Under the pieces are notes generated by a model. That model ran no database searches, was not told the DNA's origin, and saw nothing but the letters and a program-made list of their open reading frames with translations. From Rebecca billardiae RCC1528 (Eukaryota; Protista; Haptophyta), in NCBI GenBank assembly GCA_965240325.2, contig OZ251222.1, positions 4,340,001 through 4,404,000 on the forward strand: a DNA stretch of 64,000 nucleotides. Reading direction: 5' to 3'. Positions 1 through 64,000 of this stretch are shown here, in pieces. Made by a program: the position numbers and the translations under genes. Numbering within the stretch: the stretch's first letter is position 1; the number at the start of each line of letters is the position of its first letter.

Positions 1-2428
1 GCCGCACCGCCACCCTCGCCTCCTGCGACAGCAGCACCAGCGTGCGCGACGCGTCGTCAAACGTGAGGCCGGCGATGTCGGTCACGTTGAGCGGCCGCAG
101 CACCGCCTCCGCGTCGAAGAGGTCGTCGACGTGCACGGCGAGCTCGTCGTCCCCGGGCTCGGCGCCGCCGCCGCGCGCGTCCGCCGCGGGCAGCGCCACG
201 CGCAGCACGCGCATCGGCCCCTTCTCCACCGCCGCGTACGCGACGCCAGTCGCGCGGTCGAACGCGAGGCCCTCGATGCCCGCGTTGGGCGAGGCCGTGC
301 GCACGCCGGTGCGCAGCACGCGCACGGCGGCGCGGTCGGCGTAGTCGATGGTGGCGCGCTGCACGCCCGCGGCGTCGGCGAGCGAGGCGTTCGGCGCGGG
401 CAGCCGCACGAGCGCGAGCGCGCGCCGCCGCTCCTCCGCCACCGCCAGGCTGCCGCCTCCCAGCCACGCCACGCCCTCCGTGTCCTCGAAGCCGCTCAGG
501 GAGATCACGCGCAGCAGCACAGGCCCCGCGCTGCCGCACTCGGCGCCGTCGACGGAGCCGTCGGAGCCGCCGCCGCCGCCGACGGCCGCGCCGTCGAGCC
601 ACGCCGACGGCAGCGCGGGCGCGCGCGCGCGCGGCGGGCAGCGCGGCAGCGCGTACTCGCGTAGTTGCGGCGGGGCGTTGGTCACAGCGAGCACGGACCC
701 GCGCGCGCGCCACAGCGCCTCCGGGCCGCGGAGCACGCCCGCGCCCGGCGGCAGCAGGAGCAGCCCGGACAGGTTCTCCTCGACGCCCGGCAGCGCCCAC
801 GAGTGCGTGAGCGCGAAGCTGGACAGCGCGGCGCTCGCCTCCGCCTCGGACGCGCCCGGCTGCGTCGAGTCGGCGCCGTGCGAGCGCGCGGCCGAGCCGG
901 CGGCGGCGCGTGCGCGCACGCCTGCCGCGACCGCCGCCTCGGCCGTGCCCGGCGCAAACGAGCTCGGCGGCAGCGCGCCCGTCGGCCGCTCGAGCTCGGC
1001 GAGGTAGCTCCAGCCGCCGGCGTACTCGAGGAACTGCACGCGCATCCGCTCGGCGCTGATCGAGACGAGGCCGAAGCCGGGCACGCCGCCCTGCGCCAGC
1101 CTCGCGCCGGGCGCGGGCACGCCGAGCGAGGGCGGCGCCTTGGAGCCCGCGGCCGAGACGAACTGTTGCAGCCGCGCGCCGGGCGGCTTGAGGTGCTGCA
1201 GCCCGCCGTCGTGCCCGCTCAGGTACGCGGCGACGCCGCCCGCCTCGAGGATGGGCAGCAGCCGCTGCGCCAGCCAGCCCCCGTCCTCGAGCGCGCGCGC
1301 GCCCGAGCTCCAGATCGGGTGGTGACCCACCGCGAGCCGCCAGCGCGCGCTCGACGCGCCCAGCGTGCGGTTGAGCCAGTCGAGCTGCGCGAGCGCGTAC
1401 GCGCGCGCGCTGCCCGCCGCGCCGTCGCGCGCGAAGCCGGCCTCCACCTGCGCCGCGGCGGAGGGCAGCATGGGCGCCGTGTCGAGCACCACAAAGTGCA
1501 CGCTGCTCTGCGCGTGCACAAAGTCGTAGTACGGCGCGGGCTGCGCCCACTGGCCGCGCGTGCGCGCCGCCAGCCTCACCTGCGCGGCCGCGGAGCCCAT
1601 GTAGTCGCGCTCCCCCAGCGAGGAGTACCAGCGCAGCCGGTCGAGAGGCGGGTACCGGTTGTAGACGTCAGCCCAGCTGCTGCCCACCTGCGGGGCGCCC
1701 TCGGACGCGAGGCCGCTCGGGTAGAAGTTGTCGCCGGTGGAGAGCACGAACGCGGCGGCGGAGGCGCGCGCGGCCTTCGCCATCTCGATCGCCACGTCGC
1801 GCTGGCAGCACAGCCCGTCCCGCCCCCAGCCGCCCACCACCACGAACGCCAGCTCGGACGGCTCGAGAGGCAGCGCGCGCGACGCGCCGTCGTGCGAGGC
1901 GCACAGCGCGGAGTGGTTGGTGTGCCCGCGCTCGAGCTCGGCGTCGCACAGCTCGGAGGTGACCTGCGCGGCGTGGCGCACCGCGCCGGCCAGCGCGCCG
2001 GCCGACGGCGGCGGCGACGGCGGCGGCGGCGACGAGGGCCGCGCCGAGGGCGGCGGCGGCGCAGGCGGCGAGAGCGGCGGCGACCGCGGCGGCGACGGCG
2101 GCTGAGCGGGCGACTCGGCGCGTTCTCTCGCCGGCTTCGACGCGGCGCCGAGGGCGAAGCCGATCGCGAACACGCCGCCGAGCGCCATCACGATGCTGGC
2201 GGCGAGCACGGCCCTCGCGCGCGAGCAGCGCAGCCGCCGCAAGCCGCCTCGGCCGTACGCTCCGCCAAACGCGCTCGGGCTGGGCGGGCGCAGGTGGGCG
2301 AGCGAGCCCTTGCGGCTGTGGTCGCGCTCGCGGGCGTGCGTGGCGTCGCTCAGCTCGATATCGCCCCAGTGTGACGCCCCGTGGTCGTCCTCCATCATCT
2401 GCACCGGCTGGTGCCCGTGCGCGGACAT
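1..2428 (-). CDS. Membrane-anchored degenerate purple acid phosphatase (calcineurin-like metallophosphoesterase) fused to an SdiA-regulated/YjiK-like beta-propeller; 3' end runs off the window
   Basis: Manual translation of the minus frame from ATG 2428; it is absent from the ORF track because there is no stop in the window. It has a TM segment (AVLAASIVMALGGVFAIGFAL), a Pro-rich linker, PAP-like blocks FVVVGGWGRDG, VLSTGDNFY, WYSSLGERDY, LAVGHHPIWS and YLSGHDGGLQH, then YjiK-like motifs ENLSGL, LAVTNAPP, DTEGVAWL..AVAEER, NAGIEGLAFD..VEKGP and DIAGLTFD. Confidence 0.8.
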   Translation of the reverse strand, partial: MSAHGHQPVQMMEDDHGASHWGDIELSDATHARERDHSRKGSLAHLRPPSPSAFGGAYGRGGLRRLRCSRARAVLAASIVMALGGVFAIGFALGAASKPARERAESPAQPPSPPRSPPLSPPAPPPPSARPSSPPPPSPPPSAGALAGAVRHAAQVTSELCDAELERGHTNHSALCASHDGASRALPLEPSELAFVVVGGWGRDGLCCQRDVAIEMAKAARASAAAFVLSTGDNFYPSGLASEGAPQVGSSWADVYNRYPPLDRLRWYSSLGERDYMGSAAAQVRLAARTRGQWAQPAPYYDFVHAQSSVHFVVLDTAPMLPSAAAQVEAGFARDGAAGSARAYALAQLDWLNRTLGASSARWRLAVGHHPIWSSGARALEDGGWLAQRLLPILEAGGVAAYLSGHDGGLQHLKPPGARLQQFVSAAGSKAPPSLGVPAPGARLAQGGVPGFGLVSISAERMRVQFLEYAGGWSYLAELERPTGALPPSSFAPGTAEAAVAAGVRARAAAGSAARSHGADSTQPGASEAEASAALSSFALTHSWALPGVEENLSGLLLLPPGAGVLRGPEALWRARGSVLAVTNAPPQLREYALPRCPPRARAPALPSAWLDGAAVGGGGGSDGSVDGAECGSAGPVLLRVISLSGFEDTEGVAWLGGGSLAVAEERRRALALVRLPAPNASLADAAGVQRATIDYADRAAVRVLRTGVRTASPNAGIEGLAFDRATGVAYAAVEKGPMRVLRVALPAADARGGGAEPGDDELAVHVDDLFDAEAVLRPLNVTDIAGLTFDDASRTLVLLSQEARVAVR

Positions 2429-2505
2429 GGTGCCGGCGGACGCCAGGATGCGGCACCTACCGTGTGCGCCGCGGTCAAAAGCACTCTTCCGCTGCTGTGC
2501 GCACG

Positions 2506-3723
2506 ATGGCGCCGCCCGTGGCTTGCGCGCGGTGGGAGGACATCGCCAGGTGGCTGGCGGGGCATCACGTCGGTGCCGGCGTGCTCAGCGACGCGCCGCC
2601 GCGGAGCGAGTGGGCCGTGCGAGTCGGCCGCCGCTTCCGCCGCGCGCACGACGCGTACGCCCGCGCGCTCGCCCGGCAGGTGGGCGGCGCGGTCGGCGCA
2701 GACTTTGCGGCCGCGCGGCGCGTGCGCGGCGTGCTCGCGCCGTGGGGCGGCGCGGACATTCTCACGCCGATCGGCGCGTTCCCGAGCGCCGAATCGGTCC
2801 TGCTCGTCGGGCTCGAGCCCACCGGCGCGCCCTTCTGGCGCCTCGGCCCGAGCCCGAGCGCGCGCGCGTGCGTGGGCGCGCGGTCGCTCGAGCGCGCTCT
2901 GAATGCCTCTGCGCGCTGCCTCGAGCTGAACGACGGCGGCGCGTTCTTCTCCTCGCCGCTGCTCGAGCGAGCAGGCGATGGCGCAGGGGGCATCACCTCG
3001 GTCCTGCTCGCCGCCGCCGGCGCGCTCGACGGGCTCGTCGTGCGCACCGTGCGCGCGGCGGGCGAGCACGCCGTGTGCATGCGGCTGGGACCGCCCTCCG
3101 CCTCCGCCGCCGCCTCCGCCGCCGCCGCCGCCACCGCCGCCGCCGCCGCTCGGCCGGACGTCGAGGTGACGTACGTGGCGGCGGACCTGCGCGAGGCGGG
3201 CGGGATCGAGCGCGTGCGCGCGGCCGCGTCGCGTGCGCTCCGCCCACCCGTCGCCGCCGTGCTCAAGGCGGCCGAGGGCGCGCCCGCGAGCGCGCGCGGC
3301 CGCGCGGCGGTCCGCGCGCTGCTGCTGCGCGGCGCGACGCCGGGCGCGCGGCCTGTGCTGCTGCTCGAGGACGACAGCGGCGTGCCGCCGTCGGAGCTGC
3401 GCGCGGCGGGGATGCGCGTGAAGGGGTACGGCCTGTACGACGCGGCGCGCCCGGCGCCCGCCGCCGCCGCCGCCGCCGCCGCGCGCGCCGAGTTTGGCGC
3501 GCTCTTTGGGCCGGCGCGCGCGCAGGCGCCGCTGGCGCGCGGGCTGCAGTTTGGCTACTGCCACGCGCCGCCCGCCGACGCGGCGGCCGGTGCAGCGTAC
3601 GCCGGCTGCGTGCACGAGCCGCCCGAGGCGGCGCGCGGCACGGCGTGCGAGCGCGACCTCGTGTACTCGCGCGGCGCGATGGGCCAGCGCTGGCTGCAGT
3701 GCCACATGATCGTCGCCGGGTGA
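2506..3723 (+). CDS. Uncharacterised protein resembling a bacterial family of unknown function
   Basis: Intronless ORF from ATG 2506 with motifs DIARWLAG, PWGGAD..AFP...LLVGLEP, TYVAADL, LKAA, LLEDDSGVP, YGLY and FGY. These recall, from memory only, a bacterial family with YPFSGPD/GLEP/QDDSGIP motifs. Confidence 0.6.
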   Translation: MAPPVACARWEDIARWLAGHHVGAGVLSDAPPRSEWAVRVGRRFRRAHDAYARALARQVGGAVGADFAAARRVRGVLAPWGGADILTPIGAFPSAESVLLVGLEPTGAPFWRLGPSPSARACVGARSLERALNASARCLELNDGGAFFSSPLLERAGDGAGGITSVLLAAAGALDGLVVRTVRAAGEHAVCMRLGPPSASAAASAAAAATAAAAARPDVEVTYVAADLREAGGIERVRAAASRALRPPVAAVLKAAEGAPASARGRAAVRALLLRGATPGARPVLLLEDDSGVPPSELRAAGMRVKGYGLYDAARPAPAAAAAAAARAEFGALFGPARAQAPLARGLQFGYCHAPPADAAAGAAYAGCVHEPPEAARGTACERDLVYSRGAMGQRWLQCHMIVAG

Positions 3724-4323
3724 GCGTCTGACCAACGGGGTTCAAACAAGTCTGATGACCCGCACGCGGGAGCACTGATGCGCCCGGCCCAGTTCGGAGT
3801 GAGTGGGGGACCTGACGGCGGGGTGCTATCGGGGAGCTCCCCAAAACACCGTGCGCGCTCTCCCGGCCGAAGCTTATTCGCGGCGCACTGCGCCTGTCAC
3901 CCCTGTGCTCGAGCTATAGGTCGTAGGACGCTTGGCACGCGGTCCAGGTCCTGCAATGCCTGCACTGCCGGCACTGTGAGGCACTGCACGCCAGTCACAG
4001 TGCGGCCCGAGCCCACGAGGGATCCAGAGCGTGGTGAGTGGCGCACTCGCCGGCCACTCTGACTCGTCGGACACATGTATAGAGTCAACTGATGATGTAT
4101 ATATATATATATAGTTTACAGAGTGCGGCACGGTCCGCAGTGGCGCCCGGCGCAGGGTTCTGCGCGGTACCGTAGTCGTGAATCACTGCTATGCCGCCTT
4201 GGCGCAGAGCCGCAGAGGCGCAGACAGATTGCGGTCGGCAGCACGGCCCCACGCGAGTGACGAGTCCGCTACCCCGCCGCCGGGCAGCCCGCGTTATTGT
4301 TTTCGGTTTTCACAAGTGATATT

Positions 4324-5874
4324 ATGACGGTCGTGCGTGCGGCTGTCGTGCTGGCTCTCGCAGCGCTGCCGCCGCACGCGGCGGCGGTGGCGACGCGTTC
4401 GACCGCGAGCGTTGTTCTGCTGCCCATGATCGAGGCTGCTCGCCTCACCATCGCTCCTGCCCTCAACACGAGTCGGTGCGGCGAGCGCCCGAGGCGGTGG
4501 GCGATGCCCGCCGACGCGTGCGATGTCGCCCGACAAGCTCTCCCGCGCGGAGCGATCCGCGAGCGCCGATTGGAGCGACGGCAGCTGCGCGATAGGCCAC
4601 CACCACGGCTCAGCAAGCAGACTGTTGCGTCCGTGTTCGCAGCCATCGAACGCGAGCACGGGCCTGGCTTTGCGCCAGCAGCTGGCGGCATGCCACGCAT
4701 TCAGTTGGTCAAGAGGTACGTGGGCGCTCTACACATGCGCACCGTGTATCGCCTGGGGAGTCGCATCATCGTCAAGCAGATCTACCGTTCGCGTGGCACG
4801 GCGCAGAATGCCTCGCAAGCCGAGGGCACCGGCGGCGTTGCGATTGACGACTGGCATGTTGATGGCCGCAACGTGCTTAGCTTCTTGAAGTGGCACCAGC
4901 AGCGGCTCATCGGGCCTCCAGCGTCGGTCCCGATAGCGCGCACGCTGCTTGTCCTGGACACGCCGTCGGAAGGGCTGCTGCTCGCCATGGAAGTGGTCCA
5001 GGGGAAGCCTTTAGTGAAGCAGCCGACGCGCGCAAACAAACGCGCAGCGCTGCGCACACTCGCGCGCCTGCACGGCTGGACGTGGGGCATCACGCTGCCA
5101 GAGCTCAAGGGCCTCAAGGTGCGTGGCGGCTGGTACAACCTGGACGATTACACCAGCACGGGGGACATCGAGGAACTCCGCCGCAAGCAAACAGACGGGG
5201 GCCTTTGGCAGCGCCTCGCGCTTGCTGCACGCGCCCTGGAGAGGTGGCTGAACGCCAGCCCGTGGATGTGCCTCATCCATGGTGACCTCCACGGGGGGAA
5301 CATGCTGATCCACAACAGCCCTCATCCCACGCCCGACGGCAGCGCGCGAGGCCACCATGCCTCGGAGGCCGCGCACGCCCCTGCCGTGCCCAACGCGACA
5401 CGCGCCGCTCGCAGCGGCGGTGGTCCCACCCCTGCATCGGCGCGCACGTTGCCCTCGGCGCGCCTGATCGACTATGACGACATCGGTCGAGGGCCGCCTG
5501 CAAAGGACCTGGCTGTCTTGCTCGAGAAGCGGGTATGGTGGCACCATGACGCGCGCAGCTGGGTCAGCGAGTACCACGCCGCGCTGAGTGACGTTTTGAA
5601 GACGCGCGGGATCGCGCCGCCTGCACTCGGCGGACTGCTGCTCACCTTCGACGTGGCGCTGGCTGACCGCACTCGCCACTTGGAAGTCACACAGGGGGCA
5701 CGCGAGCCACGCGACGACCCGTCGCATGAGGCTGAGCGGCGCGCACAGCACGTGCGCGCGCTGTTGGATGCCATCGATGACGGCTCGCCGTTGGGCAGCG
5801 AGGAGGCGTACGACCACGCCCTCTTTGCCCGGCGTCCACCCGGGAGCGACGTGCCCTTGACTGAGATGATGTGA
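4324..5874 (+). CDS. Aminoglycoside/choline/ecdysteroid kinase-like phosphotransferase with an N-terminal hydrophobic (signal-like) segment
   Basis: IIVKQ (catalytic Lys), LLLAME, LARLHG, Brenner motif LIHGDLHGGNML and LIDYDDIGRGPPAKDLA. The start is set at ATG 4324. Confidence 0.8.
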   Translation: MTVVRAAVVLALAALPPHAAAVATRSTASVVLLPMIEAARLTIAPALNTSRCGERPRRWAMPADACDVARQALPRGAIRERRLERRQLRDRPPPRLSKQTVASVFAAIEREHGPGFAPAAGGMPRIQLVKRYVGALHMRTVYRLGSRIIVKQIYRSRGTAQNASQAEGTGGVAIDDWHVDGRNVLSFLKWHQQRLIGPPASVPIARTLLVLDTPSEGLLLAMEVVQGKPLVKQPTRANKRAALRTLARLHGWTWGITLPELKGLKVRGGWYNLDDYTSTGDIEELRRKQTDGGLWQRLALAARALERWLNASPWMCLIHGDLHGGNMLIHNSPHPTPDGSARGHHASEAAHAPAVPNATRAARSGGGPTPASARTLPSARLIDYDDIGRGPPAKDLAVLLEKRVWWHHDARSWVSEYHAALSDVLKTRGIAPPALGGLLLTFDVALADRTRHLEVTQGAREPRDDPSHEAERRAQHVRALLDAIDDGSPLGSEEAYDHALFARRPPGSDVPLTEMM

Positions 5875-6018
5875 TGACGACGACCGCGGATGACGACGAC
5901 GACCTGATGGTGCTTGGCCGCGTGCTGGCCGGGTGCCGCATCGGCTGCTTGAGCCATTTCAAAAAGGCATGCAGTTGGCGGCTCGGCCGGACGCCGCCCG
6001 GCCGGGGGGCCGCGAACG

Positions 6019-9000
6019 ATGTCCGCCCTCCCGCCGCCGAGCTCGCCGCGCTCGCCACGCTCGCCGCGCGGGCGCGCGTCGAGCGTGTTCCACCGCGTGG
6101 AGGTGTTCGTGCGCGTGCGCCCGCTCCTGCCGCGCGAGCGCGCGGCGGCCGAGGCGGAGGTGGTGCTCGCGGACGAGCGCGTGGGCAGCGTGACGGTGCT
6201 GCCCGCCTCGCCGTCCGCGCCCGACGCGAAGACGCTGAGCTTCGACGGCGTGCTCGGCCCCGACGCGTCGCAGCGCGCGACGTACGACGCGGTGGGCGAG
6301 CCACTACTCGCGCGCGCGCTGCGCGGGTACAACGCCACGCTCCTCGCGTACGGCCAGACCGGCTCGGGCAAGACGCACACGCTTCTCACGCACGGCTCCG
6401 CGGCGCACGGCGAGCGGCACGCGCCCGCGTCGGCGACGGGCATCCTGCCGCGGCTGGTCAGCGCGCTGTTCGGCGCAGTGCGCGACGACATCGCGCACGT
6501 GTACGTCGTGCGCGCCTCCTTCGTGCAGGTGTACAACGAGAGCGTCTTCGATCTGCTGGCGGGGGCGCGCGGGGCGGGGGCGGAGGCGGAGGCGGAGGCG
6601 GAGGCGGAGGCTGAGGCGGACGGCGGCGCCGAGGTGGCGCACCGCGCGCCCTCGCCGCGCGCGGGCTCGGACGTGGGCTCGCCCGTGCGGCTGCGCCTCG
6701 GCGCGCTCGGCGGCTCCGCGCTCGAGGGCGCCACCTCGCTCGTCGAGGCGAGTAGCGCGCCCCAGCTCCTAGCCCTGCTCGCTCGCGCGCGCGCCAGGCT
6801 GGTGTTCGCAGAGACGCGGCTCAACCGGCACTCGTCGCGCTCGCACGCCGTGGTGCAGCTGCACATCACGCGGCGCGAGCGCGCCACCGCCGCCGACGCC
6901 GACGCCGACGCCGACCCACCCGGCGGCAGCGTCGGCCGCACCGGCGTCCACCCCTTCCGCGCGCGCGCGCTCACGTCCAAGCTCACACTGGTCGACCTGG
7001 CGGGCAGCGAGCGGGTGGCGCGCACCGGCTCGCTCGACGACTGGCACTCGTCCGCGCCCGGCGCGGGCGGGCGCTTCCGCGAGGCCGTGGCCATCAACTC
7101 GTCCCTCCTCGGCCTGGGCATCGTGATGCGAGCGCTCGCCGATGCGCAGAGGGCGGCGCGCGCCGCGCCGCCGTCCCCGCGCCACGGCGGCGGCGGCGCG
7201 GACGGCGGCGGCGGGCGCGGCGGCGGCGGCGGCGGCGGCGGCGCGTACGTGCCGTACCGCGACTCGAAGCTGACCGCCATCCTGCACGACGCGATCGGCG
7301 GCAACTGCCTCACCCGCCTCGTCGTCTGCGTCTCCCCCGCCGGCTCTGACGCTCCGGAGACGCTCGCGTCCCTGCGCTGGGGCGGGCGCGCGATGGAGGT
7401 GGGCACCGACGCGTCCGTGAACGCGTCGACGGTGCTGGTGAGCGCGCAGCGGGCGGCCGCGGACCTCGCCGAGGCGCTGGAGCTCGAGGCGGAGCGCGAG
7501 CGCCGCGCGCGCTGGGGCGACGCCGACGACGACGACGAGGAGGAGGACGGCGGCGGCGGCGCGCGCGCGCGCGACGCCGCGCGCGCGGACGGCGGCGCGC
7601 GCTCGCGCGACGCGGCCGCAGCCGAAATCGCGGCCGAAGTCGCGATCGACGCGGCGCGCGTCGCGTCGGGCGCGGCGCGCGAGCGCGCGAGCGCGCTCGA
7701 GCGCTCCGCCGTCGTCGCCGCCGCCGAGCTCCAGGCCGCGACCGACGCGCTCGGCCGCGCGCGCGCGCTTGCCGATGAGAGCGGTGCGCGCGCGGACGCG
7801 GCCGTTGGCGCGGCCGCGCGCGCGGCCGCCGAGCGCGACGCGGCGCGCGCCGACGCGGCGGCGGCGGCGGCGGCGGCGCGCGAGGCGGAGGGCGCGCTGC
7901 GCGCGGAGCGCGAGGCGCACGCGCGCACCGCCGCCGCGCTCGACGCCGCGCGCGCCGACGCGGCCGCCGAGCGCGCGCGCGCAGACGCGGCGAGTGCCGC
8001 CGCCGACGCGGCCGGCGCGCGCGCGGCCGCGGCCGAGTCGGGCGTGCCCGCGGCGGTGCAGGAGGTGGCGGCGGCGCTGAGCAGGCGGATCGCCGCGTCC
8101 GAGCGCGCGCACGCGGCCGCGCTCGAGGCGGCGCGCGCCGACGCCGCCGCGACGGCGCGCGCCCACGCGGACGCCGACGCCGCCGCGGCGGCGGACGCGG
8201 CGCGCGCGGCCGAGCGCGCGCGCGCCGACGCCGAGCGCGGCGCGGCCGTGCGCGCCGCGCGCGCGGAGGGGGTCAGGGAGGGCGCGGAGGCGGCGCGAGC
8301 GGAGGCGGCGAGCGCGCTGGCGGAAGCGCGTGAGGCGCACGCGGCCGCGCTGCGCGCCGCCCAGGCCGAGGCGGCCGCGCTGCGCGAGCGCGCCGCCGCG
8401 CCGCCGCCGCTGCCACCCGCGCCGCCGCCGCCGCCGCCTCGCGCGGAGGCGGAGGCGGAGGCGCAGGCGCAGGCGCAGGCGGGCGCTCGGCTGCGCGCTG
8501 AGCTCGCGCAGGCGCGGCGGGAGCGGTCGGAGCTGCAGGCGGCCCAGGCGCAGGAGCGAGAGCGCGCACGCGCCGCCCTCGAGGAGGCACGCGCCGCGCG
8601 CGCGGACGCGGACGCGGCGCGCGCGGACGCGGACGCCGCGCGCGCGGACGCGGACGCGGCGGCCGCGGCCGCGGTGGCGCGCGCGCGCGCGGCGGAGGCG
8701 GAGGCGGCCGCGGCGCACGCGGCCGCGCACGCCGCGGCGCCGGCCGCGGTGGCGGCCGCGCGCGCCGACGCAACCGCCGCGCAGGCCACCGCCTCCGCGC
8801 GCGCCGCCGCCGCCGAGCTCGCCGCCGCGTCCGCGCGCGCGGGCGCGCTCGAGGCGGCGGCGGCGCGACTGCCGCCGAGCGCGCGCGCCGCCTTCGCCGC
8901 CGACGCGGCCGCCGAGAGTGCTGCCGCCGAGCTGCGCGCGGCGCGCGCGGGCGCGGGGGCAGAGGGCGGCGCGGAGGGCGGCGCGCTCTCGGAGGCGCGC

Positions 9001-9736
9001 GCGCACGAGCTGTCGCTCGAGCTGGTCCGCGCGCTCCGCCGCGCCGGCCGCGCAGGCGAGGCGGAGGCGGAGGCGCGCGCGCTGGCGGCGGCGAGCGCGC
9101 GCGCCGCCGCGCCCGCGGCCGGCGCGGCCGACGCCGACGACGCCACCGCCGCGCGCGTGCTCGCCGCCGAGCTTGCGCTGGGCGAGGTGCTCGCGGAGCG
9201 CGCGGCCGCGGGCGGCTCGGATCCGTCGGCGGCGGCGGCGGCGGCGGCCGAGGCCGAGGTGGTCTACCGCCGCGCGCTCGCGCGGATCGAGCGCGGCGGC
9301 GGCGGCGGCGGCCGCGGCCGCGGCCGCGGCCGCGGCGGCGGCGGCGGCGGCCACGGCGGCGCGGGGGCAGGGGCGGCGCGCGCCGAGGCGGCGCGCGCGC
9401 TCAGCGGCCTCGCGACGGCGCTGAGCGCGCAGGGGCGGCACGCGGAGGCGGAAGCGCTCGCGAGGCGCGCGCTCGCCGCGCCCGTCGGCGGCGCCGCGCC
9501 CGCGCCCGCTCCTGAGGCCGAGCGCGCCCTGGCGCGCGCGCTGCGTGGCCGCGGCCGCGCGGCGGACGCGGCCGCGGCCGCGCGGCGCGCGCACGCGGCG
9601 CTGAGCGCTGCGCACGGCGCGGAGGACGAGCGCACGCTGCGCGCTGGCGCGGAGCTGGCCGAGGCGCTACTCGCCGCCGCCGCGCCCGCCACCAGCGCCG
9701 CCGCCGCTGCGGGCGGCGGCGGCGGCAGCCCCGGGC

Positions 9737-9777
<41 letters not shown>

Positions 9778-10876
9778 CGCAGCCGCGAGCCGGCCGCGGC
9801 CGCGGCCGTGGCTGCCGCGGCGGCGGCGGCTGCGGAGGCGGAGGCGGTGCTCCGCGCGCTGATCGACGCGCACGTGCGCGCGCACGGCGCCGAGCACGCC
9901 GAGACGCTGCGCCTGCGCACGCGGCTCAGCGAGCTCCTCGTGCGCCGCGCGGACGACTCCGCCCGAGCCGCCGAGGCCGCGGTCGGCGCAGCGCGCGCCT
10001 CGCGCGCGGCGCACGAGAGATCGCGCGGCGCCGACGACGCGGCCACACTGGGCAGCGGCGCGCTGCTCGGCGAGGCGCTGGCGCGCGCGGGGCGGTGGGA
10101 GGAGGCGGAGGCGGAGCTCGCGCGCGCGCACGCCGGCCTCGGCGCCGCGCTCGGCGCCGAGCACGCGCGCACCCTCGCCGTCGGCGTCCGCCTTGCCGAC
10201 GCGCGCGGCCGCGCTGGGCGCTGGGCGGAGGCAGAGCGCTTGTATGCCGCGGCGGCGGCGGCGGCGGCGGGCGCGGGCGCGGGCGCGGAGGGCGGCGCGG
10301 AGGGCGCGCTGGGTGCGCGCGCGGCGGCGGGGCGCGCGCGCGCGCTCGAGGCGCTCGGGCGCGAGGCCGACGCGCTGCCGCTCCTCCGCGCCGCCCTCGC
10401 CGCCGCCGAGCGCTCGCACGGCCAGGACAGTGCGCGCGCCGCGGACGCGGCCGCGCGGCTTGCGGCGGCAGCGCACGGCGCGGGCCGCGCGCGCGAGGCG
10501 GAGGCGGCGTGGCGGCGCGCGCTCGGTGTGCTCGAGCGCGCGCACGGCCGCGCGGCGCCGCCCACGCTGCGCGCGCTCCGCGGCCTCGCCGCCGCGCTCT
10601 CTGCGCAGGGCCGCGCCGCCGACGCGGCCGCGCTGTGCGAGCGCGCCCTCGCGGCGCGCGACGCGTCGGCCGCGGCCGGCGGCGGCGGAGGCGGCGGCGG
10701 AGGCGGAGGCGGCGCGGCGGCGGGCGGCGGCGCGGGCGAGGCGGCGGCGCAGGAGCTGGCGCACGAGCTGGCGCACGCGCTCACGCTGCAGGGCAAGGCG
10801 CAGGAGGCGGAGGCGCTGCTGCGCACCTCGCTCGGCGCGCTCGACGCCGCCGCCGCCGCCGAGCCCGCCGCCGCCG

Positions 10877-10909
<33 letters not shown>

Positions 10910-11742
10910 CCGCGCCGCTGCGCGTGCGCGCGCGCGCGCTGCTCGCCGCCGCCCTGGCGGCGCAGGGGCGGCATGCGGAGGCGGAGGCGGCGGCCGAGCA
11001 GGCGTGCGCGGAGGGTGGCGGCGCGCTCGCCGAGCCGAGCGCTGCCGCGCGCGAGGCGGCGCGCACGCTCGCGCGCGTGCAGCACAGCGCGCGAGAGGCG
11101 GCCGCGCGGCGCGACGCCGCGGCGGAGTCGCTGCCGCGCGCAACAGCCGCGGCCGACGCGGCCGCGGCCGAGGCGGCGGGCGCGCGGCGCGCGGCGGCTC
11201 GGCTCGCGGCGGAGGTCGAGCTGTGCGCGCGCGAGCTCGGCGAGGCCGACGCACGCCGCGCCGCCGACGCCACCGCCGCCGCCGCCTCGGCCGCGCGGCT
11301 GCGCGCGCTGCTCGGTGGCGCTGTGCTGCGGCTGCCGCCCGCGCGGCCGCAGCCGCACGGCGCGGGTGGCGCGCCCGCCGGCGGTGGCGGCGGCGGCGTG
11401 GCGCTTGCGGGCGTGCACCTCCTCCGCGCGCTCGGGCTTGGTGCGGGCCCGGCGGACGCGCGCTCGGCGCTCGGCCCGGCGCAGCTGCGCGGGCTCGAGC
11501 GCGCGGTGCGCCGCGGCGCCTCCGCAGCGCGCGCGCACGCGTCCGTGAGCGCGCTGCGGCAGCAGCTGCACGCGCTGGCGTACGATGTACACAGGCACGC
11601 GCTGGGCGGCGCGCTGTGGCGGGACGAGCTGCTCACCACGTTCGCCCGCGCGACGGCGGCGACGCACGTCAAGCCGATGCGGCCGGCACTTGCTGCGGGA
11701 GGGGCGCCGGGCGTCGAGACGCGCGCGCAGTCGAGGTCGTAG
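6019..11742 (+). CDS. Kinesin motor protein with an Ala-rich coiled coil and C-terminal TPR (kinesin light chain-like) repeats
   Basis: VFVRVRP, P-loop AYGQTGSGKT, QVYNESVFDLL, switch I NRHSSRSH, switch II LVDLAGSER and [23 protein letters not shown]. Downstream are repeats of the type AQGRHAEAEALARRAL, HGAEHAETL and LGAEHARTL. Confidence 0.9.
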
Positions 11743-12431
11743 TGTCACAGCGGACGATGGATACGCGCTGCCACTCTGTCAACTGCAGTGCCGGCCAGCC
11801 GGCGCAGCCCCAGCCAGCGGCGCTGCACTCTGCAGCCCGGCTCATGGCTCTTCTAGAGTGCGTACTGACTGGCTAGCCAAGCTCTGCGCGGCTGAGGCAC
11901 GCATCGACCGCGAGCAGCATGACGGCCCGACTCTCCGCGCGGCGGACGGAGTGGCACGGCCACACGGCCCTGCTCAGTACTCGCTGCTCCCGCCACCTGT
12001 TCACATCCCGACGATTTGAGCCGCGCGACGTTCCGCCTAGCCGAGCGGAGACTCCTTGGCAAGCGACGGCCCGTCCGGCGGTCGGACCGCGGGCTGGTTG
12101 GCGCGGGTCCCAGCGCAGGACGCGAGTTCGTCCTGACCGCGTCGTCATGAGTGCGGACGCCAACGATGACGGCCGACACTGATGGTGGCGGCTCTCTGGG
12201 TCGGTGCCGTCAGACGGAGTCGCCGATGTTCGACGACTGTGCCGTGGGCTGTGGGTGTGGGACCTTTCACCGCGGAGTGGGCGTTGGGGGCGGCTCGGCT
12301 CGTCTTATGTCGTGCATGCGCGGCTGCTTTGGACCGCCATCGCTTTCCCCTTTTCCGGCGGACGTCTTTGTCGCGCACCTTCGCGCCCGGGCTGCATGCC
12401 TGCATTCAGTCATTCACGCTGCACCGCACAC

Positions 12432-13127
12432 ATGCTCGTGCCGCGACGCGCCGTGCTCCTGCTCGCGTCGTCTCTCCAGCCCGCGCGCCTGATGGTGCCC
12501 GCAGCCGCCGCCGCGCCGAGGAAGGTCGACCCGGAGTACCCGGGGACCGCCGTCGAGCGCATGTACGCCTGCCGCCAGCGCGTGGCCGAGCTCGCCGCCG
12601 GCGGCGGGTTTGATGGCGACTGGGGCTCCAAGGTGAGGAAGAATCTGCTCGCGGCCGCGGGGCTGCGCGACCTCCCCGACGCGCGGCCCGGGCAGGGGTA
12701 CACGGGGCACGCATTCAACGATTTCAACCACTGCGACGCGACCACGATGCTCATCGACGTCGCCGACTCGAACAACGAGGGCCGTGTACCCGGTATCGCG
12801 TTCAACAACCCGCTCGGCAACGGCATCCGCATCGCCTCGGTGCCCGAGCTCGGGGCCGGCGGCTCGTGGTCGACGTGCATCATCGGCAACAACGAGGAGC
12901 CGCCGCACGACGTCGCCCACGTGCAGTTCCAGTCGCGCATCGCGTTCAAGCTCGTCTGGCTGCCGCCGAGCTTCGAATCGTTTGCGCTGCTCGACGACGG
13001 CGGCAACGAGCTGGCGACCGGCCGACCCACCGGCCAGCTGCCCGCGCTGCGCGAGCGCCAGGCGAACTATCAGACCGTTCGTGGTGGGCGGTACGATCCG
13101 ATGCGCGGAAAGAGCCCCGCGGCGTAG
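12432..13127 (+). CDS. Hypothetical protein, probably a conserved algal family, with a putative N-terminal targeting peptide
   Basis: Strong coding-like composition and motif-rich sequence (DPEYPGTAVERM, GYTGHAFNDFNHCD, GGSWSTC, DVAHVQFQSRIAFKLVW). The start is placed at ATG 12432. Confidence 0.7.
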   Translation: MLVPRRAVLLLASSLQPARLMVPAAAAAPRKVDPEYPGTAVERMYACRQRVAELAAGGGFDGDWGSKVRKNLLAAAGLRDLPDARPGQGYTGHAFNDFNHCDATTMLIDVADSNNEGRVPGIAFNNPLGNGIRIASVPELGAGGSWSTCIIGNNEEPPHDVAHVQFQSRIAFKLVWLPPSFESFALLDDGGNELATGRPTGQLPALRERQANYQTVRGGRYDPMRGKSPAA

Positions 13128-13539
13128 AGGTCGACGGGCAGGCTTCGTCGGGCGAGGCCGACCGCCGCGGGCTGTGCTGCTGACTAGCGGAAGCGGTGTC
13201 CGCCTCGGCCTGTGCGGCGGGTCCTACTCGAGACTTTCGAGTGATCGACGCCGGGTCACAGACGTGACGAGACGGTGGGCCGTGCCCGTTACTATAATAT
13301 ATTTAATGATAATCGTCGTGACTGCCATCACTCATCAGGTGATCAGCATCACCACTCGTCGTCACACGTCGTACCCGTTATCTGTCTGTTACGCCGTCAT
13401 CCGGCTCAGCCGTCCGATCGCACTCGCTGTCTCACACGCAGCCGCACTGTCACCCCGAAGGCCACTCCCATGGAGCAGCACGCAGGCCATGCCAATGTCC
13501 CACGCCCCAAAGTCCGTCAGCACGCGGTGACGGCGCCCC

Positions 13540-15375
13540 TCAGCTCGCTGCCCGAATCTGCGCCACAGCCGCCACAGCCGCCGCCGCCGCCGCGCGCGTC
13601 GTGCGCTGCGCGCCCGCCTGCCCCTTGGTCCGCGCGCACGTCGTGGAGGCGGTCGCGCCCCGCGCCGGCCAGGCCGCGCCGCTGGCGTTGCCGCTCGCCG
13701 CGGAGATCGTCGCCCGCGGCGGCGCCGGCGTGCGCGGCCGCGGGTGCGACAGCCTGGGCGCGCGCAGCGGGGGCGGGTAGGCGAGCGGCACGAGCTGGTC
13801 CTGCTCCTTGCACCCCTCGAGCCGCAGCCCGAGCGTCTCGTCGTTGCCGCGGCCCCAGCCGAAGATGCGGCCGTCGGCGGAGACGGCGAGGCTGATGCCG
13901 TCGGCCGAGCCGCCGGCGGAGACGGAGACGATGCGCTCGCTGCGAAGCGCCTCGATCCGCCGCGGCACGTCCACGTCCTCGTCGGTGCCGTGGCCGAGCT
14001 TGCCCGAGTCGCCGCCGCCAAACGACCAGACGCCGCCGGCCGCGTCGACGCACAGCGAGTGCTCGACCGCCGCGGCGGCTGCGACGATGCGCACGGCGCG
14101 CAGACCGCTCACGCGCGTGGGCAGCTGCGCCGAGCGGTCCCCGCCGATGCCCAGCCGGCCGCAGCTCCCCTCCCCGCACGCGTACAGCTCGCCCGCCGCC
14201 GTCACAAACAGCGAGTGCTCCGCGCCCGCCGCGACGCCCACCACGTCCGCGGGCAGCGCGTCGACGCGCGTGGGCCGCAGCACGCCCGCGGAGGGCGCGG
14301 CGGGGAACGAGGCGGTGGCCTCGCCGAGGAGGTGCTCGGGGGCAAAGCCGAGCGCGGACGCGCCGCCGTCCTCCTCGTCCTCCTCGTCCTCCCCGCAGTC
14401 GCTGTCGCCGGAGCCGCTGCTCGCAGTGTCGCGCCGCACGCTCAGGCCGAGCGCGCCGCTGCTGCTCGCGCCGCAGGCGAACGCCTCGCCCGCGGCGGTG
14501 GCGAAGAGCGAGTGCGCGTGGCCCGCCGAGATCGCGCGCACGCGCACGCCGCGCATCGCCTCGATCCGCCGCGGCGCGTGCTCGTCGCCCGCGCGGCCGT
14601 GGCCGAGCCGGCCGTCGTCGCCGCGCCCCCACGCAAACGCGGCGCCGCACTCGGCGAGGGCGAGCGAGTGCTGCAGCCCCGCCGAGACGGCGACGACGCG
14701 CATGCGCGAGAGGCCGAGGACGGGGCGCGGCAGCCCGAGCGCGGCGTCCACGCGGCCCAGCGCCGGGTCGCCCCGCGCGCCGAACGCGTACAGCCGGCCG
14801 CTCTCGCTCACGGCGAGCGTGCGCGTGAAGTGCGCGGCGACGCAGTGCCAGCGCACGCCGGCCGCCGCGCGCACCTCGAGCGGCGCCGGCGCGACGCGCG
14901 CCTCGGCGCCGTGGCCGAGGAGCCCGGGCGTCGATTCGCCGTCCTCCTCGCGCTCTTCCGTGCCGCACGTGAGCAGCCGCCCCTCCGCGTCCACGAACGC
15001 GCAGTGGAAGTTCGCGGCGGCGACCACGCTCGGCACGCCAGCACGCCGGCGCCGCTCGTCCCAGCAGAGCTTCTGCGTCCACGAGCACTCGCCGAACGGC
15101 AGGCTGGGGGGTACTTCGATGTTGCGCTCGGCTGCGCGCAGCCGGAGCGCCTGCTCCACCACCGACTGGTACTCGCCGCCCGCGGTGTGCGCGGGCGCGT
15201 GGAAGAGCCGCGCCGTGCAGTCGACGAGCGCGAGGTCCTCGGGCTCGGGGAGGTGCGCGACGACGGCGACGAGGAGCTCCGTGGGCAGTGACGCGAGCGT
15301 GAGCGCGCCATCCGCTGGCCCGGCTGCCTCCACGGCGGGCCGCTTATGCCTCGCGTGCTGCCTGGACGACCGCAT
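13540..15375 (-). CDS. F-box-like / RCC1-repeat protein
   Basis: F-box-like LASLPTELLVAVVAHL..EDLALV followed by several RCC1 repeats (VAVSAGLQHSLAL...FAWGRGDDGRLGHG; ISAGHAHSLF; VAAGAEHSLFVT..GELYACGEGSCGRLG). The start codon is uncertain. Confidence 0.85.
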   Translation of the reverse strand: MRSSRQHARHKRPAVEAAGPADGALTLASLPTELLVAVVAHLPEPEDLALVDCTARLFHAPAHTAGGEYQSVVEQALRLRAAERNIEVPPSLPFGECSWTQKLCWDERRRRAGVPSVVAAANFHCAFVDAEGRLLTCGTEEREEDGESTPGLLGHGAEARVAPAPLEVRAAAGVRWHCVAAHFTRTLAVSESGRLYAFGARGDPALGRVDAALGLPRPVLGLSRMRVVAVSAGLQHSLALAECGAAFAWGRGDDGRLGHGRAGDEHAPRRIEAMRGVRVRAISAGHAHSLFATAAGEAFACGASSSGALGLSVRRDTASSGSGDSDCGEDEEDEEDGGASALGFAPEHLLGEATASFPAAPSAGVLRPTRVDALPADVVGVAAGAEHSLFVTAAGELYACGEGSCGRLGIGGDRSAQLPTRVSGLRAVRIVAAAAAVEHSLCVDAAGGVWSFGGGDSGKLGHGTDEDVDVPRRIEALRSERIVSVSAGGSADGISLAVSADGRIFGWGRGNDETLGLRLEGCKEQDQLVPLAYPPPLRAPRLSHPRPRTPAPPRATISAASGNASGAAWPARGATASTTCARTKGQAGAQRTTRAAAAAAVAAVAQIRAAS

Positions 15376-15904
15376 CCGTTCGACGCGCGTCGCGAAGGGT
15401 TCGCCGCTGAAGGCAGATTCCCTCGGCACGGCCGCGCGCGTTGTGTGGCTTGCGTGAGGGCGAATCACCGCGGCGAGGTCCTTCGACTGAACCAGCATGC
15501 GTATCAGTGGTTCGTCTTTGTGAGACCGAACTGGGCGCGCCACGATGCCAGTCAAGCGCCAGTCAAAAAGCGCTGCAGTGGTTAGATAGAAGCGTGGAGT
15601 AGGAATCTCGGACGCGATTCCCGCCACGAGCTCGATACTTTATGACCAAATAGCAGCACCGAGCGCCACCAGAATGCGATCTTGCGAGCTCTTCCCGCCA
15701 ATGCCTTCATCAAACTTGCATGCTCTGAATTGATGACCTCACTTGACCTTCCGATCCGTTCAGTCTTGGTTCAGTCAAGTCTGGTGCTCCAGACCTTCGG
15801 CCGGCTTCGCCGAGCCAAGGGCCGCCGAGCGGCAAACGTGTTGAGTGCCGAACCGGAAGGACTGCCCGTTCGTCTCGGCTTCGAGCAGATTCGCGCCCAC
15901 CATC

Positions 15905-16972
15905 ATGCGGCCGCACCGGCGGCTAGTACTCGCGCTGCTCGCGTCGTCGGGCATCGCCCCGAGCCCGCGCACGCTCGGCGTTGGCTGCACGGCGGCCAGA
16001 GCACCTCCCAGCCGCCGCGCCGCGCCCCCTCCGCCGGAGGTCCGCGTCCGCTTCAGGCAGCGCGAGGTGCTCGTGCGCGAGGGCGAGACGCTGCGCTCGG
16101 CGCTGCTGCGGCGAGGGCTGACGCCACACAACGGGCGCGCGCAGCAGATCAACTGCCGCGGTCTCGGGACGTGTGGGACGTGTGCTGTGGAGATTGTGCC
16201 CACGGACGACGCGCCGAACGCCGCCGTCCTCCCCAGCACGCGCACGCGCGTGGAGGACGCGCGGCTCTCGCTGCCGCCGCACGCGCCTCCGCTCGCGCCG
16301 CGCCTACGCCTGGCATGCCAGTGCCGCGTCGTCGCTCGGGCGGACGGCGACGCCACCGGCGCGCGCACTGGCGCCGGTGGCGCCGCCTCCGCCCCCGCTG
16401 CCGACGGCGCGCCCACCCCGCCCCGCGAGCTGCCCGTGCTGCACGTGCGCAAGCACAGCGGCTTCTGGGGGCAGCACGAGGGCGAGGTGCGCGAGCCGAC
16501 GGGCAAGCGGGAGCCGGTGGCGCTGCCCTTCGGCGGGCTCGAGTTTGTGCTCGATGCGCATGCGGATGCCGCGCCGGGCGGCGCGCCTCCGGCGGCCGAC
16601 GCCGGCGAGGCGGCGCGCCCACGCGCAGACGTGGCGGCCGAGGGCGCGCCTGCGCCCGCCCACCCGGGCGCAGACGGCCAAGCGCTGCAGCGGCTCGAGC
16701 AGATGCGGCAGACGGTGGGCGTGTGCGCGTGCTGCCTCGGATCCGAGGTCGTCCCCTGCCCTGCGTGCGACGGGCGGGGCGAGTACGACACCGACCCGTA
16801 CGTGATCCCCGACCTGCCGCCGCTGCAGGACGGCTCGCGCGTACACGCCGTCTCCACCGTCACGTGCAGCAGCTGCCACGGCGCCGGGCAGGTGGTGTGC
16901 CGCGCGTGCTTCGAGGGCGACGGCTGGGACGTTGAGGCCGTGCGCGCGAGGATGCGCCGAAAGCCCGACTGA
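15905..16972 (+). CDS. 2Fe-2S ferredoxin domain fused to a DnaJ-type CxxCxGxG zinc finger, with a putative targeting peptide
   Basis: INCRGLGTCGTCAV...RLACQC and VRKHSGFWGQ, then C-terminal CACCLGS, CPACDGRG, CSSCHGAG and CRAC. The N-terminus is hydrophobic. Confidence 0.8.
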   Translation: MRPHRRLVLALLASSGIAPSPRTLGVGCTAARAPPSRRAAPPPPEVRVRFRQREVLVREGETLRSALLRRGLTPHNGRAQQINCRGLGTCGTCAVEIVPTDDAPNAAVLPSTRTRVEDARLSLPPHAPPLAPRLRLACQCRVVARADGDATGARTGAGGAASAPAADGAPTPPRELPVLHVRKHSGFWGQHEGEVREPTGKREPVALPFGGLEFVLDAHADAAPGGAPPAADAGEAARPRADVAAEGAPAPAHPGADGQALQRLEQMRQTVGVCACCLGSEVVPCPACDGRGEYDTDPYVIPDLPPLQDGSRVHAVSTVTCSSCHGAGQVVCRACFEGDGWDVEAVRARMRRKPD

Positions 16973-17072
16973 TGCGGCGGGCCATTCGCGCCCCATGATT
17001 CCATGAGTACGCTGCCGGTGACCAGTCGGTATACGGCCGCACAGTTCGTCCGCATTAATTAATATTTATTAT

Positions 17073-18215
17073 GGCGGTCGATCCACCACCATCAGGGTGA
17101 GTGGCTCGAGAAACTACGAGATCGCGGCGAGCGCGCTCGGGATCCCCAGCCCGGTCTGCGCGCCGCTGGCCCAGGCCGGGGCGTACGTGCCCACGCGCTC
17201 GGGTCCCGGCATCCGGGTGGACGCGTACGGCGACGCGCTCCTCAGCACGTCAGGCCGCAACGCGCTCCCCGGCGACCACGTCGCACGCTACCGGCACGAC
17301 CCGGTGATCCGCGTGCTGGCGGGGTTCTTCCGCACGTACGCCGGTGTGTACGCCGTGCCGGAGGACACCTGGATCTTCGGCTCGGTGCACGCCCAGTCCA
17401 CCGCCCAGGCGCAGGCGGTGCTCGGCACGGACCGCAAGTGCGTGCCGGTGGTGGACCTGAGTGCCGAGGTGCACGGCAACTGTACCCTGTTCGAGGTCAA
17501 GACCATCTCGCTGAGCCCGTCGCGCTACAGGGTGAGCGACGGCCGCAACGGTGCGGTGCGCCACCGCGCGGAACTCGTCCCGCGCGAGCGGCGCAAGCAG
17601 CTGCAGCTCCTCGACCGCGAGGTCTACGGCACGCTTGAGGGCCAGGTGGGCCCATACGAGGCGCGGCTCTACACCTTCCCCGCGATCGTCCCGATTGTTG
17701 TGGGGGCGTTCGGCGAGTGGAGCGCGGAGGTGGACCTCACCCTCAAGAAGATCGCCAAGATGGGGCGGGACACGTGGCGCGCGCGCCTCAGCGCGCCCTC
17801 GTGCCCCGCCGCCGAGCGCGCGCTGCTCGGCACCATGCGGCGCGAGCTGGGCATGCGCTGCCTGCGTGGCCAGGCCAAGATGCTCATCGCCCGCGCGCGC
17901 ATGGCGCACGTGCGCCCGGGGGCACGCGCCCGCGGGGGCGCTGCAACCGACGACTACTTCGAGACGACGGCTGACGACGCGTGGCACCGCGACCACCGCG
18001 GTGGCGCGCGCGCGTCGACGCCAGACGGTGCGTCGAGCTTCCGCTCGGCGATGGAGTGATGGGTGACTACGAGGGGGTGGGGACGACGGCGAGGAGCGCT
18101 GATCCTGGTGTTTGTCTCTGCTGCTCGATCTGCTGCTACAGCTTGCTGACTTTGATAACGCCTGCCCGTTGGCCGTTGCATACCACGTCGTTAATATATA
18201 TAAATAATAAAAACT
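17073..18215 (+). mobile_element. 5'-truncated non-LTR retrotransposon (restriction-like endonuclease C-terminus, CRE/R2-like)
   Basis: ORF 17097-18059 has no N-terminal ATG and shows VDAYGD..., GDH..YRHD, VVDL...LFEVKTI, and PIVVGAFGEWS plus a terminal helix (RRELG...RGQA). This is typical of RLE-clade LINE C-termini. An A/T-rich tail follows. Boundaries are approximate. Confidence 0.65.
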
Positions 18216-19522
18216 GTGTAACATAAATATTATATATATATAATATTACTACTACTAATATTCACTACGTAGCACTTGATGGCGCAGAACCTCGTCGGCG
18301 ACTGCCTGTCCTCGCCCTCGGTGCCAGGCGCCGTTGCGCCGCGCGCGCCGAGTCGGCGGTCGCGGACCCGGAGGCCGGAGTCGTCGTCAGTCGTCTCACT
18401 GGCGCAACTCATCCGCCCGATCAGAAGATGAAGCAGGCTACGATCATACATGCTATGATCATCTGGAGTAGTGGTGCGAATGAGGCTAAGGCTGTCGTGA
18501 TGGTCTGTCCGCCGGGGCTCCGCCGCATCACTGCCAGGGTCAGGACCGTAGTGCCTTCCGATGATCACTCAGTGATAGCACTGGCTGCATCCGGGCCTGA
18601 CAGTGACCGGCTGTCCACCCCGTCCGCGGCCGGGGCTCGACATGAGTTCCGAGCACGGCGGTTCAGTCCGACGGCCGGACGCGCACTCTCAGTACTCACA
18701 GTCATCTGCTGAACGTAGATGTACACAGTCTACACGCGGCCTGCTGACCGCGTCAGAAAAGCACTCATCAGTACTATTTAAGCTGCGCGCGGCCTGATTG
18801 TAGTTGTACCTGGACTGTCCGCGGAAGCTTGCCGCCTACGCCATGAGTGTTACCACGGCGGATGCCGCGGGCGGCCCAAGTCGCAGTAGTCACCGGCTTG
18901 ACGGGCCGCTGACGAGCGGCGCCAGCTACGTGCGGTCGTATGGGTGGCCTTCCGGTCCGCCCGTTCAGTCCGCAACGGTTCGCGGGAAAGAACCCGAGCC
19001 ACTGCGGAGTACGCGGCCGGCGCCGGCTGCTGTCGTGACTTCAGACTTGTCCGAGCAGTCCGGCCGGGCAGAGTACATGTCACGCTGAAGCGCGGGACAT
19101 GGATGCACGCTTCCGGCCGCACCCGAGGCTGAGGAGTGTGGGCGTGTACTGGATCATGATTCCGTTACTTCCGGGTACACCCCCATATTAATATCAGGGG
19201 CGGATTGACGAACGATTCATCAATTCCCTTTCACAGTCATGACGAGATATGATCATCTTGTACGCTTAATATTGGCCATTGGGGGGGCATACAGTAACTC
19301 CCAACCCGTCTCCAGTACTGCGTGGTTCGCTCTTACCCGCCTCCAGTGTGGTTCACCGATGGCTGTTTCAGCCCGGGCTTGTGTGGCGGCGCTCGCGGCC
19401 GGTTCTCATTACTTGCAGCCTCAGGGTGGGCTGTGCACGGGTGCGGCTGCACTGCTGAGGACGCCGGCTCTCGCCTGGTCTCGCTTGGAGGCGCGTGCGG
19501 TCACGCGCAGCGCTTGACAGCA

Positions 19523-22160
19523 ATGGGCTGTGGTGCATCCACTGCGAAGGTCGCCACCGAGGAGGAGGATGCGCTCGAGATGACGCGTCCGCGCGCGGAC
19601 GGCGTCGTCCCGGCGGATGGCCGGACATGGAAGAACACGGGCAAGATGACGCCTGCCCGGGCGCTGACCGTGCTCGAGAACCGGTGGCCGAACATGGTGC
19701 TCAGATTCCCGCCGCTCGATCCGAACGAGCCGCCAGCGTACAAGGGTGACGACTGGGGCGATGACGTCACCTACGACTGTGCGCGCGCCGCCGCTGCACC
19801 CTTGGCTGAGCCCGCGCGCCGCCGCCGCTGCTGCGCGCCGCAGCCGCGCTCATCGCCGCGCGCGCGGCTTTCACGGACGCACAGGGGACTTTTATCACAA
19901 CGTGTGGACGTTCTACCCGTTCTCGTGGAGCGAGCCCGACCTGCTCCAGCTCCTCGCCCGCTTTGTGGCCGAGGCTGGGTTTGTGAGTGAGTTCAGTGTG
20001 CCCGAGGTCTGCGCACCAGTGCGCACCACATGGCGGCCGCGCCGCCATCTGCGCGGCGGGGAGCGGGGGGCGGGGGCGGGGAGGACGAGGCATGGGCGCG
20101 CGCGCGTGCGAGGCCCTCCCGCGTCCAGCGCCGCCGCTTCACGGCTCGGCGCGGCCGGGGCACAGCGACGCCGTTGGCTGACGCCGGCGCGCGCCGCGCC
20201 GCCCGCCCGCCGCTGCGATGCGGGCGCAGGACAAGCTCAGCGCCTTCCTCACGAAGGTGCACGCGCAGATGCACGCGCAGCCGTACCACAACTTCCAGCA
20301 CATCGTCGACGTGACGCAGTCGGTGTACATGTGCGTCGCGACGCCGACGGCCAGGGCGTTCCTCCCCGCCACGCACCGCTTTGCCGTGCTGCTCGCCGCC
20401 ATCTGCCACGATCTCGACCACCCCGGGTGCGCGCGCGGCGCGGCGCGGCGCGGCGCGGCGCGGCGGGGCGGAGCGCGAGCGCGCGCGGGCCGCGCGCCGC
20501 CGCCGCCTCGCCCCGCGCCCCGCCGCTCACCCCGCCCGCCACCGCCACCGCGCATGCCGCGCGCCGCGCGCGCGCGCCTCCGCCCCGCCGCCCCGCCGCC
20601 CCGCAGCTACACCAACCTCTACCTCAAAAACGAGGAGTCGGAGCTCACGAAGAAGTACGGGCCCGACGGCACGCTGGAGAAGGTGCGCGGGCGTCGCGCG
20701 GCGTGCGCGGCGTGCGCGGCGCCCGCGCGCGCGCCGGCTGGCCGCGTGGCCGCCGCTGCCCGCCCCGCCGTGCCGCCCCGGCGGCGCGCTGCGCGCGGCT
20801 CACGCGCCGCGCCGTGCGCGCGTCCGCGCCCGCAGCACCACGCCTCGCTCGCGTCCGTGCTGCTCACCGAGGAGGAGACGGACATCCTGGTGAACTGCTC
20901 GCCCGAGGCGCAGCGGGAGGTGTGCCGGCTAGTCGACAAGTGCATCCTCGCCACAGACATGTCAAGGCACAAGGTGCGCGGCACGGCTGCGCGGCGCGCG
21001 CGCGCACACGCGGCTGCGCGCGCGGTGCGCGCGGCGCGCGCCCCCGCGCGCGCGCGCTCACACGCGCACGCGCACTCCGCCCCCCCTTGCGCGCGCTCCC
21101 ACCCGCAGGCCATCGTGGACGACGTGACCGCGCTGATGCCGCAGAACTACGAGGAGATTGTGAAGACGCAGTCGGTCGTGAGGCGCGACAGCGTCAAGGA
21201 CCTGGGCAGCGCCAAGAAGGTGCGGCCGCGCGCACGCGCACGCGCACGCGCACGCGCACGCGCACGCGCACGCGCACGCGCACGCGCACGCGCACGCGCA
21301 CGCGCCGCGCACGCGCACGCGCACACGCACGGAAGGAAGAGGCGGCAGCCGCGCGGCTCACGCGCGCCGCGCCACGCGCCGCCCCCCGCGCGCGCACCTC
21401 CCCCCCGCGCAGAAGCCGGGCGACCTCTCGCTCCCGGCCTCGCCCGCCAAGGGCCAGGGGCGCAACATGATGTTCCAGCGCCGCCGCTCGTCGATCGACC
21501 GGATGATCCGCACGGGGCAGGTGGAGGCGGTGCTGCTGCTGATCATCAAGGCGGCGGACCTGTCCAACGTGACGCGCGGCGCGCACGCCAACGAGGTGCG
21601 CGCGGCGCGGCGCGCGACGGCTGCGCGCGCGCGTCGAGCGCTGAGCGCGCAGCCCCGCCGCTGCGCCCGGCCCCGCCGCCGCCGCTGCGCGCGCGCGCGC
21701 TCGCTCGCGCCCGCCGGTGCGCAGCGCTGGGTGAGCAAGATCTACAAAGAGTTCCACCGGCAGGGGCGCGCGGAGCTCGAGAAGCAATACCCGCTCTCGC
21801 CCGGCATGGGGCCCAACGACTCGGTCTCCAAGGGGCAGATCTTCTTCGGCGGCGTGATCTGCAGGCCCCTGTTTGTCATGTTGGCATCTTGCCTGCCAGA
21901 GGCCGGTGCGCAACAGCGCGCGCCGCGCGCGTGCGCCGCGCGTGTGCGCCCGGGCGGCGGCTGAGGCGCCGGCGTGCGATGGCGCGACCCGGGGCTCACT
22001 GGCGGCCCTTGGCGCACGCGCGCGCGCCGCGCGCGTGGCCGCAGGCGTCTTTCTCGACCAGCTCGACGAGAATCTCGAGCGCTGGAAAAAGGTGGCGGCG
22101 GCGGAGGACGCGGCCAAAGCGGCAGCGGAGGGCGGCGGCGCCGAGGTGGGCAAAGCGTGA
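19523..22160 (+). CDS. Class I 3',5'-cyclic nucleotide phosphodiesterase (multi-exon), N-myristoylation/palmitoylation motif MGCGAS
   Basis: Exon pieces give PYHNFQHIVDV, AAICHDLDHPG, YTNLYL, LEK/HHAS, ILATDMSRH, IIKAADLSNV, WVSKIYKEFHRQG and KGQIFF. They are separated by GT..AG introns (e.g. 21220-21412). Confidence 0.9.
21231..21302. repeat. (CGCACG)n microsatellite, about 12 units, inside a PDE intron
   Basis: Directly visible tandem hexamer. Confidence 0.9.
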
Positions 22161-22587
22161 CTCGCGCTGCGCGCGCTGGCGGCCCACGTGACGCGCGTGG
22201 GCGGTCAGCTGCGCACAGCCAGCCGCAGCATCTGCTGCGCCCCGCGCGGGCCGCTGGGCGCGGGCGACGCGTGGGGCCGCCTGTGACGAGCGGTCAGCAG
22301 CAAGAGGCGCGCTGATGTCGTCATTGTCAGTCATTGCAAGACTGCTTGCCGCAGCACGCGCGCGATGGACGCCGCGCGCGGATAGGATTTGCTCTGCTCC
22401 GCGCGATGATGAGCCGCGCCAGCCACTACTGTCTAACTACTGATGATGATGATGCCAAGCTCATAAATACGTTTATAATCGTCGTCATCGTGATAGTGAT
22501 GAGTGCTGCATGTCGTATCACCGTGTGATGTCACAGTCGTCCGACCGGTCGAGTATCAGATATCGCGATACTACAGATAGTGATACT

Positions 22588-22720
22588 GAGACTGAGAGAG
22601 AGATCGAGAGAGCAGACGAGAGAAAGGAGATCGAGGGAGAGAGAGATCAATATATGGCGGCTATGATGATGTATCTCTCGTCTCTCTCTCTCTCTGCTCT
22701 CTCTCCCTCTCTCTCTCTCT
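22588..22720. repeat. GA-rich tract followed by a CT-rich tract (imperfect inverted low-complexity repeat)
   Basis: gagagagatcgagag... then tctctctctctc..., separated by a short spacer. Confidence 0.75.
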
Positions 22721-22867
22721 ATAGTCTGATTGACGACGCGTCTGACTCAGACTGTCACTGCTGCCGTATACTGATTAATATCGGACTCGATCACTTCCCG
22801 GAACCGTTCGGAGTCATAGACGGTAATAACACTACAGGCAATCGCGGGCAATAAGGAGCTGTCACGT

Positions 22868-23320
22868 TAAGAAACTGGGGCTTGCTATCTGCGGATCTGG
22901 CCCGTAGAAACTGAGACTAGCGATTGGCTGGTTCGCTACACGCATAGTCACACTAACTAAGAAACCGGGACTACGTCGTCCCGGCTGATGACGAGTGGTC
23001 GTCCGCCGAGCGGGCGAGGCGCAGTCGGCCCGCGTCGGGGACGCCGGCGCGCGGCCCGACTACGAGTACAGGCCAAGTCCCGACTTCTCCTGATGACTGA
23101 CTCCTGGCCAGTGCACCGCAGCATCCATGCAACATCATGCCAGATTTATTGCTCCAAAAAGGCCCAAATTTTTCGTCGGCCTTGCCGGCCGGGCCTAAAG
23201 ACTCAGCGGGGGGCTCTGCCCCCCTGCGCCCCCCGCGCCTGCGCGGCGGGCGGACCTAGCTAAGAAACTGAGACTCCGTAGGCGCTCGGGCTACCGAACG
23301 GCTAAGAAACCGAGGCTAGC
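22868..23320 (+). repeat. Five dispersed direct copies of the motif (T)AAGAAACYGRGRCT
   Basis: Copies at about 22868, 22905 (variant TAGAAAC), 22958, 23261 and 23303. Confidence 0.75.
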
Positions 23321-23722
23321 TGACGTGAGATCTCTGACTTCTTATTGGAATATTGCCCGCGATTCGGCCTGTACGTTCGGTCGCCAGTCACGGTATCATG
23401 CCCATCAGATGGCGCGCGCGGCATATGCTGCAGCAGGCTACTTCGTCCGCTGCATGCAGCATGTCCATTGTCCGCGGGCGGGCGTGACGGCGTGCTGCGA
23501 CGGCGCAGGCTTCGGCCATCGACTCATCACGACCGTGCGCGCGTGATGACCCGGTCCAGGACGGACGACCTGCCCGTCGGCGGTGCCGGTGCGGGCGTCT
23601 GCGGACCGGCCGGGCCCGGGCAGCGGGCCAGCCGCGCCGCAGGCCAGGCCTGAGGTCACCGCTGGGGCAGGGCTGCGTGGTCGCTGGCGGCAGGCGCGAA
23701 CGGGCCGGCAGTCACTCCGCGG

Positions 23723-25138
23723 TCAGGCCGGGGATGGCCAGCCACTGCGCAGTGCAGCCAGCGCCGAGCCTATCGACGCACCGAGATCGTCGCCATGTTG
23801 TTCTGCGGGAGTCACCTCAGCAGCTGTTCGTTCATTGCCGACGCGAGGTGTCGTCGTGCAGCCTCTTGGCGATGCATCGCCGTGCCGCCAGTCAGCCCGC
23901 GCAGCGCTGTCAGCCTCGTCGTCCGCGCCCGCAGGTGCGCCCGCACCGCTGAGGTGCCGGCTGCCACTCTCGGCCGCTGCCCAGAGGCCCTGCCAGTGCA
24001 CGGCCGACGGGCGAGGGGGCTCGGGCGGCCGGTCGAGAGTGGCAGCGGGATGGCCGTAATGCAGCAGCGCCGGCGCGCCCCGGGGCACGCCCTCGCGGCC
24101 GAGGGCAGCGTGCAGGGCGGGAGGGATCTGCCCCTGCGCCCAGTGCTGGAGCGCATGCGCCGCAAAGGCAAGCGGCGCCAGTGCTGGGCTGGCCGAGGCG
24201 CACGTGGGCGCTGCCCGGCCAGGCGGGGCGGCGCAGAGCTCACAGCGGCCTGTGCGGCTGACCGTAACGCACACGGCTGGCTGCGTCTCTGACACCTGCC
24301 CGCCCAGCGCGACGCCGCCTTCGCCATCCCTCACCGCACTGTCGCCCCCGAGCTCGCGCGCGGCCGCAGTGGCGTAGCGTGCGGGTGGGTGGGTGGCGCC
24401 CGGGGGAGGGCGGGTCCACCAGTTGAAGAGGAGCGTCTGACGAGTCCAGCGGGTGCTCGTGCGGTGGGAGTCCCCGGAGCCCGCGGCGCCTCCATCCGCA
24501 CCCAGGCCCGCCCCTCCGTCTGCCCGAGACAGTGCGGCCGCCGCTGCTGGCTCGGGCGCGCGCGCAGGCGCCATCACGCCGTGGAGCAGGTCGCCTCGGA
24601 ACAGCAGCCAGCGCCCGCGCTCGGGCGGGCAGACGAGCGCGCGCGCCGGCGCGGGCGGGAGCGCGCCCGTCCCCGCCGCGCGCTCTGCGTCGAGCGTCTG
24701 CTCGAACACGACCGTCGGACCGCCTGCGCTGCCGAGGTAGAGCACGGAGGCGACGAGGGGATGCGCGCTCACGATGCGCTCCTCGCCGATGTCGTCTGTG
24801 ACACGCGCGGCGCACTTGTCCGTGTGCAGCTCCTTTGGCAGCTCGTCATCGTCCTGCTCTTGCCACCACCACTCCACACCAATCACCTCCGCGCCGTCCG
24901 CCATGGTGCGCAGAGCTGAGTGCTTGGACAGCTGCAGCGCGGTCGCCTCAATCCGATTGGTCGGTGGGCGCGACAGGTCAAACCAGTATGAACCGACGGT
25001 GAGCGCGTGCACAGCGTCGCTGTCGGGCTCGTACTCGAGAAAGGCGAGCAGCTCCAGCTCTTCCCGCGCGCTCTCGACCACAGTCGGCGCGAGAGCCTGC
25101 CTCACGACCAGGCCGAGTGGGGGGGCCGGCGCCGCCAT
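23723..25138 (-). CDS. 2-oxoglutarate/Fe(II)-dependent oxygenase-like protein
   Basis: GVEWWWQ, LHTDK (HxD), HPLVASVLYL..AGGPT, FRGDLLHGV (distal His) and RQTLLFNWW (2OG-binding Arg). Confidence 0.8.
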   Translation of the reverse strand: MAAPAPPLGLVVRQALAPTVVESAREELELLAFLEYEPDSDAVHALTVGSYWFDLSRPPTNRIEATALQLSKHSALRTMADGAEVIGVEWWWQEQDDDELPKELHTDKCAARVTDDIGEERIVSAHPLVASVLYLGSAGGPTVVFEQTLDAERAAGTGALPPAPARALVCPPERGRWLLFRGDLLHGVMAPARAPEPAAAAALSRADGGAGLGADGGAAGSGDSHRTSTRWTRQTLLFNWWTRPPPGATHPPARYATAAARELGGDSAVRDGEGGVALGGQVSETQPAVCVTVSRTGRCELCAAPPGRAAPTCASASPALAPLAFAAHALQHWAQGQIPPALHAALGREGVPRGAPALLHYGHPAATLDRPPEPPRPSAVHWQGLWAAAESGSRHLSGAGAPAGADDEADSAARADWRHGDASPRGCTTTPRVGNERTAAEVTPAEQHGDDLGASIGSALAALRSGWPSPA

Positions 25139-25291
25139 CGTTTATTTGTAGCAAGGGCGGTAAGGGCTGTCAACTCCCAGTGGCGCCGAGTGGCGGAGGT
25201 TGGGCGCCCCTCAACTCGTGCGGCCTCGTGGCGCAGCGGCGAAGTCTCCTGGGGCGCCGCCCTGGAGGGCGCGTGGGGTGCGCACGCCGCG

Positions 25292-26140
25292 GGCTCCTGC
25301 GCCCGCGGCAGCGGCCGCGGACACGGCGCGCGTGGTTGGTCGCATGCTAGACAGCATGTAGTACCCTCCCACGCCGCGCGCCGCGCTCGCCGGTGCCCTC
25401 GCCGTGCCTCAGGCCAGCCGCGCACGCGCGCCGCACCAATGGCCAGCCGTGGCCACGCGCCAGCCGCCGGCGCGCGCGCGGTGCGCGGTGCGGTCGGCGC
25501 GGGTCGGGCGCGCGCCCGGGGCGAGGCTCACGTGTGGTGGGCGCGCGCCATGCCGCCTCGCGCCGCCGCACACGAGCTTGATCACGTTCCACGCGGCTGC
25601 TGAAGGGTGCTCGTCGAGCATTCCTCGGCCATCAGAAATGAGCTTGGACAAGCGGCTGTGAGCGCATCAGTGCGAGGAACGCGAGCACTTGGGGGCTCGC
25701 GTGCCTTATTAGGAGGCTAGTCGTGCACATATCAGTGGTCTGCGCTTGTCTATCACGCGTCGCTGCCTTCCCATGATCGTCTCAACATGAGCATTTTCAA
25801 ACATGGCAATGCACACTCGACAGCATGATAACGCGTGCGCGCCGACCCATGCGGGCGCCAGCGCGGCGGCGCGAGGCGGCATGGCGCGCGCCCACCACAC
25901 GTGAGCCTCGCCCCGGGCGCGCGCCCGACCCGCGCCGACCGCACCGCGCACCGCGCGCGCGCCGGCGGCTGGCTCGTGGCCACGGCTGGCCATTGGTGCG
26001 GCGCGCGTGCGCGGCTGGCCTGAGGCACGGCGAGGGCACCGGCGAGCGCGGCGCGCGGCGTGGGAGGGTACTACATGCTGTCTAGCATGCGACCAACCAC
26101 GCGCGCCGTGTCCGCGGCCGCTGCCGCGGGCGCAGGAGCC
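25292..26140. mobile_element. Nested foldback/MITE-like element (about 850 bp) with inverted arms of about 278 bp, inserted in the left TIR of the larger element
   Basis: 25292-25569 is the reverse complement of 25863-26140 (one mismatch seen), with CGCG on both flanks. The sequence after 26141 (gcttgggacgtcaacccccga) resumes similarity to the reverse complement of the right TIR. Confidence 0.8.
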
Positions 26141-27331
26141 CGCGGCTTGGGACGTCAACCCCCGAGATCGGGCTCGCAGCAGCCCGGACACGATGGCGCG
26201 CCCACGAGAGGCGCGCGTGCGCCCGCCTACCGGCGCTGCAGGCCGGCGCGGCTGATCGGCGCGGTCCGCAGGACACGTGGGCACCGCGCGCGCCTCTTTT
26301 CCTGTCCTCTCGCGCTCCTCGCCGCGCGCAGTAGCCCGCTGCCAAGCCATCAACGCCTGCCAAGCGAGCCGGCGCGCGCACCAAGCGCGCGCGCTCGGCG
26401 CGGATAGGGCCAATTAAGGTCGGGGCACGGCATGGGCGAGTGGGCACGCATGTTATACACCGCTCGGGCGCACGCGCCCGGCGTTCTGCGCGCGCCCTTG
26501 CCACTGGCAAGTGCTCGCGCACTGCGCGCGTAACTCACGAATGGTGCACCTCGCGGCAGCCCGCAGGGTATGCTCTGCATGGAGGCATCCTTCGCTTCCC
26601 AGCGGGCGAATCGGTGCCAGCCGCAGCCTGGGGGTCGTCTGTGAGTACCCCGGTCCAAGATGCCCCATGGGCACGCTGATACGGGCCGCCATGTCGTCGA
26701 TGCTGCCGAGGAGTGCCGAGCGGCCCTGCTCTGTGACGTCCCGGCACATGGGCCTTGTCGACTCTCGACCTTCCGCTCCGAGTTCATCACGCCAGACGCA
26801 GGCGATGCCGCTGTGGACGCTCGCGTTCGACCACTTCGTACCCACCAGACCGGCCCTTCTGTCTCTGTTGGCGTCGGTGGCGTGCGCGCGCGCGCGCGTG
26901 CCGCCTGCCACAGTACAGTAGTCGGTGCCGCGGACGCGTCACGCGGTGCCGCGTAGCGACCTGCTCGGATCTAGTCGTCGCTTTAAAATAAGACTGCACA
27001 CAGCCTGGTTGATTTACATATACATCGTCATAATCACTGCGCGATTTGCTGATGCATCAGTGTCATCAGCGCTCATCATCACATATACATTTATCGGTAC
27101 AGTAGTTTCAGCGGCGCGCCAAAGCGCACAGCACGCGCGCCGTGCAGAGGTGAGCTCGGGCACGACAGACGGTCCGCGCGCGTCTCCGTCTTGACCGAGA
27201 ACTTCATCGCGGTGGCGATGGCGGACTCGTGCTTGGCCGCCGCCTGCCGTGGCATGATCTCGCTCGACGACGCACCCGGAGGCGGTGACGCGCACGGGCA
27301 GGCGCTGCTCGCATGCCCGTTCCTCACCCAC

Positions 27332-28078
27332 TCACAGATGCCGAGCGCGCGGCATGCGGTGCACTGTGCCAGCGCTGGCGCGGGGCACGCGCGCGCGCTC
27401 GCGCTGCCGCCATCGCCCGCGCCGGACTTCTTCGTCTTCTTCTAGGTGGGCGTCGAGCCCGTCGACGGCGGTTCCATCTCTCGCCGCTGCTGCCGTACCC
27501 GCGTGCTCTGCGGGCGCGGCCGCGGCCGGCGGCGCCGGCACCTCGAGACCAGACAAGAGGCGCGCCGCGGCCGCGACGAGCGCGCGCATCAGGTCGCCAG
27601 CCGTCACCTGGCCGTCGAGAGGCTTGAGCGCATCCTTGTGCGCCGCCGACAGCGCGCACACCGCAGGGCGTACGAGCAGCTGCCGCACGGCGCACACAGC
27701 TGTCGCGGGCTGCATCCACATCACATTTCGAAACACCCGCTTCCGCTCGGCGCCAGCGCCGCGCCACTCAACCGCGGTTTCGATCGAGCGGTATTGGGCG
27801 GGCTCGCGGACGACCTCGAAGCCGACGATGAGGCCGAGCGCATCTGCGGCGCCGGGAAGCAGGAACCCGCCGGTGCCCTTGCAGTTGGCCGGTGCCGGGA
27901 ACCAATCCACCACGCGCACAGCATGGAGCGCAATCGCTCCAGGAGCGGGCGCGCCTGCGAAGCGGAGGTCGCCCCCAGCACCGGCTGTGAAGCGGGCAGT
28001 GTACACGGACAGCGCGCCGTCCTCGCGCGCGAGGATCACGCCGTCTGGGAGGCCGTCAGTCAGATTGACGCGCGCCAT
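27332..28078 (-). CDS. Hypothetical ORF carried inside the TIR element (possibly a captured or decayed gene)
   Basis: ATG 28078 opens MARVNLTDGLPDGVILAREDG..., which has protein-like composition but no recognised family. The 3' part is low complexity. Confidence 0.4.
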   Translation of the reverse strand: MARVNLTDGLPDGVILAREDGALSVYTARFTAGAGGDLRFAGAPAPGAIALHAVRVVDWFPAPANCKGTGGFLLPGAADALGLIVGFEVVREPAQYRSIETAVEWRGAGAERKRVFRNVMWMQPATAVCAVRQLLVRPAVCALSAAHKDALKPLDGQVTAGDLMRALVAAAARLLSGLEVPAPPAAAAPAEHAGTAAAARDGTAVDGLDAHLEEDEEVRRGRWRQRERARVPRASAGTVHRMPRARHL

Positions 28079-28166
28079 GCCCGCCGCAGCGGCGCAGCGC
28101 CTTGGCGACGGCGAGGCGCACGCCTGGCCTGACGCCGTTCGCAGCAGGCGGCGCGCCGGACTCACC

Positions 28167-28210
28167 TCCCGGACGGCACCCCCCCCACTGGGGGGGGTGC
28201 CGTCCGGGAG
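28167..28210. repeat. Near-perfect hairpin (about 20-bp stem) adjacent to the right TIR
   Basis: ctcccggacggcaccccccc-act-ggggggggtgccgtccgggag. Confidence 0.85.
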
Positions 28211-28912
28211 GCGCAATCGCTCCGGACTGGTTCGGGGGTTAACGCCCCAAGCCCGCGGCGTGCGCACCCCACGCGCCCTCCAGGGCGGCGCCCCAGGAGA
28301 CTTCGCCGCTGCGCCACGAGGCCGCACGAGTTGAGGGGCGCCCAACCTCCGCCACTCGGCGCCACTGGTCAGGAGTTGACAGCCCTTACCGCCCTTGTTT
28401 GTAGCCAGGAGGGGGGCAGGCTGCAGGCTAGACGCGAACCGCTTCGACCTGAATGAAGAGTTTGACGGTTGGTCAGGACGCCTTGGACCAAGGGCGGTGC
28501 TGGACAGCGGGATGGATGATGCCTTTTTTTTTTAAATTCCCCTTTATAACGGGCTCCGGGTGATCAGGCTGGCGGCCGAAGCCTCCAGCCCTACCCTGGC
28601 CAGCCCCCTGCCAATAATGATTTGACGATGAGCCAATATGCTATACGGTAGTGAGCCAGCGTCACGGTGACGCGCTGACCGCGGAAACTAGTGTTACTGC
28701 TGGCTGCCGCGTCGGCACGGCACGCACCTGCTGTCACAGCTGGTGCTGCCAATTATGGGGGACGCGGAAGTCATGGCGGGTCCGCCACCCGCATCAGACG
28801 GCCTACTGCGCACCTCGTCGCACCTCGTCGCACCCGCACGAGGCGCACCACGCGCCCAGCCGCGCTCCGTGTGCCCCTGCGAGCCTCGAGCGGCGTGCCC
28901 TGCGCCGAGCGC

Positions 28913-29704
28913 TCAGCGCGTCCACTGCGCGGCGCCTATCTCCGGGAGCACACGCACCTCCACGTCCCCGTACACCTGCGTGATGCACGCGAGGCGGTAC
29001 GAGCCGGGGTTCTCGCGCAGCGTGCTCGCCTCGTCGAGCGACTTGCGCGAGCACCGCTCGCCCCCGTCGCGCACGTCGACGATGCACGTCCCGCACAGCT
29101 GCTTGCCGTTACAGTTGGTCCAGCGCGTGAGCGAGCGGTACACGTTCACCTTGCGCTCGGTCAGCTCGTCGCGCAGGTTGCAGCCGGTGGGCGCGGTGAA
29201 GGCGAGGTCGGGCTGGCCGTCGCGCACGACGCGGATGCTCACCGTCGGTGGCAGCCCCTCGTACCCCACGGACTGCTGCAGCTCCTCGCGCCCGCCCCGG
29301 AACAGGGTGAGCCGCATGCTCTCGCCCTCGGCCTTGGACATCACTTCGGTCACCGCAGACATCTCCGCGCCGACGAGGTTGGTCGAGCCCACGCCGAGCA
29401 GCTGGTCGCCGATGGCGATCTCGCCGCACAGCTCCGCCGCGCCGCCGGGCACCAGCGCCAGCACGTACGGCCAGCATAGGCTGAGGTCGCATCCAAAGTC
29501 GATGCCGGTGCGTCGGTCGATGGTGACCGAGTAGATGCGGTCGTCCTTGGCGACAGGCCGGCCGCGGCCCTGGAGCGCGCGCCGTTCCAGGCGCGATGAG
29601 CCGGGCATGCGCGCCCGCGAGCTCGTCCAGGCGCCCACCGCGGGGAGGATCAGCGCAATCGCTGCGGCGAATGTCGCGGCGCGGGCGCGCGTTGAGGCAG
29701 CCAT
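28913..29704 (-). CDS. PDZ domain plus 2Fe-2S ferredoxin protein, probable bipartite plastid-targeting sequence
   Basis: Signal-like FAAAIALILPAVGA-W; PDZ-like TGIDFG..GGAAELCGEIAIGDQLLGV..LTLFR; ferredoxin NCNGKQLCGTCIV...YRLAC. Confidence 0.85.
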   Translation of the reverse strand: MAASTRARAATFAAAIALILPAVGAWTSSRARMPGSSRLERRALQGRGRPVAKDDRIYSVTIDRRTGIDFGCDLSLCWPYVLALVPGGAAELCGEIAIGDQLLGVGSTNLVGAEMSAVTEVMSKAEGESMRLTLFRGGREELQQSVGYEGLPPTVSIRVVRDGQPDLAFTAPTGCNLRDELTERKVNVYRSLTRWTNCNGKQLCGTCIVDVRDGGERCSRKSLDEASTLRENPGSYRLACITQVYGDVEVRVLPEIGAAQWTR

Positions 29705-29874
29705 TTTCGCCGGCGGGCGTCGACGCGCCGCGCGGCCGCCGCCAAGCCCAAACCCCAGTCCAGCCAATCAGAAAGGCGGGAGTCCGCGGAAGACCCGTAA
29801 TACCCTCGTCATCTGCAGTCTTCCTCCGCCATCACCACGTCGCTGGTCGCGGACCGGCAGCACGCGAACTCGCT

Positions 29875-30980
29875 ATGGCGTCGGCTCTCACCCCGCTGAT
29901 GAAGGCGCGCGTCGACCTCGCGGCAGTGTACCGGCTGCTTGACAAGATGCACCTCAACGAGGGCATCTGCAACCACCTCACGGCGATGGTGCCGGGCACG
30001 ACCGACCAGTTCCTCGTGATCCGGTATGGGCTGCTCTGGTCGGAGGTGACGGCGAGCAACCTCGTGCTGATCAACGCGGCCGGGAAGATCATCGAGGGCG
30101 AGGGCCCGGTCGAGACGACCGCCTTCGAGATCCACAAGGCCATCCACCTCGCCGACCCGGCCAAGTACCAGTGCGTGCTGCACACGCACATGCCGTACCT
30201 CTCGACGCTCTGCTGCATCGAGCCGATGGAGCTCAAGGCGCGCGCGCGCGCACGGCCGCCGCCGCGGGGGCGCGCGGGTGGGGATGCGTTCGGCATGGCG
30301 CCTCGTCCGCCCACCCGCCGCCCCGCCCTCCGTGCCTCCCTCCCCGCCCCGCGCAGATGGTGCACCAGAACTCGTGCAGGTTCTACGAGAACGTCGCGTA
30401 CGACCCGCAGTTCAACGGGCTGGTGCTCGACGACAAGGAGGGCGAGCGCCTGGCCAAGGTGCCGCGCGTGCGCGCCACGCTGGCCGCCCGCGCCGCGCGC
30501 GCCGGCGTGACCGCGCTCCCGCCCCACGCGCCGCCCCCCGCGCGCGCCCCCAGATGATGGGCGGCAAGACTGTGCTGATGCACCGCTCGCACGGCGTGAT
30601 CGTGTGCGGCGCGACCGTCGCCGCGGCGTTCGACGACCTCTACTACCTCGAGCGCGCGGCGCAGCTGCAGGTGATGGCGCTGAGCACGGGTGCGCAGATC
30701 TCGCTCGTCGACCCCGAGACGGTGCGCGCGCTTATGCGCCCCCAGCGCGACGCGGCGCACGGCCATGGACGCGCGCGCCCCTTGATTGACGCGCGCTCCG
30801 TCCTCGCGCCCGCCCCCGCCGCAGTCCAAGCACGTCAAGGAGCAGATGGACGCCGGCAAGCTGGAATGGGCCGAGCAGCACCTCGAGGCACTCAAGCGCC
30901 AGTTGGGTCGGGAAGACCCGGAGTGGCCTGGGCTCAACGGCTGCGGCGCTGAGAACGGCGGCAAGCGCGCACGCAAGTAG
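29875..30980 (+). CDS. Class II aldolase/adducin family protein (candidate DsyD-like DMSHB decarboxylase); 4 exons
   Basis: DLAAVYRL..LNEGICNHLTAMVPG, FEIHKAIH, CVLHTHMPY and HRSHGVIVCG..AAAFDDLYYLERA. Introns are 30238-30356 (GC-AG), 30459-30553 and 30722-30824. The family call is firm; the substrate is inferred. Confidence 0.88.
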
Positions 30981-32547
30981 GCGACAGCTGGGGCGAGCAC
31001 CGACGCTCCCATGCCCCTGTCGGCACCGCCGTGGGCTTGCTCGCCATTGTATCCTACTGCTCAAGCTCCTCTGTTGTTGCTGTATACTACCACGACATCT
31101 ACTACGACATCAGCGCGCGGCCGCGCGCGCTGAGGCAGCCGCAGCTGCCAGTGAGCTGGGCCGCGGCAGCATGGGCCATGGCGGTGCCGCCCGCGCCGCG
31201 GGCGGTCGTGTACGTGATGGCAGTCGTGGCTCTTGTGGAGTTGTGCCGACAGTCTACAATTATCACAGACACAGGACCGCCCTAGATTGCCGAGTCAGTC
31301 GACACTGCATGACTCATAGTCACAGACAGTACAGAGTGTCGGCACTGTCGCCGGCGGGCGGCGATTGTCAATAATGTCATTGACGTGACTCGACGATTCG
31401 GATGATGCACGGTAGTCGAGTGCCCTGACTAATGGCCTGACTATTTAGTTTGAGCTGGCACCAGCAGTAGTTACTTTCATTATTCATATATATATATTAT
31501 TTCGTCTAATATTGAGTTTCTATTATAAACGGGACCGCACGCGGACCGACACAGTGGCCCCATTCAAAACAGTCGTCCGTACTCTGTGATTAATGAGGAA
31601 GTCGGAGGACCTAGCTACTGGCATCATCGTTTTATTTCCGTATACGAGCCAGCGGCCCAGTGACGGCAACATGCCGACGACATTCATCGATCGCCCGACT
31701 AATCTGGCACTGGCAGCAGCCTGTGGCCCGCTAGGCGCTAGCGCCAGGAAGTTCGGGGAAGGACCGAGCAGCTGCTGCATGTGCTCAGTGCTGATGAATA
31801 ACTACTACACTTTCTACTTATTACTTATACATAGCAGTGCGACGCGATCGCTTGCGTCCGTCGGACCAAAGTGATTAGTGAATGCAGTAGATCGAATGAA
31901 AGGATTCGATCAGATCATCAAATCATCAAGATATTGAAACTATATTATTATAAGATTATATTATATATAATATGTTGAAAGGCGGCCTGGTTGAGTGGTT
32001 CGGGTCTGGCGAATCATCGGAATGGCCGAATGACGACCACGTCCACTGCACGGCTGCACGCGGTGGCCCGAAGGCCGGACCGCTACATCGGGATACGAAC
32101 TTTACATCCGCCGCCGATATATATATAGCTAGCTAGTATACAGCGCGTCGTTGCTCTCTCGCGTCGCGTTCACTGCATAGGTTGACGCTGACTGCCGAGC
32201 TCCAGCACGCCGTGATCGGCGTGACAAGCGGATCCCGCCCACAGTCTGCAGCACCGCCCGCATGCCGCGCCAGTTGCGATTGGCACGGCTGCCGTCGTGT
32301 GCGGCTCGTGCGTGTTCGAGTTGTATGCAATGGACTCCGTTTCGCAGCAGGGTGCGTCGAGCCGGTGGTCGATGGGATCGGAATGAGCCGCAGCGCAGCG
32401 CACAGCCATCAGCCGCGCTGCAGCAGCCGGGTTGCAGTCGCAAGAGTACAGCCCGTCGCGTGGGCCGTCCGCCGGCGCGGCAACGCGGCGTGGGCCGCCT
32501 CGCCCGATGCTGCACTGCCGAGTGCCGGGCGGGCCGCCGCGCGCCGC

Positions 32548-33447
32548 TTAGAAGACCGGGCCTTCCTTGCGGCAGCCGAAGATGCCCCATGCGAACACCG
32601 CCTTGTCGTTTTGGATGTCGACGCGCTGGGTGAGCGAGTCCATCCATTTGTCGAGGTACTCGTTTGTCACGCCCTCCGAGATCATCGCTGCGCGGTGCGT
32701 GTTGATCTGGTCCACCATCGACTGGAAGTAGTGCTTGAGGTGGTCGGAGAAGTCGAGGAAGCTCACGTCGCGGTACCCGGCGTCGACGAGCAGCTGGCGG
32801 TACTCCGACGGCCGCGCCATCTTGGTGGTGGCGTTGCGGTCTGTGAAGTCCTTGAGCGCCTTCTCGTCGGCGCCGTCCGCGCCCATGATGTCGGTGAAGA
32901 CGAACGCACCGCCCGGCTTGAGCACGCGCTTGAGGTCCTTGAGCAGCGCCGGCTTGGACGCGGCGTGGCACAGCACCTCGCACGAGATCACGTGTGTGAA
33001 CTTCTCCGACCAGTCCGCGGGCAGGCCGTCGTTGAAGTTGCCGAGGATCACCTCGTTCTTGTCGCCGACGCCGCGCGCTTTTGCCTCGTCCTGGTTCATC
33101 TTGTTCTGCTCGGGCGAGATGTTCATGCCAATCACCTTGCAGCCAAAGCGCTCGATCAGCTCGTGCGAGATGCCGCCGTGGCCAGAGCCAAGATCGAGGA
33201 CGAGCGAGTCGGCGGTGACGGGCCGCATCCAGTCCAGCGAGGTGAGCAGGCGCGCGTTCGTCTCCTTCGACGACTCGTACACGCCGTCCGACGCCTTGCG
33301 GAACACGCCGTAGTGAATGTCCATCCCACCGCCGCCCATCACGTACTTATAGAACGTGCGCGCGTGCGCGAGGTCGTACTGCTCGACCACCTTGTCGGCG
33401 ACCTCGGTCTCGGCGAACTGCTTATCTTTGAAGTCTCCAGTCGACAT
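32548..33447 (-). CDS. SAM-dependent methyltransferase, sarcosine/dimethylglycine-MT-like fold (candidate DSYE/DsyG-type MTHB S-methyltransferase)
   Basis: Intronless, 299 aa from ATG 33447. Motifs: FYKYVMGGGGMDIHYG, motif I VLDLGSGHGG, GMNISPEQN, SCEVLCH, KRVLKPGGAFVFTD and C-terminal AWGIF. Confidence 0.9.
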   Translation of the reverse strand: MSTGDFKDKQFAETEVADKVVEQYDLAHARTFYKYVMGGGGMDIHYGVFRKASDGVYESSKETNARLLTSLDWMRPVTADSLVLDLGSGHGGISHELIERFGCKVIGMNISPEQNKMNQDEAKARGVGDKNEVILGNFNDGLPADWSEKFTHVISCEVLCHAASKPALLKDLKRVLKPGGAFVFTDIMGADGADEKALKDFTDRNATTKMARPSEYRQLLVDAGYRDVSFLDFSDHLKHYFQSMVDQINTHRAAMISEGVTNEYLDKWMDSLTQRVDIQNDKAVFAWGIFGCRKEGPVF

Positions 33448-34621
33448 GGCTGTGCGTGTGTGAAGGCGCGAGGCGACGACTCGGGGTGCGCGACAACGGG
33501 AGAGCAGCGCGCGGACGGTCGAACACGTGGTTGACACGATGAGAATCAGCGTCTAGCGCCAACAAGCGTCGGCCACGGATCTCTTTGCGAGCTCCCCAAA
33601 TGAGGGTCCGGAGACCGAGCGTGAGTCCGGGAGCGCTCTTGGCATCCACGCTCGAGATTCAATCTCGCAACGGGTGGGTCACCCAGCGAGTCCCGACGCA
33701 CCCAGCCTGGTCCGGCGTGGGGGCGATAATCAGAGTGCGAGGGATCACAGCGAGCCCAGCTTCGCCCTCTTGCTCATCCGCCCAGCGCTTTCCAGCGGTG
33801 TGCGGCGCTATCGCCTCCTCCGCGGCCGCCGCCGAATCAAAGCCAAGGTCTGCTTGACTTCCCTCGGCCTCAAGATGGTCCGGGAAGCTTTATGAGGAGC
33901 TTCGGAAGATTTTCCCGGACAAAATTCTGCACATACGGTAGAAGTTTCAGATTTGTGCCGCTCGGCTGATGAAATCTCGTACCCCCATACAACTCACAGA
34001 TGACTGTAGTTATTTTTTCTGATGAGCGTCGTACCCGTCTCATGTCTGCTGCATCATACCATCTCTCACAGAGGCTTCAGTCAGAGTGGCGGGTGGGGCC
34101 GAAAAGGCACAAATGCAACGTATTCGGGGTGGGCTAACGAGGTGATTGTAGGTGATTACCGCGGGTGGAGTCAGATGTAGCTAGCTATCAGGAGGTGTGA
34201 TGCTTCTTATGCTTCTTACCCGCCGGCCGTTCATGGATAATTGGTTAAAAGCGGGCGCCAAACCAGATTCAGAAGGAGATTCGCCCTGATTCAGGGATCT
34301 CAGGGCCTTCTCCCGGCTTCGGACATCGTTACGACCCGGGTCGCAGGTAGGCGGGGCCCGGCGCACCACCTGCCGCACGGCGTCAAGATCCTGGGCCGCA
34401 TCTTTTCGGTGACGCGGAGTGACGCGGCCCAGCGTCCGCTGCGCCTCGTCGATTCGGAGCGCCACAGAACTCCTCGCGAACGGGTCAACCTCGAAGCGGG
34501 TGGCGACGACCTCGCCGCTCTAGATCCACTCGCAGAGCGCGCTCCTCCCGCCCACACAGGGCTCCGCCGACACGGCGAATTCGGGCGAAACTAGCACCCG
34601 CCTCACCACCAGGCCGCTGAG

Positions 34622-35737
34622 ATGCCTGTCCTGTCCCCTCGCCACCCGTCCTTCCTTGTCGTCGGCTCGGGCTGCGTCGGCTCGTACCTTGCGACGACCC
34701 TCGGCAAAAACGGCGCGTCGGTAACGCTGAAGGCGCGCGGCCCGCCGAAGACGCCCATCGCGAAGCTCGCAGCGAAGGCCGGCGTCGAGGTCGTCACCGA
34801 CCTCGCCCCGCTCGCACGAGCCATCGGCGCGGGCGATCGGCCGCCGCTCGACGCCATCTTTGTCGCCACAAAAACATACAGCTTCGAGGATGTCGCGAAC
34901 CAGCTGGTCGAGGCGGGGCCGTCGCTGCGGCCGCAGCTCGCCACCGTCGGCTGCTACAACGGCCACGTGCTCGGCGCCAAGGACCTCTTTGGCCAAATTG
35001 GCGCGGGCAGCTCCGCGGGCCCGTCGGTGTTCTGCAAGGCGCTCGTCCCGGGCGGCTACTCGATCAAGGAGGACGGCTCGGGGTTCAACGTGACGAACGC
35101 GGGCCAGAAGTGGTCCCTCCTCTCGACCACGCCCGAGGTGCGTCAGCTCGCCAAGCACATGGCCTCGTACGGCGTCGCCACCGTCGCCGGCGGCTTTGAG
35201 GCGGACACGCGCAAGTACCTCGTGAACAACACCGCAAACCTGGTCTCCGTGATCGCAAACACCAACTGTAACGGGCTGATCAACGACCCGGCGCTGCTCG
35301 CGCGGATGCGCTCCATCTTCCGCGAAACAGCGGAGGTGCTGCGAGCCGCGCCCGCGCACCGCGAGCACTTCCCCTCCGCCATCTCGCTCGACGAGCTCGA
35401 GGAGCAGGTGTTGAGCGGCATTGCGTCCTACGCCGAGCACTACCCGTCGTCGTGCAAGGACTTCCGCGCGGGCCAGCCGATCGAGGTGAGCTCGCTGAAC
35501 GGGTACATCTGCGCGCTGGGCGAGCAGCTGGGCATGGACACGCCGGTCAACAAGGCCGTCGTCGACGACGTCTCCATCGTCCTCCGCCAGCACCAGCAGC
35601 AAAATGCGGACGCCGAGGAGGCGGAGCGCGCGCCAACTGCGCCAAAACCGCAGCTGCCCGAGGCGCGCATCCGGCGCGGGCTCGGCGCGCGCATCGTGCC
35701 CGAGCAGCCGGCGTCAATGACGGTAACTCGGCGCTGA
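34622..35737 (+). CDS. Ketopantoate reductase (ApbA/PanE) family 2-oxoacid reductase (candidate MTOB reductase)
   Basis: Rossmann motif LVVGSGCVGSYLA, IFVATKTYS, YNG, RKYLVNNTAN (catalytic Lys region) and PSSCKDFRAGQPIEVSSLNGYI (ApbA_C signature). Confidence 0.85.
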   Translation: MPVLSPRHPSFLVVGSGCVGSYLATTLGKNGASVTLKARGPPKTPIAKLAAKAGVEVVTDLAPLARAIGAGDRPPLDAIFVATKTYSFEDVANQLVEAGPSLRPQLATVGCYNGHVLGAKDLFGQIGAGSSAGPSVFCKALVPGGYSIKEDGSGFNVTNAGQKWSLLSTTPEVRQLAKHMASYGVATVAGGFEADTRKYLVNNTANLVSVIANTNCNGLINDPALLARMRSIFRETAEVLRAAPAHREHFPSAISLDELEEQVLSGIASYAEHYPSSCKDFRAGQPIEVSSLNGYICALGEQLGMDTPVNKAVVDDVSIVLRQHQQQNADAEEAERAPTAPKPQLPEARIRRGLGARIVPEQPASMTVTRR

Positions 35738-36402
35738 TCCGGGGGGAGCGCGCCGAGTACGAGCCGTCTGGCCGCTCGCCCGGGTGCTGCCGCCGTCGCC
35801 TTCGTCCTCCGTGCTGGCCGTCGCGGTCGGCGTGCATTGCCGTCGTCGGCGGGGCTCTGCCGCCCCGCCGGGTCGACGGCGCCTGTTCACTACGAGCTCG
35901 CCTCGTGCGCCTCCGCCCTCGTCCTCCATCGCTGGCGCGTCGCGGTGCCTTGCTCGGCGCCGCGCGCACCGCCGTGTACACTGTCGGCCTCGTGCCTCCC
36001 TTCTTCGGATGTCGTGTACCTCATCTGAGCACCACCTCCCTCTGGCCTTTGTTCCAAGCGTCGCTCCGGCGACTCCCACTGCTTCCGACCGGGCGTGTCC
36101 GCGCTGGTTCGGTCTGGCGGCCTATTTTGGCGCACGCGCTGCGCGTTGGGCTGGGCTGCTGACGAGGCGGCTCAGACTCACTGCGCGGCGCACGCCGCAG
36201 TCGCTCGACCTGGACTCGCTGCAGATGTCGAGTCGCCGGTGTAACCTGGATATATAACTTATTTTTAAAATCGAATGATTATAATAATATAATTATTATT
36301 TTATAATATTAAATAAATAACAAATTATTAAATCTGATACGCGCCTCGGTCGTCCTAGTGGCCGCTACGATTCGCCCGGGGGCGGGTAGTTACTCCCGAG
36401 AC

Positions 36403-38339
36403 TAGCCTGGTCCAAACGCACTGGAGCACTTTCGGGGATTTTATGGCCAAATGAATGCGGGCCCCTAGGCACGCGCTCACACCCGGAAACAGCGTAACAA
36501 ATGGGCCCAGCCCGGGCGGAGCAAAAGTTTCGGCCTAAAAATCGCATCCGCGGCCCGTCGTGAGCGTGCGCGCGCGCGCCGCGGACAACTACGGACACAT
36601 AGAGAATCGTCAGTCTGAATGTGGGTAAGTACTTACCCGAAATGAGCCCAAACGCACGAACTTACTTATTGGCGTACGTCGAGGCGAGCATGAACCTTGG
36701 TACAGGCCATTAGGATGGGCTGTGGTCTGTGCGCAAGTGGCCGTACTCAACTACTGCAAGATCGACAATATTACCCATTTGTACCCGCATAATATGGGCA
36801 ATGTACCCGCATAAATATGCGATCTGGACCTGTGTAATTACAATGCCACTATGTCGTTACATATTCGCCATAGGTGGGTAGCTGTCCCAGGCTGCACGAT
36901 TAGTGCGGCGCGCGGGGTGCATTGGTCGGAAGAGGCTCCGCCTGGCCTTCCGCGCACTCCTGCAGACAAGAAGAGGGCCGGACTCCCACCCGGCCAGGCG
37001 TGCGGCAGTCGGTCAGGTGCTGGACCTGGTCTGGAGACCATCTCCTGCGTGGCGACTGGCCGATCTGCGGCACAACGCGCGCCGCCGTGAGCCACACGGC
37101 AGGTTCGCAACGGATCCGGTTCGCGTGTCCATGGCGGCGTGCATCGAGTCATTCAAGCTGTCAAGTCGCGTGCCACGCCCGCTCTTTCACTTGGGGCATC
37201 AGTACTGCCTACAACGACGACATGTGCGTCCTTAGATGAGGCATACTCGCGATTCTAGCTGCCCGTCCAAGGGTCAGATCGCACGTCTTTGCTCGCCCGA
37301 CAGCCTCAACGGCGGACTGATGTGATCCGCGGGTGACGATGCGACCGCTTCGAGTGCGCCTACGGCCACCACCGGGGTGGGGATCGTTCATGGGCACCCT
37401 CTGCGTGCCATGACATGCTCTGGCCGTGCGTGGTGACTTGGCCCACCGCGCGTAAACGGGAAAGACACCCGAGCACGTGCTTCCGAGCCACCCGAATGGC
37501 ACAATGTGCCACCCATGGACACCAAACACGTGCCAGAGCGCGAGCCTTGCGTGCTGGAGTAGCTGCACGACACCGAGGAAGACGTATGCGCGCTCTCAAC
37601 CATCTTCAAGCGACGACTCCGTCGACTCTGCCTCGCAGACCGCGGTACGATCCTTGACCTTGTGCTCGCAGCAAAGGCCATGACGGTAAAGCAGCACCCA
37701 GGCGATGGGAGTCAGCCGGCAGCCACCACACTGCGACTGTACACACCCAGCTTCGCAAGGCGAGCCATCCTGCTCGCCACCAGCCCGTCATACAGCTCCA
37801 CGAGGAGCACAAATCGACAGCCGCCGCTCAGGACGACCCATGCGCGAACGTGACGGGACCGGCCGGATGAAGCGTTGGCGATGCGCAGCGCGCCCAACGC
37901 TGGTTGTGGCATCGAATACATGCTAGGGGTAGGCGGTGGCCGACACGAGCCGTCGCGTGGCCCGCATATTACCCGAGGTGGCCCGTCTCGAAGGCGCGGC
38001 GCAACCCATCAGGTGAGCGTTCGACGCACGCCGTCGGGCGAGAAGTCGACCTGGCGACGGACCGCGGGCGGCGGAAGCAACGCAGACATGTCGCTCAAGG
38101 TGTGCACGCACACCGCCGGGGCACCCGAACGATGTGTCCAGCACTACACCTGACATGAGGCGGCGCAGTCGTCCAGTCGAGGCTCTCGGGCCCCTTCCGA
38201 CCTTCGTCGCGGCGAGCCGTCGGACGGCCGGTGGCGATTTTTGACGAGCGCGACGAGCGACAAGAAAAATCGGGAGAAATGAGGCACCCAAAATCCGAAA
38301 AGGCTTTTTCACTGGCGAAAATGGGGATGGACCAGGCTA
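36403..38339. mobile_element. Non-autonomous TIR element (about 1.94 kb), 12-bp TIR TAGCCTGGTCCA, 7-bp TSD CCGAGAC
   Basis: TAGCCTGGTCCA at 36403-36414 and TGGACCAGGCTA at 38328-38339; CCGAGAC at 36396-36402 and 38340-38346. There is no convincing internal ORF. Confidence 0.75.
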
Positions 38340-38955
38340 CCGAGACCCGAGTATTCGGGAGTAATCCCTCGCCTCAGATGCCAGGCAATGGCATGCGCCA
38401 GCCTGAGGTACTGACTGAGAGTTAAGCCCGTTGGCCGTTAGCCCCGGCGGCCACTGCCAGTGCCACTAGTGCCAGCGCGCCGCCGCCGACGCCGGTCAGA
38501 CACCCGCGGCCACGCCCGCGGCCGCGTGACGCCTGGCGTGATGCCACTCATGGCGCGCCGATTGATCGCAGATCGGCGCGAGTGCCCGTCAGCCCGGTCA
38601 GGACCGGGCCGCCTTGCCGAGACACCGGGCGCCCGCCGGCCCGGCCGCCGAGCCCGTGAGTAGGCGGCGTGAGGCGGGGAGCGGCACGGGAAGCGGCGCT
38701 GCCGCAAAGGGACGGCGTCTGCCTTAGAGCCTGCTGCCTGGCAAATCACGCCGATCATCCAACGCTGAACGCGGCGGCGTGATCGCGCAGCGGCAGCGCG
38801 ACTGCACCGCAGAATTCAGCGGCCGTGCGAGGGACCAACGACCCGGCCCCACGGAGCCCCCAGCGCATTGATGACTGCTGCTGCCGCGCCTGGCACAGAG
38901 AGGCTGCCGTGCGCGCCCCGCTGCCTGCGCTCCCAATGCCCAGGCGCCGCGCCCG

Positions 38956-40965
38956 TCAGTACCAGTCGGTGATGTGGCCGACGACCAGCAGCGCGAGCAG
39001 CGCCACCAGTGCGGCCGTGAGCTGCTCGAGCCCGCCCGCGCGCGCCAGCGAGGACGCCGCCCTCCTCGGGTCGGTGAACCACGCTTTCGCCCCCGACTTG
39101 AGCCAGAGCCACGCCTTGTACGCGACAGCGAGCCGCGTGGTCCACCGCTGCATCGTCTCGGGCGACACCTTGCTCAGTTGATCCTGCGCGGCGGCGCCAC
39201 ACGGCCGCGCGCGGCCGCACGTCGCGCCGTGAGCGGCCGGCCGGCCACGCGCCGAGGGGTGCGCGCGCGCGCACGCACCTGCATCTGCTTGGCCTGCTCG
39301 GGCGACACCTCCTTCCCCATCGAGCTCATCATCTTGGCCATCTGCGCCGGGTCCATCTTCTTCATCATCTCCGTCGCCTGCGTGCCGCGCGCACGCGCGG
39401 CGCGCGCGTCAAGCGCAGCCAGCAGCAGCAACGCGGCGCGCGGCGCACACAGCGCCGTGCGTGCGGCGCGCGCACGTTTGAGAGCATCTCCGGCGACATG
39501 TTCTGCATCATCGACGCCATGTCCATCCCGCCGGGCGGCGCCATGCCGCCGCCGCCGCCGCCGCCGCCGCCGGGCGGCATGCCGCCAAGGGGCGCGTTGG
39601 GCAGCTGCCCCGACGCCGCCATCCGCTGCATCTGCAGCATCTGCTCGGGGCTCATGTTCTTGGCCGCCTCGAGCGAGGCCTTGAGCATCGCCGGGTCGAG
39701 GTCCTTCATGCGGCTGGGGGCGGCCAGGCGCGCGGCGGGCGGGGGCGGGGGCGTGAGCGCGCGCGCGCGCGCGCGCACGGGCCGCGCGGCGCGTGCCGCG
39801 CGCGCACGGGTCGAGCTGCTTGAGCATCTCGGGGTCCATGTTGGCCGCCATCTCCATCTGCATCTTGATCTGCTCAGGGGTCATGCTGGCCATGGCCTTG
39901 TGCGCCTCGGCCGCATTGGCAGGGCCAAAGCCGCCGCCGGGCATGGGCGGCATGCCGCCCGCGCTGCTGCCCGCTGCGCCGCCGCTCGGGGCCACCCGCT
40001 CGAGCGCGGGCATGTCGTCGTCCGTGTCGTCCTCCGCGTCCTCGATGCCCTCCGCCTCGGCGCCGCCCGCCTCCTTCAGCTTGGCGCGCGCCTCGCGCAG
40101 CGTGCTCGCCACCAGCGTGTCCGAGCGGTCCTGCGCGCGCGGCGCGGCGCGGCGCGGTGCGCGGCGGCCCGCGGCTCAGCGCGGCTCGGCGCGGCTCGGC
40201 GCGGCGGCGCGGCGGCGCGCGGCGGCGCGCGCCGCCGCGCTGGACGTGCCGCACCTGCACGTAGGCGGCCTTGAGGTCGGCCACCGCCTCTGGCAGCTTG
40301 GTCTGCGCGAGGAGCGCCTGCCCGCGCCGGTACAGCGCCTTGCGGTTGTTGGCGGTGCGCGAGAGCACGGTCTCGCAGCACTCGACGGCGCGCTCGTACG
40401 TCTTCTTCTTCAGGTGGCAGTTCGCGCCGTTGAGCAGGCACGCGTCCGCGAGCGCGTGCACGGCGGTGAGGTCTGCGCCCGTGAGCTCGCTCTCGTACTT
40501 GCAGTCCTTGAGCGTCCCCAGCGCCGACTCGTACTTGGAGATGGCGCCGTCGTAGTCGGCGGCCTTGAACCGCTTGTTGCCCGTCTCCTTGAACTTCTCC
40601 GCCTCCTCGACCATGCTGATCACACCCGGCGGGATGCCTCGCGCCGACGCGCGCAGCGTGTCGGCGGTGCCTTTGGGCTGCGCGGCCGGCGCCGGCATTC
40701 CGGGCATCACGCCCGGCATCGCGCCGGACTTCATCGCCTGCGACGCCGCATCCATCTGCTGGCGCATCTGATCGGGGGACATGTTCGCCATCTGCGCCTG
40801 CGCCTGCTGCATCATCGCCGGATTGCTCATCATCTGCTGCTGCATCGCGCGCAGCTGCCCCGGGTCCATGTTTTTCGTCATCTCCGTCATGCGCGCAATG
40901 TCCTCGGGGGACATCTGGCTCATCATCTGTTGCGCCTGCGCCAGCATCTCCGGCGACATGTTCAT
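38956..40965 (-). CDS. OEP61/TPR7-like tail-anchored TPR co-chaperone receptor (multi-exon)
   Basis: Met/Gln-rich STI1-like repeats (MSPEMLAQAQQMMSQMSPED), TPR clamp (AEKFKETGNKRF, LLNGANCHLK, KALYRRGQA), further MSPE repeats and a C-terminal TM (LVALLALLVVGH). GT-AG introns are present. Confidence 0.8.
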
Positions 40966-41186
40966 GGCGGATCGAGCAAGGTCGCCTCTCCGGGCGGCCT
41001 GGGGCGCTACGCCGTGCGCGCGTGCGCGGGTGTGCGATCGGCGCGGGCAACGATGGCGGCCCCCCTCCACGCGTACGTGAAGCAAAAGACTGATGCGCCT
41101 TTTATGATGGCGGATGGCCAGCAGCATCAAAAGTAAAAACCTGCTCGCGCCGTGGCTCGTGGCTGGAAAAGCGGCAAACGCCCGCG

Positions 41187-41474
41187 ATGGCGTCGTTCGT
41201 GCCGCGGTGGGCACAGCGTCTTTGGGCACAGGCGAAGCAGACCACTCAGAACATCGATGACTCTCCAGTCAAGCTCCCCTGGCGCTCTTGGCTCGCAGCA
41301 GCCGTCATCATCTCGGCTCTCTACTCTATTGACGTGCCCGAGCACGCTCGGCGATACAAGGCACAGCGTGAGCGCACACGCCTGGATGCCCTCGGCATGA
41401 AAGATGTGCAGCGTGATCTGGGAGATGGCCGCCTGCTGATGAACGACGGCTCCATCCGCAAAGTCGACGAATGA
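41187..41474 (+). CDS. Small hypothetical single-TM protein (95 aa)
   Basis: ATG ORF divergent from the OEP61-like gene, with hydrophobic WLAAAVIISALY and C-terminal LGDGRLLMNDGSI. Confidence 0.55.
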   Translation: MASFVPRWAQRLWAQAKQTTQNIDDSPVKLPWRSWLAAAVIISALYSIDVPEHARRYKAQRERTRLDALGMKDVQRDLGDGRLLMNDGSIRKVDE

Positions 41475-42252
41475 CTGGCATGCCACTTCCGCGGTCACAC
41501 CCTGCGCCTCGGCGTACTGTACCTGCTATATCTGGATGGCCGCGCGGCGGCTGCCGCCGCCGGTGGATTACAGAATACAGTATCGGACACCGAGAACGGC
41601 GACGGAACGACGGACAGTTCGACGGGCCGCGAGCGCGGAGCCTCGTCAGACTGTTAGGCCATTGATGCCTCGGCATTCAGCAATGGCAGGTCGAACGCGC
41701 TAGATTGAATTAAACCTAGATGATAGTAGGACCACTGTACCATCGGACTCTGTCTCTGTGACCCAGAGTTGGCCCGGTCCGCAGACGCCACTCGCCAGCC
41801 GCCCAGCCGGGACGAGGCCGAGGCCGAGGGTCGAGGCCTGGCGAAATCGCGGCCTGCCACAGTTTGGACAGATGTCCAGGCTGCTCCACAGTGCGTCCGG
41901 CGTGCACGACCTCCGAGCGGAGCGACTCACCGCCGCACCGCAGTGACCACGTCGGCGCCCACGTGACCCGTCCCGCGCGCGCCTGCGGTCCCGGGCGGTG
42001 GCGACCGCGACGATGTCGACGCAAACGCCGCAGACGGCATGCCCATCAGGATCATCGACCGTCTCGCCCGCGCCGGAGCGGCGCACGCGACACGTACCGC
42101 GGCGCGTGGTGCGGCAACCTGAGCGGGGCGCCATCATTGCACCGCTGCTGACTGCGGCGCGTGTTGCACCAGGCGGGCCGGTCAAGTTGCAGCGCTCACT
42201 TCGTGCAAACGCATTCACGCACACGCGGCACGCGGCATCGTCCCAAATCATG

Positions 42253-43710
42253 TCACGCGGGGGGGGCTGGCGGTCTCGTCCCCGATGCCGATGGCGATGG
42301 GGCTGGCTGACCCCAGGGGCGGACCCCATCGCGGGCTGGCTCCCCGCCGCCTCCTGCGGCCTCAGCTTCGGCTGCGACTGCAGGCTCCACCCCGGTCACC
42401 GGCGCATCACCTGCGGGGGCTGCGAGCTGCACCGTGGCCTGTGTGCTGCCCGCGACCGGGTGGCCGAGCCCGGCTGCGGGCGCCATGGCCGCCGCTGGCT
42501 CAGCCCCATCACTCGGCGCGGACGGCTCGGAGAGTGCGGCGAGCCTCCAGCCCGTCTTCAGCACGCGGAGCCCAAAGGGGCAGGGCTGCCGCGCTGCCGC
42601 GCCGCCCTCGTCGCTGCTCTCGCCGCTGCTCTCGCCGTGGCCCCCGAAGAGGCGCTCGCCGTGCGCCAGCCCGAGCAGCGGCAGCAGCGGGTGCAGCATG
42701 GCGCCGCTCACAGCCGCAGGGGCGGCGTGCTCGGCCACGGGCCAGCCATCGCCCGCGCCGGGTGCAGGCGTCCCACCGCGCGGCTCGGCCAGGTCGTAGA
42801 TCAGCGCGCGGCCGTCGCGGCTCCCCGTCGCCAGCCAGCGCGCCGACGCGTCCAGCGAGAAGAGCAGCCGCTGGTTGGAGTCCGCGTCGCGCGCGTACGC
42901 GCACAGCGGCTGCGTCGAGCGGCGCAGGTCCCACCGCAGGATCCGGCCATCGCGCCGCGCGCCCGTGAAGAGCTGCGTGTGGTCGAGGCCGAAGGCGACG
43001 TGGGTCACGCCGGCGGTGTGGCCACCGAGCAGCGCGACCGGGCCGCACCGACCGCCGTCGCCGCGCGCGTACACGCCCGTGGCGCCGGAGTAGGAGCCGA
43101 GCGCAAACAGCGAGGAGCCGAGCGGCGCGGCCGCGATGCAGCCGAGGATGCCGCGCAGGCCCTCGGCGTCGCGCCGCGTCTTGCACGTGCGCCAGGTGGC
43201 GGCCGGGGCGCCCGCGCGCGAGGTGTGGAACATGCGCACGGCGCGCTCGAAGCCGCACAGGATCTGCTCGCCGTCTGGCGTGAACGTCGCCGAGTAGGCG
43301 CCCACCACCTGCTCGAGCTCGTCGCGCGCCACGTAACTTGCGCGCAGCGCGCCACTGAAGGCGTCCCAAAGGTGAGCCGGCTGGTCGCGGCACGTGGCGA
43401 GGAAGGTGCACGTACTTGGATCTGCCGAGTGCATCCGCGGATACCACGCGTAGTCGTACACCGGCTCGCTCTCTGCGCACGCGACAGCCGGTGCTGGATC
43501 GGCCGGCTGCGCGTGCTCGTCCTCGACAGCGTGCCCATCGCCTGTGAGGACGTGCGCGGGCATCTCGTACAGGAGAAGGCGCCGATCGTCGCAGGCGGTC
43601 AGGACGCACGTCCCGTCGGGAGACCATCGCATCCCCTTGACCACGTCCGGAGTGTCCACGCGCCAGAGCGGCTGCAGGCCGACTGACCAGTCATGCGTCC
43701 AGGCCGCCAT
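42253..43710 (-). CDS. WRAP53: Telomerase Cajal body protein 1 (WD40)
   Basis: KGMRWSPDGTCVLT, VYDYAWYP.M....P.TC.FLATCRDQPAHLWDAFSGALRASY, GHTAGVTH, WDLR and SNQRLLFSLD are characteristic TCAB1 blocks. Confidence 0.85.
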   Translation of the reverse strand: MAAWTHDWSVGLQPLWRVDTPDVVKGMRWSPDGTCVLTACDDRRLLLYEMPAHVLTGDGHAVEDEHAQPADPAPAVACAESEPVYDYAWYPRMHSADPSTCTFLATCRDQPAHLWDAFSGALRASYVARDELEQVVGAYSATFTPDGEQILCGFERAVRMFHTSRAGAPAATWRTCKTRRDAEGLRGILGCIAAAPLGSSLFALGSYSGATGVYARGDGGRCGPVALLGGHTAGVTHVAFGLDHTQLFTGARRDGRILRWDLRRSTQPLCAYARDADSNQRLLFSLDASARWLATGSRDGRALIYDLAEPRGGTPAPGAGDGWPVAEHAAPAAVSGAMLHPLLPLLGLAHGERLFGGHGESSGESSDEGGAAARQPCPFGLRVLKTGWRLAALSEPSAPSDGAEPAAAMAPAAGLGHPVAGSTQATVQLAAPAGDAPVTGVEPAVAAEAEAAGGGGEPARDGVRPWGQPAPSPSASGTRPPAPPA

Positions 43711-43825
43711 CGCACGATGGCGCAATCGGTCAAGAAGTCACTACTGCTCAGGTAGACCCAGCCTCACCGCCATCGTGTCGTCGGCGACTCGGCGGGCTGT
43801 GCGCCTGTGCCCGGCTTTTTTCACG

Positions 43826-44821
43826 ATGCGGCCGGCACGAGCGAGCACAGCTCGCCGTCAGGGCGCGTGGGCGCGCTCCTCGCGCTGCTGGTTGGCTCTC
43901 GGCCTACTGTCCACGTCAATCCTCGGCGCGAGCGCGCGATCTCGGCCACCCAGCCCGCATGCGCTCGCTCGGCCACGGCCGCTGCCGGCCGCAGCCGCTT
44001 TGCGCCATCGCGGCAGCGCGCGAAGGGCGGCGTCCATCGTCGCATCGGACGTGGCGACGAGCACGTACACTCTCGCAGTCTCGTTCGAACCCTTCCTGAG
44101 CCTGCCACCCCTGGCACGTGACGCGCTGTGCGCCGGCGCGTGCGCGGGCGGCGCGGGCGCCTGGGTCGGCATCTGGACTGGGCTCGCTTCGTCCGGGGCG
44201 GTGGAGTCCAAGCTGTCACGGAAGATGATCCACGTGGGCTCGGCCCCGCTCTTCGTGCTCGTGTGGCCCCTCTTCTCAGCCGAGCCCACCGCGCGCCTAT
44301 TCGCCGCCATCGTGCCCACGCTCAACGCCGCGCGGATACTGCTGTCGGCGCGCGCGCCCGAGGGCGAGGCGGCCCTCGTCACCGCCATCTCGCGCTCGGG
44401 TCGGCGGGAGGAGGTGCTGAGCGGGCCGCTGTACTACGTGCTCGTGCTCTTCCTGGCGACGGCGTGCGCATGGCGCTCCTCGGTCGTCGGCGTCATCGCG
44501 CTCGCGCAGATGGCCGTCGGCGACGGGCTCGCCGACATCGTCGGGCGGCGGCTGGGCGGCACGGGCAAGTGGCCGTTTGCGCCGAGCAAGTCGATCGCCG
44601 GCACGACCGCCTTTGTGCTCGGCGCGTTCGGCGCGTCGGTCGGGTTGATCGGCTGGCTGCACCTGTTCGGCTGCCTCGCGACCAGCCCGCAGGACGCGGC
44701 CGGGCGCGCGCTGGCCATCTCGCTGTCGTGCGCCGCCGTGGAGCTGCTGCCCTCGAGCGTGGTGGACGACAACATCTCTGTGCCGCTGCTCGGCGCGCTG
44801 CTCGCCGCGCTGCTCTTCTGA
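43826..44821 (+). CDS. VTE5: Phytol/farnesol kinase (CTP-dependent, dolichol kinase-like family), probably plastid-targeted
   Basis: LSRKMIHVG, WPLFS, ISRSGRREEVLSGPLYY, GDGLADIVGRRLG, KSIAGT and DDNISVP. Confidence 0.85.
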   Translation: MRPARASTARRQGAWARSSRCWLALGLLSTSILGASARSRPPSPHALARPRPLPAAAALRHRGSARRAASIVASDVATSTYTLAVSFEPFLSLPPLARDALCAGACAGGAGAWVGIWTGLASSGAVESKLSRKMIHVGSAPLFVLVWPLFSAEPTARLFAAIVPTLNAARILLSARAPEGEAALVTAISRSGRREEVLSGPLYYVLVLFLATACAWRSSVVGVIALAQMAVGDGLADIVGRRLGGTGKWPFAPSKSIAGTTAFVLGAFGASVGLIGWLHLFGCLATSPQDAAGRALAISLSCAAVELLPSSVVDDNISVPLLGALLAALLF

Positions 44822-45458
44822 GGGCGCGCGACCCAGCGCAGGGCGGGCGCGTCCTCGTTCGAGGCAGGCAGGTGGCGGCGGCACGTGGCAGGGCGCGCGC
44901 GCGCACGCTGCTTCCCTCCGCAGCGCGGCAGAGCCCAAAGACGCTCCGACTGTGGCGGGAGTCGACCTGGCTGAGCCGGGGACTTGATGGGCCATTCTCC
45001 GCGTGCTGCGTTTGCCGGGTGCCAGGGGCGCTGCGGGGGCTCTGCACATGGCATGCCGCTCGCGCCGGGCGGCCGGGAGGCCGTGGCGGGCGCACTCCGG
45101 AACTACAGGGGCCTGCGGCAACGCTGCGCCGCGCGGCGCGGTCTGTTATGCTGTGAGTGTGACAGTGCCGCGAGCGCACTTCTAGTTCTACTGCTTCGGA
45201 CGCGGTTGCGCGCGGCCTGCCACTTGCCAGAGTCGGAATTCCGGGCCGCGCGGATCCCGCGCCGACCGCCCCGGGCCCGCGGGGCACCGCGTCGACGAGT
45301 AACTTCATGCGGCACTTGGCGTTGCTGCTCCGAGACTAGTCTTAGCACCGATACTGACAATGATATGTCGATGAGCCACCCTGGCCGTTGAAGTTTGACG
45401 GAACTAACTCACCAGGACGCGCCTCCTTCAACTTACCCTTTACTTGTACCCTCATTAC

Positions 45459-45495
45459 TTGTCGTCATCAATCAACCCTTGATTGATGACGACAA
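45459..45495. repeat. Perfect intergenic hairpin (17-bp stem, 3-nt loop)
   Basis: ttgtcgtcatcaatcaa-ccc-ttgattgatgacgacaa. Confidence 0.85.
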
Positions 45496-46152
45496 CTAGA
45501 TACAGTCATCGTATTTTCCTGCGACCCTACCCCCATTATTCATCAAACGGAGATCATGAACCGTGAGATGATGACGAGCGCCAAGATCCCCACAGTATCA
45601 TGGCTGGCCGTTATATCGCTTATCAGACGTGCCATTTCCATGGTCATTGATGCCGAGGGTCGCATGAGTTTTCAAGTATGGGAGAAAACCGTTTGGTCGA
45701 AGTAGTACTTGTCGAACTGCCCATAACCAGAACCGCGCCCCGAAAGGCTCACCAGCATAAAAAATCGCTGGGTAAAACTCATTGGGTAAAACTCATACCC
45801 AGTTTTGAGAACTCAAAGGCGGCACCCGCTCTGAAGCGGTGTTATTGTGGCGCCTGACCAATTCTCATATCATCACAATGTGAATCTGGGTGGATTGCAA
45901 TAATTCTCCGCAGCTTTTCGCCCGCATTTCCGACGTATGGCAATAATGAATGGGGGCGCCCACACCTTGGCGGCACGCCTAGAACGAACGATCCTATGCC
46001 GCTGAAGGACCTCGAAGCGACGCGCTTCGTCACATCTGGTCGTGGGCGAATCTTGGAGAAGGCGACGACAAGCAAAAGCTTCTTTTCATCTTGCGCCCGC
46101 GGGTTCGCCCCGTTTGTCCGAGCTCCGTACGCCCTGAAGGAGCGTACTGGGG

Positions 46153-48211
46153 ATGCCACCGGGCGGCCTGGGCGGTTCCGGCGGCGTCGCCGTGGGCGCC
46201 GCCACTCGGGCCCCGCCCGCCAACGACCCCGGGCCCACGTCCAGATCGAAAGAACCCTACACCATCTCCTTCCCCAGCCTCGTCCGACAGATCCGCGCGA
46301 CTGTCACCGACAGCGCGCAGCTCGAAAGCGTGCAGGCCTTGGTGGATGACTTTGCAGACCGCCGCGTCGAGCCGGCGAGTGTGCAGCAACGACTGTCTCA
46401 GATCGTCGGCAAATCGGTGGTGCGATCGGCAATATCCACGCTGATCCGTGCGCGCAAGCAGGCGGCTGTGGATGATGGTGCGCGCCCTGCGGCCACCGGC
46501 GCCGTCTCTGCGCGCGCTCAGAATGCGCGCCTGCGCGCGCATGCCGTGCGGGCATGCATGCGTGCCGCACAACGCTCCAACCGCCCCACCCGCCGCCCGT
46601 GGGCGTCGTGCCTACCGCTCTGGCCGTGCGCGCCGCCGCGCAGGCGATGTTGCCACCAAGCGGCCGCGCCTGAACGGCGCGACTGACGTGAGCAGCGCGA
46701 CCACGGCCGAGCGCAAGCTCGCGCGCCGCAACAGCGAGGCCGTGTCCGAGGGGAGCTGGACGGACTCGCAGATGCGCATCGTGCGCGAGTCATCGTCGGA
46801 GCGCCTCGACCTGGCCTTCGACGGCGGCGCGGGCATGCAGTGCACGGACGACGCGCCGCCCTCCGCGCAGCAGCCCGAGCTGCCCGCCACGGACGTGGAC
46901 GCGTACAGCCAGCTGCCGCCAGACACCTTCCGCACGCTGCTCGCGCACTCGGTGCGGTGCGACCAGGGGTCGTGCGAGCAGCCGTGGTGCGCGCGGCTGA
47001 AGAACAAGCTCAGCGCGCTGCAGAGGCTCGCCTCGCGCGCCTCGAGTGTCGCGGGCTCGTCCTCGGGCTGCGAGGTCAACTCCGGCAGCGCCGACGACGG
47101 GGGCAGCGGCAGCGGCGACGGCGACGGCGCGGGCAGCGGCGACGGCGACGGCGACGGCGCGGGCGCGGGCGCGACGCAGGGCGACCGGCCCGAGCCGGGC
47201 GGCAGCCCGGGCCGGCCGGAGTCGGGCGGCAGCCCGGGCAGCGGCGACGGCAGCGGCGACGGCAGCGGCGAGACGGACGGCCGGCTCGACGCGCCCGCGG
47301 CCGCCGCGCTGCCGTCCAACGCGACCGCCACCACGGCCGCGGCGCCAGGCGGCGCGCCCGGCGCGCCCGGCGCGCCCGGCGCGGGCCGCGCCGCGGGCGC
47401 TGGCGCGAGCGTGCTCGCCGCGCCGCTCAGCCTCGCCCCGCGCACGGGCTCCGCCGGCTCGGTGGGCTCGGCCGCCATCTCGCTGCCGCCCGCGCCCTCC
47501 GGGTTTGAGGAGACGCTGTGCCTGATGTACCAGCGGCTGCAGCAGTGGCGCGAGGACAACGCGGCGCCCGCGATGCCGCCGCTGCTGCGCTGCGCGTCGG
47601 GCAACGCGGACGTGATCGGCGCGCCGGGCGCAGCCGCGCCCAACCCCGCCGCCGCCGCCGCCGCCGCTGCGGGCGCCTCTGCCGGCGCAGCGGACTTGGC
47701 TGACAGCAACGCCGACGCGTCGACGGCGCCTCTGGACGCGCCGATGGCGATGGCGCCTCCGGATGTGCCGATGGCGCCTCCGCCGGCCACCGAGCCGCCC
47801 TCGGACGCGCCGATGCCGCCACCCGCCCCCGTGCTGCCGAGCATGCTCCTCCCGTCGGCCGCCGGCTGCATCGGTGCGCTCGGCGCGTCCGCTGCCGGGC
47901 CCGCCGGGCCGCCGCTTGCGCCGCCGTCGCTGACGACACCAGCGGCCGCCGGCGCCGACGTGGCGGCGGCCGCGGCTTCCGGCCCGAGCGAAGCGGTGGG
48001 CGGTGCCAGCAGCAGCGTGGCCGCCGTCGCGCCCGCGCCCGTGCCCGTCACGCCGCTGCTGCCCCCGCCCTCGTTCCTGCCGCCCCCGCCCGCGTGGATG
48101 GTGAAGGGCGGAGCCGCCGCGGCCGCGGCCGCTGGCAAGGACGCGGCCGCGCTGCCGCCCGCGCTCATCGCGCCGCCGATGAGCATCGAGCAGCTCTTCG
48201 GCAGCTCGGGC

Positions 48212-48248
<37 letters not shown>

Positions 48249-49663
48249 GCGACGGCGGCGGCACGCCCGACGCTGCCGCCGCCCCCCCCGCCGGCCCCGC
48301 CACCGCCGCCGAGCCGAGGTGCGGCCCCGAGAGCGCGCTGCCGGCCACGAGCGAGGAGCTGCGCTCTCGGCTCGGCACGCCCTTCTCCGTCGACGGCAAG
48401 CTCGGGCACCTGCGCTCGATGGCGAGCGCCAAGGGCATCCAGCTCGACCTGAACGGCAAGATGGCCGCCTCGCCCTCCCTCGCCGCGCTCATGCGCCTCG
48501 AGCAGATGCGCCAGGCCGACAGAAAGGCCGGCGGCGACGCTGAGGGTGGCGGCGCGCCAAGCGCCGGCGGCGCGCCGGGCGGCTCGGCCGCCGAGCCGCG
48601 CGAGCAGCCCGGCGTGGGCGGCGGCGCGGGCGCGGCGGCGCCGCCCGCCGACGCGGCCGGCGGCGCCGGCGCCACGCCGCGCGGCCAGCCGATGAGCCGC
48701 GGCATCAGCTTCGACGTCGACTCGAAGCTCTCCATGCTGCTCGGGCTGGACGTGGACGAGGCGGCGGACGCGAGCGCGCAGGTGAGCGCGCTCGCTGGTG
48801 GCGTGATCGCGGCCAAGCTGCCGATCGGGGGGGCGGCTCGCGCGCGCGAGCGCGGCGCGGCGGGCGGCGCGGCCGGGCTCTCGTCCGAGTTCGTCAACGC
48901 CAAGTCCAAGCGGCGCGCGCGCAGCGGCGCGCGCGCGAAGGCGGACAAGCCCGGCGAGCGCGCGGCCGCCGCCGCCGCCGCCGCCGCCGCCGCCTCGGCG
49001 GAGGCGACGGCCGTCAAGCCCGAGCCGCTCGCGCCCGCGCTCGGCGGGGACGAGGGCGCGGAGGCGGGGGCGGGCGTGGAGGAGGAGGACCCGGGCGCCG
49101 AGTACGAGGAGGGCGCGCTCGTCGAGGTGCTCGTCGACGGCGCCCTCGCCGCCGAGCACGCCGCGCAGCCCGGCGCGGACGGCCCGCCCTCGGCGCCCAG
49201 GCGCGGCGCGGGCGCGCGCCGCTGGGTGCCGGCCGTGATGGTCTCGTACGCGGGGCGCGCGCAGTACGACGTGCAGCTCGTGCGCGCACGCGCGGAGGAG
49301 GCGAGCCCGGCGGCGGACGGCGGCGCCGACGTGCTGTGCCAGCCCGTCGCCGAGCCCCCCGGCGCCGCGCCCGCGCCGAGCGGCGGCGCGGCGGCGGGCG
49401 CGCGCGCGCTCACCGCCGCGGCCGCGGCGGGCGGCGCGCGCACGCACGTGCACTCGACGTGCATGCGGCTGCGCTGCGCCGAGTGCACGCGGCACGCGCT
49501 CGAGGTGACCTCCGTCCCGACCTACTGCGACGGGTGCGAGCGCGTCCTCCGCCACCCGCTCCGCTCGTACATGGAGTTCGTCGCCGACATGCAGTTTGCG
49601 TGCGAGCAGGGCGCGGGCCTCACGGGCGCGCGGCTGTGCGTCACGTGCTTCCGCGGGCTGCAG

Positions 49664-49695
<32 letters not shown>

Positions 49696-52170
49696 GGCGG
49701 CGCAGCCCGCCGCGCCTCCGAGCGCCACGCTCACGCTCCACGGCGTGCCCATCCCCGCCGCCAGCTTCCGCGAGGTCGAGATCCGCCGGCGGCGCGCGGA
49801 CGGCGACGACGCGTCCTCCCTGAGCGAGGCGCAGAATTGGGTGCAGTGCGACGAGTGCGGCCACTGGCAGCACTGGGTGTGCGCCGGGTACAACCACGCG
49901 GCGCACGAGCGCGCGCGCGCCAAGGCCGGCGCGGACGCCGAGGAGCCGCCCTTCCACTGCGCCGCGTGCCGCTCCGCGCGCGGCGGCGCGGCGCGCTCGG
50001 TGCCGCACACGTCAGTGCTGCAGCTGCCAGAGACGGAGATGTCGCGCCGCATCGAGGCGGCGGTGGCGCGGGCGCTGGACGAGGCGGGCGTGCAGGCGGA
50101 CCCGATCTCCGTGCGCATCACCTCGGCGCACCCCGAGGTCTCCACCTCCAACCGCGCGATGGTCGAGCGCCGCTGGTCGTCGGGCGTCTCCTACCCGTGA
50201 GCGCGCGCCACGCGCCACGCGCCACGCGCCACGCGCCAAGCGCCAAGCGCCGCGCCGCGCCGCGCCGCGCCGCGCGGCAGCGCGCGCCGCGCGCGTGCTC
50301 GGGCGCGATGGTGCTCACCCGCGCGTGCCCGCGCGCGTCCCCCGCCCCGCCGCGCGTCCGCAGCTCCGAGTTCCCGTACGTCTCGCGCTGCATCATCGGC
50401 GTGCAGCGCCAGCCCCTCGGCGAGGTGCTCCTCTTCTGCATGTACGTGCAGGAGTACGGCCCCCGCTGCCCCGCGCCAAACACCAACCGGCTCTACATCT
50501 CCTACCTCGACAGCGTGCGCTACCTGCAAGCGGAGGTGCGCGCAAGAAGGGGCGGGCGCGCGCGCGGGCGGGCGGGGGGAGAGGCGCGCCGCCGCGCGGG
50601 CGCTGCGCCCGCGGTGCTCACGCGCGCACCTCCGCCCCTGCCCCCCCCCCCTCCCGGCGCCGCCCCCGCGCCGCGCCGCCGTGTGTGCGCGCGCGCAGCC
50701 GGCGGGTCAGCGCACGCTCGTGTACCACACGCTGATGGTCGAGTACCTGGCGCTGGCGCGGCTGCGCGGCTTCGAGCACGTGCACGTGTGGGTCGAGCCG
50801 CCCAAGAACGGGCAGGAGTACATCTTCCACTGCCGCCCAGCGCAGGACCGGCTCAAGCCGATGAAGCGCGACGTGAGCGCGCGGCGCATGGCGCGCGCGC
50901 GCCGCGCCGCGCCGCGCTGCACCCCGCCGACGCCGCCGCGCCCGCCCCCCCGCCCGCCCCCTCCCCGCGTGCGCAGGTGCTGCACGCGTGGTACCTCAAG
51001 TTCCTCTCCGCGGCCAAGGGCGCGGGCGTGCTGCTGCGGTACGGCGGGATGGCGGAGGAGTTCGCCTCGATCACCTCCGCCTCGCAGATCCCGATGTTCC
51101 ACGGCGACCAGTGGGAGGTGACGGTGCCGGACCTCGCAAAGCAGCAGCAGCAGCAGAGCCGGCACAAGGCGGGGCCGGTCGGGCTGCGGCCGGCGGCGGC
51201 GGCGGCGGACGCGCCCGCGGCCGACGAGGCGAGCGCGCTCATGCCGCCGCCGCCGCCGCCGCTCGCCATGTCGCGCGCGGGGTGCGGCGCGCCTGGCGGC
51301 TCCGGCCTGGAGATGTGCCGCACGGTGTCCAAGGACCTCGTGTCGCAGCTGCACAAGTTCATGAAGCGGCTGCAGGGGCACTTCCTCGTCGGCACGCTCA
51401 GCCCGCCCGCCGCGTCGGACGAGCGGCTCGAGACGGCCGCGGAGGACGCGCGCGTGGCGTCGACGCTCTCGCCGCTCATGCAGAGCCGGCAGCGCCTGCT
51501 GCTCTACTGCCAGGCCAACGGGCTGCAGTTCTGCACGCTGCGGTGCGCGCGCTGCGCCGCACCGCACCGCTCGCACGCGCGCGGGCGGCGGCGCGAGCGC
51601 GGACCGCGCGCCACCGCGCCCTGCGCTCACACGGCACGCGCGCCCCGCGGCGCCCGCGGCGCACCCCGCAGCTACGCGCGCTACTCGACGATGCGCATCC
51701 TCGACGAGCTCGTGCACGGCACGCACGCGGAGGAGGGCGCGCAGCTCGGCGCGCCCGCGCTGGCCGCGCGCTACTGCACCGCAGAGTGCCGGCACGGCCG
51801 CGCCGACGTCGGCGTGCTCATGGTCGCGTGCGATCGCTGCGACAGCTGGGTGCACGTGCGTGCGACGCGCCGAGCGCGCGCATCGCATGTGCTCGCGATG
51901 TGCGCGCGGCGGCGCCGCGGCGTGCGCCCGCTCACCGCCGCGCCCGCGCCCCCCGCCGCCCCGCAGGCCGAGTGCGTCGGGCTGAGCGAGCGCGACGTGC
52001 CCCGCAGCTACGTGTGTCCGCAGTGCGCGCTCACAGCTCGTCAGGAGGCGCCCACAGACGCCGACGACGCCATGATGGGCCCCGTCCTCGCCTCCGGCCC
52101 CGCTGCCGCCGATCCCAACGCGGACGGTGCCGCCGATCGCGAGGGCAACGACCGCCCGCCGCCGTTATGA
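46153..52170 (+). CDS. p300/CBP-type (KAT11) histone acetyltransferase with an N-terminal RST-like domain, PHD fingers and a TAZ-like remnant (multi-exon)
   Basis: HAT motifs LFCMYVQEYG, NRLYISYLDSVRY, RTLVYH, VWVEPP..GQEYIFHCRP, LHAWY and IPMFHGDQW. PHD motifs WVQCDECGHWQHWVC and ACDRCDSWVH/AECVG..YVCPQC. The first intron, 46478-46643, joins the 46153 exon in frame. Confidence 0.85.
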
Positions 52171-52813
52171 CCAGCACCGTCTAAGTTAGCTTCCGACGCC
52201 CGCGTCACATTGTGTTGGACTGTGTCTGTTGCGCCCCGAACTCACCGAACGCGTCTCGCGAGACCGGCGGGCATCACCGGTTCCTCTGCCACGTCATCAC
52301 GTGACGATGGTCAACTGTGCCGACGGTGCCCGCCGCCGCCTCACCCGTCGGGTGATGCGTGATGCGACGCTCACTCGCTGTATATGTAGTACGTACGTGC
52401 GTATCTGAGTATGATCGTCGTCTGATGCCTAATTGTCATGTAAGTGATGAGACTCTTAGCGTTCAGATCGAGTGGCACTCTTGTCATCGTCATTCAGCAG
52501 CTGGCTGATGCGATTATGGCCCGCGGTGCAGGGCGGAGCGCGTAGCGTGGAGCCCCGCCGGGGGCCCTCACTACGTTGTCAAAAAGATCTTTTGATCAAA
52601 GAAAAGGGGACGGGGGACGATTTTGAGGGCTGTTGGAGGGTGAGTTTTCGCTTTTTCGAGGGGTTCATTCGCCCATTGCTCTGCATTAGCAAGACGCGAT
52701 TGACGAAATAGCCGCGCCCGGGCCATTCCGCATATGTCGATGGACGGACGTGCATTTGTCAGTATATCTGGGTGAACGAATCTGCGATTTGTTGTAAATC
52801 TTCATAGCATATT

Positions 52814-52861
52814 GCCAAATAGGACGAGGACCCAAGCGCTTGGGTCCTCGTCCTATTTGGC
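52814..52861. repeat. Perfect 48-bp palindrome with no loop
   Basis: gccaaataggacgaggacccaagc|gcttgggtcctcgtcctatttggc. Confidence 0.9.
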
Positions 52862-53116
52862 GCGTGGGTGCGGGCTGAGGGCTCCTGGCAAAAAGTCTTC
52901 GTCAAGTAGTACTCAACTTTACTAACGACGAACCTTTGCGCGCTGCCAAATTACTCAACTTTATACACCTAATAATAATGACCCCAGTGGGCGGAAATGG
53001 CCATATCTCCCGGAGATCGGGAGTACTCACACGTGTGAGTCAGAGTCATGTTTCGTCCTTTTTTCCGAGACCGCTGGCACGCGGCGCGCGCTGCCGCTCG
53101 CCGCCGCTGCGCTCGA

Positions 53117-54300
53117 TGCGAGCGCGGCCGCCGCCGCGGCAGCGCGCGGGCCGGGCGGCTGCGAGGACCCGGGCGCGCTCGTGCGCAAGCGGCGGCGCCC
53201 GGTGGGCGGCGCGGCGGCGCCCGCCGACGCGCACGGCAAGAGCGAAGGCTGCGGTGCGCTGAGTGACGCCGAGGTGGAGGCCGCGGCCAGCGAGCTCGCG
53301 CGGCCCGGCGCGCGCGCGGTGCGGCTCGGGCTGGGGCACGAGGCGCGGACGGCGGCGCGCTCGGCGGCACCGGCGCGCTGGATGCGCTCGCCTGCCCGCT
53401 CGCGCGGCACGCGGCTGCGAGGCGCAGCGCGAGCCGCCGGGCTAGGCCGCGTGCGCCGAGGCGGGCGAGACGCTCGGCGTGCTCGGCGGCGCGCTCGGCA
53501 TCACGGCGCGCTGCTGGCGGCGCTGCTCGCGTGCCCTTCCATCGTCTCGCTCGCCACATCCGCCGCGACGGAGCAGTCCAGCAGCAGCACCGTTTCCGGC
53601 ATGCGCACGCTGGCGCTCGCGCACGCCAACTGCGAGTGCGGAGGCGCTGGGCGCCGAGCTGGCGAAGCGCGGCGCCGAGCTCGACGCGCTGCGCGACGCG
53701 GCGACGGACGCGCTGCCGCTGGGCGCGCGTGGCGCCCTCGTCGCGACGCCCCGTGCAGCAGCTCGAGCAGCCAGCTGTGGAGTAGACGGCCGTCGAGGCG
53801 ATCGGCGCCGGGTGCCAGCGCGCACGGGCTCAGCCCGTGCCGCTGGCTCGGGCCGCCGCAGCCGTCTTCGAGGCCGACGCGGCGGAGGAGGCGGCGGGCG
53901 AGCTGACGGCGGCGCGGTCCGGCGGTGGAGCAGGCGCGCACGCGCGGCGGCAGGCGCGACGCGCCGCTCGCCTCGTTCCACCCCGAGCTCCGCTCGGTCT
54001 CGGTGCGCGGCTGCCGGTAGCGCAGGCCGGGGCAGCACTGCGTGGCGCGCGCTCTCGCTCCGTCTGCCGGCACGAGGTGCGCCGGCTGAGTGAGCGACCA
54101 GCGGCCCGTCGTCGAGCGCATGGCGCCGCGCGAGCACCTCAAGCAGACTGTGCGCCCGCACGCGCGCACGCGCCGGCCCGCGCCGCGCGGCGCCTATCGC
54201 CCTGCCTGCGCGCGCGCGCCGCCCCGCGGCGGCCGCTTCCCCGCGCGGCGGCCCGCCGGCGACAGTCCTCGGCCCGCCGGCCCGGTGGGCGGCAACTGAG
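53117..54300 (+). pseudogene. Possible degraded gene (protein-like segments in shifting frames with stops)
   Basis: Coding-like pieces (LSDAEVEAAASELA; ALLACPSIVSL; AVFEADAAEEA; FHPELRSV) fall in different frames without clear intron signals. Confidence 0.3.
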
Positions 54301-54841
54301 TTGTGGCGGTGGCAGCTCCGAGGCGAACGAACTGTTACGCACATGATTGTCCGACTGAGCTAGACAGCACTCAGCAGCCGACGGAGGGTGCACCGCGGGC
54401 CCCTAACTGCGTTGGTTCTACGGAAGGACCGCGGAACGCGGTCATTATTAAATATTATATATATTATTATAGCGCAGCAGGCGCGGATGATTATTAGCAG
54501 TCGTATAGTAGCAGCAGCAGTATAGCAGCGGCGCTAAGAGTTGGCGCCGGGTGCCGCGCGTAGCAGTATAAGCTTCAGAGCTATAGGTTGCCGTGCATGG
54601 CGCCGCAGCAGTCGTCTCGTCAAGAATCGCCATATGGCGGGACGATGCGCGCTCTTGCTGCGCCTCGCCCGGCGAGGCAGCGCGTGCGGTCTGCTGCCCC
54701 GCCTGCATGCCGGCCGCCCAGCGACCAGCGCCGGGTCTGGCCGCCTGCATGCCGGCCGTGCACGCGCATGGCCCGGGTGAACGGTGTCCACAACGCGACG
54801 GCGCTCGGCGCGGCCGTAGTCGCCAGCTCGCCGGCAGCGCG

Positions 54842-56050
54842 TCACCATGGCGGCGGCGGAGGCGCGCCCGCCTCTGCCGTCAGTGCGCCCGCCTCAGCCT
54901 CCCGCAGCGACGCGTCCGGCTTGTCGCACGCGTACACGTTGTACGGGATGGTGACCTGGATGCGCGTCGCGACGAAGCGCGCGCAGCCGCGGCTCTGGCA
55001 CGTGCCGCGCTGCGCGCCGAGCTGCGCGACCAGCTGCTCCGAGTAGAGGCTCCTCGGCAGGCACACCTGCGAGCAGCTGCCTGCGCCGTCGCCGCCCAGC
55101 ACGTACACGTCGTCGAGCGCGCCCGCGTGGCACGCGTACGGCGTGGTGCGCTCGCACTCGACGGGCGCCTCGGCCGAGCTGTTCACGCGCGCGAAGCGGC
55201 GGAACACCTGCCAGCCCGCCGTGCGCTGCCGCCCCCGCGCCGTCCGCTCGCAGCCGCTGAGCGCGACGCACGGCTCGCCCGTGGAGCGGCCCTCGCCCAG
55301 CCGCATGCGCCGCCACGCGGCGCGCGCCGGGCTGAAGGCAAAGTGCGTGCAGAGCGGGTCGTGGATGCACGCGCCCGCGCACGCGCGCACGCTGGGCGCG
55401 TCCACCTCGCGCAGCGCGCTCTGCCCGCTCGCCTTGCACACCTCGTCCGTGCGCGCGAAGCCCGCGGCCTCCGCGCACGGCGAGTAGGCGAGAGGCAGTG
55501 GGCAGCCGCTCGGCAGCTCGGGGTTGGGGCGGTGGCAGGGCCACTCGGAGACGATGGCCACGCCGTTCGCCCAGTGGCACTCGGTGCCGGTCGCCGCGAC
55601 CTGCCACTCGCAGCAGAACGCGTCGGCCCTGCGCTCCTCCCGCGCGTTCTCTGCAAACTCCTCGCACCACGCGCCGCACGCGTGCAGCGTGATCTGCTCG
55701 TCCGGGGACTCCTTGGGCATGGGCACGCGCTCGGTGTACGCGTCGCACTGCCAGCCGACAACCGTCTTGCCGGGGTCCTCGGTCACGCCGTCCGAGCCGA
55801 CCAGTTGGATCACCTCGAGGGGCGGCCACCTGCCGCAGCGCAGCGGCACGTCTGCCAGCTCGCCGAGCGTGGTCAGGTTTGCGTTGAGCGGACGCGCCGA
55901 CGGATGACGATGTTGAGCGGCTGGGCGCAAGCCGTCCCAGTAGGACGCGACAAGCGCGACGGCACCGAGTACCCCGAGGACGGCCGCGGCTGTGACTCGC
56001 CGCACGGCCGGTGACTTTCGCAAGCAGAGCGTGCGCCGCGGCTCTTCCAT
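54842..56050 (-). CDS. Type II membrane or secreted Cys-rich protein with a PAN/apple-like module
   Basis: TM AAVLGVLGAVALVA and Cys-rich segments CGAWCEE..CCEW..CHW and SVRACAGACIHDPLCTHFAF. Confidence 0.65.
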   Translation of the reverse strand: MEEPRRTLCLRKSPAVRRVTAAAVLGVLGAVALVASYWDGLRPAAQHRHPSARPLNANLTTLGELADVPLRCGRWPPLEVIQLVGSDGVTEDPGKTVVGWQCDAYTERVPMPKESPDEQITLHACGAWCEEFAENAREERRADAFCCEWQVAATGTECHWANGVAIVSEWPCHRPNPELPSGCPLPLAYSPCAEAAGFARTDEVCKASGQSALREVDAPSVRACAGACIHDPLCTHFAFSPARAAWRRMRLGEGRSTGEPCVALSGCERTARGRQRTAGWQVFRRFARVNSSAEAPVECERTTPYACHAGALDDVYVLGGDGAGSCSQVCLPRSLYSEQLVAQLGAQRGTCQSRGCARFVATRIQVTIPYNVYACDKPDASLREAEAGALTAEAGAPPPPPW

Positions 56051-56385
56051 GGCGGCGAGTCGGGCAGTCGGGCGTGAGAATCGCGCTGGGCGAGCGCCGA
56101 GCGGCCCTTGATCACCGGACCGACGAGCCAAGCGGCGGGGGCTCGAGAGCCGGATTCCTTGGAGGCCGAGCGACTTATTGACTACCTCGACGGCGTTGAT
56201 GAGTACAGACTACAGTTTACTCAGAATAAGAGACGCATACAGCTCAGGCAGGCGAGATTGACGCCCGCCAACTGTCACCGCCCATGAAGCCGTCGCCGAT
56301 GGTAGCGCCGCCGTGGTCAAGGGCGGGAGTGTTGAGTTTCACGGGCAACGGCGCGGCATGCAGATTGTCAGCATCGGCAGCGACG

Positions 56386-58008
56386 TCAATACTCGTCGTC
56401 GTCGTCATCGTCGTCGTCGTCAGCGAGACTGCTCTCGCCGCCGTCTGAAGGCTCGGGGGAGGCGCCGTCATCGTCCTCCGCAACCGACGCCATCATCGCC
56501 TCCACTTCGGCGATGGCCGCGCGCAGGATCCGGCGCTGGCCGTTGCGGTAATGCGCGCAATAGGCGGCGCGCGTGCCGCCCTCCGCAGCTGCCGCCTGGT
56601 CGCGCGCGTCGCTGCCGTCGAGCAGGCCGAGCCTGTGCTCGAGGACGGCGCAGAGCATGCTCAGCTCGTCTGGGGTGAGCGCGAGCTCGTCGTCCGCGTC
56701 CTCGAGCCCGACGACCTGCAGGGCGAAGAGGAGCTCGGCGGGCAGCACGCCTCCGCGCTCGACACCGTCCGCCGCGTGTGCAGCGGGCGGTGCCCGTGTC
56801 TCCTCGCCCCCGCACCCTGCCGCACCGCGGCCGTGCGCCGCGCCGAGCGTGAACGGGCCGATGACGAGCGTGCCACCGGCGCGGCAGGCGTGAGGCACGC
56901 CGTGCTCCGCAAGCTCACGCACCCGCCTCGCCCCGAGCGCCTCGCTCTCCTCCGCCGGGCAGCCGAGCAGCACGCCCTCCACGCAGTCGTGCGCGTTGGC
57001 CGCGCTCGCAAAGCCGTACTGGGAGAGCAGCTCGGAGTTGGGGCGCGCGCCGTAGTTGTTCGCGAGCGTCTCGCCCGTGCGCACGCGCTCGCGGCAGCGG
57101 AAGCGGACGGCGCCGCCACCCGCCTCCCACAGGATCGGCTGGCCTGGCCGGTGGTCGAGCAGGTCGTACAGCGGCAGCATGCAGCCCAGCAGCCCCTCCT
57201 CCTCGCCCTCCGCGCACGGCTCCGCCTCGGCCGCCTCCGCCTCGGCCGCCTCCGCCTCGGCCGCAGCGCGCTGCTCAGAAGCCTGCGCCGCCTCGGCCGC
57301 GGGCGCGACGGGGCTCTCCGCGCCCGCGACCACGCCGTTCGGACCCGCTTCGTCGAGCGCTCCGAGCTCGAGGGCGAGCACGTCCGACGCCCCCTCGCCG
57401 TGCGGCAGCGCCCCCGTGCGCGTGTCGGCGGCCTGCGCCGCACGCGCCAGCGGCAGCGGGAAGCACCTCGACTGGTGCACGCCGCGCGCCCAGACGACCT
57501 CGTCCAGGCTCACGCCAGGGGCGCAGCCGGCGCCCACGCGCGCAAACTCGTCGGCGAGCATCCGTCGCTGCGCCTCCGTCTGGGTAGCCAGCGGCGTGCC
57601 CTCGAGCAGCGCGCGGTCCGCTGCCGGCCACGCGCACGGGTCAGGAGCTTCGCGCGGCAGCGAGCCGAGGTACGGCGCAAATGGATGGGCGCTGTCCCGC
57701 GCCGCGCTCGCGAGGGAGAGCCAGAACGCGAAGGGTCGTGAGCCGCCCAGCTCCATCGCGGCGATGGCCACCTTGTCCTCCGCCAGCCAGCATGTCGGAT
57801 CGATGATCGCGCTCGCCGGCAACTCGCCGAACGCCTCTCCCGCCTCAAACACGCGCGTCGCGACGACGCAGAGCGAGCCGCCCGGCGTGGCGCGTATGTC
57901 GAGACCATCAAGCTTGGCTCCGCGATCTCGGAGCCAGTGCACCAGGCTGGTCGTCCCGCTGGGCTCCCCTGCGCGAGGGCGCTTAGCTGTCGGGACGTAG
58001 TCCGCCAT
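56386..58008 (-). CDS. SET-domain lysine methyltransferase (Rubisco LSMT/SETD3-6 class)
   Basis: WLRDRGA, HPFAPYLGSLP, WARGVHQSRCF, MLPLYDLLDH and NNYGARPNSELLSQYGF. Confidence 0.88.
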   Translation of the reverse strand: MADYVPTAKRPRAGEPSGTTSLVHWLRDRGAKLDGLDIRATPGGSLCVVATRVFEAGEAFGELPASAIIDPTCWLAEDKVAIAAMELGGSRPFAFWLSLASAARDSAHPFAPYLGSLPREAPDPCAWPAADRALLEGTPLATQTEAQRRMLADEFARVGAGCAPGVSLDEVVWARGVHQSRCFPLPLARAAQAADTRTGALPHGEGASDVLALELGALDEAGPNGVVAGAESPVAPAAEAAQASEQRAAAEAEAAEAEAAEAEPCAEGEEEGLLGCMLPLYDLLDHRPGQPILWEAGGGAVRFRCRERVRTGETLANNYGARPNSELLSQYGFASAANAHDCVEGVLLGCPAEESEALGARRVRELAEHGVPHACRAGGTLVIGPFTLGAAHGRGAAGCGGEETRAPPAAHAADGVERGGVLPAELLFALQVVGLEDADDELALTPDELSMLCAVLEHRLGLLDGSDARDQAAAAEGGTRAAYCAHYRNGQRRILRAAIAEVEAMMASVAEDDDGASPEPSDGGESSLADDDDDDDDDEY

Positions 58009-58399
58009 CGTGGCAGCCGATGAAAAGATTGGCTCGCGGAGTCGAGGTCCTAAAATAGCGCATCGATCATGCTGCTGCTGCCCTTGTGCTGCTGGCGGCT
58101 TGGTGCAGTGGTGCACTCACTCAGGTGCATCATGTCATTCATGAACAATCCGCTCTGACGACTGACGCTCTCTTGGCCTGTAAGCATCATGCCGCCCCGC
58201 GACCGCGGCCACATTGCATACTGTGCTACGAGTGGCAGCGTGACCGCGACGCGGCCGGGTCCGTGGCGTGATCCGTCGCGTGCGGTCGGGCCCCGAACCC
58301 GGCCTACCGCGCCGGCGGCCACGGGCCCGCGGGGGCGGCGTGGCCGCGGGGGCACCGCGTCATTACGGGCGCAGAACAAGCTCCAATCGGCCTGCAGGC

Positions 58400-59458
58400 C
58401 TAGCCGGCCGCGCCGTGCACCATGAGGCGGCTGCTCGCTTCGTGCGCCTCGTGCTTAATGCGCCGCGAGGCCACGCTCGCGACGGTCGGTGCCTCGTAGT
58501 GCGCGTGGCCGCGCGACGACGGGGCCGAGCGCTTGTGCCAGGCGAGCAGCTGGTCGCGCACCTTCTTCTGCGCCTTGGTGTGCGCGTGCACGAGCTCGTA
58601 GATCTCCGCGTCCGGCCTGAGCATGTACGCGCCCGTCGACGGGTCGAGCTTGACGATCGTGTGCGCCGTCTGGTCCACAAAGCCCGAGTACGTGCCCGCG
58701 TCCATCGAGTCGGTGTTCACGTCCGCGAGCTCAAACCACGAGCGGAAGAAGTCGGCGCGGCCGACGCGGCGCTCGAAGACGGGGGTCGACTTGTCGGGCC
58801 AGTTGCGCGTGTCCCGCTCGAAGTCGAGCTTCGCCAGCAGGAACGCCTCGCGCGGGTCGTTGCGCTTCATAAGCACGATGTAGACCTTGCGCGAGATCTC
58901 GTAGTACTGCTGCCACGAGAGCGAGGGCGCGCCGGTGCGGTCGGAGTGGCGCAGCTTGGACGCGGCGGAGACGGCGTCCCACGCGAGCTGGAGCGCCTTC
59001 TGCACCTCGGCGCTGCGCCACAGCCGCTCGCGCCGCAGCATCATCGCCGGCGTGTACCACTCGTCGCCCTTGGCGGCCTCGGCGCGGTCCGAGTCGTCCG
59101 CGAGCCAGCTGTCGTTCAGGGCGTCCAGGATCGAGCTCCAGCGCTTGCGCAGCCGGTGCGAGCGCCAAAGACGCTGGATGAGCGAGACGCTGGGCCAGGC
59201 GTGCACCGAGATGGTGCGCGCGCCGACTTGCGATGCCTCCGCAAAGGTCGAGATGCGGTGGAGCGCGCGGCGCATGATCAGCCTCCGCGCGGCGCGCTGC
59301 ACGTGGACGACAGCGCGCAGCTCGCGCGTGGTCCTTCGGGCCTCGTGGCCCTTCCAGGCGGCCTCCATCGTGCTCGCGGCATGAATACGCGTGCGATGCT
59401 GCCGCCAATGGTACTGAAGGTACGCCGCCGCCTCTGCCTGCCGCGTGAATTTCTTCAT
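58400..59458 (-). CDS. IQ-motif protein with a degenerate EF-hand-like C-terminal domain
   Basis: IQ-like LQYHWR, MEAAWKG, VQRAAR and IQRLWRSH, then RKVY...DFERD...FFRSWFELADV.TD. Confidence 0.7.
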   Translation of the reverse strand: MKKFTRQAEAAAYLQYHWRQHRTRIHAASTMEAAWKGHEARRTTRELRAVVHVQRAARRLIMRRALHRISTFAEASQVGARTISVHAWPSVSLIQRLWRSHRLRKRWSSILDALNDSWLADDSDRAEAAKGDEWYTPAMMLRRERLWRSAEVQKALQLAWDAVSAASKLRHSDRTGAPSLSWQQYYEISRKVYIVLMKRNDPREAFLLAKLDFERDTRNWPDKSTPVFERRVGRADFFRSWFELADVNTDSMDAGTYSGFVDQTAHTIVKLDPSTGAYMLRPDAEIYELVHAHTKAQKKVRDQLLAWHKRSAPSSRGHAHYEAPTVASVASRRIKHEAHEASSRLMVHGAAG

Positions 59459-59858
59459 CGTCGTCGCGCTGTTGGGGGGGGGCGAGAAGTGTGTCGGGTG
59501 GGTGAGTCGTGATTGGACGACGGCCGCCACTTCCGTCCGGTTTTCCCGCTCAGTGACGAGCCTTCCGGTGTCGGTTCGCCCCTTTCAGGGCGTGTCTCGA
59601 GGTACGCACTTTGCAGGTACTTTCGTGCAAAAGGCTAGCTTTCCGCGTGCTCCGCCCCGGGTGGACGTTGTCGCGACCGTCGAAGCCCTTACGGTCCTGC
59701 TCGACCGTTGGTCCACGGTTGGGTTTTCCAGTTTCTTTTTTCATAGAATATGAGTTTGGTAGAATTCTGTCGAATTGCAAATTGGTCGTCGCGCAAAATG
59801 GACCGCGGCCGCGGGGGCGCTGTGCATCCCAGCTCTCTCGCAGCGTACAGTACGTGGT

Positions 59859-61220
59859 ATGGGCGCACGCTCTTGGCGAGGCGGCCAATTGATCCTCGCC
59901 ATCGGTGTCGCCCTAGCTCTTGAGGGCGCACATCTGAGGCCTCCAAACGCCACCTTTGTCGAGTCATCGCGCGCATACTTTGGCGGACGCGCAGCCGGTG
60001 CCGGGCAAAGCTTGCCAGAGCGGCGGCGCGCGTTCGGCTTGACAGCTCGAGTCAACGATGGCGAGTTGCGCACGTGCTCGCCGGATCCGGACGCTGCGGC
60101 GCTTCAGAACAGGTTACGGCACATTGCCCGCTGTGGCTGCACGGCAGACGGCCCGAAGTGCGCGCGTGCCGCGCCGCGGGCACTCCGCGCTCGCATGCGG
60201 GGCCGATTCGGCCTCGGGGCGGAGTTGAGCTCGCTCCTCAAGCCGCTCACGCTCGCCCTCAAGGAGGGCGCGCCGTTTCTCGAGCCACGGTTCCCGCGTG
60301 CCGGCTGCCCGGACGGGCCGTGGTTCAGCAGCTGCCTTGGCCTGCACCCTTCCGTGCCGTGCACTCCGGCGGCCCAAGGGCCCAGCACCGGGCGCATCCG
60401 CCTCATTGATGCTGCCAACCACTCGGCCTCTGTCGGTGCGTACGTGCCGCCGCCGTACGCCGGACGCAAGAGCCTCTTCTGGCTCACGGGCCAGCTGCTC
60501 GCCCGGCTCGTGCGCCCGGCACCGCCGTTGCATAGGTGGCTCCGCAAGCAGCGCAGCGCGTGGGGCTGGGTCCCTTCTCGGAAAGTTCTCGGGCTGCACG
60601 TGCGCCGGGGCGACACGTGCCGCCACGGGCAGGATGGGAAAGTCCGCGAGGGGCGGGTCGAGCAAACCAAAGGGCGACGGTGCGAGGGACTCGATGTGTA
60701 CGCACCCTTTGTCCGCGACCTCGTCCGCGCGCACGGCCTTGACGCTGTCTACCTCGCGACGGATGACGCCAAAATCGCAGAGCAGGCTGTCTCGCGCTCG
60801 TCGCCACCTCTGCTGGGCGTCCCAGAGACCGCGGTCTTCGTGCTCCCGCTCAACCGCACCATGTACGCGCAGAACACAATCGACGGCGCGATGCGCCACC
60901 GGGATCAGGGCCTCTTTGACTTCGCCGCCGACGCCCGTGGCTTCTTTGCCGACATCATGCTGCTGGCCCAGGCCGATGCTCACGTGGGCAAATTCACGAG
61001 CAACCTCTTCCGCCATGCAGTTGCGCTCTCCAACGCGCTGAAAGGCGGCGACTGTGTTGTGCCGTATGTCTCCCTAGACTCCCTGTGGTGTGCGGACTAT
61101 GCCCAGCTCACCGGCCGGTCATTCCTGCACGTGGCCACGGCACCTGGCGCGAGTGACGACGAGCGCGAGGGCAGCCTTGGTGGCGATGTGGCGGACAAGC
61201 TCATGAAGTTCAAGTGCTGA
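59859..61220 (+). CDS. GT23/alpha-1,6-fucosyltransferase-like glycosyltransferase
   Basis: N-terminal signal/anchor, then GLGAEL, LGLHVRRGD, VYLATDD and DIMLLAQADAHVGKFTSNL. Confidence 0.85.
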   Translation: MGARSWRGGQLILAIGVALALEGAHLRPPNATFVESSRAYFGGRAAGAGQSLPERRRAFGLTARVNDGELRTCSPDPDAAALQNRLRHIARCGCTADGPKCARAAPRALRARMRGRFGLGAELSSLLKPLTLALKEGAPFLEPRFPRAGCPDGPWFSSCLGLHPSVPCTPAAQGPSTGRIRLIDAANHSASVGAYVPPPYAGRKSLFWLTGQLLARLVRPAPPLHRWLRKQRSAWGWVPSRKVLGLHVRRGDTCRHGQDGKVREGRVEQTKGRRCEGLDVYAPFVRDLVRAHGLDAVYLATDDAKIAEQAVSRSSPPLLGVPETAVFVLPLNRTMYAQNTIDGAMRHRDQGLFDFAADARGFFADIMLLAQADAHVGKFTSNLFRHAVALSNALKGGDCVVPYVSLDSLWCADYAQLTGRSFLHVATAPGASDDEREGSLGGDVADKLMKFKC

Positions 61221-61438
61221 TGACGAACGCGCGGCGATGACTGAGTCAATGACTGCTGGCACACGGTGACCACACGGCTGATGAAACCGACGCTACCGTG
61301 CGCAGTAAATACCGACGACGCGACAATCGAGTCGGCGGTCACGCCACCTGCGGTCACGCCATCCGCCCGCTGTCACAGTAGTACAGTAGTTGGTGACGAC
61401 GCCTGCTCACGTGATGATGACACTGTGAGGCTTCAAGC

Positions 61439-62620
61439 TCACGACAGCAGCATCTGCGCATGGACCGCTGACGCTGACAAGGACGCGCGGCCAAGCGGGC
61501 GCCAGTCCGCCCCGGCCGCGCCAAAGGCGGTGCCACCGGCGGGCAGCTCGAGGCAGCCGATCGCCATGCCCTCACCGTCCGCGCGATTGCCGCAGTGGTA
61601 CAGCCGCACGCTCCCGTCGCTCGAGTCGCGCAGCAGCCAGGGCGTGCCGATACTGAAGTGCGCCCAGGGCTCGAGGGGCGGCGCGCCCGGCTCGAGGACG
61701 GGCCCGCCCTCGTCACGCGCGGGCGTAGGGGTGAGCTTGCGCCATGAGAGCCCGTCGTCGTCGCTCTCCGCGTAGCCCAGCCGATGAGTCAGGCGCTCAG
61801 GCGTGTCCACTCCTTCGTACAGCATCCACAGCCGGCCGTCGGGCTCGCGCAGCACGGCGCGCGTGCCGCAGCCCATCGCGTCGAACGCCCCCGCGGCGCC
61901 CGGTGCAAGCGCGCAGCCCTCGCGCGTCCATGATCGGCCGCCGTCAGCGCTGCTGGCCGAGTACACGCGCCAGCTGGACCCATCAAAGGCGTGGTACAGC
62001 ATGCGCAGCCTGCCGCCGTCGAGCGCGAGCACGCGCGGCCATCCTGCAAAGAGTCCCTCCTCCGCGCTTGGCCGCAGCACGGGCTCGCCCTCGCGCGCCC
62101 ACGTGCGCCCGCCGTCGGTGGAGAAGGCGCGCCCGATGCACATGCGCAGTCCGGCGCACAGCACTCCACCGAATCCCGGCACTTCCTGGCGATCGCCGCC
62201 GAAGTAATACATGGTCAGCCGCTGGCCGTCGGCGCTGTCGACCAGCACGTCGCCCACGCCCACGTGCGCGCCGTCCCATGCGCGCTCGTCGTCCGAGGCG
62301 GAGAAGACGGCGCCGCCGGGCAGCGGGCCGTCCACCTTAGTCCACGAGACGCCGTCCTCGCTCTCAGCCAGGCCGCAGCTGCCCGTGGGCAGGAACGGCC
62401 GCAGCCCGCCTTTCCATGCTACGCCATCGCCGCCGTAGTAGAACATGCGGTACACGTCGCCCGCCTTGGCGGGAGGGAGCACGACCGGGTTCGCCACGTT
62501 CTTGGTGTCGAAGCGCCCCGATGAGATGGGCGACGCGGCGAGCATCGGGCTCGCGCTCAGCACGCTCCGCGCGTCGGCGAGCGCCGCGATCATCAGGAGG
62601 CGGCCGGCGTGCGCCAACAT
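61439..62620 (-). CDS. Five-bladed beta-propeller glycoside hydrolase-like protein (GH32/43/130-like fold)
   Basis: Repeated blades: VANPVV..YRMFYYG, GLAESEDGVSW, IGRAFSTDGGRTW, SASSADGGRSW and LGYAESDDDGLSW. Confidence 0.8.
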   Translation of the reverse strand: MLAHAGRLLMIAALADARSVLSASPMLAASPISSGRFDTKNVANPVVLPPAKAGDVYRMFYYGGDGVAWKGGLRPFLPTGSCGLAESEDGVSWTKVDGPLPGGAVFSASDDERAWDGAHVGVGDVLVDSADGQRLTMYYFGGDRQEVPGFGGVLCAGLRMCIGRAFSTDGGRTWAREGEPVLRPSAEEGLFAGWPRVLALDGGRLRMLYHAFDGSSWRVYSASSADGGRSWTREGCALAPGAAGAFDAMGCGTRAVLREPDGRLWMLYEGVDTPERLTHRLGYAESDDDGLSWRKLTPTPARDEGGPVLEPGAPPLEPWAHFSIGTPWLLRDSSDGSVRLYHCGNRADGEGMAIGCLELPAGGTAFGAAGADWRPLGRASLSASAVHAQMLLS

Positions 62621-63642
62621 GCCGCTGGACGGGTGGGTGAATGTCCGCGCGTGCTTTTCAGATCACCGGCCAAACGCTCGGAGAGAATCGTCGCGCGTTG
62701 TTCGGCGCCGAACCGAACGGGTGTTGCGGTGGGCAGTTTTGTTGTATGATTTTGTTACAGGGGCCGGGGGGTCCAGATGGTGGGCCCCACTTTGGCGGTG
62801 GCTGGCCAGGTAGTGCGGCACGGCCGTGCCTCTGGACGGGCATTGAGCGGTGGTGAGGTCGCCAAATGGCGTGGCGTGGTCCCAGACAAGGTTCTTACTA
62901 GTCCTGATCAGCTTGCTAGCCATGCCGGTCGTTGATCACCCTGCCGTTGACAGGCGCGCACACGCCAAACGTATTCGCACGGCAGCCGTGTCGGACGGGG
63001 GTCGCACGACTACCGCGCAGCCAACCTTGCTCGTCAGATCCACGGCTTGTAGGGTCAGATGGACCTTCGCCAGGCATGCACCCTCGCAATGCATGCCCCA
63101 GAGGGCGGTATGACCGTCAGAACGGTGATCCTGGCCGCTACCTGCCCATCCTTCCCATGCGCAACCTCACTCGCGCGCCGGTCGTACGGGGGCGTGGACG
63201 TGGACGTGAGAGTGGTCGAAAAGTCTGAAGGGAAGCTGTCACTCACGCACACGCGCTCGTACGGCGACGCCGACCGGCGTGTGGCATGCCCCCCGGTCCC
63301 GGACGTGCCACACGCGCCTTGGATCGCGTTGGGACGGGCATTCACGCCCGCCACCTGGACCCCCCTGTACTGTATTTTTGAATACGTAACTGATTTTACT
63401 TTACAAGTATGGCGGCCTCCACCCATCCGGTCACTCTCAACCAGCGATGCGCGGCAGATCGGCTGGTTCGATCGAGTCCAAATGATCGCCGGCGACGGCT
63501 CGAGCTACAGCGAGGGCATGGCCCACGCTCGGGGTGGAACCAGCAGCGTGTCGCGCGCCGCGCGTGTGCCGTGTGCGTGGAGTCACCTCGCCGGGGCGCC
63601 TGCCTCAGGCGCCGCCGACTCGTGACGCGTCGGCTCGCGGCA

Positions 63643-63903
63643 TCACACCGCCGCGCCGGGCAGTAACCGCGCGAGCAGCAGCCGGCCGAGCGCGCCGAGC
63701 GCCAGCGCGCACACCCACAACGCGCGCGTGGTCGCATCGGCGCGGCGCTCGATCTCGGCGTACCCGAGATTGGGGTTCTGGATGAGCATGAAGATCTGCG
63801 GCTGGAAGAGGAAGGGCGCCGCCTTGGCGAGGCCAAGGCGCAGGAAGACGTTGAGCGCCCAGAAGGCCTGGCGCAGCTTGGAGAGGCGCGCCTCCTGCCC
63901 GTA
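63643..63903 (-). CDS. Last exon of a gene starting beyond the window; resembles the C-terminus of algal FAD-dependent (kynurenine 3-monooxygenase-like) proteins
   Basis: Acceptor GCAG at 63904-63907 (minus strand), then YGQ..FWALNVFLRLGL..FQPQIFMLIQNPNLGYAEIERRA followed by a TM tail. Confidence 0.5.
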   Translation of the reverse strand, partial: YGQEARLSKLRQAFWALNVFLRLGLAKAAPFLFQPQIFMLIQNPNLGYAEIERRADATTRALWVCALALGALGRLLLARLLPGAAV

Positions 63904-64000
63904 CTGCGCGCGCAAAGGGGGGCGGCGCGGGGCGCGCGCCCGCGCGTCAGCGCAGCCGGCGCGCGGCGCGCGCGCTCGTGCCCGCGCGCGCGCAGCACAC

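What the first reader, a model, noticed from the sequence alone, without database searches (positions are those of the whole stretch)
29875..35737. Candidate eukaryotic DMSP biosynthetic gene cluster: class II aldolase, methyltransferase and ApbA/PanE-type reductase
Seen in sequence: three consecutive enzyme genes within about 6 kb, namely a class II aldolase/adducin-fold protein, a sarcosine/DMG-MT-like SAM methyltransferase and a ketopantoate-reductase-fold enzyme. The last two are head-to-head. Established: the algal transamination route is Met -> MTOB -> D-MTHB (NADPH reductase) -> DMSHB (S-methyltransferase) -> DMSP (decarboxylation). Bacterial DsyGD fuses a methyltransferase to a class II aldolase-type decarboxylase domain, and algal DSYE enzymes are DsyG-related. 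Inference: this locus encodes the last three steps as a eukaryotic cluster, with DsyG-like and DsyD-like parts as separate neighbours plus a reductase. No aminotransferase is present in the window.
Basis: partly seen in the sequence, partly recalled or inferred. Interest (0 to 1): 0.95.

Follow-up and report, generated by a model that had tools for sequence, protein, structure and literature searches.

The report
Candidate algal DMSP gene cluster around DSYE
A haptophyte alga keeps a proven DMSP-pathway methyltransferase gene (DSYE) between a 2-oxoacid reductase gene and an iron-oxygenase-like "aldolase" gene, and matching gene fusions in other algae make these two the best candidates so far for the two enzymes of marine DMSP synthesis that have never been identified in algae.

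Summary
Window 29875-35737 holds a four-exon class II aldolase-fold gene (+), a one-exon methyltransferase (-) and a ketopantoate-reductase (KPR)-fold gene (+); the last two are head-to-head.

The methyltransferase is DSYE, not a sarcosine/dimethylglycine enzyme. It is 80% identical to the assayed Exanthemachrysis gayraliae clade D DSYE and groups with Pavlovales DSYE.

The conclusion still gains independent support:
- The aldolase-like protein keeps a three-histidine metal site. Its nearest functionally characterised solved relatives are the iron oxygenases NovR and TqaM, which oxidatively decarboxylate 2-hydroxy acids. DMSHB to DMSP is that type of reaction.
- In diatoms DSYE lies next to a distantly related aldolase-like domain, alone or fused to a methyltransferase and a D-2-hydroxyacid dehydrogenase.
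- A cryptophyte fusion adds a leucine/phenylalanine-dehydrogenase-like domain.
- Three proteins, one from Pinguiococcus, fuse a DSYE-like methyltransferase to a KPR relative.

Caveats: the Pavlovales linkage lies inside a larger syntenic block, it is absent from one Pavlovales genome and from the pelagophyte and other DSYE loci examined, and no activity was tested. I found no publication of this link.

The parts
28913..29767 (-). PDZ + 2Fe-2S ferredoxin-domain protein (284 aa). It is divergently paired with the aldolase-like gene, about 107 bp between the start codons. It may be a fourth member of the block.
   Evidence: PF17820/PF00595 PDZ and PF00111 Fer2. The same gene, with PDZ and Fer2 hits, sits in the same divergent position in D. 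lutheri L004:11802-12602 and in metagenome contig L011:4735-5451. tblastx gives 67-73% identity.
29875..30237 (+). Aldolase-like gene, exon 1: N-terminal half of the class II aldolase/adducin fold, including the H-x-H metal ligands (motif VLHTHMP).
   Evidence: PF00596 E 3.9e-20 and NCBIfam PRK06486 E 1.5e-37. It is 78% identical to D. lutheri KFE25_005247 residues 9-120. Splice model; His motif.
30357..30458 (+). Aldolase-like gene, exon 2.
   Evidence: tblastn to D. lutheri residues 120-154. The acceptor AG and GT donor fit. NCBIfam PRK06486 matches profile positions 134-171.
30554..30754 (+). Aldolase-like gene, exon 3, with the third metal histidine (motif HRSHGVIV). The 3' boundary is approximate.
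   Evidence: PF00596 E 1.4e-07 at profile positions 135-183. tblastn to D. lutheri residues 156-223. In the alignment the window has a roughly 9-residue excess at the exon 3/4 junction, so the true donor may lie some tens of bases upstream.
30831..30980 (+). Aldolase-like gene, exon 4: C-terminal helix and stop codon (30978-30980). The 5' boundary is approximate.
   Evidence: tblastn to D. lutheri residues 217-247; best-scoring splice model.
32548..33537 (-). DSYE, the MTHB S-methyltransferase, clade D. The conserved core starts at Met31 (33447). The first 30 codons look like a possible targeting presequence.
   Evidence: It is 80% identical to P0003, the E. gayraliae MMETSP1464 protein that was assayed as clade D DSYE. 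It is about 72% identical to P0014, the representative of the 90% cluster that contains the assayed N. inconspicua DSYE KAG7362955.1. It falls in the Pavlovales DSYE clade with SH-aLRT 94. The SDMT equivalog is not reached.
33538..34621 (.). Intergenic region of about 1.1 kb between the divergent DSYE and KPR genes. I presume it is a shared bidirectional promoter.
   Evidence: Inferred from gene positions only. The same divergent arrangement is seen in L004 and L011.
34622..35737 (+). KPR (ApbA/PanE)-fold NAD(P)H 2-oxoacid reductase; candidate MTOB reductase.
   Evidence: PF02558 + PF08546. TIGR00745 scores 100 bits, below its 141-bit cut-off. It belongs to a narrow clade: 7 representatives at E <= 1e-30 among 1.84 billion. 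It is 65% identical to the D. lutheri neighbour of DSYE. Among its relatives are three DSYE-like methyltransferase + KPR fusions.

Best explanation
The locus is a four-gene block of a Pavlovophyceae-type haptophyte: PDZ-ferredoxin (-), aldolase-like (+), DSYE (-), KPR (+).

Shown: the methyltransferase is an orthologue of assayed DSYE enzymes, which methylate MTHB (4-methylthio-2-hydroxybutyrate) to DMSHB (4-dimethylsulfonio-2-hydroxybutyrate) with S-adenosylmethionine.

Inferred:
1. The KPR-fold enzyme is the NAD(P)H-dependent reductase that turns MTOB (4-methylthio-2-oxobutyrate) into D-MTHB. KPR-family enzymes reduce 2-oxo acids to D-2-hydroxy acids.
2. The 'class II aldolase' is not an aldolase. 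It is a three-histidine non-haem iron oxygenase of the NovR/CloR/TqaM kind. It would bind the carboxylate and 2-hydroxyl of DMSHB on the metal and use O2 to remove C1 as CO2, giving DMSP. This would be the oxidative decarboxylation step, whose algal enzyme is unknown.
3. The first step, methionine to MTOB, is encoded elsewhere.

The block would then cover steps 2 to 4 of the transamination route.
For: DSYE identity:
- 80% identity to the assayed E. gayraliae protein, and about 72% to the representative of the 90% cluster that holds the assayed N. inconspicua protein.
- It sits in the Pavlovales DSYE clade.

Aldolase-like protein as an oxygenase:
- The H-x-H and H-G histidines are conserved.
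- An AlphaFold model of the 70-78% identical D. lutheri orthologue has pLDDT 93.9.
- After an uncharacterised structural-genomics protein (3ocr), its best PDB matches are NovR (TM 0.88), TqaM (0.87-0.89) and pyruvic oxime dioxygenase (0.82-0.84). True fuculose-phosphate aldolase reaches only 0.67.
- TqaM and CloR/NovR carry out O2-dependent oxidative decarboxylation of 2-hydroxy acids on a three-histidine iron site, and TqaM accepts only 2R substrates (PMC13351049; PMC13111500).
- DMSHB to DMSP is described as an oxidative decarboxylation (PMC10989797).

Independent linkage in diatoms:
- DSYE is the immediate neighbour of a methyltransferase + 2-Hacid_dh + Aldolase_II single-ORF fusion in L005, L012, L013 and L014. 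The orientations and the flanking genes differ between these loci.
- DSYE is next to a stand-alone copy of that aldolase domain in L007 and L009.
- Adjacent gene numbers in Nitzschia sp. Nitz4 and in a Bacillariaceae genome bin show the same pairing.

Fusions:
- The fusion family occurs across diatoms, in Chromera velia and in the cryptophyte Baffinella frigidus.
- The Baffinella protein adds an N-terminal leucine/phenylalanine-dehydrogenase-like domain (PDB 6acf, E 1e-20). One polypeptide would then hold deamination, reduction, methylation and decarboxylation.

KPR:
- Three proteins fuse a DSYE-like methyltransferase (35-44% identical to the window DSYE) to a KPR domain about 30% identical to the window KPR by BLASTP. 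They are P0461/P0593 from Pinguiococcus pyrenoidosus, P0463 and P0465.
- The reductase next to DSYE is KPR-type in Pavlovales and 2-Hacid_dh-type in diatoms. Two different folds with the same chemistry in the same context suggest the same role.
- KPR-family members include general D-2-hydroxyacid dehydrogenases (references listed).

The same four-gene order is found in D. lutheri and in metagenome contig L011.
Against: - No enzyme activity or expression data were available. All functional assignments for the KPR and the aldolase-like protein are inferences.
- Window and D. lutheri are collinear well beyond the block, from 28.9 kb to about 44.8 kb. Conservation inside Pavlovales could therefore be plain inherited synteny.
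- Pavlovales sp. CCMP2436 keeps the TPR gene and DSYE but has no KPR or aldolase-like gene within 10 kb. Its aldolase orthologue is on another contig.
- No such neighbours were found at DSYE loci of two pelagophytes (L006, L008), at L010, or at L015-L017.
- The diatom aldolase domain is only about 25% identical to the Pavlovales one and falls in a different NCBIfam subfamily, PRK07044 against PRK06486. The diatom evidence supports the fold and the chemistry, not orthology.
- The PRK06486 subfamily is common in soil and freshwater bacteria at 47-54% identity, with no conserved or DMSP-related context.
- No named prymnesiophyte (DSYB-bearing) orthologue appeared among the best 120 hits.
- DSYE may carry a presequence that the other two proteins lack, which could place them in different compartments.
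Confidence: 0.5

Rival explanations
1. Only DSYE belongs to the DMSP pathway. The KPR and aldolase-like genes are unrelated neighbours kept together in some Pavlovales by ordinary inherited synteny. The KPR would serve pantothenate or general 2-oxoacid metabolism, and the aldolase-like protein would keep whatever role its bacterial PRK06486 relatives have.
For: - Collinearity between the window and D. lutheri extends over at least 16 kb and about seven genes, not just the block.
- Linkage is lost in Pavlovales sp. CCMP2436.
- It is absent in pelagophyte and other DSYE loci.
- The PRK06486 family has at least 594 bacterial relatives, mostly from non-marine habitats, with no DMSP context.
Against: - DSYE is also adjacent to an aldolase-fold gene or fusion in at least six diatom loci with different flanks and orientations.
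- DSYE-like methyltransferase + KPR fusions exist.
- Fusions of methyltransferase, 2-hydroxyacid dehydrogenase and aldolase-like domains exist, with or without an amino-acid dehydrogenase domain.
- Chance would have to bring the same three enzyme types together repeatedly.
- The window KPR belongs to a very narrow clade and falls below the PanE family cut-off, which is unlike a housekeeping pantothenate enzyme.
Confidence: 0.25
2. The three genes do work together, but not as proposed. For example, the oxygenase-like protein might decarboxylate MTHB or another 2-hydroxy acid rather than DMSHB, giving 3-methylthiopropionate or another product. Alternatively, the set might make or recycle a different small zwitterion, and the reductase might prefer another 2-oxo acid.
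For: - Substrate specificity cannot be read from sequence.
- The TqaM and KPR families are substrate-promiscuous.
- The methyltransferase domains of the fusions lie outside crown DSYE and have not been assayed.
- The authors of PMC10989797 left 'TpMMT-like' larger proteins out of their analysis as of unknown function.
Against: - DSYE orthologues methylate MTHB in assays (PMC11306096).
- To my knowledge (not checked with the tools), the sequence deaminate, reduce, methylate, oxidatively decarboxylate is known only from the DMSP transamination route. The Baffinella four-domain protein matches it step for step.
Confidence: 0.15
3. The aldolase-like gene is a true class II aldolase-family enzyme of sugar-phosphate or methionine-salvage metabolism. 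An MtnB-like methylthioribulose-1-phosphate dehydratase, for instance, would feed MTOB into the pathway rather than finish it.
For: - MtnB has the same fold, and methionine salvage ends in MTOB (established pathway knowledge).
- There are weak NCBIfam hits to mtnB and FucA.
Against: - TIGR03328 (mtnB) scores about 20 bits against a cut-off of 137.
- FucA models score about 22-26 bits against cut-offs of 264-400.
- The structural neighbours are iron oxygenases, and FucA reaches TM 0.67 only.
Confidence: 0.05

Closest known systems
DSYE (algal MTHB S-methyltransferase; Wang et al. 2024, PMC11306096), clade D of Pavlova/Exanthemachrysis
   Same: The window methyltransferase is 80% identical to the assayed E. 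gayraliae DSYE. It is about 72% identical to the cluster representative of the assayed N. inconspicua DSYE. It has the same single Methyltransf_11 domain and length and falls in the same clade.
   Different: Nothing of substance differs; it is a new orthologue. The paper text I searched says nothing about the genomic neighbours of algal DSYE.
DsyGD of Gynuella sunshinyii (bacterial methyltransferase-decarboxylase fusion with an adjacent predicted MTOB reductase)
   Same: The logic is the same: the S-methyltransferase is physically linked to a decarboxylase candidate and a reductase candidate.
   Different: DsyD is PF04115, ureidoglycolate-lyase-like. The window protein is PF00596, the class II aldolase fold. 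The genes are separate here, not fused. The Gynuella reductase showed no activity in that study, and its family is not stated in the text I read.
TqaM and NovR/CloR (class II aldolase-fold, three-histidine non-haem iron oxygenases)
   Same: The fold matches (TM 0.87-0.89 for the orthologue model) and the three metal histidines are conserved. Their reaction type is the one needed: O2-dependent oxidative decarboxylation of a 2-hydroxy acid to the acid one carbon shorter, and TqaM is specific for the 2R isomer.
   Different: Sequence identity is only about 25%. Their substrates are beta-amino or aromatic 2-hydroxy acids in fungal and actinomycete secondary metabolism. Activity on a sulfonium 2-hydroxy acid is untested.
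Diatom, cryptophyte and Chromera fusion proteins (methyltransferase + D-2-hydroxyacid dehydrogenase + Aldolase_II, with or without a Leu/Phe-dehydrogenase-like N-terminus); probably the 'TpMMT-like larger proteins' set aside in PMC10989797
   Same: They hold the same three enzyme types as the window block, and in diatoms they sit next to DSYE.
   Different: They are fused rather than clustered. The reductase is 2-Hacid_dh-fold, not KPR-fold. The aldolase domain is a different subfamily (about 25% identity; PRK07044-like). Their methyltransferase domain lies outside DSYE. That they are the published TpMMT-like proteins is my inference; I could not fetch those accessions.
Ketopantoate reductase PanE/ApbA and the KPR-family D-2-hydroxyacid dehydrogenases (Lactococcus PanE, Enterococcus D-mandelate dehydrogenase, Pseudomonas KPR2)
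   Same: It has both ApbA domains and the conserved YPS..D and E..LNGY segment seen in solved KPRs. The family chemistry is 2-oxo acid to D-2-hydroxy acid.
   Different: It scores below the PanE family cut-off (100 against 141 bits). It is very distant from solved KPRs (best E 1e-6). Its clade is narrow and includes methyltransferase fusions.

Membership tests
DSYE (MTHB S-methyltransferase) | Groups with experimentally ratified DSYE sequences. The authors' own criterion is at least 40% identity and at least 70% coverage to ratified sequences. | tested here: met
   80% identity over 88% of the query to E. gayraliae MMETSP1464 (P0003). About 72% identity to P0014, the representative of the 90% cluster that contains KAG7362955.1. 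Pavlovales clade SH-aLRT 94.
DSYE (MTHB S-methyltransferase) | Single-domain S-adenosylmethionine methyltransferase (PF08241) of about 300 aa | tested here: met
   PF08241 E 1.3e-15. 299 aa from Met31, 329 aa from the first ATG.
DSYE (MTHB S-methyltransferase) | S-adenosylmethionine-dependent methylation of MTHB to DMSHB | not testable with these tools
   This needs an enzyme assay. It has been shown for orthologues in PMC11306096, Table 1.
Sarcosine/dimethylglycine N-methyltransferase (NCBIfam NF041675) | Score at or above the equivalog cut-off (550 bits) | tested here: not met
   148.4 bits.
DsyD (DMSHB decarboxylase domain of DsyGD) | PF04115 ureidoglycolate-lyase-like domain | tested here: not met
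   The paper defines DsyD as PF04115. None of the Pfam scans of the finding's gene products (the methyltransferase, the KPR gene, three aldolase-region ORFs and the PDZ-Fer2 gene) lists PF04115; the aldolase-like exons match PF00596 only.
Class II aldolase/adducin superfamily (PF00596) | Domain match and metal-binding histidine triad | tested here: met
   PF00596 on exons 1 and 3. The D. lutheri orthologue reaches the PRK06486 cut-off, 270.6 against 269 bits. H-x-H and H-G motifs are conserved.
Class II aldolase-fold non-haem iron oxygenases (NovR/CloR, TqaM, pyruvic oxime dioxygenase) | Closer in structure to these than to sugar-phosphate aldolases; three-histidine site | tested here: met
   Foldseek TM 0.82-0.89 against 0.67 for FucA, using the model of the 70-78% identical orthologue P0121. 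Histidines. The model is of the orthologue, not of the spliced window protein.
Class II aldolase-fold non-haem iron oxygenases (NovR/CloR, TqaM, pyruvic oxime dioxygenase) | Fe(II)- and O2-dependent turnover; oxidative decarboxylation of a 2-hydroxy acid | not testable with these tools
   This needs biochemistry. Substrate-pocket residues were not compared.
MtnB (methylthioribulose-1-phosphate dehydratase, TIGR03328) | Score at or above the equivalog cut-off (137 bits) | tested here: not met
   About 20 bits.
2-dehydropantoate 2-reductase (PanE/ApbA, TIGR00745) | ApbA N- and C-terminal domains | tested here: met
   PF02558 E 7.6e-09 and PF08546 E 7.8e-22.
2-dehydropantoate 2-reductase (PanE/ApbA, TIGR00745) | Score at or above the family cut-off (141 bits), implying ketopantoate as substrate | tested here: not met
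   100.4 bits. All equivalog models fall far below their cut-offs.
Eukaryotic metabolic gene cluster for DMSP | Linkage of the pathway genes conserved beyond what background synteny explains | tested here: inconclusive
   Within Pavlovales the block lies in a larger collinear region and is broken in CCMP2436. Across lineages the same enzyme types are repeatedly adjacent or fused, but with non-orthologous reductase and aldolase-like parts.
Eukaryotic metabolic gene cluster for DMSP | Co-expression and a shared product | not testable with these tools
   No expression or metabolite data were available.

The most novel reading that the evidence does not exclude
The two enzymes missing from algal DMSP synthesis since the pathway was drawn are these. 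The MTOB reductase would be a KPR-fold enzyme in Pavlovales and a 2-Hacid_dh-fold enzyme in diatoms. The DMSHB decarboxylase would be a class II aldolase-fold, three-histidine iron oxygenase. Diatoms, a cryptophyte and Chromera would then carry multi-domain 'DMSP synthases' that perform three or all four steps in one polypeptide. The proteins previously dismissed as 'TpMMT-like, function unknown' would be these enzymes.
Probability: 0.4. Interest if true: 0.9.

Novelty: new variant of a known kind. Interest (0 to 1): 0.8.

Why it matters
[quoted passage not shown] In algae only the methyltransferase step (DSYB, DSYE, TpMMT) has known genes. The 2024 DSYE paper states that knowledge of the decarboxylase step is still lacking, and a June 2026 review names no algal reductase or decarboxylase.

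This locus and the fusions it led to give concrete candidate genes for both missing steps. They also give a chemical mechanism with solved structural precedents (TqaM, NovR). Both candidates can be cloned and assayed directly.

If confirmed, the pathway could be engineered. Predictions of DMSP producers from sequence data would rest on three markers rather than one. The class II aldolase-fold oxygenases would gain a globally important primary-metabolic role.

Tried and rejected
- DsyD homology of the aldolase-like gene was rejected. DsyD is PF04115.
- A glycine-betaine (SDMT) role for the methyltransferase was rejected on the NCBIfam score and on identity to assayed DSYE.
- MtnB and true aldolase roles were rejected on scores and on structural neighbours.
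- I looked at bacterial genome context of the PRK06486 subfamily to read its function. In 80 loci I found no conserved operon. An rpoC/GNAT neighbourhood appears in about 16 loci and a KPR gene two genes away in 4 loci. This was uninformative.
- A metagenome scan with the methyltransferase + KPR fusion alignment found only methyltransferase-only relatives. L015-L017 are 53% identical to the window DSYE and have no reductase or aldolase-like gene nearby.
- An aminotransferase search in the window found none among the long coding-like ORFs.
- I could not verify that the fusion methyltransferase domain is TpMMT-like, because no TpMMT sequence was available through the tools. I rely on the statement in PMC10989797.
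- I tried to read Chambellon et al. 2009 (Lactococcus PanE). The paper is not held. Its activity on 2-keto-4-methylthiobutyrate is my recollection only.
- The N-terminal 455 aa of the Nitzschia fusion has no Pfam or PDB match. It is homologous only to the Baffinella dehydrogenase-like N-terminus (E 6e-17), and its glycine-rich nucleotide-binding motif is degenerate.

Full report
**1. What is there**

The window is about 70% GC eukaryotic DNA. Real genes stand out by GC3 of about 0.9.

- A class II aldolase/adducin-fold gene lies on the + strand. Pfam PF00596 hits two of its exons. Fitting it to the intron-less Diacronema lutheri orthologue gives four exons: 29875-30237, 30357-30458, 30554-~30754 and ~30831-30980. 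The product is 271 aa and the first intron has a GC donor. The exon 3/4 junction is uncertain by a few tens of bases.
- A single-ORF methyltransferase lies at 32548-33537 on the - strand.
- A ketopantoate-reductase (KPR, ApbA/PanE)-fold gene lies at 34622-35737 on the + strand.

A fourth gene, encoding a PDZ plus 2Fe-2S ferredoxin-domain protein (28913-29767, -), is divergently paired with the aldolase-like gene. I found no aminotransferase among the long coding-like ORFs of the window.

**2. The methyltransferase is DSYE**

- Its best named relative is the Exanthemachrysis gayraliae MMETSP1464 protein, at 80% identity. That protein is listed as a functional clade D DSYE in Wang et al. 2024 (PMC11306096).
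- It is about 72% identical to the representative of the Nitzschia inconspicua cluster that contains KAG7362955.1, an assayed clade E DSYE.
- In a maximum-likelihood tree it sits in a Pavlovales clade (SH-aLRT 94) with E. gayraliae, D. lutheri and Pavlovales sp. CCMP2436. That clade lies beside the diatom DSYE sequences, with pelagophyte DSYE further out.
- The NCBIfam sarcosine/dimethylglycine model scores 148 bits against a cut-off of 550.

The host is therefore a Pavlovophyceae-type haptophyte. According to the same paper, that lineage lacks DSYB and uses DSYE.

**3.

The paper defines DsyD as a PF04115, ureidoglycolate-lyase-like domain. It is not a class II aldolase. The same paper says that knowledge of the decarboxylase step is still lacking. 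It also reports that the predicted reductase next to dsyGD had no detectable activity. A June 2026 review names no algal reductase or decarboxylase. Full-text searches that combined DMSP terms with class II aldolase, adducin, 2-hydroxyacid dehydrogenase, ketopantoate reductase or non-haem iron found nothing relevant.

**4. What the 'aldolase' looks like**

- The D. lutheri orthologue is 70-78% identical to the window exons. It passes the NCBIfam PRK06486 cut-off and scores only about 20 bits on MtnB and FucA models.
- The three metal histidines (H-x-H and H-G) are conserved.
- An AlphaFold model of the orthologue is confident, with pLDDT 93.9.
- After an uncharacterised structural-genomics protein (3ocr), its nearest solved structures are the non-haem iron oxygenases NovR (TM 0.88), TqaM (0.87-0.89) and pyruvic oxime dioxygenase (0.82-0.84). 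E. coli fuculose-phosphate aldolase reaches only 0.67.
- TqaM has a class II aldolase-related fold and a three-histidine metal site. It binds the carboxylate and 2-hydroxyl of a (2R)-2-hydroxy acid on the metal and uses one O2 to remove C1 as CO2 (PMC13351049).
- CloR/NovR do the same to a mandelate-type intermediate (PMC13111500).
- DMSHB to DMSP is described as an oxidative decarboxylation of a 2-hydroxy acid (PMC10989797, citing Gage et al. 1997).

The fold therefore has direct precedent for exactly the chemistry that is missing. Only the title of that paper was seen here.

**5. Linkage within Pavlovales**

- D. lutheri (L004) and a metagenome contig (L011) have the same order: KPR, DSYE, aldolase-like, PDZ-Fer2.
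- The window and D. lutheri are, however, collinear over a longer stretch, from window 28.9 kb to about 44.8 kb.
- Pavlovales sp. CCMP2436 keeps the neighbouring TPR gene and DSYE, but has no KPR or aldolase-like gene within 10 kb. Its aldolase orthologue is on another contig.

On its own, Pavlovales synteny is weak evidence.

**6. Independent evidence from other lineages**

*Diatoms.* In N. inconspicua the gene next to DSYE is one uninterrupted 1219-aa ORF. It contains a methyltransferase domain, a D-isomer 2-hydroxyacid dehydrogenase and an Aldolase_II domain. The same pair is adjacent in three further diatom-type contigs (L012, L013, L014). Orientations and flanking genes differ among these loci. 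In L007 and L009 a stand-alone copy of that aldolase domain, 81-87% identical to the Nitzschia domain, abuts DSYE. Gene numbering in Nitzschia sp. Nitz4 and in a Bacillariaceae genome bin shows the same adjacency.

*Spread of the fusion family.* It is found in pennate and centric diatoms (Seminavis, Amphora, Cylindrotheca, Skeletonema, Thalassiosira, Cyclotella), in Chromera velia and in the cryptophyte Baffinella frigidus. Eighty-one of the 84 fusion proteins from the database search could be checked for the H-L-H-T-P motif and the third histidine, and all 81 keep both; the other three lack the search motif. The separately translated L005 copy of N. inconspicua has Asp in place of the third histidine.

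*Four-domain protein.* The Baffinella protein has an additional N-terminal domain. It matches leucine and phenylalanine dehydrogenases over most of their length (PDB 6acf, E 1e-20). Read in pathway order, that single protein would deaminate an amino acid to the 2-oxo acid, reduce it, methylate it and oxidatively decarboxylate it. That is the DMSP transamination route with a dehydrogenase in place of the aminotransferase. The N-terminus of the Nitzschia fusion is homologous to this domain but degenerate.

*KPR fusions.* The window KPR belongs to a very small clade: 7 representatives at E <= 1e-30 in 1.84 billion proteins. Among its relatives are three proteins that fuse a DSYE-like methyltransferase to a KPR domain. 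The methyltransferase part is 35-44% identical to the window DSYE. The KPR part is about 30% identical to the window KPR by BLASTP. They are P0461/P0593 from Pinguiococcus pyrenoidosus, P0463 and P0465.

*Published hint.* PMC10989797 notes 'TpMMT-like' diatom proteins that carry extra domains and are of unknown function, and sets them aside. These are probably the fusion family. I could not confirm this, because neither TpMMT nor those accessions could be fetched.

**7. What weakens the case**

- The diatom aldolase domain is only about 25% identical to the Pavlovales protein and best matches a different NCBIfam subfamily. The parallel is one of fold and chemistry, not orthology.
- The two reductases are of different folds. 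That fits non-orthologous replacement at the same step, but it is also what unrelated neighbours would look like.
- DSYE loci of two pelagophytes, L010 and L015-L017 have no such neighbours.
- Close relatives of the Pavlovales aldolase-like protein (54-66% identity) occur in pelagophytes, Tetraselmis, Cymbomonas and Polarella. They also occur at 47-54% identity in hundreds of mostly non-marine bacteria with no informative context. The subfamily as a whole is therefore not DMSP-specific.
- No named prymnesiophyte orthologue was in the best 120 hits.
- Nothing here measures activity or expression.

**8. Verdict**

- DSYE is an already known enzyme (confidence about 0.95).
- The claim that its neighbours encode the MTOB reductase and the DMSHB oxidative decarboxylase is a well-motivated inference, which I put at about 0.5.
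- I found no report of this linkage or of the fusion architecture in the searchable literature.
- The decisive experiments are simple enzyme assays.

Noticed in passing
window 28913-29767 (-); L004:11802-12602; L011:4735-5451: A PDZ + 2Fe-2S ferredoxin-domain protein is divergently paired with the aldolase-like gene in all three Pavlovales-type loci. A ferredoxin next to a putative iron oxygenase could serve it by keeping the iron reduced, but this is speculation.
   Followed up: partly
window 33448-33537 (-): The DSYE ORF extends 30 codons upstream of the conserved start. This stretch is rich in Arg, Ser, Thr and Ala. The E. gayraliae transcript also has an in-frame upstream extension. It may be an organelle-targeting presequence. 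The KPR and aldolase-like proteins show none.
   Followed up: no
window 30238-30356: The first intron of the aldolase-like gene seems to use a GC rather than a GT donor. The D. lutheri orthologue has no introns at all.
   Followed up: partly
L005:4853-8512 (-), aldolase domain: One N. inconspicua copy of the fusion has Asp in place of the third metal histidine (NDG instead of NHG). The other copy (P0300) keeps NHG and lies on a contig of the same recorded length (3.17 Mb) as the one carrying the assayed DSYE.
   Followed up: partly
L005:7148-8512 (-) and P0417 residues 1-420: The long N-terminal region of the diatom fusions has no Pfam or PDB match. It is homologous to the Leu/Phe-dehydrogenase-like domain of the Baffinella fusion, and its glycine-rich nucleotide-binding motif is degenerate. 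It may be an inactivated domain.
   Followed up: partly
L001 (Pavlovales sp. CCMP2436 MU631670.1) 5713-10001: Between the conserved TPR gene and DSYE, where the window and D. lutheri have the KPR gene, this genome has only a 150-aa gene with no domain hit. The KPR gene seems to have been lost or moved.
   Followed up: partly
P0473 (768 aa, representative library): This is a fusion of a KPR domain with a 2-hydroxyglutaryl-CoA dehydratase D-component domain. It is a different pairing of a 2-oxoacid reductase with a 2-hydroxyacyl-processing enzyme.
   Followed up: no
L052:7263-8303 (-) and three other bacterial loci: In 4 of about 75 bacterial loci a KPR-family gene lies two genes from the PRK06486-type aldolase-like gene, with a GNAT acetyltransferase between them. 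The numbers are too small to tell whether this is meaningful.
   Followed up: partly
window 5953-11739 (+); 13543-15639 (-); 21182-21961 (+); 2-2584 (-); 61442-62662 (-); 46445-50197 (+): Other genes in the window are a kinesin with a very GC-rich 1929-aa ORF, an RCC1-repeat protein, a cyclic-nucleotide phosphodiesterase fragment, an SdiA-regulated/metallophosphoesterase protein and a BNR-repeat protein. There is also a 1251-aa ORF with no domain hit.
   Followed up: partly

What the first reader, a model, noticed from the sequence alone, without database searches (positions are those of the whole stretch)
29875..30980. Stand-alone, intron-containing DsyD-like class II aldolase
Seen: a complete set of metal-binding His residues (HTH and SHG) plus the NH motif, three spliceosomal introns, no obvious targeting peptide, and a position convergent with the MT. 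Inference: it is a eukaryotic DMSHB decarboxylase. The introns suggest long residence in the nuclear genome rather than contamination, whereas the MT and reductase are intronless and may have arrived separately.
Basis: partly seen in the sequence, partly recalled or inferred. Interest (0 to 1): 0.75.

Follow-up and report, generated by a model that had tools for sequence, protein, structure and literature searches.

The report
Candidate last enzyme of algal DMSP synthesis
A real four-exon algal gene for an iron-oxygenase-like "class II aldolase" sits beside the known DMSP methyltransferase; it is unrelated to bacterial DsyD but is a testable candidate for the unidentified last step of algal DMSP synthesis.

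Summary
Window 29875-30980 (+) is a four-exon gene for a 262-aa Aldolase_II (PF00596) protein. It has three short, very GC-rich phase-0 introns, no N-terminal extension, and lies tail-to-tail with a methyltransferase. There is no RNA evidence; splicing rests on gap-free alignment to intronless orthologues.

"DsyD-like" is wrong. DsyD is a PF04115 ureidoglycolate-lyase-type domain, a different family.

The functional idea gains support from other evidence:
- The neighbouring methyltransferase is a clade D DSYE orthologue, 80% identical to the Exanthemachrysis MMETSP1464 protein.
- The block PDZ/ferredoxin | aldolase-like | DSYE | ApbA reductase recurs in Diacronema lutheri and two metagenome contigs.
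- Diatoms and Chromera fuse a DSYE/TpMMT-like methyltransferase, a 2-hydroxyacid dehydrogenase and an aldolase-II domain into one protein. In Nitzschia that gene sits beside DSYE.
- The protein keeps three His but has Ala at the FucA catalytic Glu. Its nearest characterised relatives are non-haem Fe(II) oxygenases (NovR, TqaM, pyruvic oxime dioxygenase). NovR/CloR oxidatively decarboxylate alpha-hydroxy acids, the chemistry needed for DMSHB to DMSP.

There is no biochemical evidence. Clustering is absent in Micromonas, and close relatives occur in soil bacteria. I put the DMSHB decarboxylase reading at about 0.5. The scan had already flagged this cluster on this same window.

The parts
29875..30237 (+). 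Exon 1 of the aldolase-II-like gene (aa 1-121). Holds Asn33-His34 (29971-29976), Ala83 at the FucA Glu73 position (30121-30123), His103 (30181-30183) and His105 (30187-30189).
   Evidence: Pfam PF00596 at 4e-20.
30238..30356 (+). Intron 1: 119 nt, GC donor and AG acceptor, phase 0, 87% GC.
   Evidence: Removing it gives a gap-free alignment to intronless orthologues.
30357..30458 (+). Exon 2 (aa 122-155). Holds His124 at the FucA Tyr113 position.
30459..30553 (+). Intron 2: 95 nt, GT..AG, phase 0, 91% GC.
30554..30721 (+). Exon 3 (aa 156-211). Holds the third metal ligand, His168 (30590-30592).
   Evidence: Pfam PF00596 at 1e-7.
30722..30824 (+). Intron 3: 103 nt, GT..AG, phase 0, 80% GC.
30825..30980 (+). 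Exon 4 (aa 212-262 plus stop). Encodes the C-terminal helical extension with the conserved 'EWA..H..A.KR' stretch, shared with orthologues and, in altered form, with the diatom fusion domains.
28913..29704 (-). Head-to-head neighbour encoding a PDZ + [2Fe-2S] ferredoxin-like protein. Its ATG is 170 bp from the aldolase-like ATG. The pairing is conserved in all five pavlovophyte loci.
32548..33447 (-). DSYE (MTHB S-methyltransferase), clade D orthologue, intronless, convergent with the aldolase-like gene.
   Evidence: 80% identity to the MMETSP1464 Exanthemachrysis gayraliae protein P0123. That clade is shown functional in PMC11306096.
34622..35737 (+). ApbA/PanE-family 2-oxoacid reductase, candidate MTOB reductase. 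It is the last gene of the conserved block.
   Evidence: PF02558, PF08546; 65% identity to the D. lutheri neighbour.

Best explanation
This is a nuclear, probably cytosolic, 262-aa enzyme of the adducin-like branch of the class II aldolase fold.

Shown:
- It keeps the three-His metal site (His103, His105, His168).
- It has Ala where sugar-phosphate aldolases have the catalytic and metal-binding Glu, and the residues aligned to FucA N29, T43, S71 and S72, which I recall as its phosphate-binding residues, are not kept.
- Its gene lies in a conserved pavlovophyte block with the validated DMSP methyltransferase DSYE and an ApbA-type 2-oxoacid reductase.

Inferred: it is a mononuclear non-haem Fe(II), O2-dependent enzyme like NovR/CloR, TqaM and pyruvic oxime dioxygenase. 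DMSHB would chelate the iron through its carboxylate and 2-hydroxyl. O2 would then drive C1-C2 cleavage, giving CO2 and DMSP. This is the last step (DDC) of the transamination pathway.

It would be a non-homologous replacement of bacterial DsyD.
For: - Family and fold: PF00596 only. Orthologues pass the NCBIfam NF005068 cut-off.
- Structure: the AlphaFold model of the nearest homologue has pLDDT 95. Apart from the uncharacterised 3ocr, an entry titled L-fuculose-1-phosphate aldolase (4xxf, rank 11, TMq 0.85) and non-enzymatic adducin, its best PDB matches are pyruvic oxime dioxygenase, NovR and TqaM (TM 0.83-0.89). One TqaM entry is a complex with the alpha-hydroxy acid D-3-phenyllactate. E. 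coli FucA matches less well, at TM 0.69-0.70.
- Active site: three His are conserved, FucA Glu73 is Ala and Asn29 is His in all members. CloR/NovR have a 3xHis iron site and carry out O2-dependent oxidative decarboxylation of a mandelate-type alpha-hydroxy acid (PMC13111500).
- Chemistry needed: DMSHB to DMSP is an oxidative decarboxylation (PMC10989797).
- Neighbour identity: the adjacent gene is a DSYE clade D orthologue.
- Gene block: PDZ/Fer2 | aldolase-like | DSYE | ApbA is found in the window, in D. lutheri and in two metagenome contigs. CCMP2436 keeps the aldolase-like gene and ApbA together.
- Fusion: an independent fusion joins a DSYE/TpMMT-like methyltransferase, 2-Hacid_dh and Aldolase_II in diatoms and Chromera; the search returned 87 hits, most carrying all three domains. 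It lies head-to-head with DSYE in Nitzschia inconspicua and adjacent in Nitzschia sp. Nitz4.
- Distribution: the eukaryotic clade includes Tetraselmis, Micromonas, Polarella and pavlovophytes. The paper reports DSYE in Tetraselmis and Pavlova/Exanthemachrysis. That Micromonas and Polarella make DMSP is from my own knowledge.
- Literature: the algal DDC is stated to be unknown (PMC11306096). No paper in the library links this fold to DMSP.
Against: - There is no enzymology and no expression data; no RNA run was listed.
- Synteny with D. lutheri continues past ApbA, so part of the clustering may be inherited gene order and not selection.
- In CCMP2436, DSYE lies on another contig.
- There is no clustering in Micromonas, in 80 metagenome loci, or around the DSYE of pelagophyte CCMP2097.
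- The fused diatom domain is only about 25% identical and forms a separate clade. It is an analogue and not an orthologue.
- The sister clade is betaproteobacterial, from MAGs and metagenome contigs (many look like soil samples; not established), where the gene pairs with a GNAT acetyltransferase. Relatives also lie on rhizobial megaplasmids. An orthologue occurs in Myrmecia, which I believe to be a terrestrial alga. The family therefore has other substrates.
Confidence: 0.5

Rival explanations
1. It is the same kind of enzyme (a metal-dependent, probably Fe(II)/O2, enzyme of the adducin-like branch), but it works on another small carboxylic or alpha-hydroxy acid unrelated to DMSP. Its position beside DSYE is inherited synteny.
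For: - Downstream synteny with D. lutheri extends beyond the block.
- There is no clustering in Micromonas, in the pelagophyte, or in 80 metagenome loci.
- Bacterial relatives are widespread and sit in other contexts: with GNAT, or with haloacid dehalogenase II in S. meliloti.
- An orthologue occurs in Myrmecia.
Against: - The same trio (2-oxoacid reductase, DSYE-like methyltransferase, aldolase-II domain) recurs as a single polypeptide in diatoms and Chromera, next to DSYE in two Nitzschia species.
- The aldolase-like gene stays next to ApbA in CCMP2436 even after rearrangement.
Confidence: 0.3
2. It belongs to the DMSP and methionine pathway but at another step. Examples are oxidative decarboxylation of MTOB or MTHB to 3-methylmercaptopropionate, or supply of MTOB in the manner of MtnB.
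For: - The cluster and fusion link it to the pathway but do not specify the step.
- NovR/CloR also accept the alpha-keto acid (PMC13111500).
- MtnB is a class II aldolase.
Against: - The MtnB models score 20-35 bits against cut-offs of 137-226.
- The aldolase and dehydratase Glu is absent, and the FucA residues I recall as phosphate-binding are not kept.
- DSYE methylates MTHB and the product DMSHB still needs a decarboxylase (PMC11306096), so DDC is the vacant step.
Confidence: 0.1
3. It is a canonical sugar-phosphate class II aldolase, epimerase or dehydratase of the FucA, AraD or MtnB type.
For: Pfam PF00596. JGI's automatic name is 'ribulose-5-phosphate 4-epimerase/fuculose-1-phosphate aldolase'.
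Against: - FucA Glu73 is Ala, Asn29 is His, Thr43 is Tyr, and Ser71/Ser72 are Thr/Thr.
- The FucA, AraD and MtnB NCBIfam models score far below their cut-offs.
- E. coli FucA is a weaker structural match (TM 0.69-0.70) than the Fe(II) oxygenases (0.83-0.89).
Confidence: 0.03
4. It is a homologue of the DsyD domain of DsyGD.
For: None beyond the proposed function.
Against: DsyD is PF04115, ureidoglycolate-lyase-like (PMC11306096). No PF04115 match was found in any exon or orthologue.
Confidence: 0.01

Closest known systems
NovR/CloR, bifunctional non-haem iron oxygenases of aminocoumarin biosynthesis (PDB 9ryg)
   Same: - Class II aldolase fold with a C-terminal helical extension (TM 0.86-0.88; sequence E 1e-17).
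- Three-His metal site.
- They perform O2-dependent oxidative decarboxylation of an alpha-hydroxy acid to the acid one carbon shorter (PMC13111500). DMSHB to DMSP requires the same formal reaction.
   Different: - Only about 22-24% identity.
- Their substrate is aromatic (prenylated hydroxyphenylpyruvate and mandelate), not a sulfonium aliphatic acid.
- They come from a bacterial secondary-metabolite cluster.
- No activity has been shown for the algal protein.
TqaM, fungal non-haem iron enzyme (PDB 9m09, 9m0a, 9n43)
   Same: Same fold (TM up to 0.89). It is iron-bound and has been crystallised with the alpha-hydroxy acid D-3-phenyllactate. [quoted passage not shown]
   Different: About 21% identity. 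It belongs to a fungal natural-product pathway and has a different substrate.
Pyruvic oxime dioxygenase (PDB 8il8, 8iqa, 8ix6)
   Same: After 3ocr, it is the best structural match among characterised enzymes (TM 0.83-0.85, rmsd 1.8 A). It is an O2-dependent enzyme on the class II aldolase fold.
   Different: 24% identity. It is an enzyme with a different substrate (pyruvic oxime).
Uncharacterised bacterial 'aldolase' family NCBIfam NF005068 / PRK06486 (and PDB 3ocr from Pseudomonas syringae)
   Same: Orthologues of the window protein pass the NF005068 cut-off. They are 48-50% identical to betaproteobacterial members. 3ocr is the top PDB match by both sequence and structure.
   Different: - The bacterial members usually sit in front of a GNAT acetyltransferase.
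- No function is known for them.
- The eukaryotic proteins form their own clade (SH-aLRT 100).
- They have His where the betaproteobacteria have Glu, at the FucA Tyr113 position.
Diatom and Chromera fusion proteins: methyltransferase + 2-Hacid_dh + Aldolase_II (for example N. inconspicua P0339, Chromera P0382)
   Same: - They combine the same three activities as the pavlovophyte block: a 2-oxoacid reductase, a DSYE/TpMMT-like methyltransferase and an adducin-like aldolase-II domain.
- That domain has the same NH, T-A, HxH and NHG motifs.
- The fusion gene lies next to DSYE in Nitzschia.
   Different: - The aldolase-II domain is only about 25% identical and forms a separate clade nearer NF005451.
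- The reductase is of the non-homologous 2-Hacid_dh type.
- The function is untested. PMC10989797 mentions larger 'TpMMT-like' proteins with extra domains and unknown function.
DsyD domain of DsyGD (Gynuella sunshinyii, Oscillatoriales)
   Same: Only the proposed reaction, DMSHB to DMSP.
   Different: A different Pfam family (PF04115). It is fused to DsyG, and stand-alone DsyD-like algal proteins lacked DDC activity (PMC11306096).
FucA, AraD and MtnB sugar-phosphate class II aldolases
   Same: The same superfamily fold and the same three His.
   Different: The catalytic Glu is absent and the FucA residues I recall as phosphate-binding are not kept. The NCBIfam scores are far below cut-off, and the extra C-terminal helices are absent from FucA.

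Membership tests
Class II aldolase/adducin superfamily (Pfam PF00596) | Significant match to the PF00596 profile over the whole domain | tested here: met
   Exon 1 matches profile positions 2-101 (4e-20) and exon 3 matches positions 147-183 (1e-7). Full-length orthologues carry PF00596 only.
Class II aldolase/adducin superfamily (Pfam PF00596) | Three His metal ligands (FucA His92, His94, His155) | tested here: met
   His103, His105 and His168 align with them and are invariant in 57 homologues.
Sugar-phosphate aldolases, epimerases and dehydratases (FucA, AraD, MtnB) | Catalytic and metal-binding Glu (FucA Glu73) | tested here: not met
   Ala83 occupies this position in the window protein, and Ala is found in every orthologue and fusion domain.
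Sugar-phosphate aldolases, epimerases and dehydratases (FucA, AraD, MtnB) | Residues recalled as phosphate-binding in FucA (Asn29, Thr43, Ser71, Ser72), and curated family score | tested here: not met
   These positions are His, Tyr, Thr and Thr. That they bind phosphate in FucA is from my own knowledge. The FucA, AraD and MtnB NCBIfam models score 19-48 bits against cut-offs of 137-400.
DsyD (DMSHB decarboxylase domain of DsyGD) | Pfam PF04115 ureidoglycolate-lyase-type domain (PMC11306096) | tested here: not met
   No PF04115 hit at E<=0.1 in any exon. Homologues carry PF00596 only.
DsyD (DMSHB decarboxylase domain of DsyGD) | DDC activity (DMSHB to DMSP) | not testable with these tools
   Needs an enzyme assay.
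NCBIfam NF005068 (PRK06486) 'aldolase' equivalog | Whole-protein score of at least 269 bits | tested here: inconclusive
Exon 1 alone scores 129 bits. Orthologues P0002, P0005 and P0008 score 289, 271 and 284 bits.
NovR/CloR/TqaM/POD-type non-haem Fe(II) oxygenases on the class II aldolase fold | Three-His site without the aldolase Glu, and closer fold and sequence similarity than to sugar-phosphate aldolases | tested here: met
   One search shows the three-His site with Ala. Sequence E-values are 5e-19 (TqaM), 1e-17 (NovR) and 1e-15 (POD) against 7e-8 for FucA. TM scores are 0.83-0.89 against 0.69-0.70 for E. coli FucA. The 3xHis site of CloR/NovR is stated in PMC13111500. One entry titled L-fuculose-1-phosphate aldolase (4xxf, Glaciozyma antarctica) matches as closely as the oxygenases (E 1.2e-23; TMq 0.85).
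NovR/CloR/TqaM/POD-type non-haem Fe(II) oxygenases on the class II aldolase fold | Dependence on Fe(II) and O2; oxidative C-C cleavage | not testable with these tools
   Needs biochemistry (metal analysis, O2 dependence, 18O2 labelling).
Adducin (cytoskeletal) | Neck and MARCKS-like tail after the aldolase-like head; about 700 aa | tested here: not met
   The protein is 262 aa and ends about 50 aa after the domain. Adducin matches cover the head domain only.

The most novel reading that the evidence does not exclude
The adducin-like class II aldolase of this block is the missing algal DMSHB oxidative decarboxylase, a three-His Fe(II)/O2 oxygenase unrelated to DsyD. The analogous domain fused to a methyltransferase and a 2-hydroxyacid dehydrogenase in diatoms and Chromera would have the same role. 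Together with the ApbA reductase and DSYE, the pavlovophyte locus would then be the first eukaryotic gene cluster encoding the three dedicated steps from MTOB to DMSP. The diatom protein would be a three-step DMSP synthase.
Probability: 0.45. Interest if true: 0.85.

Novelty: new variant of a known kind. Interest (0 to 1): 0.72.

Why it matters
[quoted passage not shown] In algae only the methyltransferase step (DSYB, DSYE, TpMMT) has a known gene. Wang et al. 2024 state that knowledge of the decarboxylase step 'is still lacking' and that algal DsyD-like proteins were inactive.

This locus gives a concrete candidate with a plausible mechanism, and it can be tested cheaply:
- Intronless orthologues can be cloned directly.
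- Published assay hosts without DDC activity already exist.

Two independent genomic arrangements, a cluster and a fusion, also nominate reductase candidates for the preceding step. If confirmed, it would add a marker gene for predicting DMSP production from omics data, and a new reaction for the Fe(II) oxygenases built on the aldolase fold.

Tried and rejected
- **RNA evidence for splicing.** No RNA run could be listed.
- **tblastx synteny.** It timed out and was replaced by ORF-level blastp.
- **Introner idea.** The three introns match each other and the rest of the window only through GC-rich low complexity. There is no evidence for an introner family.
- **Co-transfer of the aldolase-like gene and ApbA from bacteria.** A Burkholderiales MAG has ApbA near the homologue, but that ApbA is essentially unrelated to the algal one. 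Rejected.
- **Clustering outside pavlovophytes.**
  - The Micromonas orthologues sit among housekeeping genes.
  - The DSYE of pelagophyte CCMP2097 has no aldolase-like or reductase neighbour.
  - 80 metagenome loci have no DSYE, ApbA, PDZ or 2-Hacid_dh gene in their flanks.
  - Contig L027, from the sister eukaryotic clade, was uninformative.
- **N-terminal 440 aa of the Nitzschia fusion.** There is no Pfam domain, so no fused aminotransferase.
- **ESM Atlas.** It returned only generic bacterial 'class II aldolase' clusters.
- **TpMMT identity of the fused methyltransferase.** I could not compare it with TpMMT directly because no sequence was available. This rests on 25% identity to DSYE and on the remark in PMC10989797.
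Full report

The window is very GC-rich, 60-88% per 2 kb. Reading 29500-31400 and splicing at AG|G-type sites gives four exons: 29875-30237, 30357-30458, 30554-30721 and 30825-30980. Together they are 789 nt and encode 262 aa.

- The three introns are 119, 95 and 103 nt.
- All are phase 0 and 80-91% GC, with C-rich tracts before the AG.
- Intron 1 uses a GC donor; introns 2 and 3 use GT.
- None is a multiple of three, so an unspliced message loses the third metal ligand.

The spliced protein aligns from about residue 10 to the C-terminus with intronless homologues, with no gap at any junction. Identities are 76% to P0003, 67% to Diacronema lutheri P0005, 69% to Pavlovales sp. CCMP2436 P0008, and 48-50% to betaproteobacterial proteins.

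Pfam PF00596 hits exon 1 (4e-20) and exon 3 (1e-7). There is no N-terminal extension relative to the orthologues.

The gene is tail-to-tail with the methyltransferase at 32548-33447 (-). No RNA run could be listed, so splicing is supported by homology only.

**2. 'DsyD-like' is a mislabel.**

Wang et al. 2024 (PMC11306096) define DsyD as the C-terminal PF04115, ureidoglycolate-lyase-like domain of DsyGD. They report no single-domain DsyD, found the algal PF04115 proteins inactive, and state that the DDC step is still unknown. The window protein and all 120 listed relatives carry PF00596 only. It is therefore not a DsyD relative. A June 2026 review still lists only DsyD for this step (PMC13360808).

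**3. What kind of enzyme is it?**

- *Family scores.* Orthologues pass the cut-off of the uncharacterised NCBIfam equivalog NF005068/PRK06486 'aldolase'. They score only 19-48 bits on the FucA, AraD and MtnB models, whose cut-offs are 137-400.
- *Sequence matches to PDB.* In order: 3ocr (structural genomics, 1e-28), adducin heads, 4xxf, TqaM (5e-19), NovR (1e-17), the 8il8 group (1e-15), and only then FucA (7e-8).
- *Structure.* An AlphaFold model of the nearest homologue (P0003, 57-sequence alignment, pLDDT 95.3) gives the same order by fold:
  - 3ocr, TM 0.91
  - pyruvic oxime dioxygenase, 0.83-0.85
  - NovR, 'bifunctional non-haem iron oxygenase', 0.86-0.88
  - TqaM, 'non-heme iron enzyme', one entry with D-3-phenyllactate, up to 0.89
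  - FucA, 0.69-0.70
- *An exception.* One entry titled L-fuculose-1-phosphate aldolase (4xxf, Glaciozyma antarctica) sits among the close matches by sequence (1.2e-23) and by fold (TMq 0.85).
- *Active site.* In a multiple alignment with E. coli FucA, the three His ligands are kept. FucA Glu73 is Ala in every member, Asn29 is His, Thr43 is Tyr, and Ser71/Ser72 are Thr/Thr.

This is the '3xHis' iron site described for CloR/NovR. Those enzymes use O2 to decarboxylate an alpha-hydroxy (mandelate-type) acid oxidatively to the acid one carbon shorter, with incorporation of 18O (PMC13111500). PMC12186529 describes TqaM in the same terms. DMSHB to DMSP is exactly such an oxidative decarboxylation of a 2-hydroxy acid (PMC10989797).

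**4. Genomic context in pavlovophytes.**

The neighbouring methyltransferase is 80% identical to the MMETSP1464 (Exanthemachrysis gayraliae RCC1523) protein and 72% to the Nitzschia inconspicua protein. These are the clade D and clade E DSYE enzymes shown to methylate MTHB. The next gene, 34622-35737 (+), is an ApbA/PanE-family reductase.

The order PDZ/[2Fe-2S]-like (-) | aldolase-like (+) | DSYE (-) | ApbA (+) is found in these loci:

| Locus | Arrangement |
|---|---|
| Window | full block |
| D. lutheri (L001) | full block |
| JGI metagenome contig (L005) | full block |
| Logan contig (L006) | full block, with a rhomboid gene inserted between the aldolase-like gene and DSYE |
| Pavlovales CCMP2436 (L004) | PDZ and the aldolase-like gene retained, ApbA retained but inverted; no DSYE match in the 20.7-kb locus, and its DSYE (P0152) is listed only on contigs up to 165 kb against 513 kb for this one |

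All these orthologues are intronless, so the window's introns are lineage-specific.

A caveat applies. Synteny with D. lutheri continues downstream of ApbA (window about 39-45 kb) but not upstream of the PDZ gene. Part of the conservation may therefore be plain inheritance.

**5. An independent arrangement in diatoms and Chromera.**

In N. inconspicua, the gene head-to-head with DSYE encodes a 1219-aa intronless protein. Its domains are:

- a methyltransferase domain, 25% identical to DSYE over 222 aa up to the C-terminal motif;
- a D-2-hydroxyacid dehydrogenase;
- an Aldolase_II domain of the same adducin-like branch (best model NF005451), with the same NH, T-A, HxH and NHG motifs.

The search for this architecture returned 87 proteins, most of them carrying all three domains. 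They come from Nitzschia, Bacillariaceae MAGs, Cylindrotheca, Amphora, Cyclotella cryptica, Skeletonema marinoi and Chromera velia.

In Nitzschia sp. Nitz4 the fusion and DSYE are adjacent gene models on scaffold190 (names). Seven further DSYE and fusion pairs share the same longest-contig length: 10637, 8884, 44917, 108852, 6607, 7262 and 7901. That suggests adjacency but I did not verify it.

PMC10989797 mentions larger 'TpMMT-like' diatom proteins with extra domains and unknown function, probably these. The domains are not named there. No paper in the library combines TpMMT or DMSP synthesis with this fold.

So the trio of 2-oxoacid reductase, MTHB-type methyltransferase and three-His aldolase-fold domain recurs with a non-homologous reductase and a non-orthologous aldolase-like domain (25% identity, separate clade). 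This is the strongest argument that the domain serves the step after methylation.

**6. Distribution and counter-evidence.**

In a maximum-likelihood tree of 88 rows:

- The window protein falls in a 9-row pavlovophyte clade (SH-aLRT 96).
- That clade lies inside a 60-row clade (SH-aLRT 100) holding every named eukaryote: Polarella, Tetraselmis, Micromonas, Cymbomonas and Myrmecia.
- This clade groups (SH-aLRT 88) with a betaproteobacterial clade.
- The fusion domains form a distant clade of their own.

Several points count against the DDC reading:

- In Micromonas the orthologue sits among housekeeping genes.
- The DSYE of pelagophyte CCMP2097 has no such neighbours.
- None of 80 metagenome loci has DSYE, ApbA or 2-Hacid_dh in its flanks.
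- Bacterial members usually precede a GNAT acetyltransferase, in 38 of the 80 loci, and lie downstream of rpoBC in Burkholderiales MAGs.
- On S. meliloti pSymA a relative follows a type II haloacid dehalogenase. From my own knowledge such enzymes produce 2-hydroxy acids. That fits an alpha-hydroxy-acid substrate class but not DMSP.
- Relatives are common on rhizobial and Burkholderia megaplasmids.

On the last point, Wang et al. note that DDC activity exists in non-producers such as Rhizobium. That is compatible with this distribution but is not evidence for the claim.

**7. Verdict.**

- The homology claim is wrong.
- The functional claim is a well-motivated but untested hypothesis, which I put at about 0.5.
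- The main rival, at about 0.3, is the same kind of enzyme acting on another acid, with the synteny inherited.
- A sugar-phosphate aldolase or MtnB role is essentially excluded by the missing Glu and the family scores.
- The mechanism (Fe(II), O2, chelation of the 2-hydroxy-carboxylate, C1-C2 cleavage) is inferred from relatives and not shown.

My results agree with both and add the diatom and Chromera fusion and the oxygenase affinity.

Noticed in passing
window 28913-29704 (-); L001 9177-9977; L004 8402-9262; L005 1398-2114; L006 430-1224: A PDZ + plant-type [2Fe-2S] ferredoxin-like protein (Cys-x5-Cys-x2-Cys...Cys) with a hydrophobic, signal-like N-terminus lies head-to-head with the aldolase-like gene in all five pavlovophyte loci. 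The start codons are 23 to about 740 bp apart, and 170 bp apart in the window. It may be co-regulated from a bidirectional promoter and could serve as a redox partner of an iron enzyme.
   Followed up: partly
L009 4853-8512 (-) next to DSYE at L009 10001-11085 (+); proteins P0339-P0423: Diatoms and Chromera velia encode single polypeptides with DSYE/TpMMT-like methyltransferase + D-2-hydroxyacid dehydrogenase + Aldolase_II domains (about 840-1250 aa). The Nitzschia-type proteins have an extra 440-aa N-terminal region with no Pfam match. The gene is adjacent to DSYE in two Nitzschia species.
   Followed up: partly
L016-L022 and 38 of loci L029-L108: In betaproteobacterial MAGs and other metagenome contigs (probably bacterial), the closest bacterial homologues are followed by an often overlapping GNAT (Acetyltransf_3) gene. 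In Burkholderiales MAGs the pair lies directly downstream of rpoB-rpoC. This is a conserved two-gene unit of unknown function.
   Followed up: partly
L026 7222-8744 (S. meliloti ABS7 pSymA): The arrangement is LysR regulator | type II haloacid dehalogenase | 'aldolase' (a family member). As I recall, TqaM likewise works with a haloacid-dehalogenase-type enzyme (TqaF). It hints that the family acts on 2-hydroxy acids.
   Followed up: no
L004 (Pavlovales sp. CCMP2436) 8402-13468: The block is rearranged here. ApbA is inverted relative to the aldolase-like gene. No DSYE was found in the 20.7-kb locus; its DSYE (P0152) is listed only on contigs up to 165 kb, so it probably lies elsewhere. A gene that is downstream in the window (43454-44818) lies on the other side.
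   Followed up: partly
window 33448-33537 (-): The DSYE ORF extends 30 codons upstream of the called start, to an in-frame ATG. The extension is rich in Arg, Ser and Thr. Whether it is a presequence or untranslated is unknown.
   Followed up: no
window 30238-30239: Intron 1 uses a GC donor instead of GT. All three introns are 95-119 nt and 80-91% GC, which may be typical of this genome.
   Followed up: partly
window 30363-30365 (His124): At the position of FucA Tyr113, all named eukaryotic orthologues have His. The betaproteobacterial sequence in the alignment has Glu and S. meliloti has Gly. This may be a specificity determinant of the algal clade.
   Followed up: no

Follow-up and report, generated by a model that had tools for sequence, protein, structure and literature searches.

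A PanE/ApbA-fold reductase encoded head-to-head with DSYE in a pavlovophyte haptophyte is a candidate for the MTOB reductase of algal DMSP synthesis

DMSP, of which petagram amounts are produced, is the chief source of the climate-active gas dimethylsulfide. To our knowledge, a gene has been assigned in algal DMSP synthesis for the methyltransferase step only (DSYB, DSYE, TpMMT), and none for the aminotransferase, the reductase or the decarboxylase. The locus described here carries a DSYE gene and, on the opposite strand, a gene for an ApbA-like protein, and this raises the question whether the latter encodes the preceding enzyme, i.e. the one that reduces 4-methylthio-2-oxobutyrate (MTOB) to 4-methylthio-2-hydroxybutyrate (MTHB). 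Labelling in algae has established that DMSP arises from methionine via MTOB, MTHB and DMSHB (PMC11306096, PMC5395565), and the reductase step proved to be NADPH-linked in Ulva (PMC5395565). An earlier note on this DNA had proposed that the ApbA-like enzyme forms D-MTHB from MTOB, a step whose gene it considered not to be assigned in algae. In the literature searched we likewise found no paper in which this gene is assigned. As set out below, the product of the gene is in our view probably a cytosolic 2-oxoacid reductase with the PanE/ApbA fold that uses NAD(P)H, presumably NADPH, to convert MTOB to D-(R)-MTHB and thereby feeds DSYE. It is the best available candidate for this step in algae, and a specific and easily cloned one, which would render the rest of the DMSP pathway directly testable.

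The ApbA-like gene and its divergent neighbour

The window, that is the whole stretch of 64,000 nucleotides analysed, stems from a pavlovophyte haptophyte. Its central features are:

34622..35737, plus strand: ApbA/PanE-fold oxidoreductase, candidate NADPH-dependent MTOB reductase, 371 aa, single exon (open reading frame, Pfam and predicted structure)
32548..33447, minus strand: DSYE (clade D), MTHB S-methyltransferase of DMSP synthesis, 299 aa (identity and tree); reading frame open upstream to 33537
33448..34621, no strand: intergenic region between DSYE and the ApbA-like gene (gene orientation), presumed bidirectional promoter

The reading frame for the 371-aa ApbA-like protein (34622-35737, plus strand) runs without interruption, an independent public contig encodes a near-identical protein of the same length (369/371 residues), and orthologues with 56-68% identity are present in Diacronema lutheri, Pavlovales sp. 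CCMP2436 and MMETSP transcriptomes. The gene is therefore real and conserved. Residues 12-114 of its product match Pfam ApbA (PF02558, E=7.6e-9) and residues 197-315 match ApbA_C (PF08546, 78 bits). When the AlphaFold model (pLDDT 92.2) was compared with known structures by Foldseek, the top 50 matches were exclusively ketopantoate reductases (KPRs) or D-mandelate dehydrogenases, with target-normalised TM-scores of 0.66-0.79 and with both enzyme types intermixed in the ranking. A profile of the subfamily to which the protein belongs found its best PDB match in the D-mandelate dehydrogenase from L. brevis (52 bits), while E. coli KPR scored 26 bits.

The methyltransferase joins clade D in the DSYE tree and shares 72% identity with a protein from Nitzschia inconspicua and 80% with one from Exanthemachrysis gayraliae MMETSP1464, a transcriptome that yielded an assayed clade-D DSYE (PMC11306096). 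DSYE activity has been reported for proteins of clades D and E, and the substrate on which the clade-D orthologues were assayed and found active was MTHB (PMC11306096).

As the methyltransferase is encoded on the minus strand (32548-33447) and the ApbA-like protein on the plus strand, the two genes are arranged head-to-head, just as the earlier note had described them, with a spacing of 1,174 bp. The region between them presumably serves as a bidirectional promoter, which would allow co-regulation of both genes. The same layout is found in Diacronema lutheri (DSYE on the minus, ApbA on the plus strand, 185 bp between) and on a pavlovophyte-like contig (300 bp between); two further proteins, P0007 and P0022, both encoded on contigs of 6,848 bp, probably constitute another such pair. 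At the ApbA locus of Pavlovales sp. CCMP2436, DSYE is absent, no remnant was detected by tblastn, and DSYE resides on another contig. Neither an ApbA gene nor an aldolase gene of the type described below was found within 10 kb of DSYE in Pelagophyceae sp. CCMP2097, and on a contig that we assign as Mamiellales-like the ApbA-like gene stands without DSYE or the aldolase gene beside it. Since the genes are unlinked in these two cases, the cluster is not general. By tblastn, the window and the pavlovophyte and fusion loci searched yielded neither a gene for an aminotransferase nor one for a further PanE or a 2-Hacid_dh protein.

Active site and separation from ketopantoate reductases

The following motifs of the ApbA-like protein were located by alignment:

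34664..34738, plus strand: Rossmann dinucleotide-binding motif GSGCVG (residues 15-20), then beta-2 VTLKAR (K37, R39)
34949..34966, plus strand: GCYNGH motif (residues 110-115), Asn113 aligned with E. coli Asn98
35213..35269, plus strand: KYLVNNTANLVSVIANTNC, with Lys198 equivalent to Lys176 (catalytic), Asn202 to Asn180 and Asn206 to Asn184, and with Cys216 at the position of Asn194
35438..35485, plus strand: HYPSSCKDFRAGQPIE, with His273 at the position of Asn241, and with Ser276 equivalent to Ser244, Asp280 to Asp248 and Glu288 to Glu256

R39 aligns with Arg31 of E. coli PanE, a residue that contacts the 2'-phosphate of NADPH. Arginine occupies this column in 19/29 subfamily members and in 78/92 other ApbA proteins, and Arg39 suggests use of an NADPH-type cofactor. 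The equivalents of Lys72, Asn98, Lys176, Asn180, Asn184, Ser244, Asp248 and Glu256 are invariant or nearly so in the 29 subfamily members, Lys198, Asn113 and Glu288 being invariant throughout. Asn98 of E. coli KPR is a ligand of the 2-oxo group, and Asn194 and Asn241 are ligands of the 4-hydroxyl group of ketopantoate (PMC10127515). It is the latter two that are replaced, by Cys216 and His273. Cysteine is present at the Asn194 position in 27 of the 29 subfamily members, whereas the six most frequent residues of that position in the 92 other ApbA proteins do not include it. Histidine at the Asn241 position occurs in all 29 subfamily members and is also frequent elsewhere (40/92), so that Cys216 is the sole truly subfamily-diagnostic change. 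Together with Pro275 the two residues form a strongly conserved pocket signature of the subfamily. Furthermore, Gln247, which is conserved as a rule, corresponds to Lys279. The altered motifs from which the earlier note had argued for a shifted substrate are indeed there, GCYNGH at 34949-34966 and SSCKD as part of HYPSSCKD (35438-35461, residues 273-280); the argument itself is only partly specific, histidine at the position of His273 being frequent in other ApbA proteins.

KPR-type enzymes are known to produce 2R-hydroxyacids (PMC10127515). By homology, Asn113 and Lys198 would hold the 2-oxo group of the substrate, the main-chain NH of Ser276 would bind its carboxylate together with Asn206, and Lys198 would act as the general acid, while hydride transfer from the nicotinamide to the si face would yield the 2R (D) alcohol. 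The replacement of both asparagines that bind the 4-hydroxyl group is consistent with a substrate that bears a thioether in place of this hydroxyl. The PanE/ApbA fold would thus have been recruited away from ketopantoate-type chemistry to MTOB, and formation of D-(R)-MTHB would be the second step of the transamination pathway to DMSP, from which the product passes on to DSYE.

An obvious alternative is a housekeeping KPR of pantothenate and coenzyme A synthesis that lies next to DSYE through functionless inherited synteny. The protein belongs to the PanE/ApbA family and has the full set of catalytic residues, its top NCBIfam match is TIGR00745, its orthologues bear the public name 2-dehydropantoate 2-reductase, and among related pavlovophytes inheritance alone could account for the synteny. 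However, the TIGR00745 score of 100.4 compares with a cut-off of 141.35, and the protein likewise falls far under the curated cut-offs of all NCBIfam KPR equivalog models. In a tree with 47 further ApbA proteins, E. coli PanE among them, the subfamily is set apart from these (SH-aLRT 96). These scores, the separate clade and the replacement of both 4-hydroxyl ligands support the view that the protein is not a canonical KPR, as far as its sequence can tell. In addition, the subfamily is small, since 1.84 billion representative proteins gave no more than 18 clusters with E<1e-30, a spread far too narrow for a housekeeping enzyme of algae, and the repeated fusions to DsyG-type methyltransferase and aminotransferase domains described below make no sense for pantothenate synthesis. 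We therefore consider a housekeeping function highly unlikely.

The comparison with E. coli PanE itself (EC 1.1.1.169; PDB 1KS9, 2OFP) reflects both sides. The proteins have in common the Rossmann and helical ApbA_C domains, the GxGxxG motif, the arginine at the Arg31 position, the equivalents of Lys72, Asn98, Lys176, Asn180, Asn184, Ser244, Asp248 and Glu256, and the expected 2R stereochemistry. On the other hand, they share only about 19% identity, Asn194 and Asn241 are exchanged for cysteine and histidine, Gln247 is not kept, and the partners of the algal gene are DMSP genes instead of pan genes.

Other functional models are found among the D-2-hydroxyacid dehydrogenases and 2-ketoisovalerate reductases documented within the ApbA family. 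The L. lactis protein named PanE and the D-mandelate dehydrogenases of Enterococcus and Lactobacillus (PDB 3WFI, 8WL1) have the PanE fold, were once misannotated as KPR and convert 2-oxo acids derived from amino acids into D-2-hydroxy acids; L. lactis PanE reportedly acts on MTOB. The precedent invoked by the earlier note is documented but may not extend to the cofactor, as these bacterial, catabolic enzymes depend on NADH, whereas the eukaryotic protein looks NADPH-type. The algal subfamily also differs by its own pocket signature and by its linkage and fusion to methyltransferases. These differences bear on a second alternative, namely a broad-specificity D-2-hydroxyacid dehydrogenase of this kind that takes part in redox balance or in the detoxification of 2-oxo acids at large and for which MTOB is just one among many substrates. 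Such ApbA-type enzymes exist, one of them (from L. brevis) is the best PDB profile match, and the subfamily extends to giant viruses and to algae without known DSYE. Strong conservation of Cys216, His273 and Pro275, fusion to pathway neighbours, which speaks for a dedicated role, and Arg39, which suggests NADPH where the bacterial counterparts use NADH, make this alternative quite improbable. An example of a dedicated role is provided by KivR from the beauvericin and enniatin clusters of fungi, a PanE-family enzyme that prefers NADPH and is clustered with the biosynthetic gene consuming its D-2-hydroxyacid product. Here, too, a member of the family has been drafted into specialised metabolism, although KivR uses 2-ketoisovalerate, has an NRPS as its partner and belongs to another lineage of the family.

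Fusion proteins and the order of reduction and methylation

In three lineages of the subfamily, a single open reading frame comprises an N-terminal DsyG-type MTHB methyltransferase domain and a C-terminal ApbA-like domain:

P0323: methyltransferase::ApbA fusion from Pinguiococcus
P0324: methyltransferase::ApbA fusion on two independent marine metagenome contigs
P0146/P0320: methyltransferase::ApbA fusions on contigs with bacterial-style gene organisation

A scan of bacterial genomes for the P0146-type fusion gave no match. The methyltransferase domains are 35-44% identical to DSYE of the window over the full length and fall within the DsyG/DSYE family, where they neighbour assayed DsyGD proteins and form the sister group of DsyG. 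Two points count against an MTHB methyltransferase function of these domains: they share only about 42% identity with DSYE, and Wang et al. obtained no activity for some of the "DsyG-like" proteins that they assayed. In another protein, P0265, a BCAT-type aminotransferase is fused to an ApbA-like domain with an HYPST signature, and its gene is divergent from an adjoining intron-split gene for a DsyG/DSYE-like methyltransferase. The fusions to methyltransferase and aminotransferase domains and the conserved pairing with DSYE place the ApbA-like enzyme between transamination and S-methylation, i.e. at the conversion of MTOB to MTHB. It is these fusions, the conserved divergent gene pair and the non-canonical PanE features that lend computational support to the reading of the earlier note. 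If it is correct, the natural fusion proteins constitute built-in coupled assays.

Proximity to a methyltransferase and an aminotransferase leaves the order of reduction and methylation unfixed. The protein could thus be a 2-oxoacid reductase of sulfonium or DMSP-related metabolism with another substrate or step order, which either reduces 4-dimethylsulfonio-2-oxobutyrate to DMSHB or provides a hydroxy acid for a different product. A recent review scheme lists DMSOB as an intermediate, and one of the methyltransferase::ApbA fusions sits in an AMP-ligase/PKS operon. Against this stand the activity of clade-D DSYE orthologues on MTHB and the route via MTOB, MTHB and DMSHB established by labelling, nor does the arrangement of domains in the fusion proteins point to any other route. 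We regard such a deviating role as unlikely and favour reduction of MTOB ahead of methylation.

Gene associations of a comparable kind are known from other systems. DsyGD, in which the DsyG methyltransferase is joined to the DsyD decarboxylase, likewise combines an MTHB methyltransferase with an enzyme of an adjacent step. There the partner, a PF04115 decarboxylase, catalyzes the following step, whereas the partner in the fusions presented here is the ApbA-like reductase of the preceding one; in the window, DSYE and the ApbA-like protein are encoded by separate divergent genes. In Gynuella sunshinyii a gene for a 2-oxoacid reductase directly follows dsyGD, which encodes a DsyG-type MTHB methyltransferase (PMC11306096). 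This reductase belongs to the unrelated family of D-isomer-specific 2-hydroxyacid dehydrogenases (PF00389/PF02826), and the MTOB reductase candidate from Gynuella was inactive when tested (PMC11306096).

Distribution of the subfamily and a linked aldolase-like gene

The expectation that the reductase gene co-occurs with DSYE holds for pavlovophytes but not universally. Pterosperma CCMP1384 and Synchroma possess members of the subfamily and are listed by Wang et al. without DSYE, DSYB or TpMMT; Pinguiococcus is also listed without known MSM genes, and the DMSP status of all three is given as undetermined in that listing. Contigs taken as Mamiellales-like bear a subfamily member as well. Among diatom and pelagophyte carriers of DSYE no subfamily member was identified.

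The window contains a further, linked gene of possible relevance:

29902..30926, plus strand: class II aldolase/adducin-like gene with about four exons (roughly 29902-30237, 30354-30458, 30557-30754 and 30834-30926; tblastn with the Diacronema and CCMP2436 orthologues)

The gene matches Pfam Aldolase_II, and its orthologues from Diacronema and CCMP2436 fit NCBIfam model PRK06486 and also the adducin-like model PRK07044. Assignment as MtnB of methionine salvage, a pathway that also produces MTOB, was rejected, since TIGR03328, with a cut-off of 137, gave no more than 20-31 bits. The histidine triad for metal binding is conserved, and relatives in the PDB include TqaM and NovR, the latter labelled "decarboxylase". 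We hypothesize that the aldolase-like protein may be the oxidative decarboxylase of DMSHB, for which it is a candidate judged by its sequence relatives. One could go further and suppose that the locus is part of a complete and hitherto overlooked four-gene set for the algal transamination route to DMSP, made up of a BCAT-type methionine aminotransferase, the ApbA-like reductase, DsyG/DSYE and an aldolase-II-like metal-dependent oxygenase of the NovR/CloR/TqaM kind as DMSHB oxidative decarboxylase, which would be fused or adjacent in pairs depending on the lineage and of which marine giant viruses would carry reductase copies. This extended scheme is speculative and, in our estimation, rather doubtful. 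The reductase and the linked decarboxylase candidates would provide new 'omics markers for DMSP producers in the ocean, e.g. for Pinguiococcus, listed without a known DMSP synthesis gene.

With regard to viruses, a scan of IMG/VR for a viral ApbA-like protein gave no match. Two branches of the subfamily lie on contigs (L016, L017) that are assigned to giant viruses from their neighbouring genes only and that carry no DSYE nearby. If the assignment and the proposed function are true, the reductase copies would imply viral manipulation of the methionine and DMSP metabolism of the host.

The ApbA-like gene and its subfamily

The ApbA-like protein encoded in the window is best explained as a dedicated reductase of 4-methylthio-2-oxobutyrate (MTOB), which would probably produce D-4-methylthio-2-hydroxybutyrate (D-MTHB) and thereby feed DSYE, an MTHB S-methyltransferase encoded next to it. 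Within a known enzyme family, the protein would represent a functionally new variant. If true, this assignment supplies a step that has been missing for more than 25 years from a pathway of global importance, and the candidate can be checked by simple assays. The features concerned are:

28916-29632, minus strand: PDZ/2Fe-2S-ferredoxin-like gene, divergent from the aldolase-like gene
~29902-30926, plus strand: class II aldolase/adducin-like gene, adducin-head branch of class II aldolases
32548-33447, minus strand: DSYE methyltransferase, 299 aa
34622-35737, plus strand: ApbA-like open reading frame, uninterrupted, 371 residues
34949-34966, plus strand: GCYNGH motif of the ApbA-like gene
35438-35461, plus strand: HYPSSCKD motif of the ApbA-like gene

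The altered motifs pointed out in the earlier note, GCYNGH and SSCKD, are both present, the latter within HYPSSCKD, and the ApbA-like gene is indeed divergent from the methyltransferase gene, the two lying head-to-head on opposite strands with 1,174 bp between them. The surrounding eukaryotic DNA is very GC-rich (mean 71%), and G+C reaches 0.83-0.88 across some 4 kb at 8001-12000, as compared with the mean of 0.71.

Pfam domains ApbA and ApbA_C cover residues 12-114 and 197-315 (78 bits for the latter). The nearest match is a 371-aa sequence, 99% identical, from an independent public contig, and orthologues with 56-68% identity are found in Diacronema lutheri, Pavlovales sp. CCMP2436 and MMETSP transcriptomes, which identifies the source as a pavlovophyte haptophyte. 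When 1.84 billion representative proteins were searched with a profile, only 18 clusters appeared at E<1e-30, below which scores drop to the 60-75 bits generic for ApbA proteins, and a maximum-likelihood tree sets this narrow subfamily apart (SH-aLRT 96) from 47 further ApbA proteins, E. coli PanE among them. A confident AlphaFold model built from the subfamily alignment (pLDDT 92.2) has ketopantoate reductases (KPR) and PanE-fold D-mandelate dehydrogenases as top structural matches, and the best PDB sequence-profile match is D-mandelate dehydrogenase from Lactobacillus brevis. A housekeeping KPR, the class that appears among these structural matches, is a very improbable reading of a protein that reaches 100 bits with TIGR00745 (cut-off 141) and stays far under the cut-off of every KPR equivalog model.

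Active site and fit with the algal MTOB-reducing step

Residues of 29 subfamily members and 92 other ApbA proteins were compared by alignment column, with E. coli PanE from the MG1655 record as reference (its numbering, Ec, in brackets). All the residues that serve to reduce 2-oxoacids are retained, namely Lys84 (Ec Lys72), Asn113 (Asn98), Lys198 (Lys176) and Asn202 (Asn180), as are Asn206 (Asn184), Ser276 (Ser244), Asp280 (Asp248) and Glu288 (Glu256), and all of them are invariant or nearly so in the 29 members. In E. coli KPR, Asn98 and Lys176 hold the 2-oxo group, Asn184 and the backbone NH of Ser244 the carboxylate, and Asn194 and Asn241 the 4-hydroxyl of the substrate (PMC10127515). In the subfamily, the Asn194 column carries Cys in 27 of the 29 members, a residue outside the six commonest in the 92 other proteins, the Asn241 column carries His throughout (29/29), and Gln247, otherwise usually kept, is gone. 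The altered motifs had earlier been taken to indicate a shifted substrate; the alterations stand, but the argument is only partly specific because His at position 241 is frequent across the family (40 of the 92 other proteins).

Arg39 occupies the alignment position of Arg31 in E. coli PanE, a residue that touches the 2'-phosphate of NADPH, and this suggests that the ApbA-like protein uses NADPH. Summers et al. are said to have found that the algal reductase yields D-MTHB and that the methyltransferase is D-specific. The algal MTOB reductase is described as NADPH-linked in PMC5395565 (citing Summers et al., 1998). Hydride delivery in E. coli KPR leads to a 2R product, and the PanE type of delivery to 2R (D) hydroxy acids (PMC10127515).

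The statement in the earlier note that the PanE family includes D-2-hydroxyacid dehydrogenases agrees with the literature, which documents such enzymes misannotated as PanE; that the protein is itself a broad D-2-hydroxyacid dehydrogenase appears quite unlikely. The MTOB reductase proposed here resembles the NADPH-preferring fungal 2-ketoisovalerate reductases, likewise PanE-family enzymes whose genes cluster with that of the consuming enzyme, the synthetase using their product. The literature searched contains no assigned algal MTOB reductase, as the earlier note had maintained for the conversion of MTOB to D-MTHB, and nothing that connects DMSP synthesis with proteins resembling ketopantoate reductase or aldolase; for the transamination pathway, a 2026 review lists methyltransferase-step enzymes and DsyGD, the bifunctional methyltransferase/decarboxylase, and no others.

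Gene fusions

Gene fusions are the decisive evidence in this case. In three of the 18 subfamily clusters the ApbA-like domain is the C-terminal one of two, the N-terminal one being a methyltransferase, and in P0265 a BCAT-type (class IV) aminotransferase is fused to an ApbA-like domain:

P0147/P0323: Pinguiococcus pyrenoidosus, 695 aa, UniRef A0A7R9Y932
P0155/P0324: 693 aa, uninterrupted reading frame, present on two marine metagenome contigs (308 kb and 28 kb) independent of each other
L005:10001-12082 and L006:1777-3858: loci of P0155/P0324 in the marine metagenome (uncultured eukaryote), DsyG-type methyltransferase plus ApbA-like reductase
P0146/P0320: 601 aa, contigs of 73% GC on which genes overlap in bacterial style
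L007:8216-15471 and L008:3894-12976: loci of P0146/P0320, DsyG-like::ApbA-like flanked by genes for an AMP-dependent ligase and a large polyketide synthase
L015:5143-8677 (GCA_014466275.1): locus of P0265, aminotransferase::ApbA-like divergent from an intron-split DsyG/DSYE-like methyltransferase

The methyltransferase domains of the fusions are 35-44% identical to the DSYE of the window over the full length, and DsyGD of Gynuella and of Oscillatoria sp. SIO1A7, both bifunctional and assayed, are among their closest relatives. The tree nests them in the DsyG/DSYE family as the sister group of DsyG and well away from the UbiE-like outgroup. The two eukaryotic fusions share 46% identity end to end. 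Pinguiococcus is listed among the transcriptomes without DSYE, DSYB or TpMMT (Wang et al., 2024, Table 3c; PMC11306096), yet it carries a DsyG-like fusion and may therefore be an unrecognised producer of DMSP or DMSHB. The P0146/P0320 locus suggests that a hydroxy or sulfonium acid serves as starter unit of the polyketide synthase; no relatives of this type of fusion turned up when bacterial genomes were scanned.

P0265 bears the subfamily signatures HNG and HYPST and joins the subfamily in the tree on a long branch. The pieces of the intron-split gene directly upstream align along DsyG/DSYE proteins (about 150 bits in total) and gave no match to outgroup methyltransferases. The locus could combine fused steps 1 and 2 of the pathway with an adjacent step 3. 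The transamination pathway runs from Met via MTOB, MTHB and DMSHB to DMSP (PMC11306096; PMC5395565). Together, the methyltransferase and aminotransferase arrangements would assign the ApbA-like enzyme a position after an amino-acid transaminase and before an MTHB methyltransferase, exactly where MTOB is converted to MTHB. That the enzyme instead reduces a different intermediate of this metabolism is unlikely.

Gene neighbourhoods and further carriers

The Exanthemachrysis gayraliae MMETSP1464 protein shares 80% identity with the methyltransferase of the window, a Nitzschia inconspicua protein 72%, and MTHB methylation has been demonstrated for DSYE of both species (clades D and E, respectively; PMC11306096). 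In the tree the window methyltransferase clusters with pavlovophyte clade-D sequences. At 33448-33537 (minus strand) its frame is open for 30 codons 5' of the conserved MSTGDFK start. The E. gayraliae transcript, too, is open upstream, and this stretch may reflect an alternative start or encode a targeting peptide.

The window and Diacronema lutheri share a four-gene order (tblastn): PDZ/ferredoxin-like (-), class II aldolase/adducin-like (+), DSYE (-) and ApbA-like (+). The starts of the latter two are 185 bp apart in Diacronema. The pair DSYE(-)/ApbA(+) recurs, 300 bp apart, on the pavlovophyte-like contig L019, on whose 6.4 kb no aldolase gene was found. In Pavlovales sp. CCMP2436 the ApbA-like gene adjoins the aldolase-like gene, with DSYE on a separate contig. 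The PDZ/2Fe-2S-ferredoxin-like and aldolase-like genes are a syntenic pair in Diacronema and CCMP2436. By itself the pavlovophyte linkage is weak evidence because inheritance within one algal class could explain the synteny. DSYE of a pelagophyte genome lacks ApbA-like and aldolase neighbours, and an ApbA-like gene on a contig taken as Mamiellales-like lacks DSYE and aldolase neighbours.

In a Gynuella genome a 2-oxoacid reductase candidate also lies beside the methyltransferase gene, but it comes from a different family:

L012:9482-10450: D-isomer-specific 2-hydroxyacid dehydrogenase (PF00389/PF02826), overlapping the end of dsyGD

It was proposed as MTOB reductase by Wang et al. (2024), who could not demonstrate the activity (PMC11306096). 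The case is an independent analogy, and bacteria and algae would exhibit non-homologous displacement at the proposed reductase step.

Homologues of the aldolase-like gene lie at:

L001:8038-8787 and L002:12719-13468 (minus strand): pavlovophyte loci
L005:8611-9453 (minus strand): aldolase-II gene by the metagenome fusion, distant homologue

The orthologues score above the cut-off of NCBIfam PRK06486. The methionine-salvage dehydratase MtnB was rejected because its model yields only 20-31 bits. Among the relatives with solved structures are the deposited 'Decarboxylase NovR' and TqaM. NovR/CloR and TqaM are non-haem-iron oxygenases that carry out oxidative decarboxylation of 2-hydroxy or related acids. 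PMC5395565 describes the last step, DMSHB to DMSP, as an oxidative decarboxylation. The His-x-His...His metal triad is retained. In the marine metagenome, the DsyG::ApbA fusion gene and an aldolase-II gene are divergent neighbours; the latter shares only 30% identity with its pavlovophyte counterpart and has a different best NCBIfam model. On the grounds of this kinship, reaction type, triad and linkage, we hypothesize that the aldolase-like protein is a reasonable candidate for the algal DMSHB oxidative decarboxylase.

Subfamily members also occur in Pterosperma CCMP1384 and Synchroma, both listed among the transcriptomes without DSYE, DSYB or TpMMT (Wang et al., 2024; PMC11306096). None attributable to diatoms or pelagophytes was found, and DSYE carriers of these groups may therefore use another reductase. 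Giant-virus contigs encode two branches that are sister to the pavlovophyte clade, and neither DSYE nor aldolase genes were found in the flanks examined:

L017:2238-10936: NCLDV major capsid protein gene and poly(A) polymerase
L016:3671-11044: 25% GC, capping enzyme/N7-methyltransferase, many ORFans

The protein cluster of L016 occurs on dozens of marine contigs.
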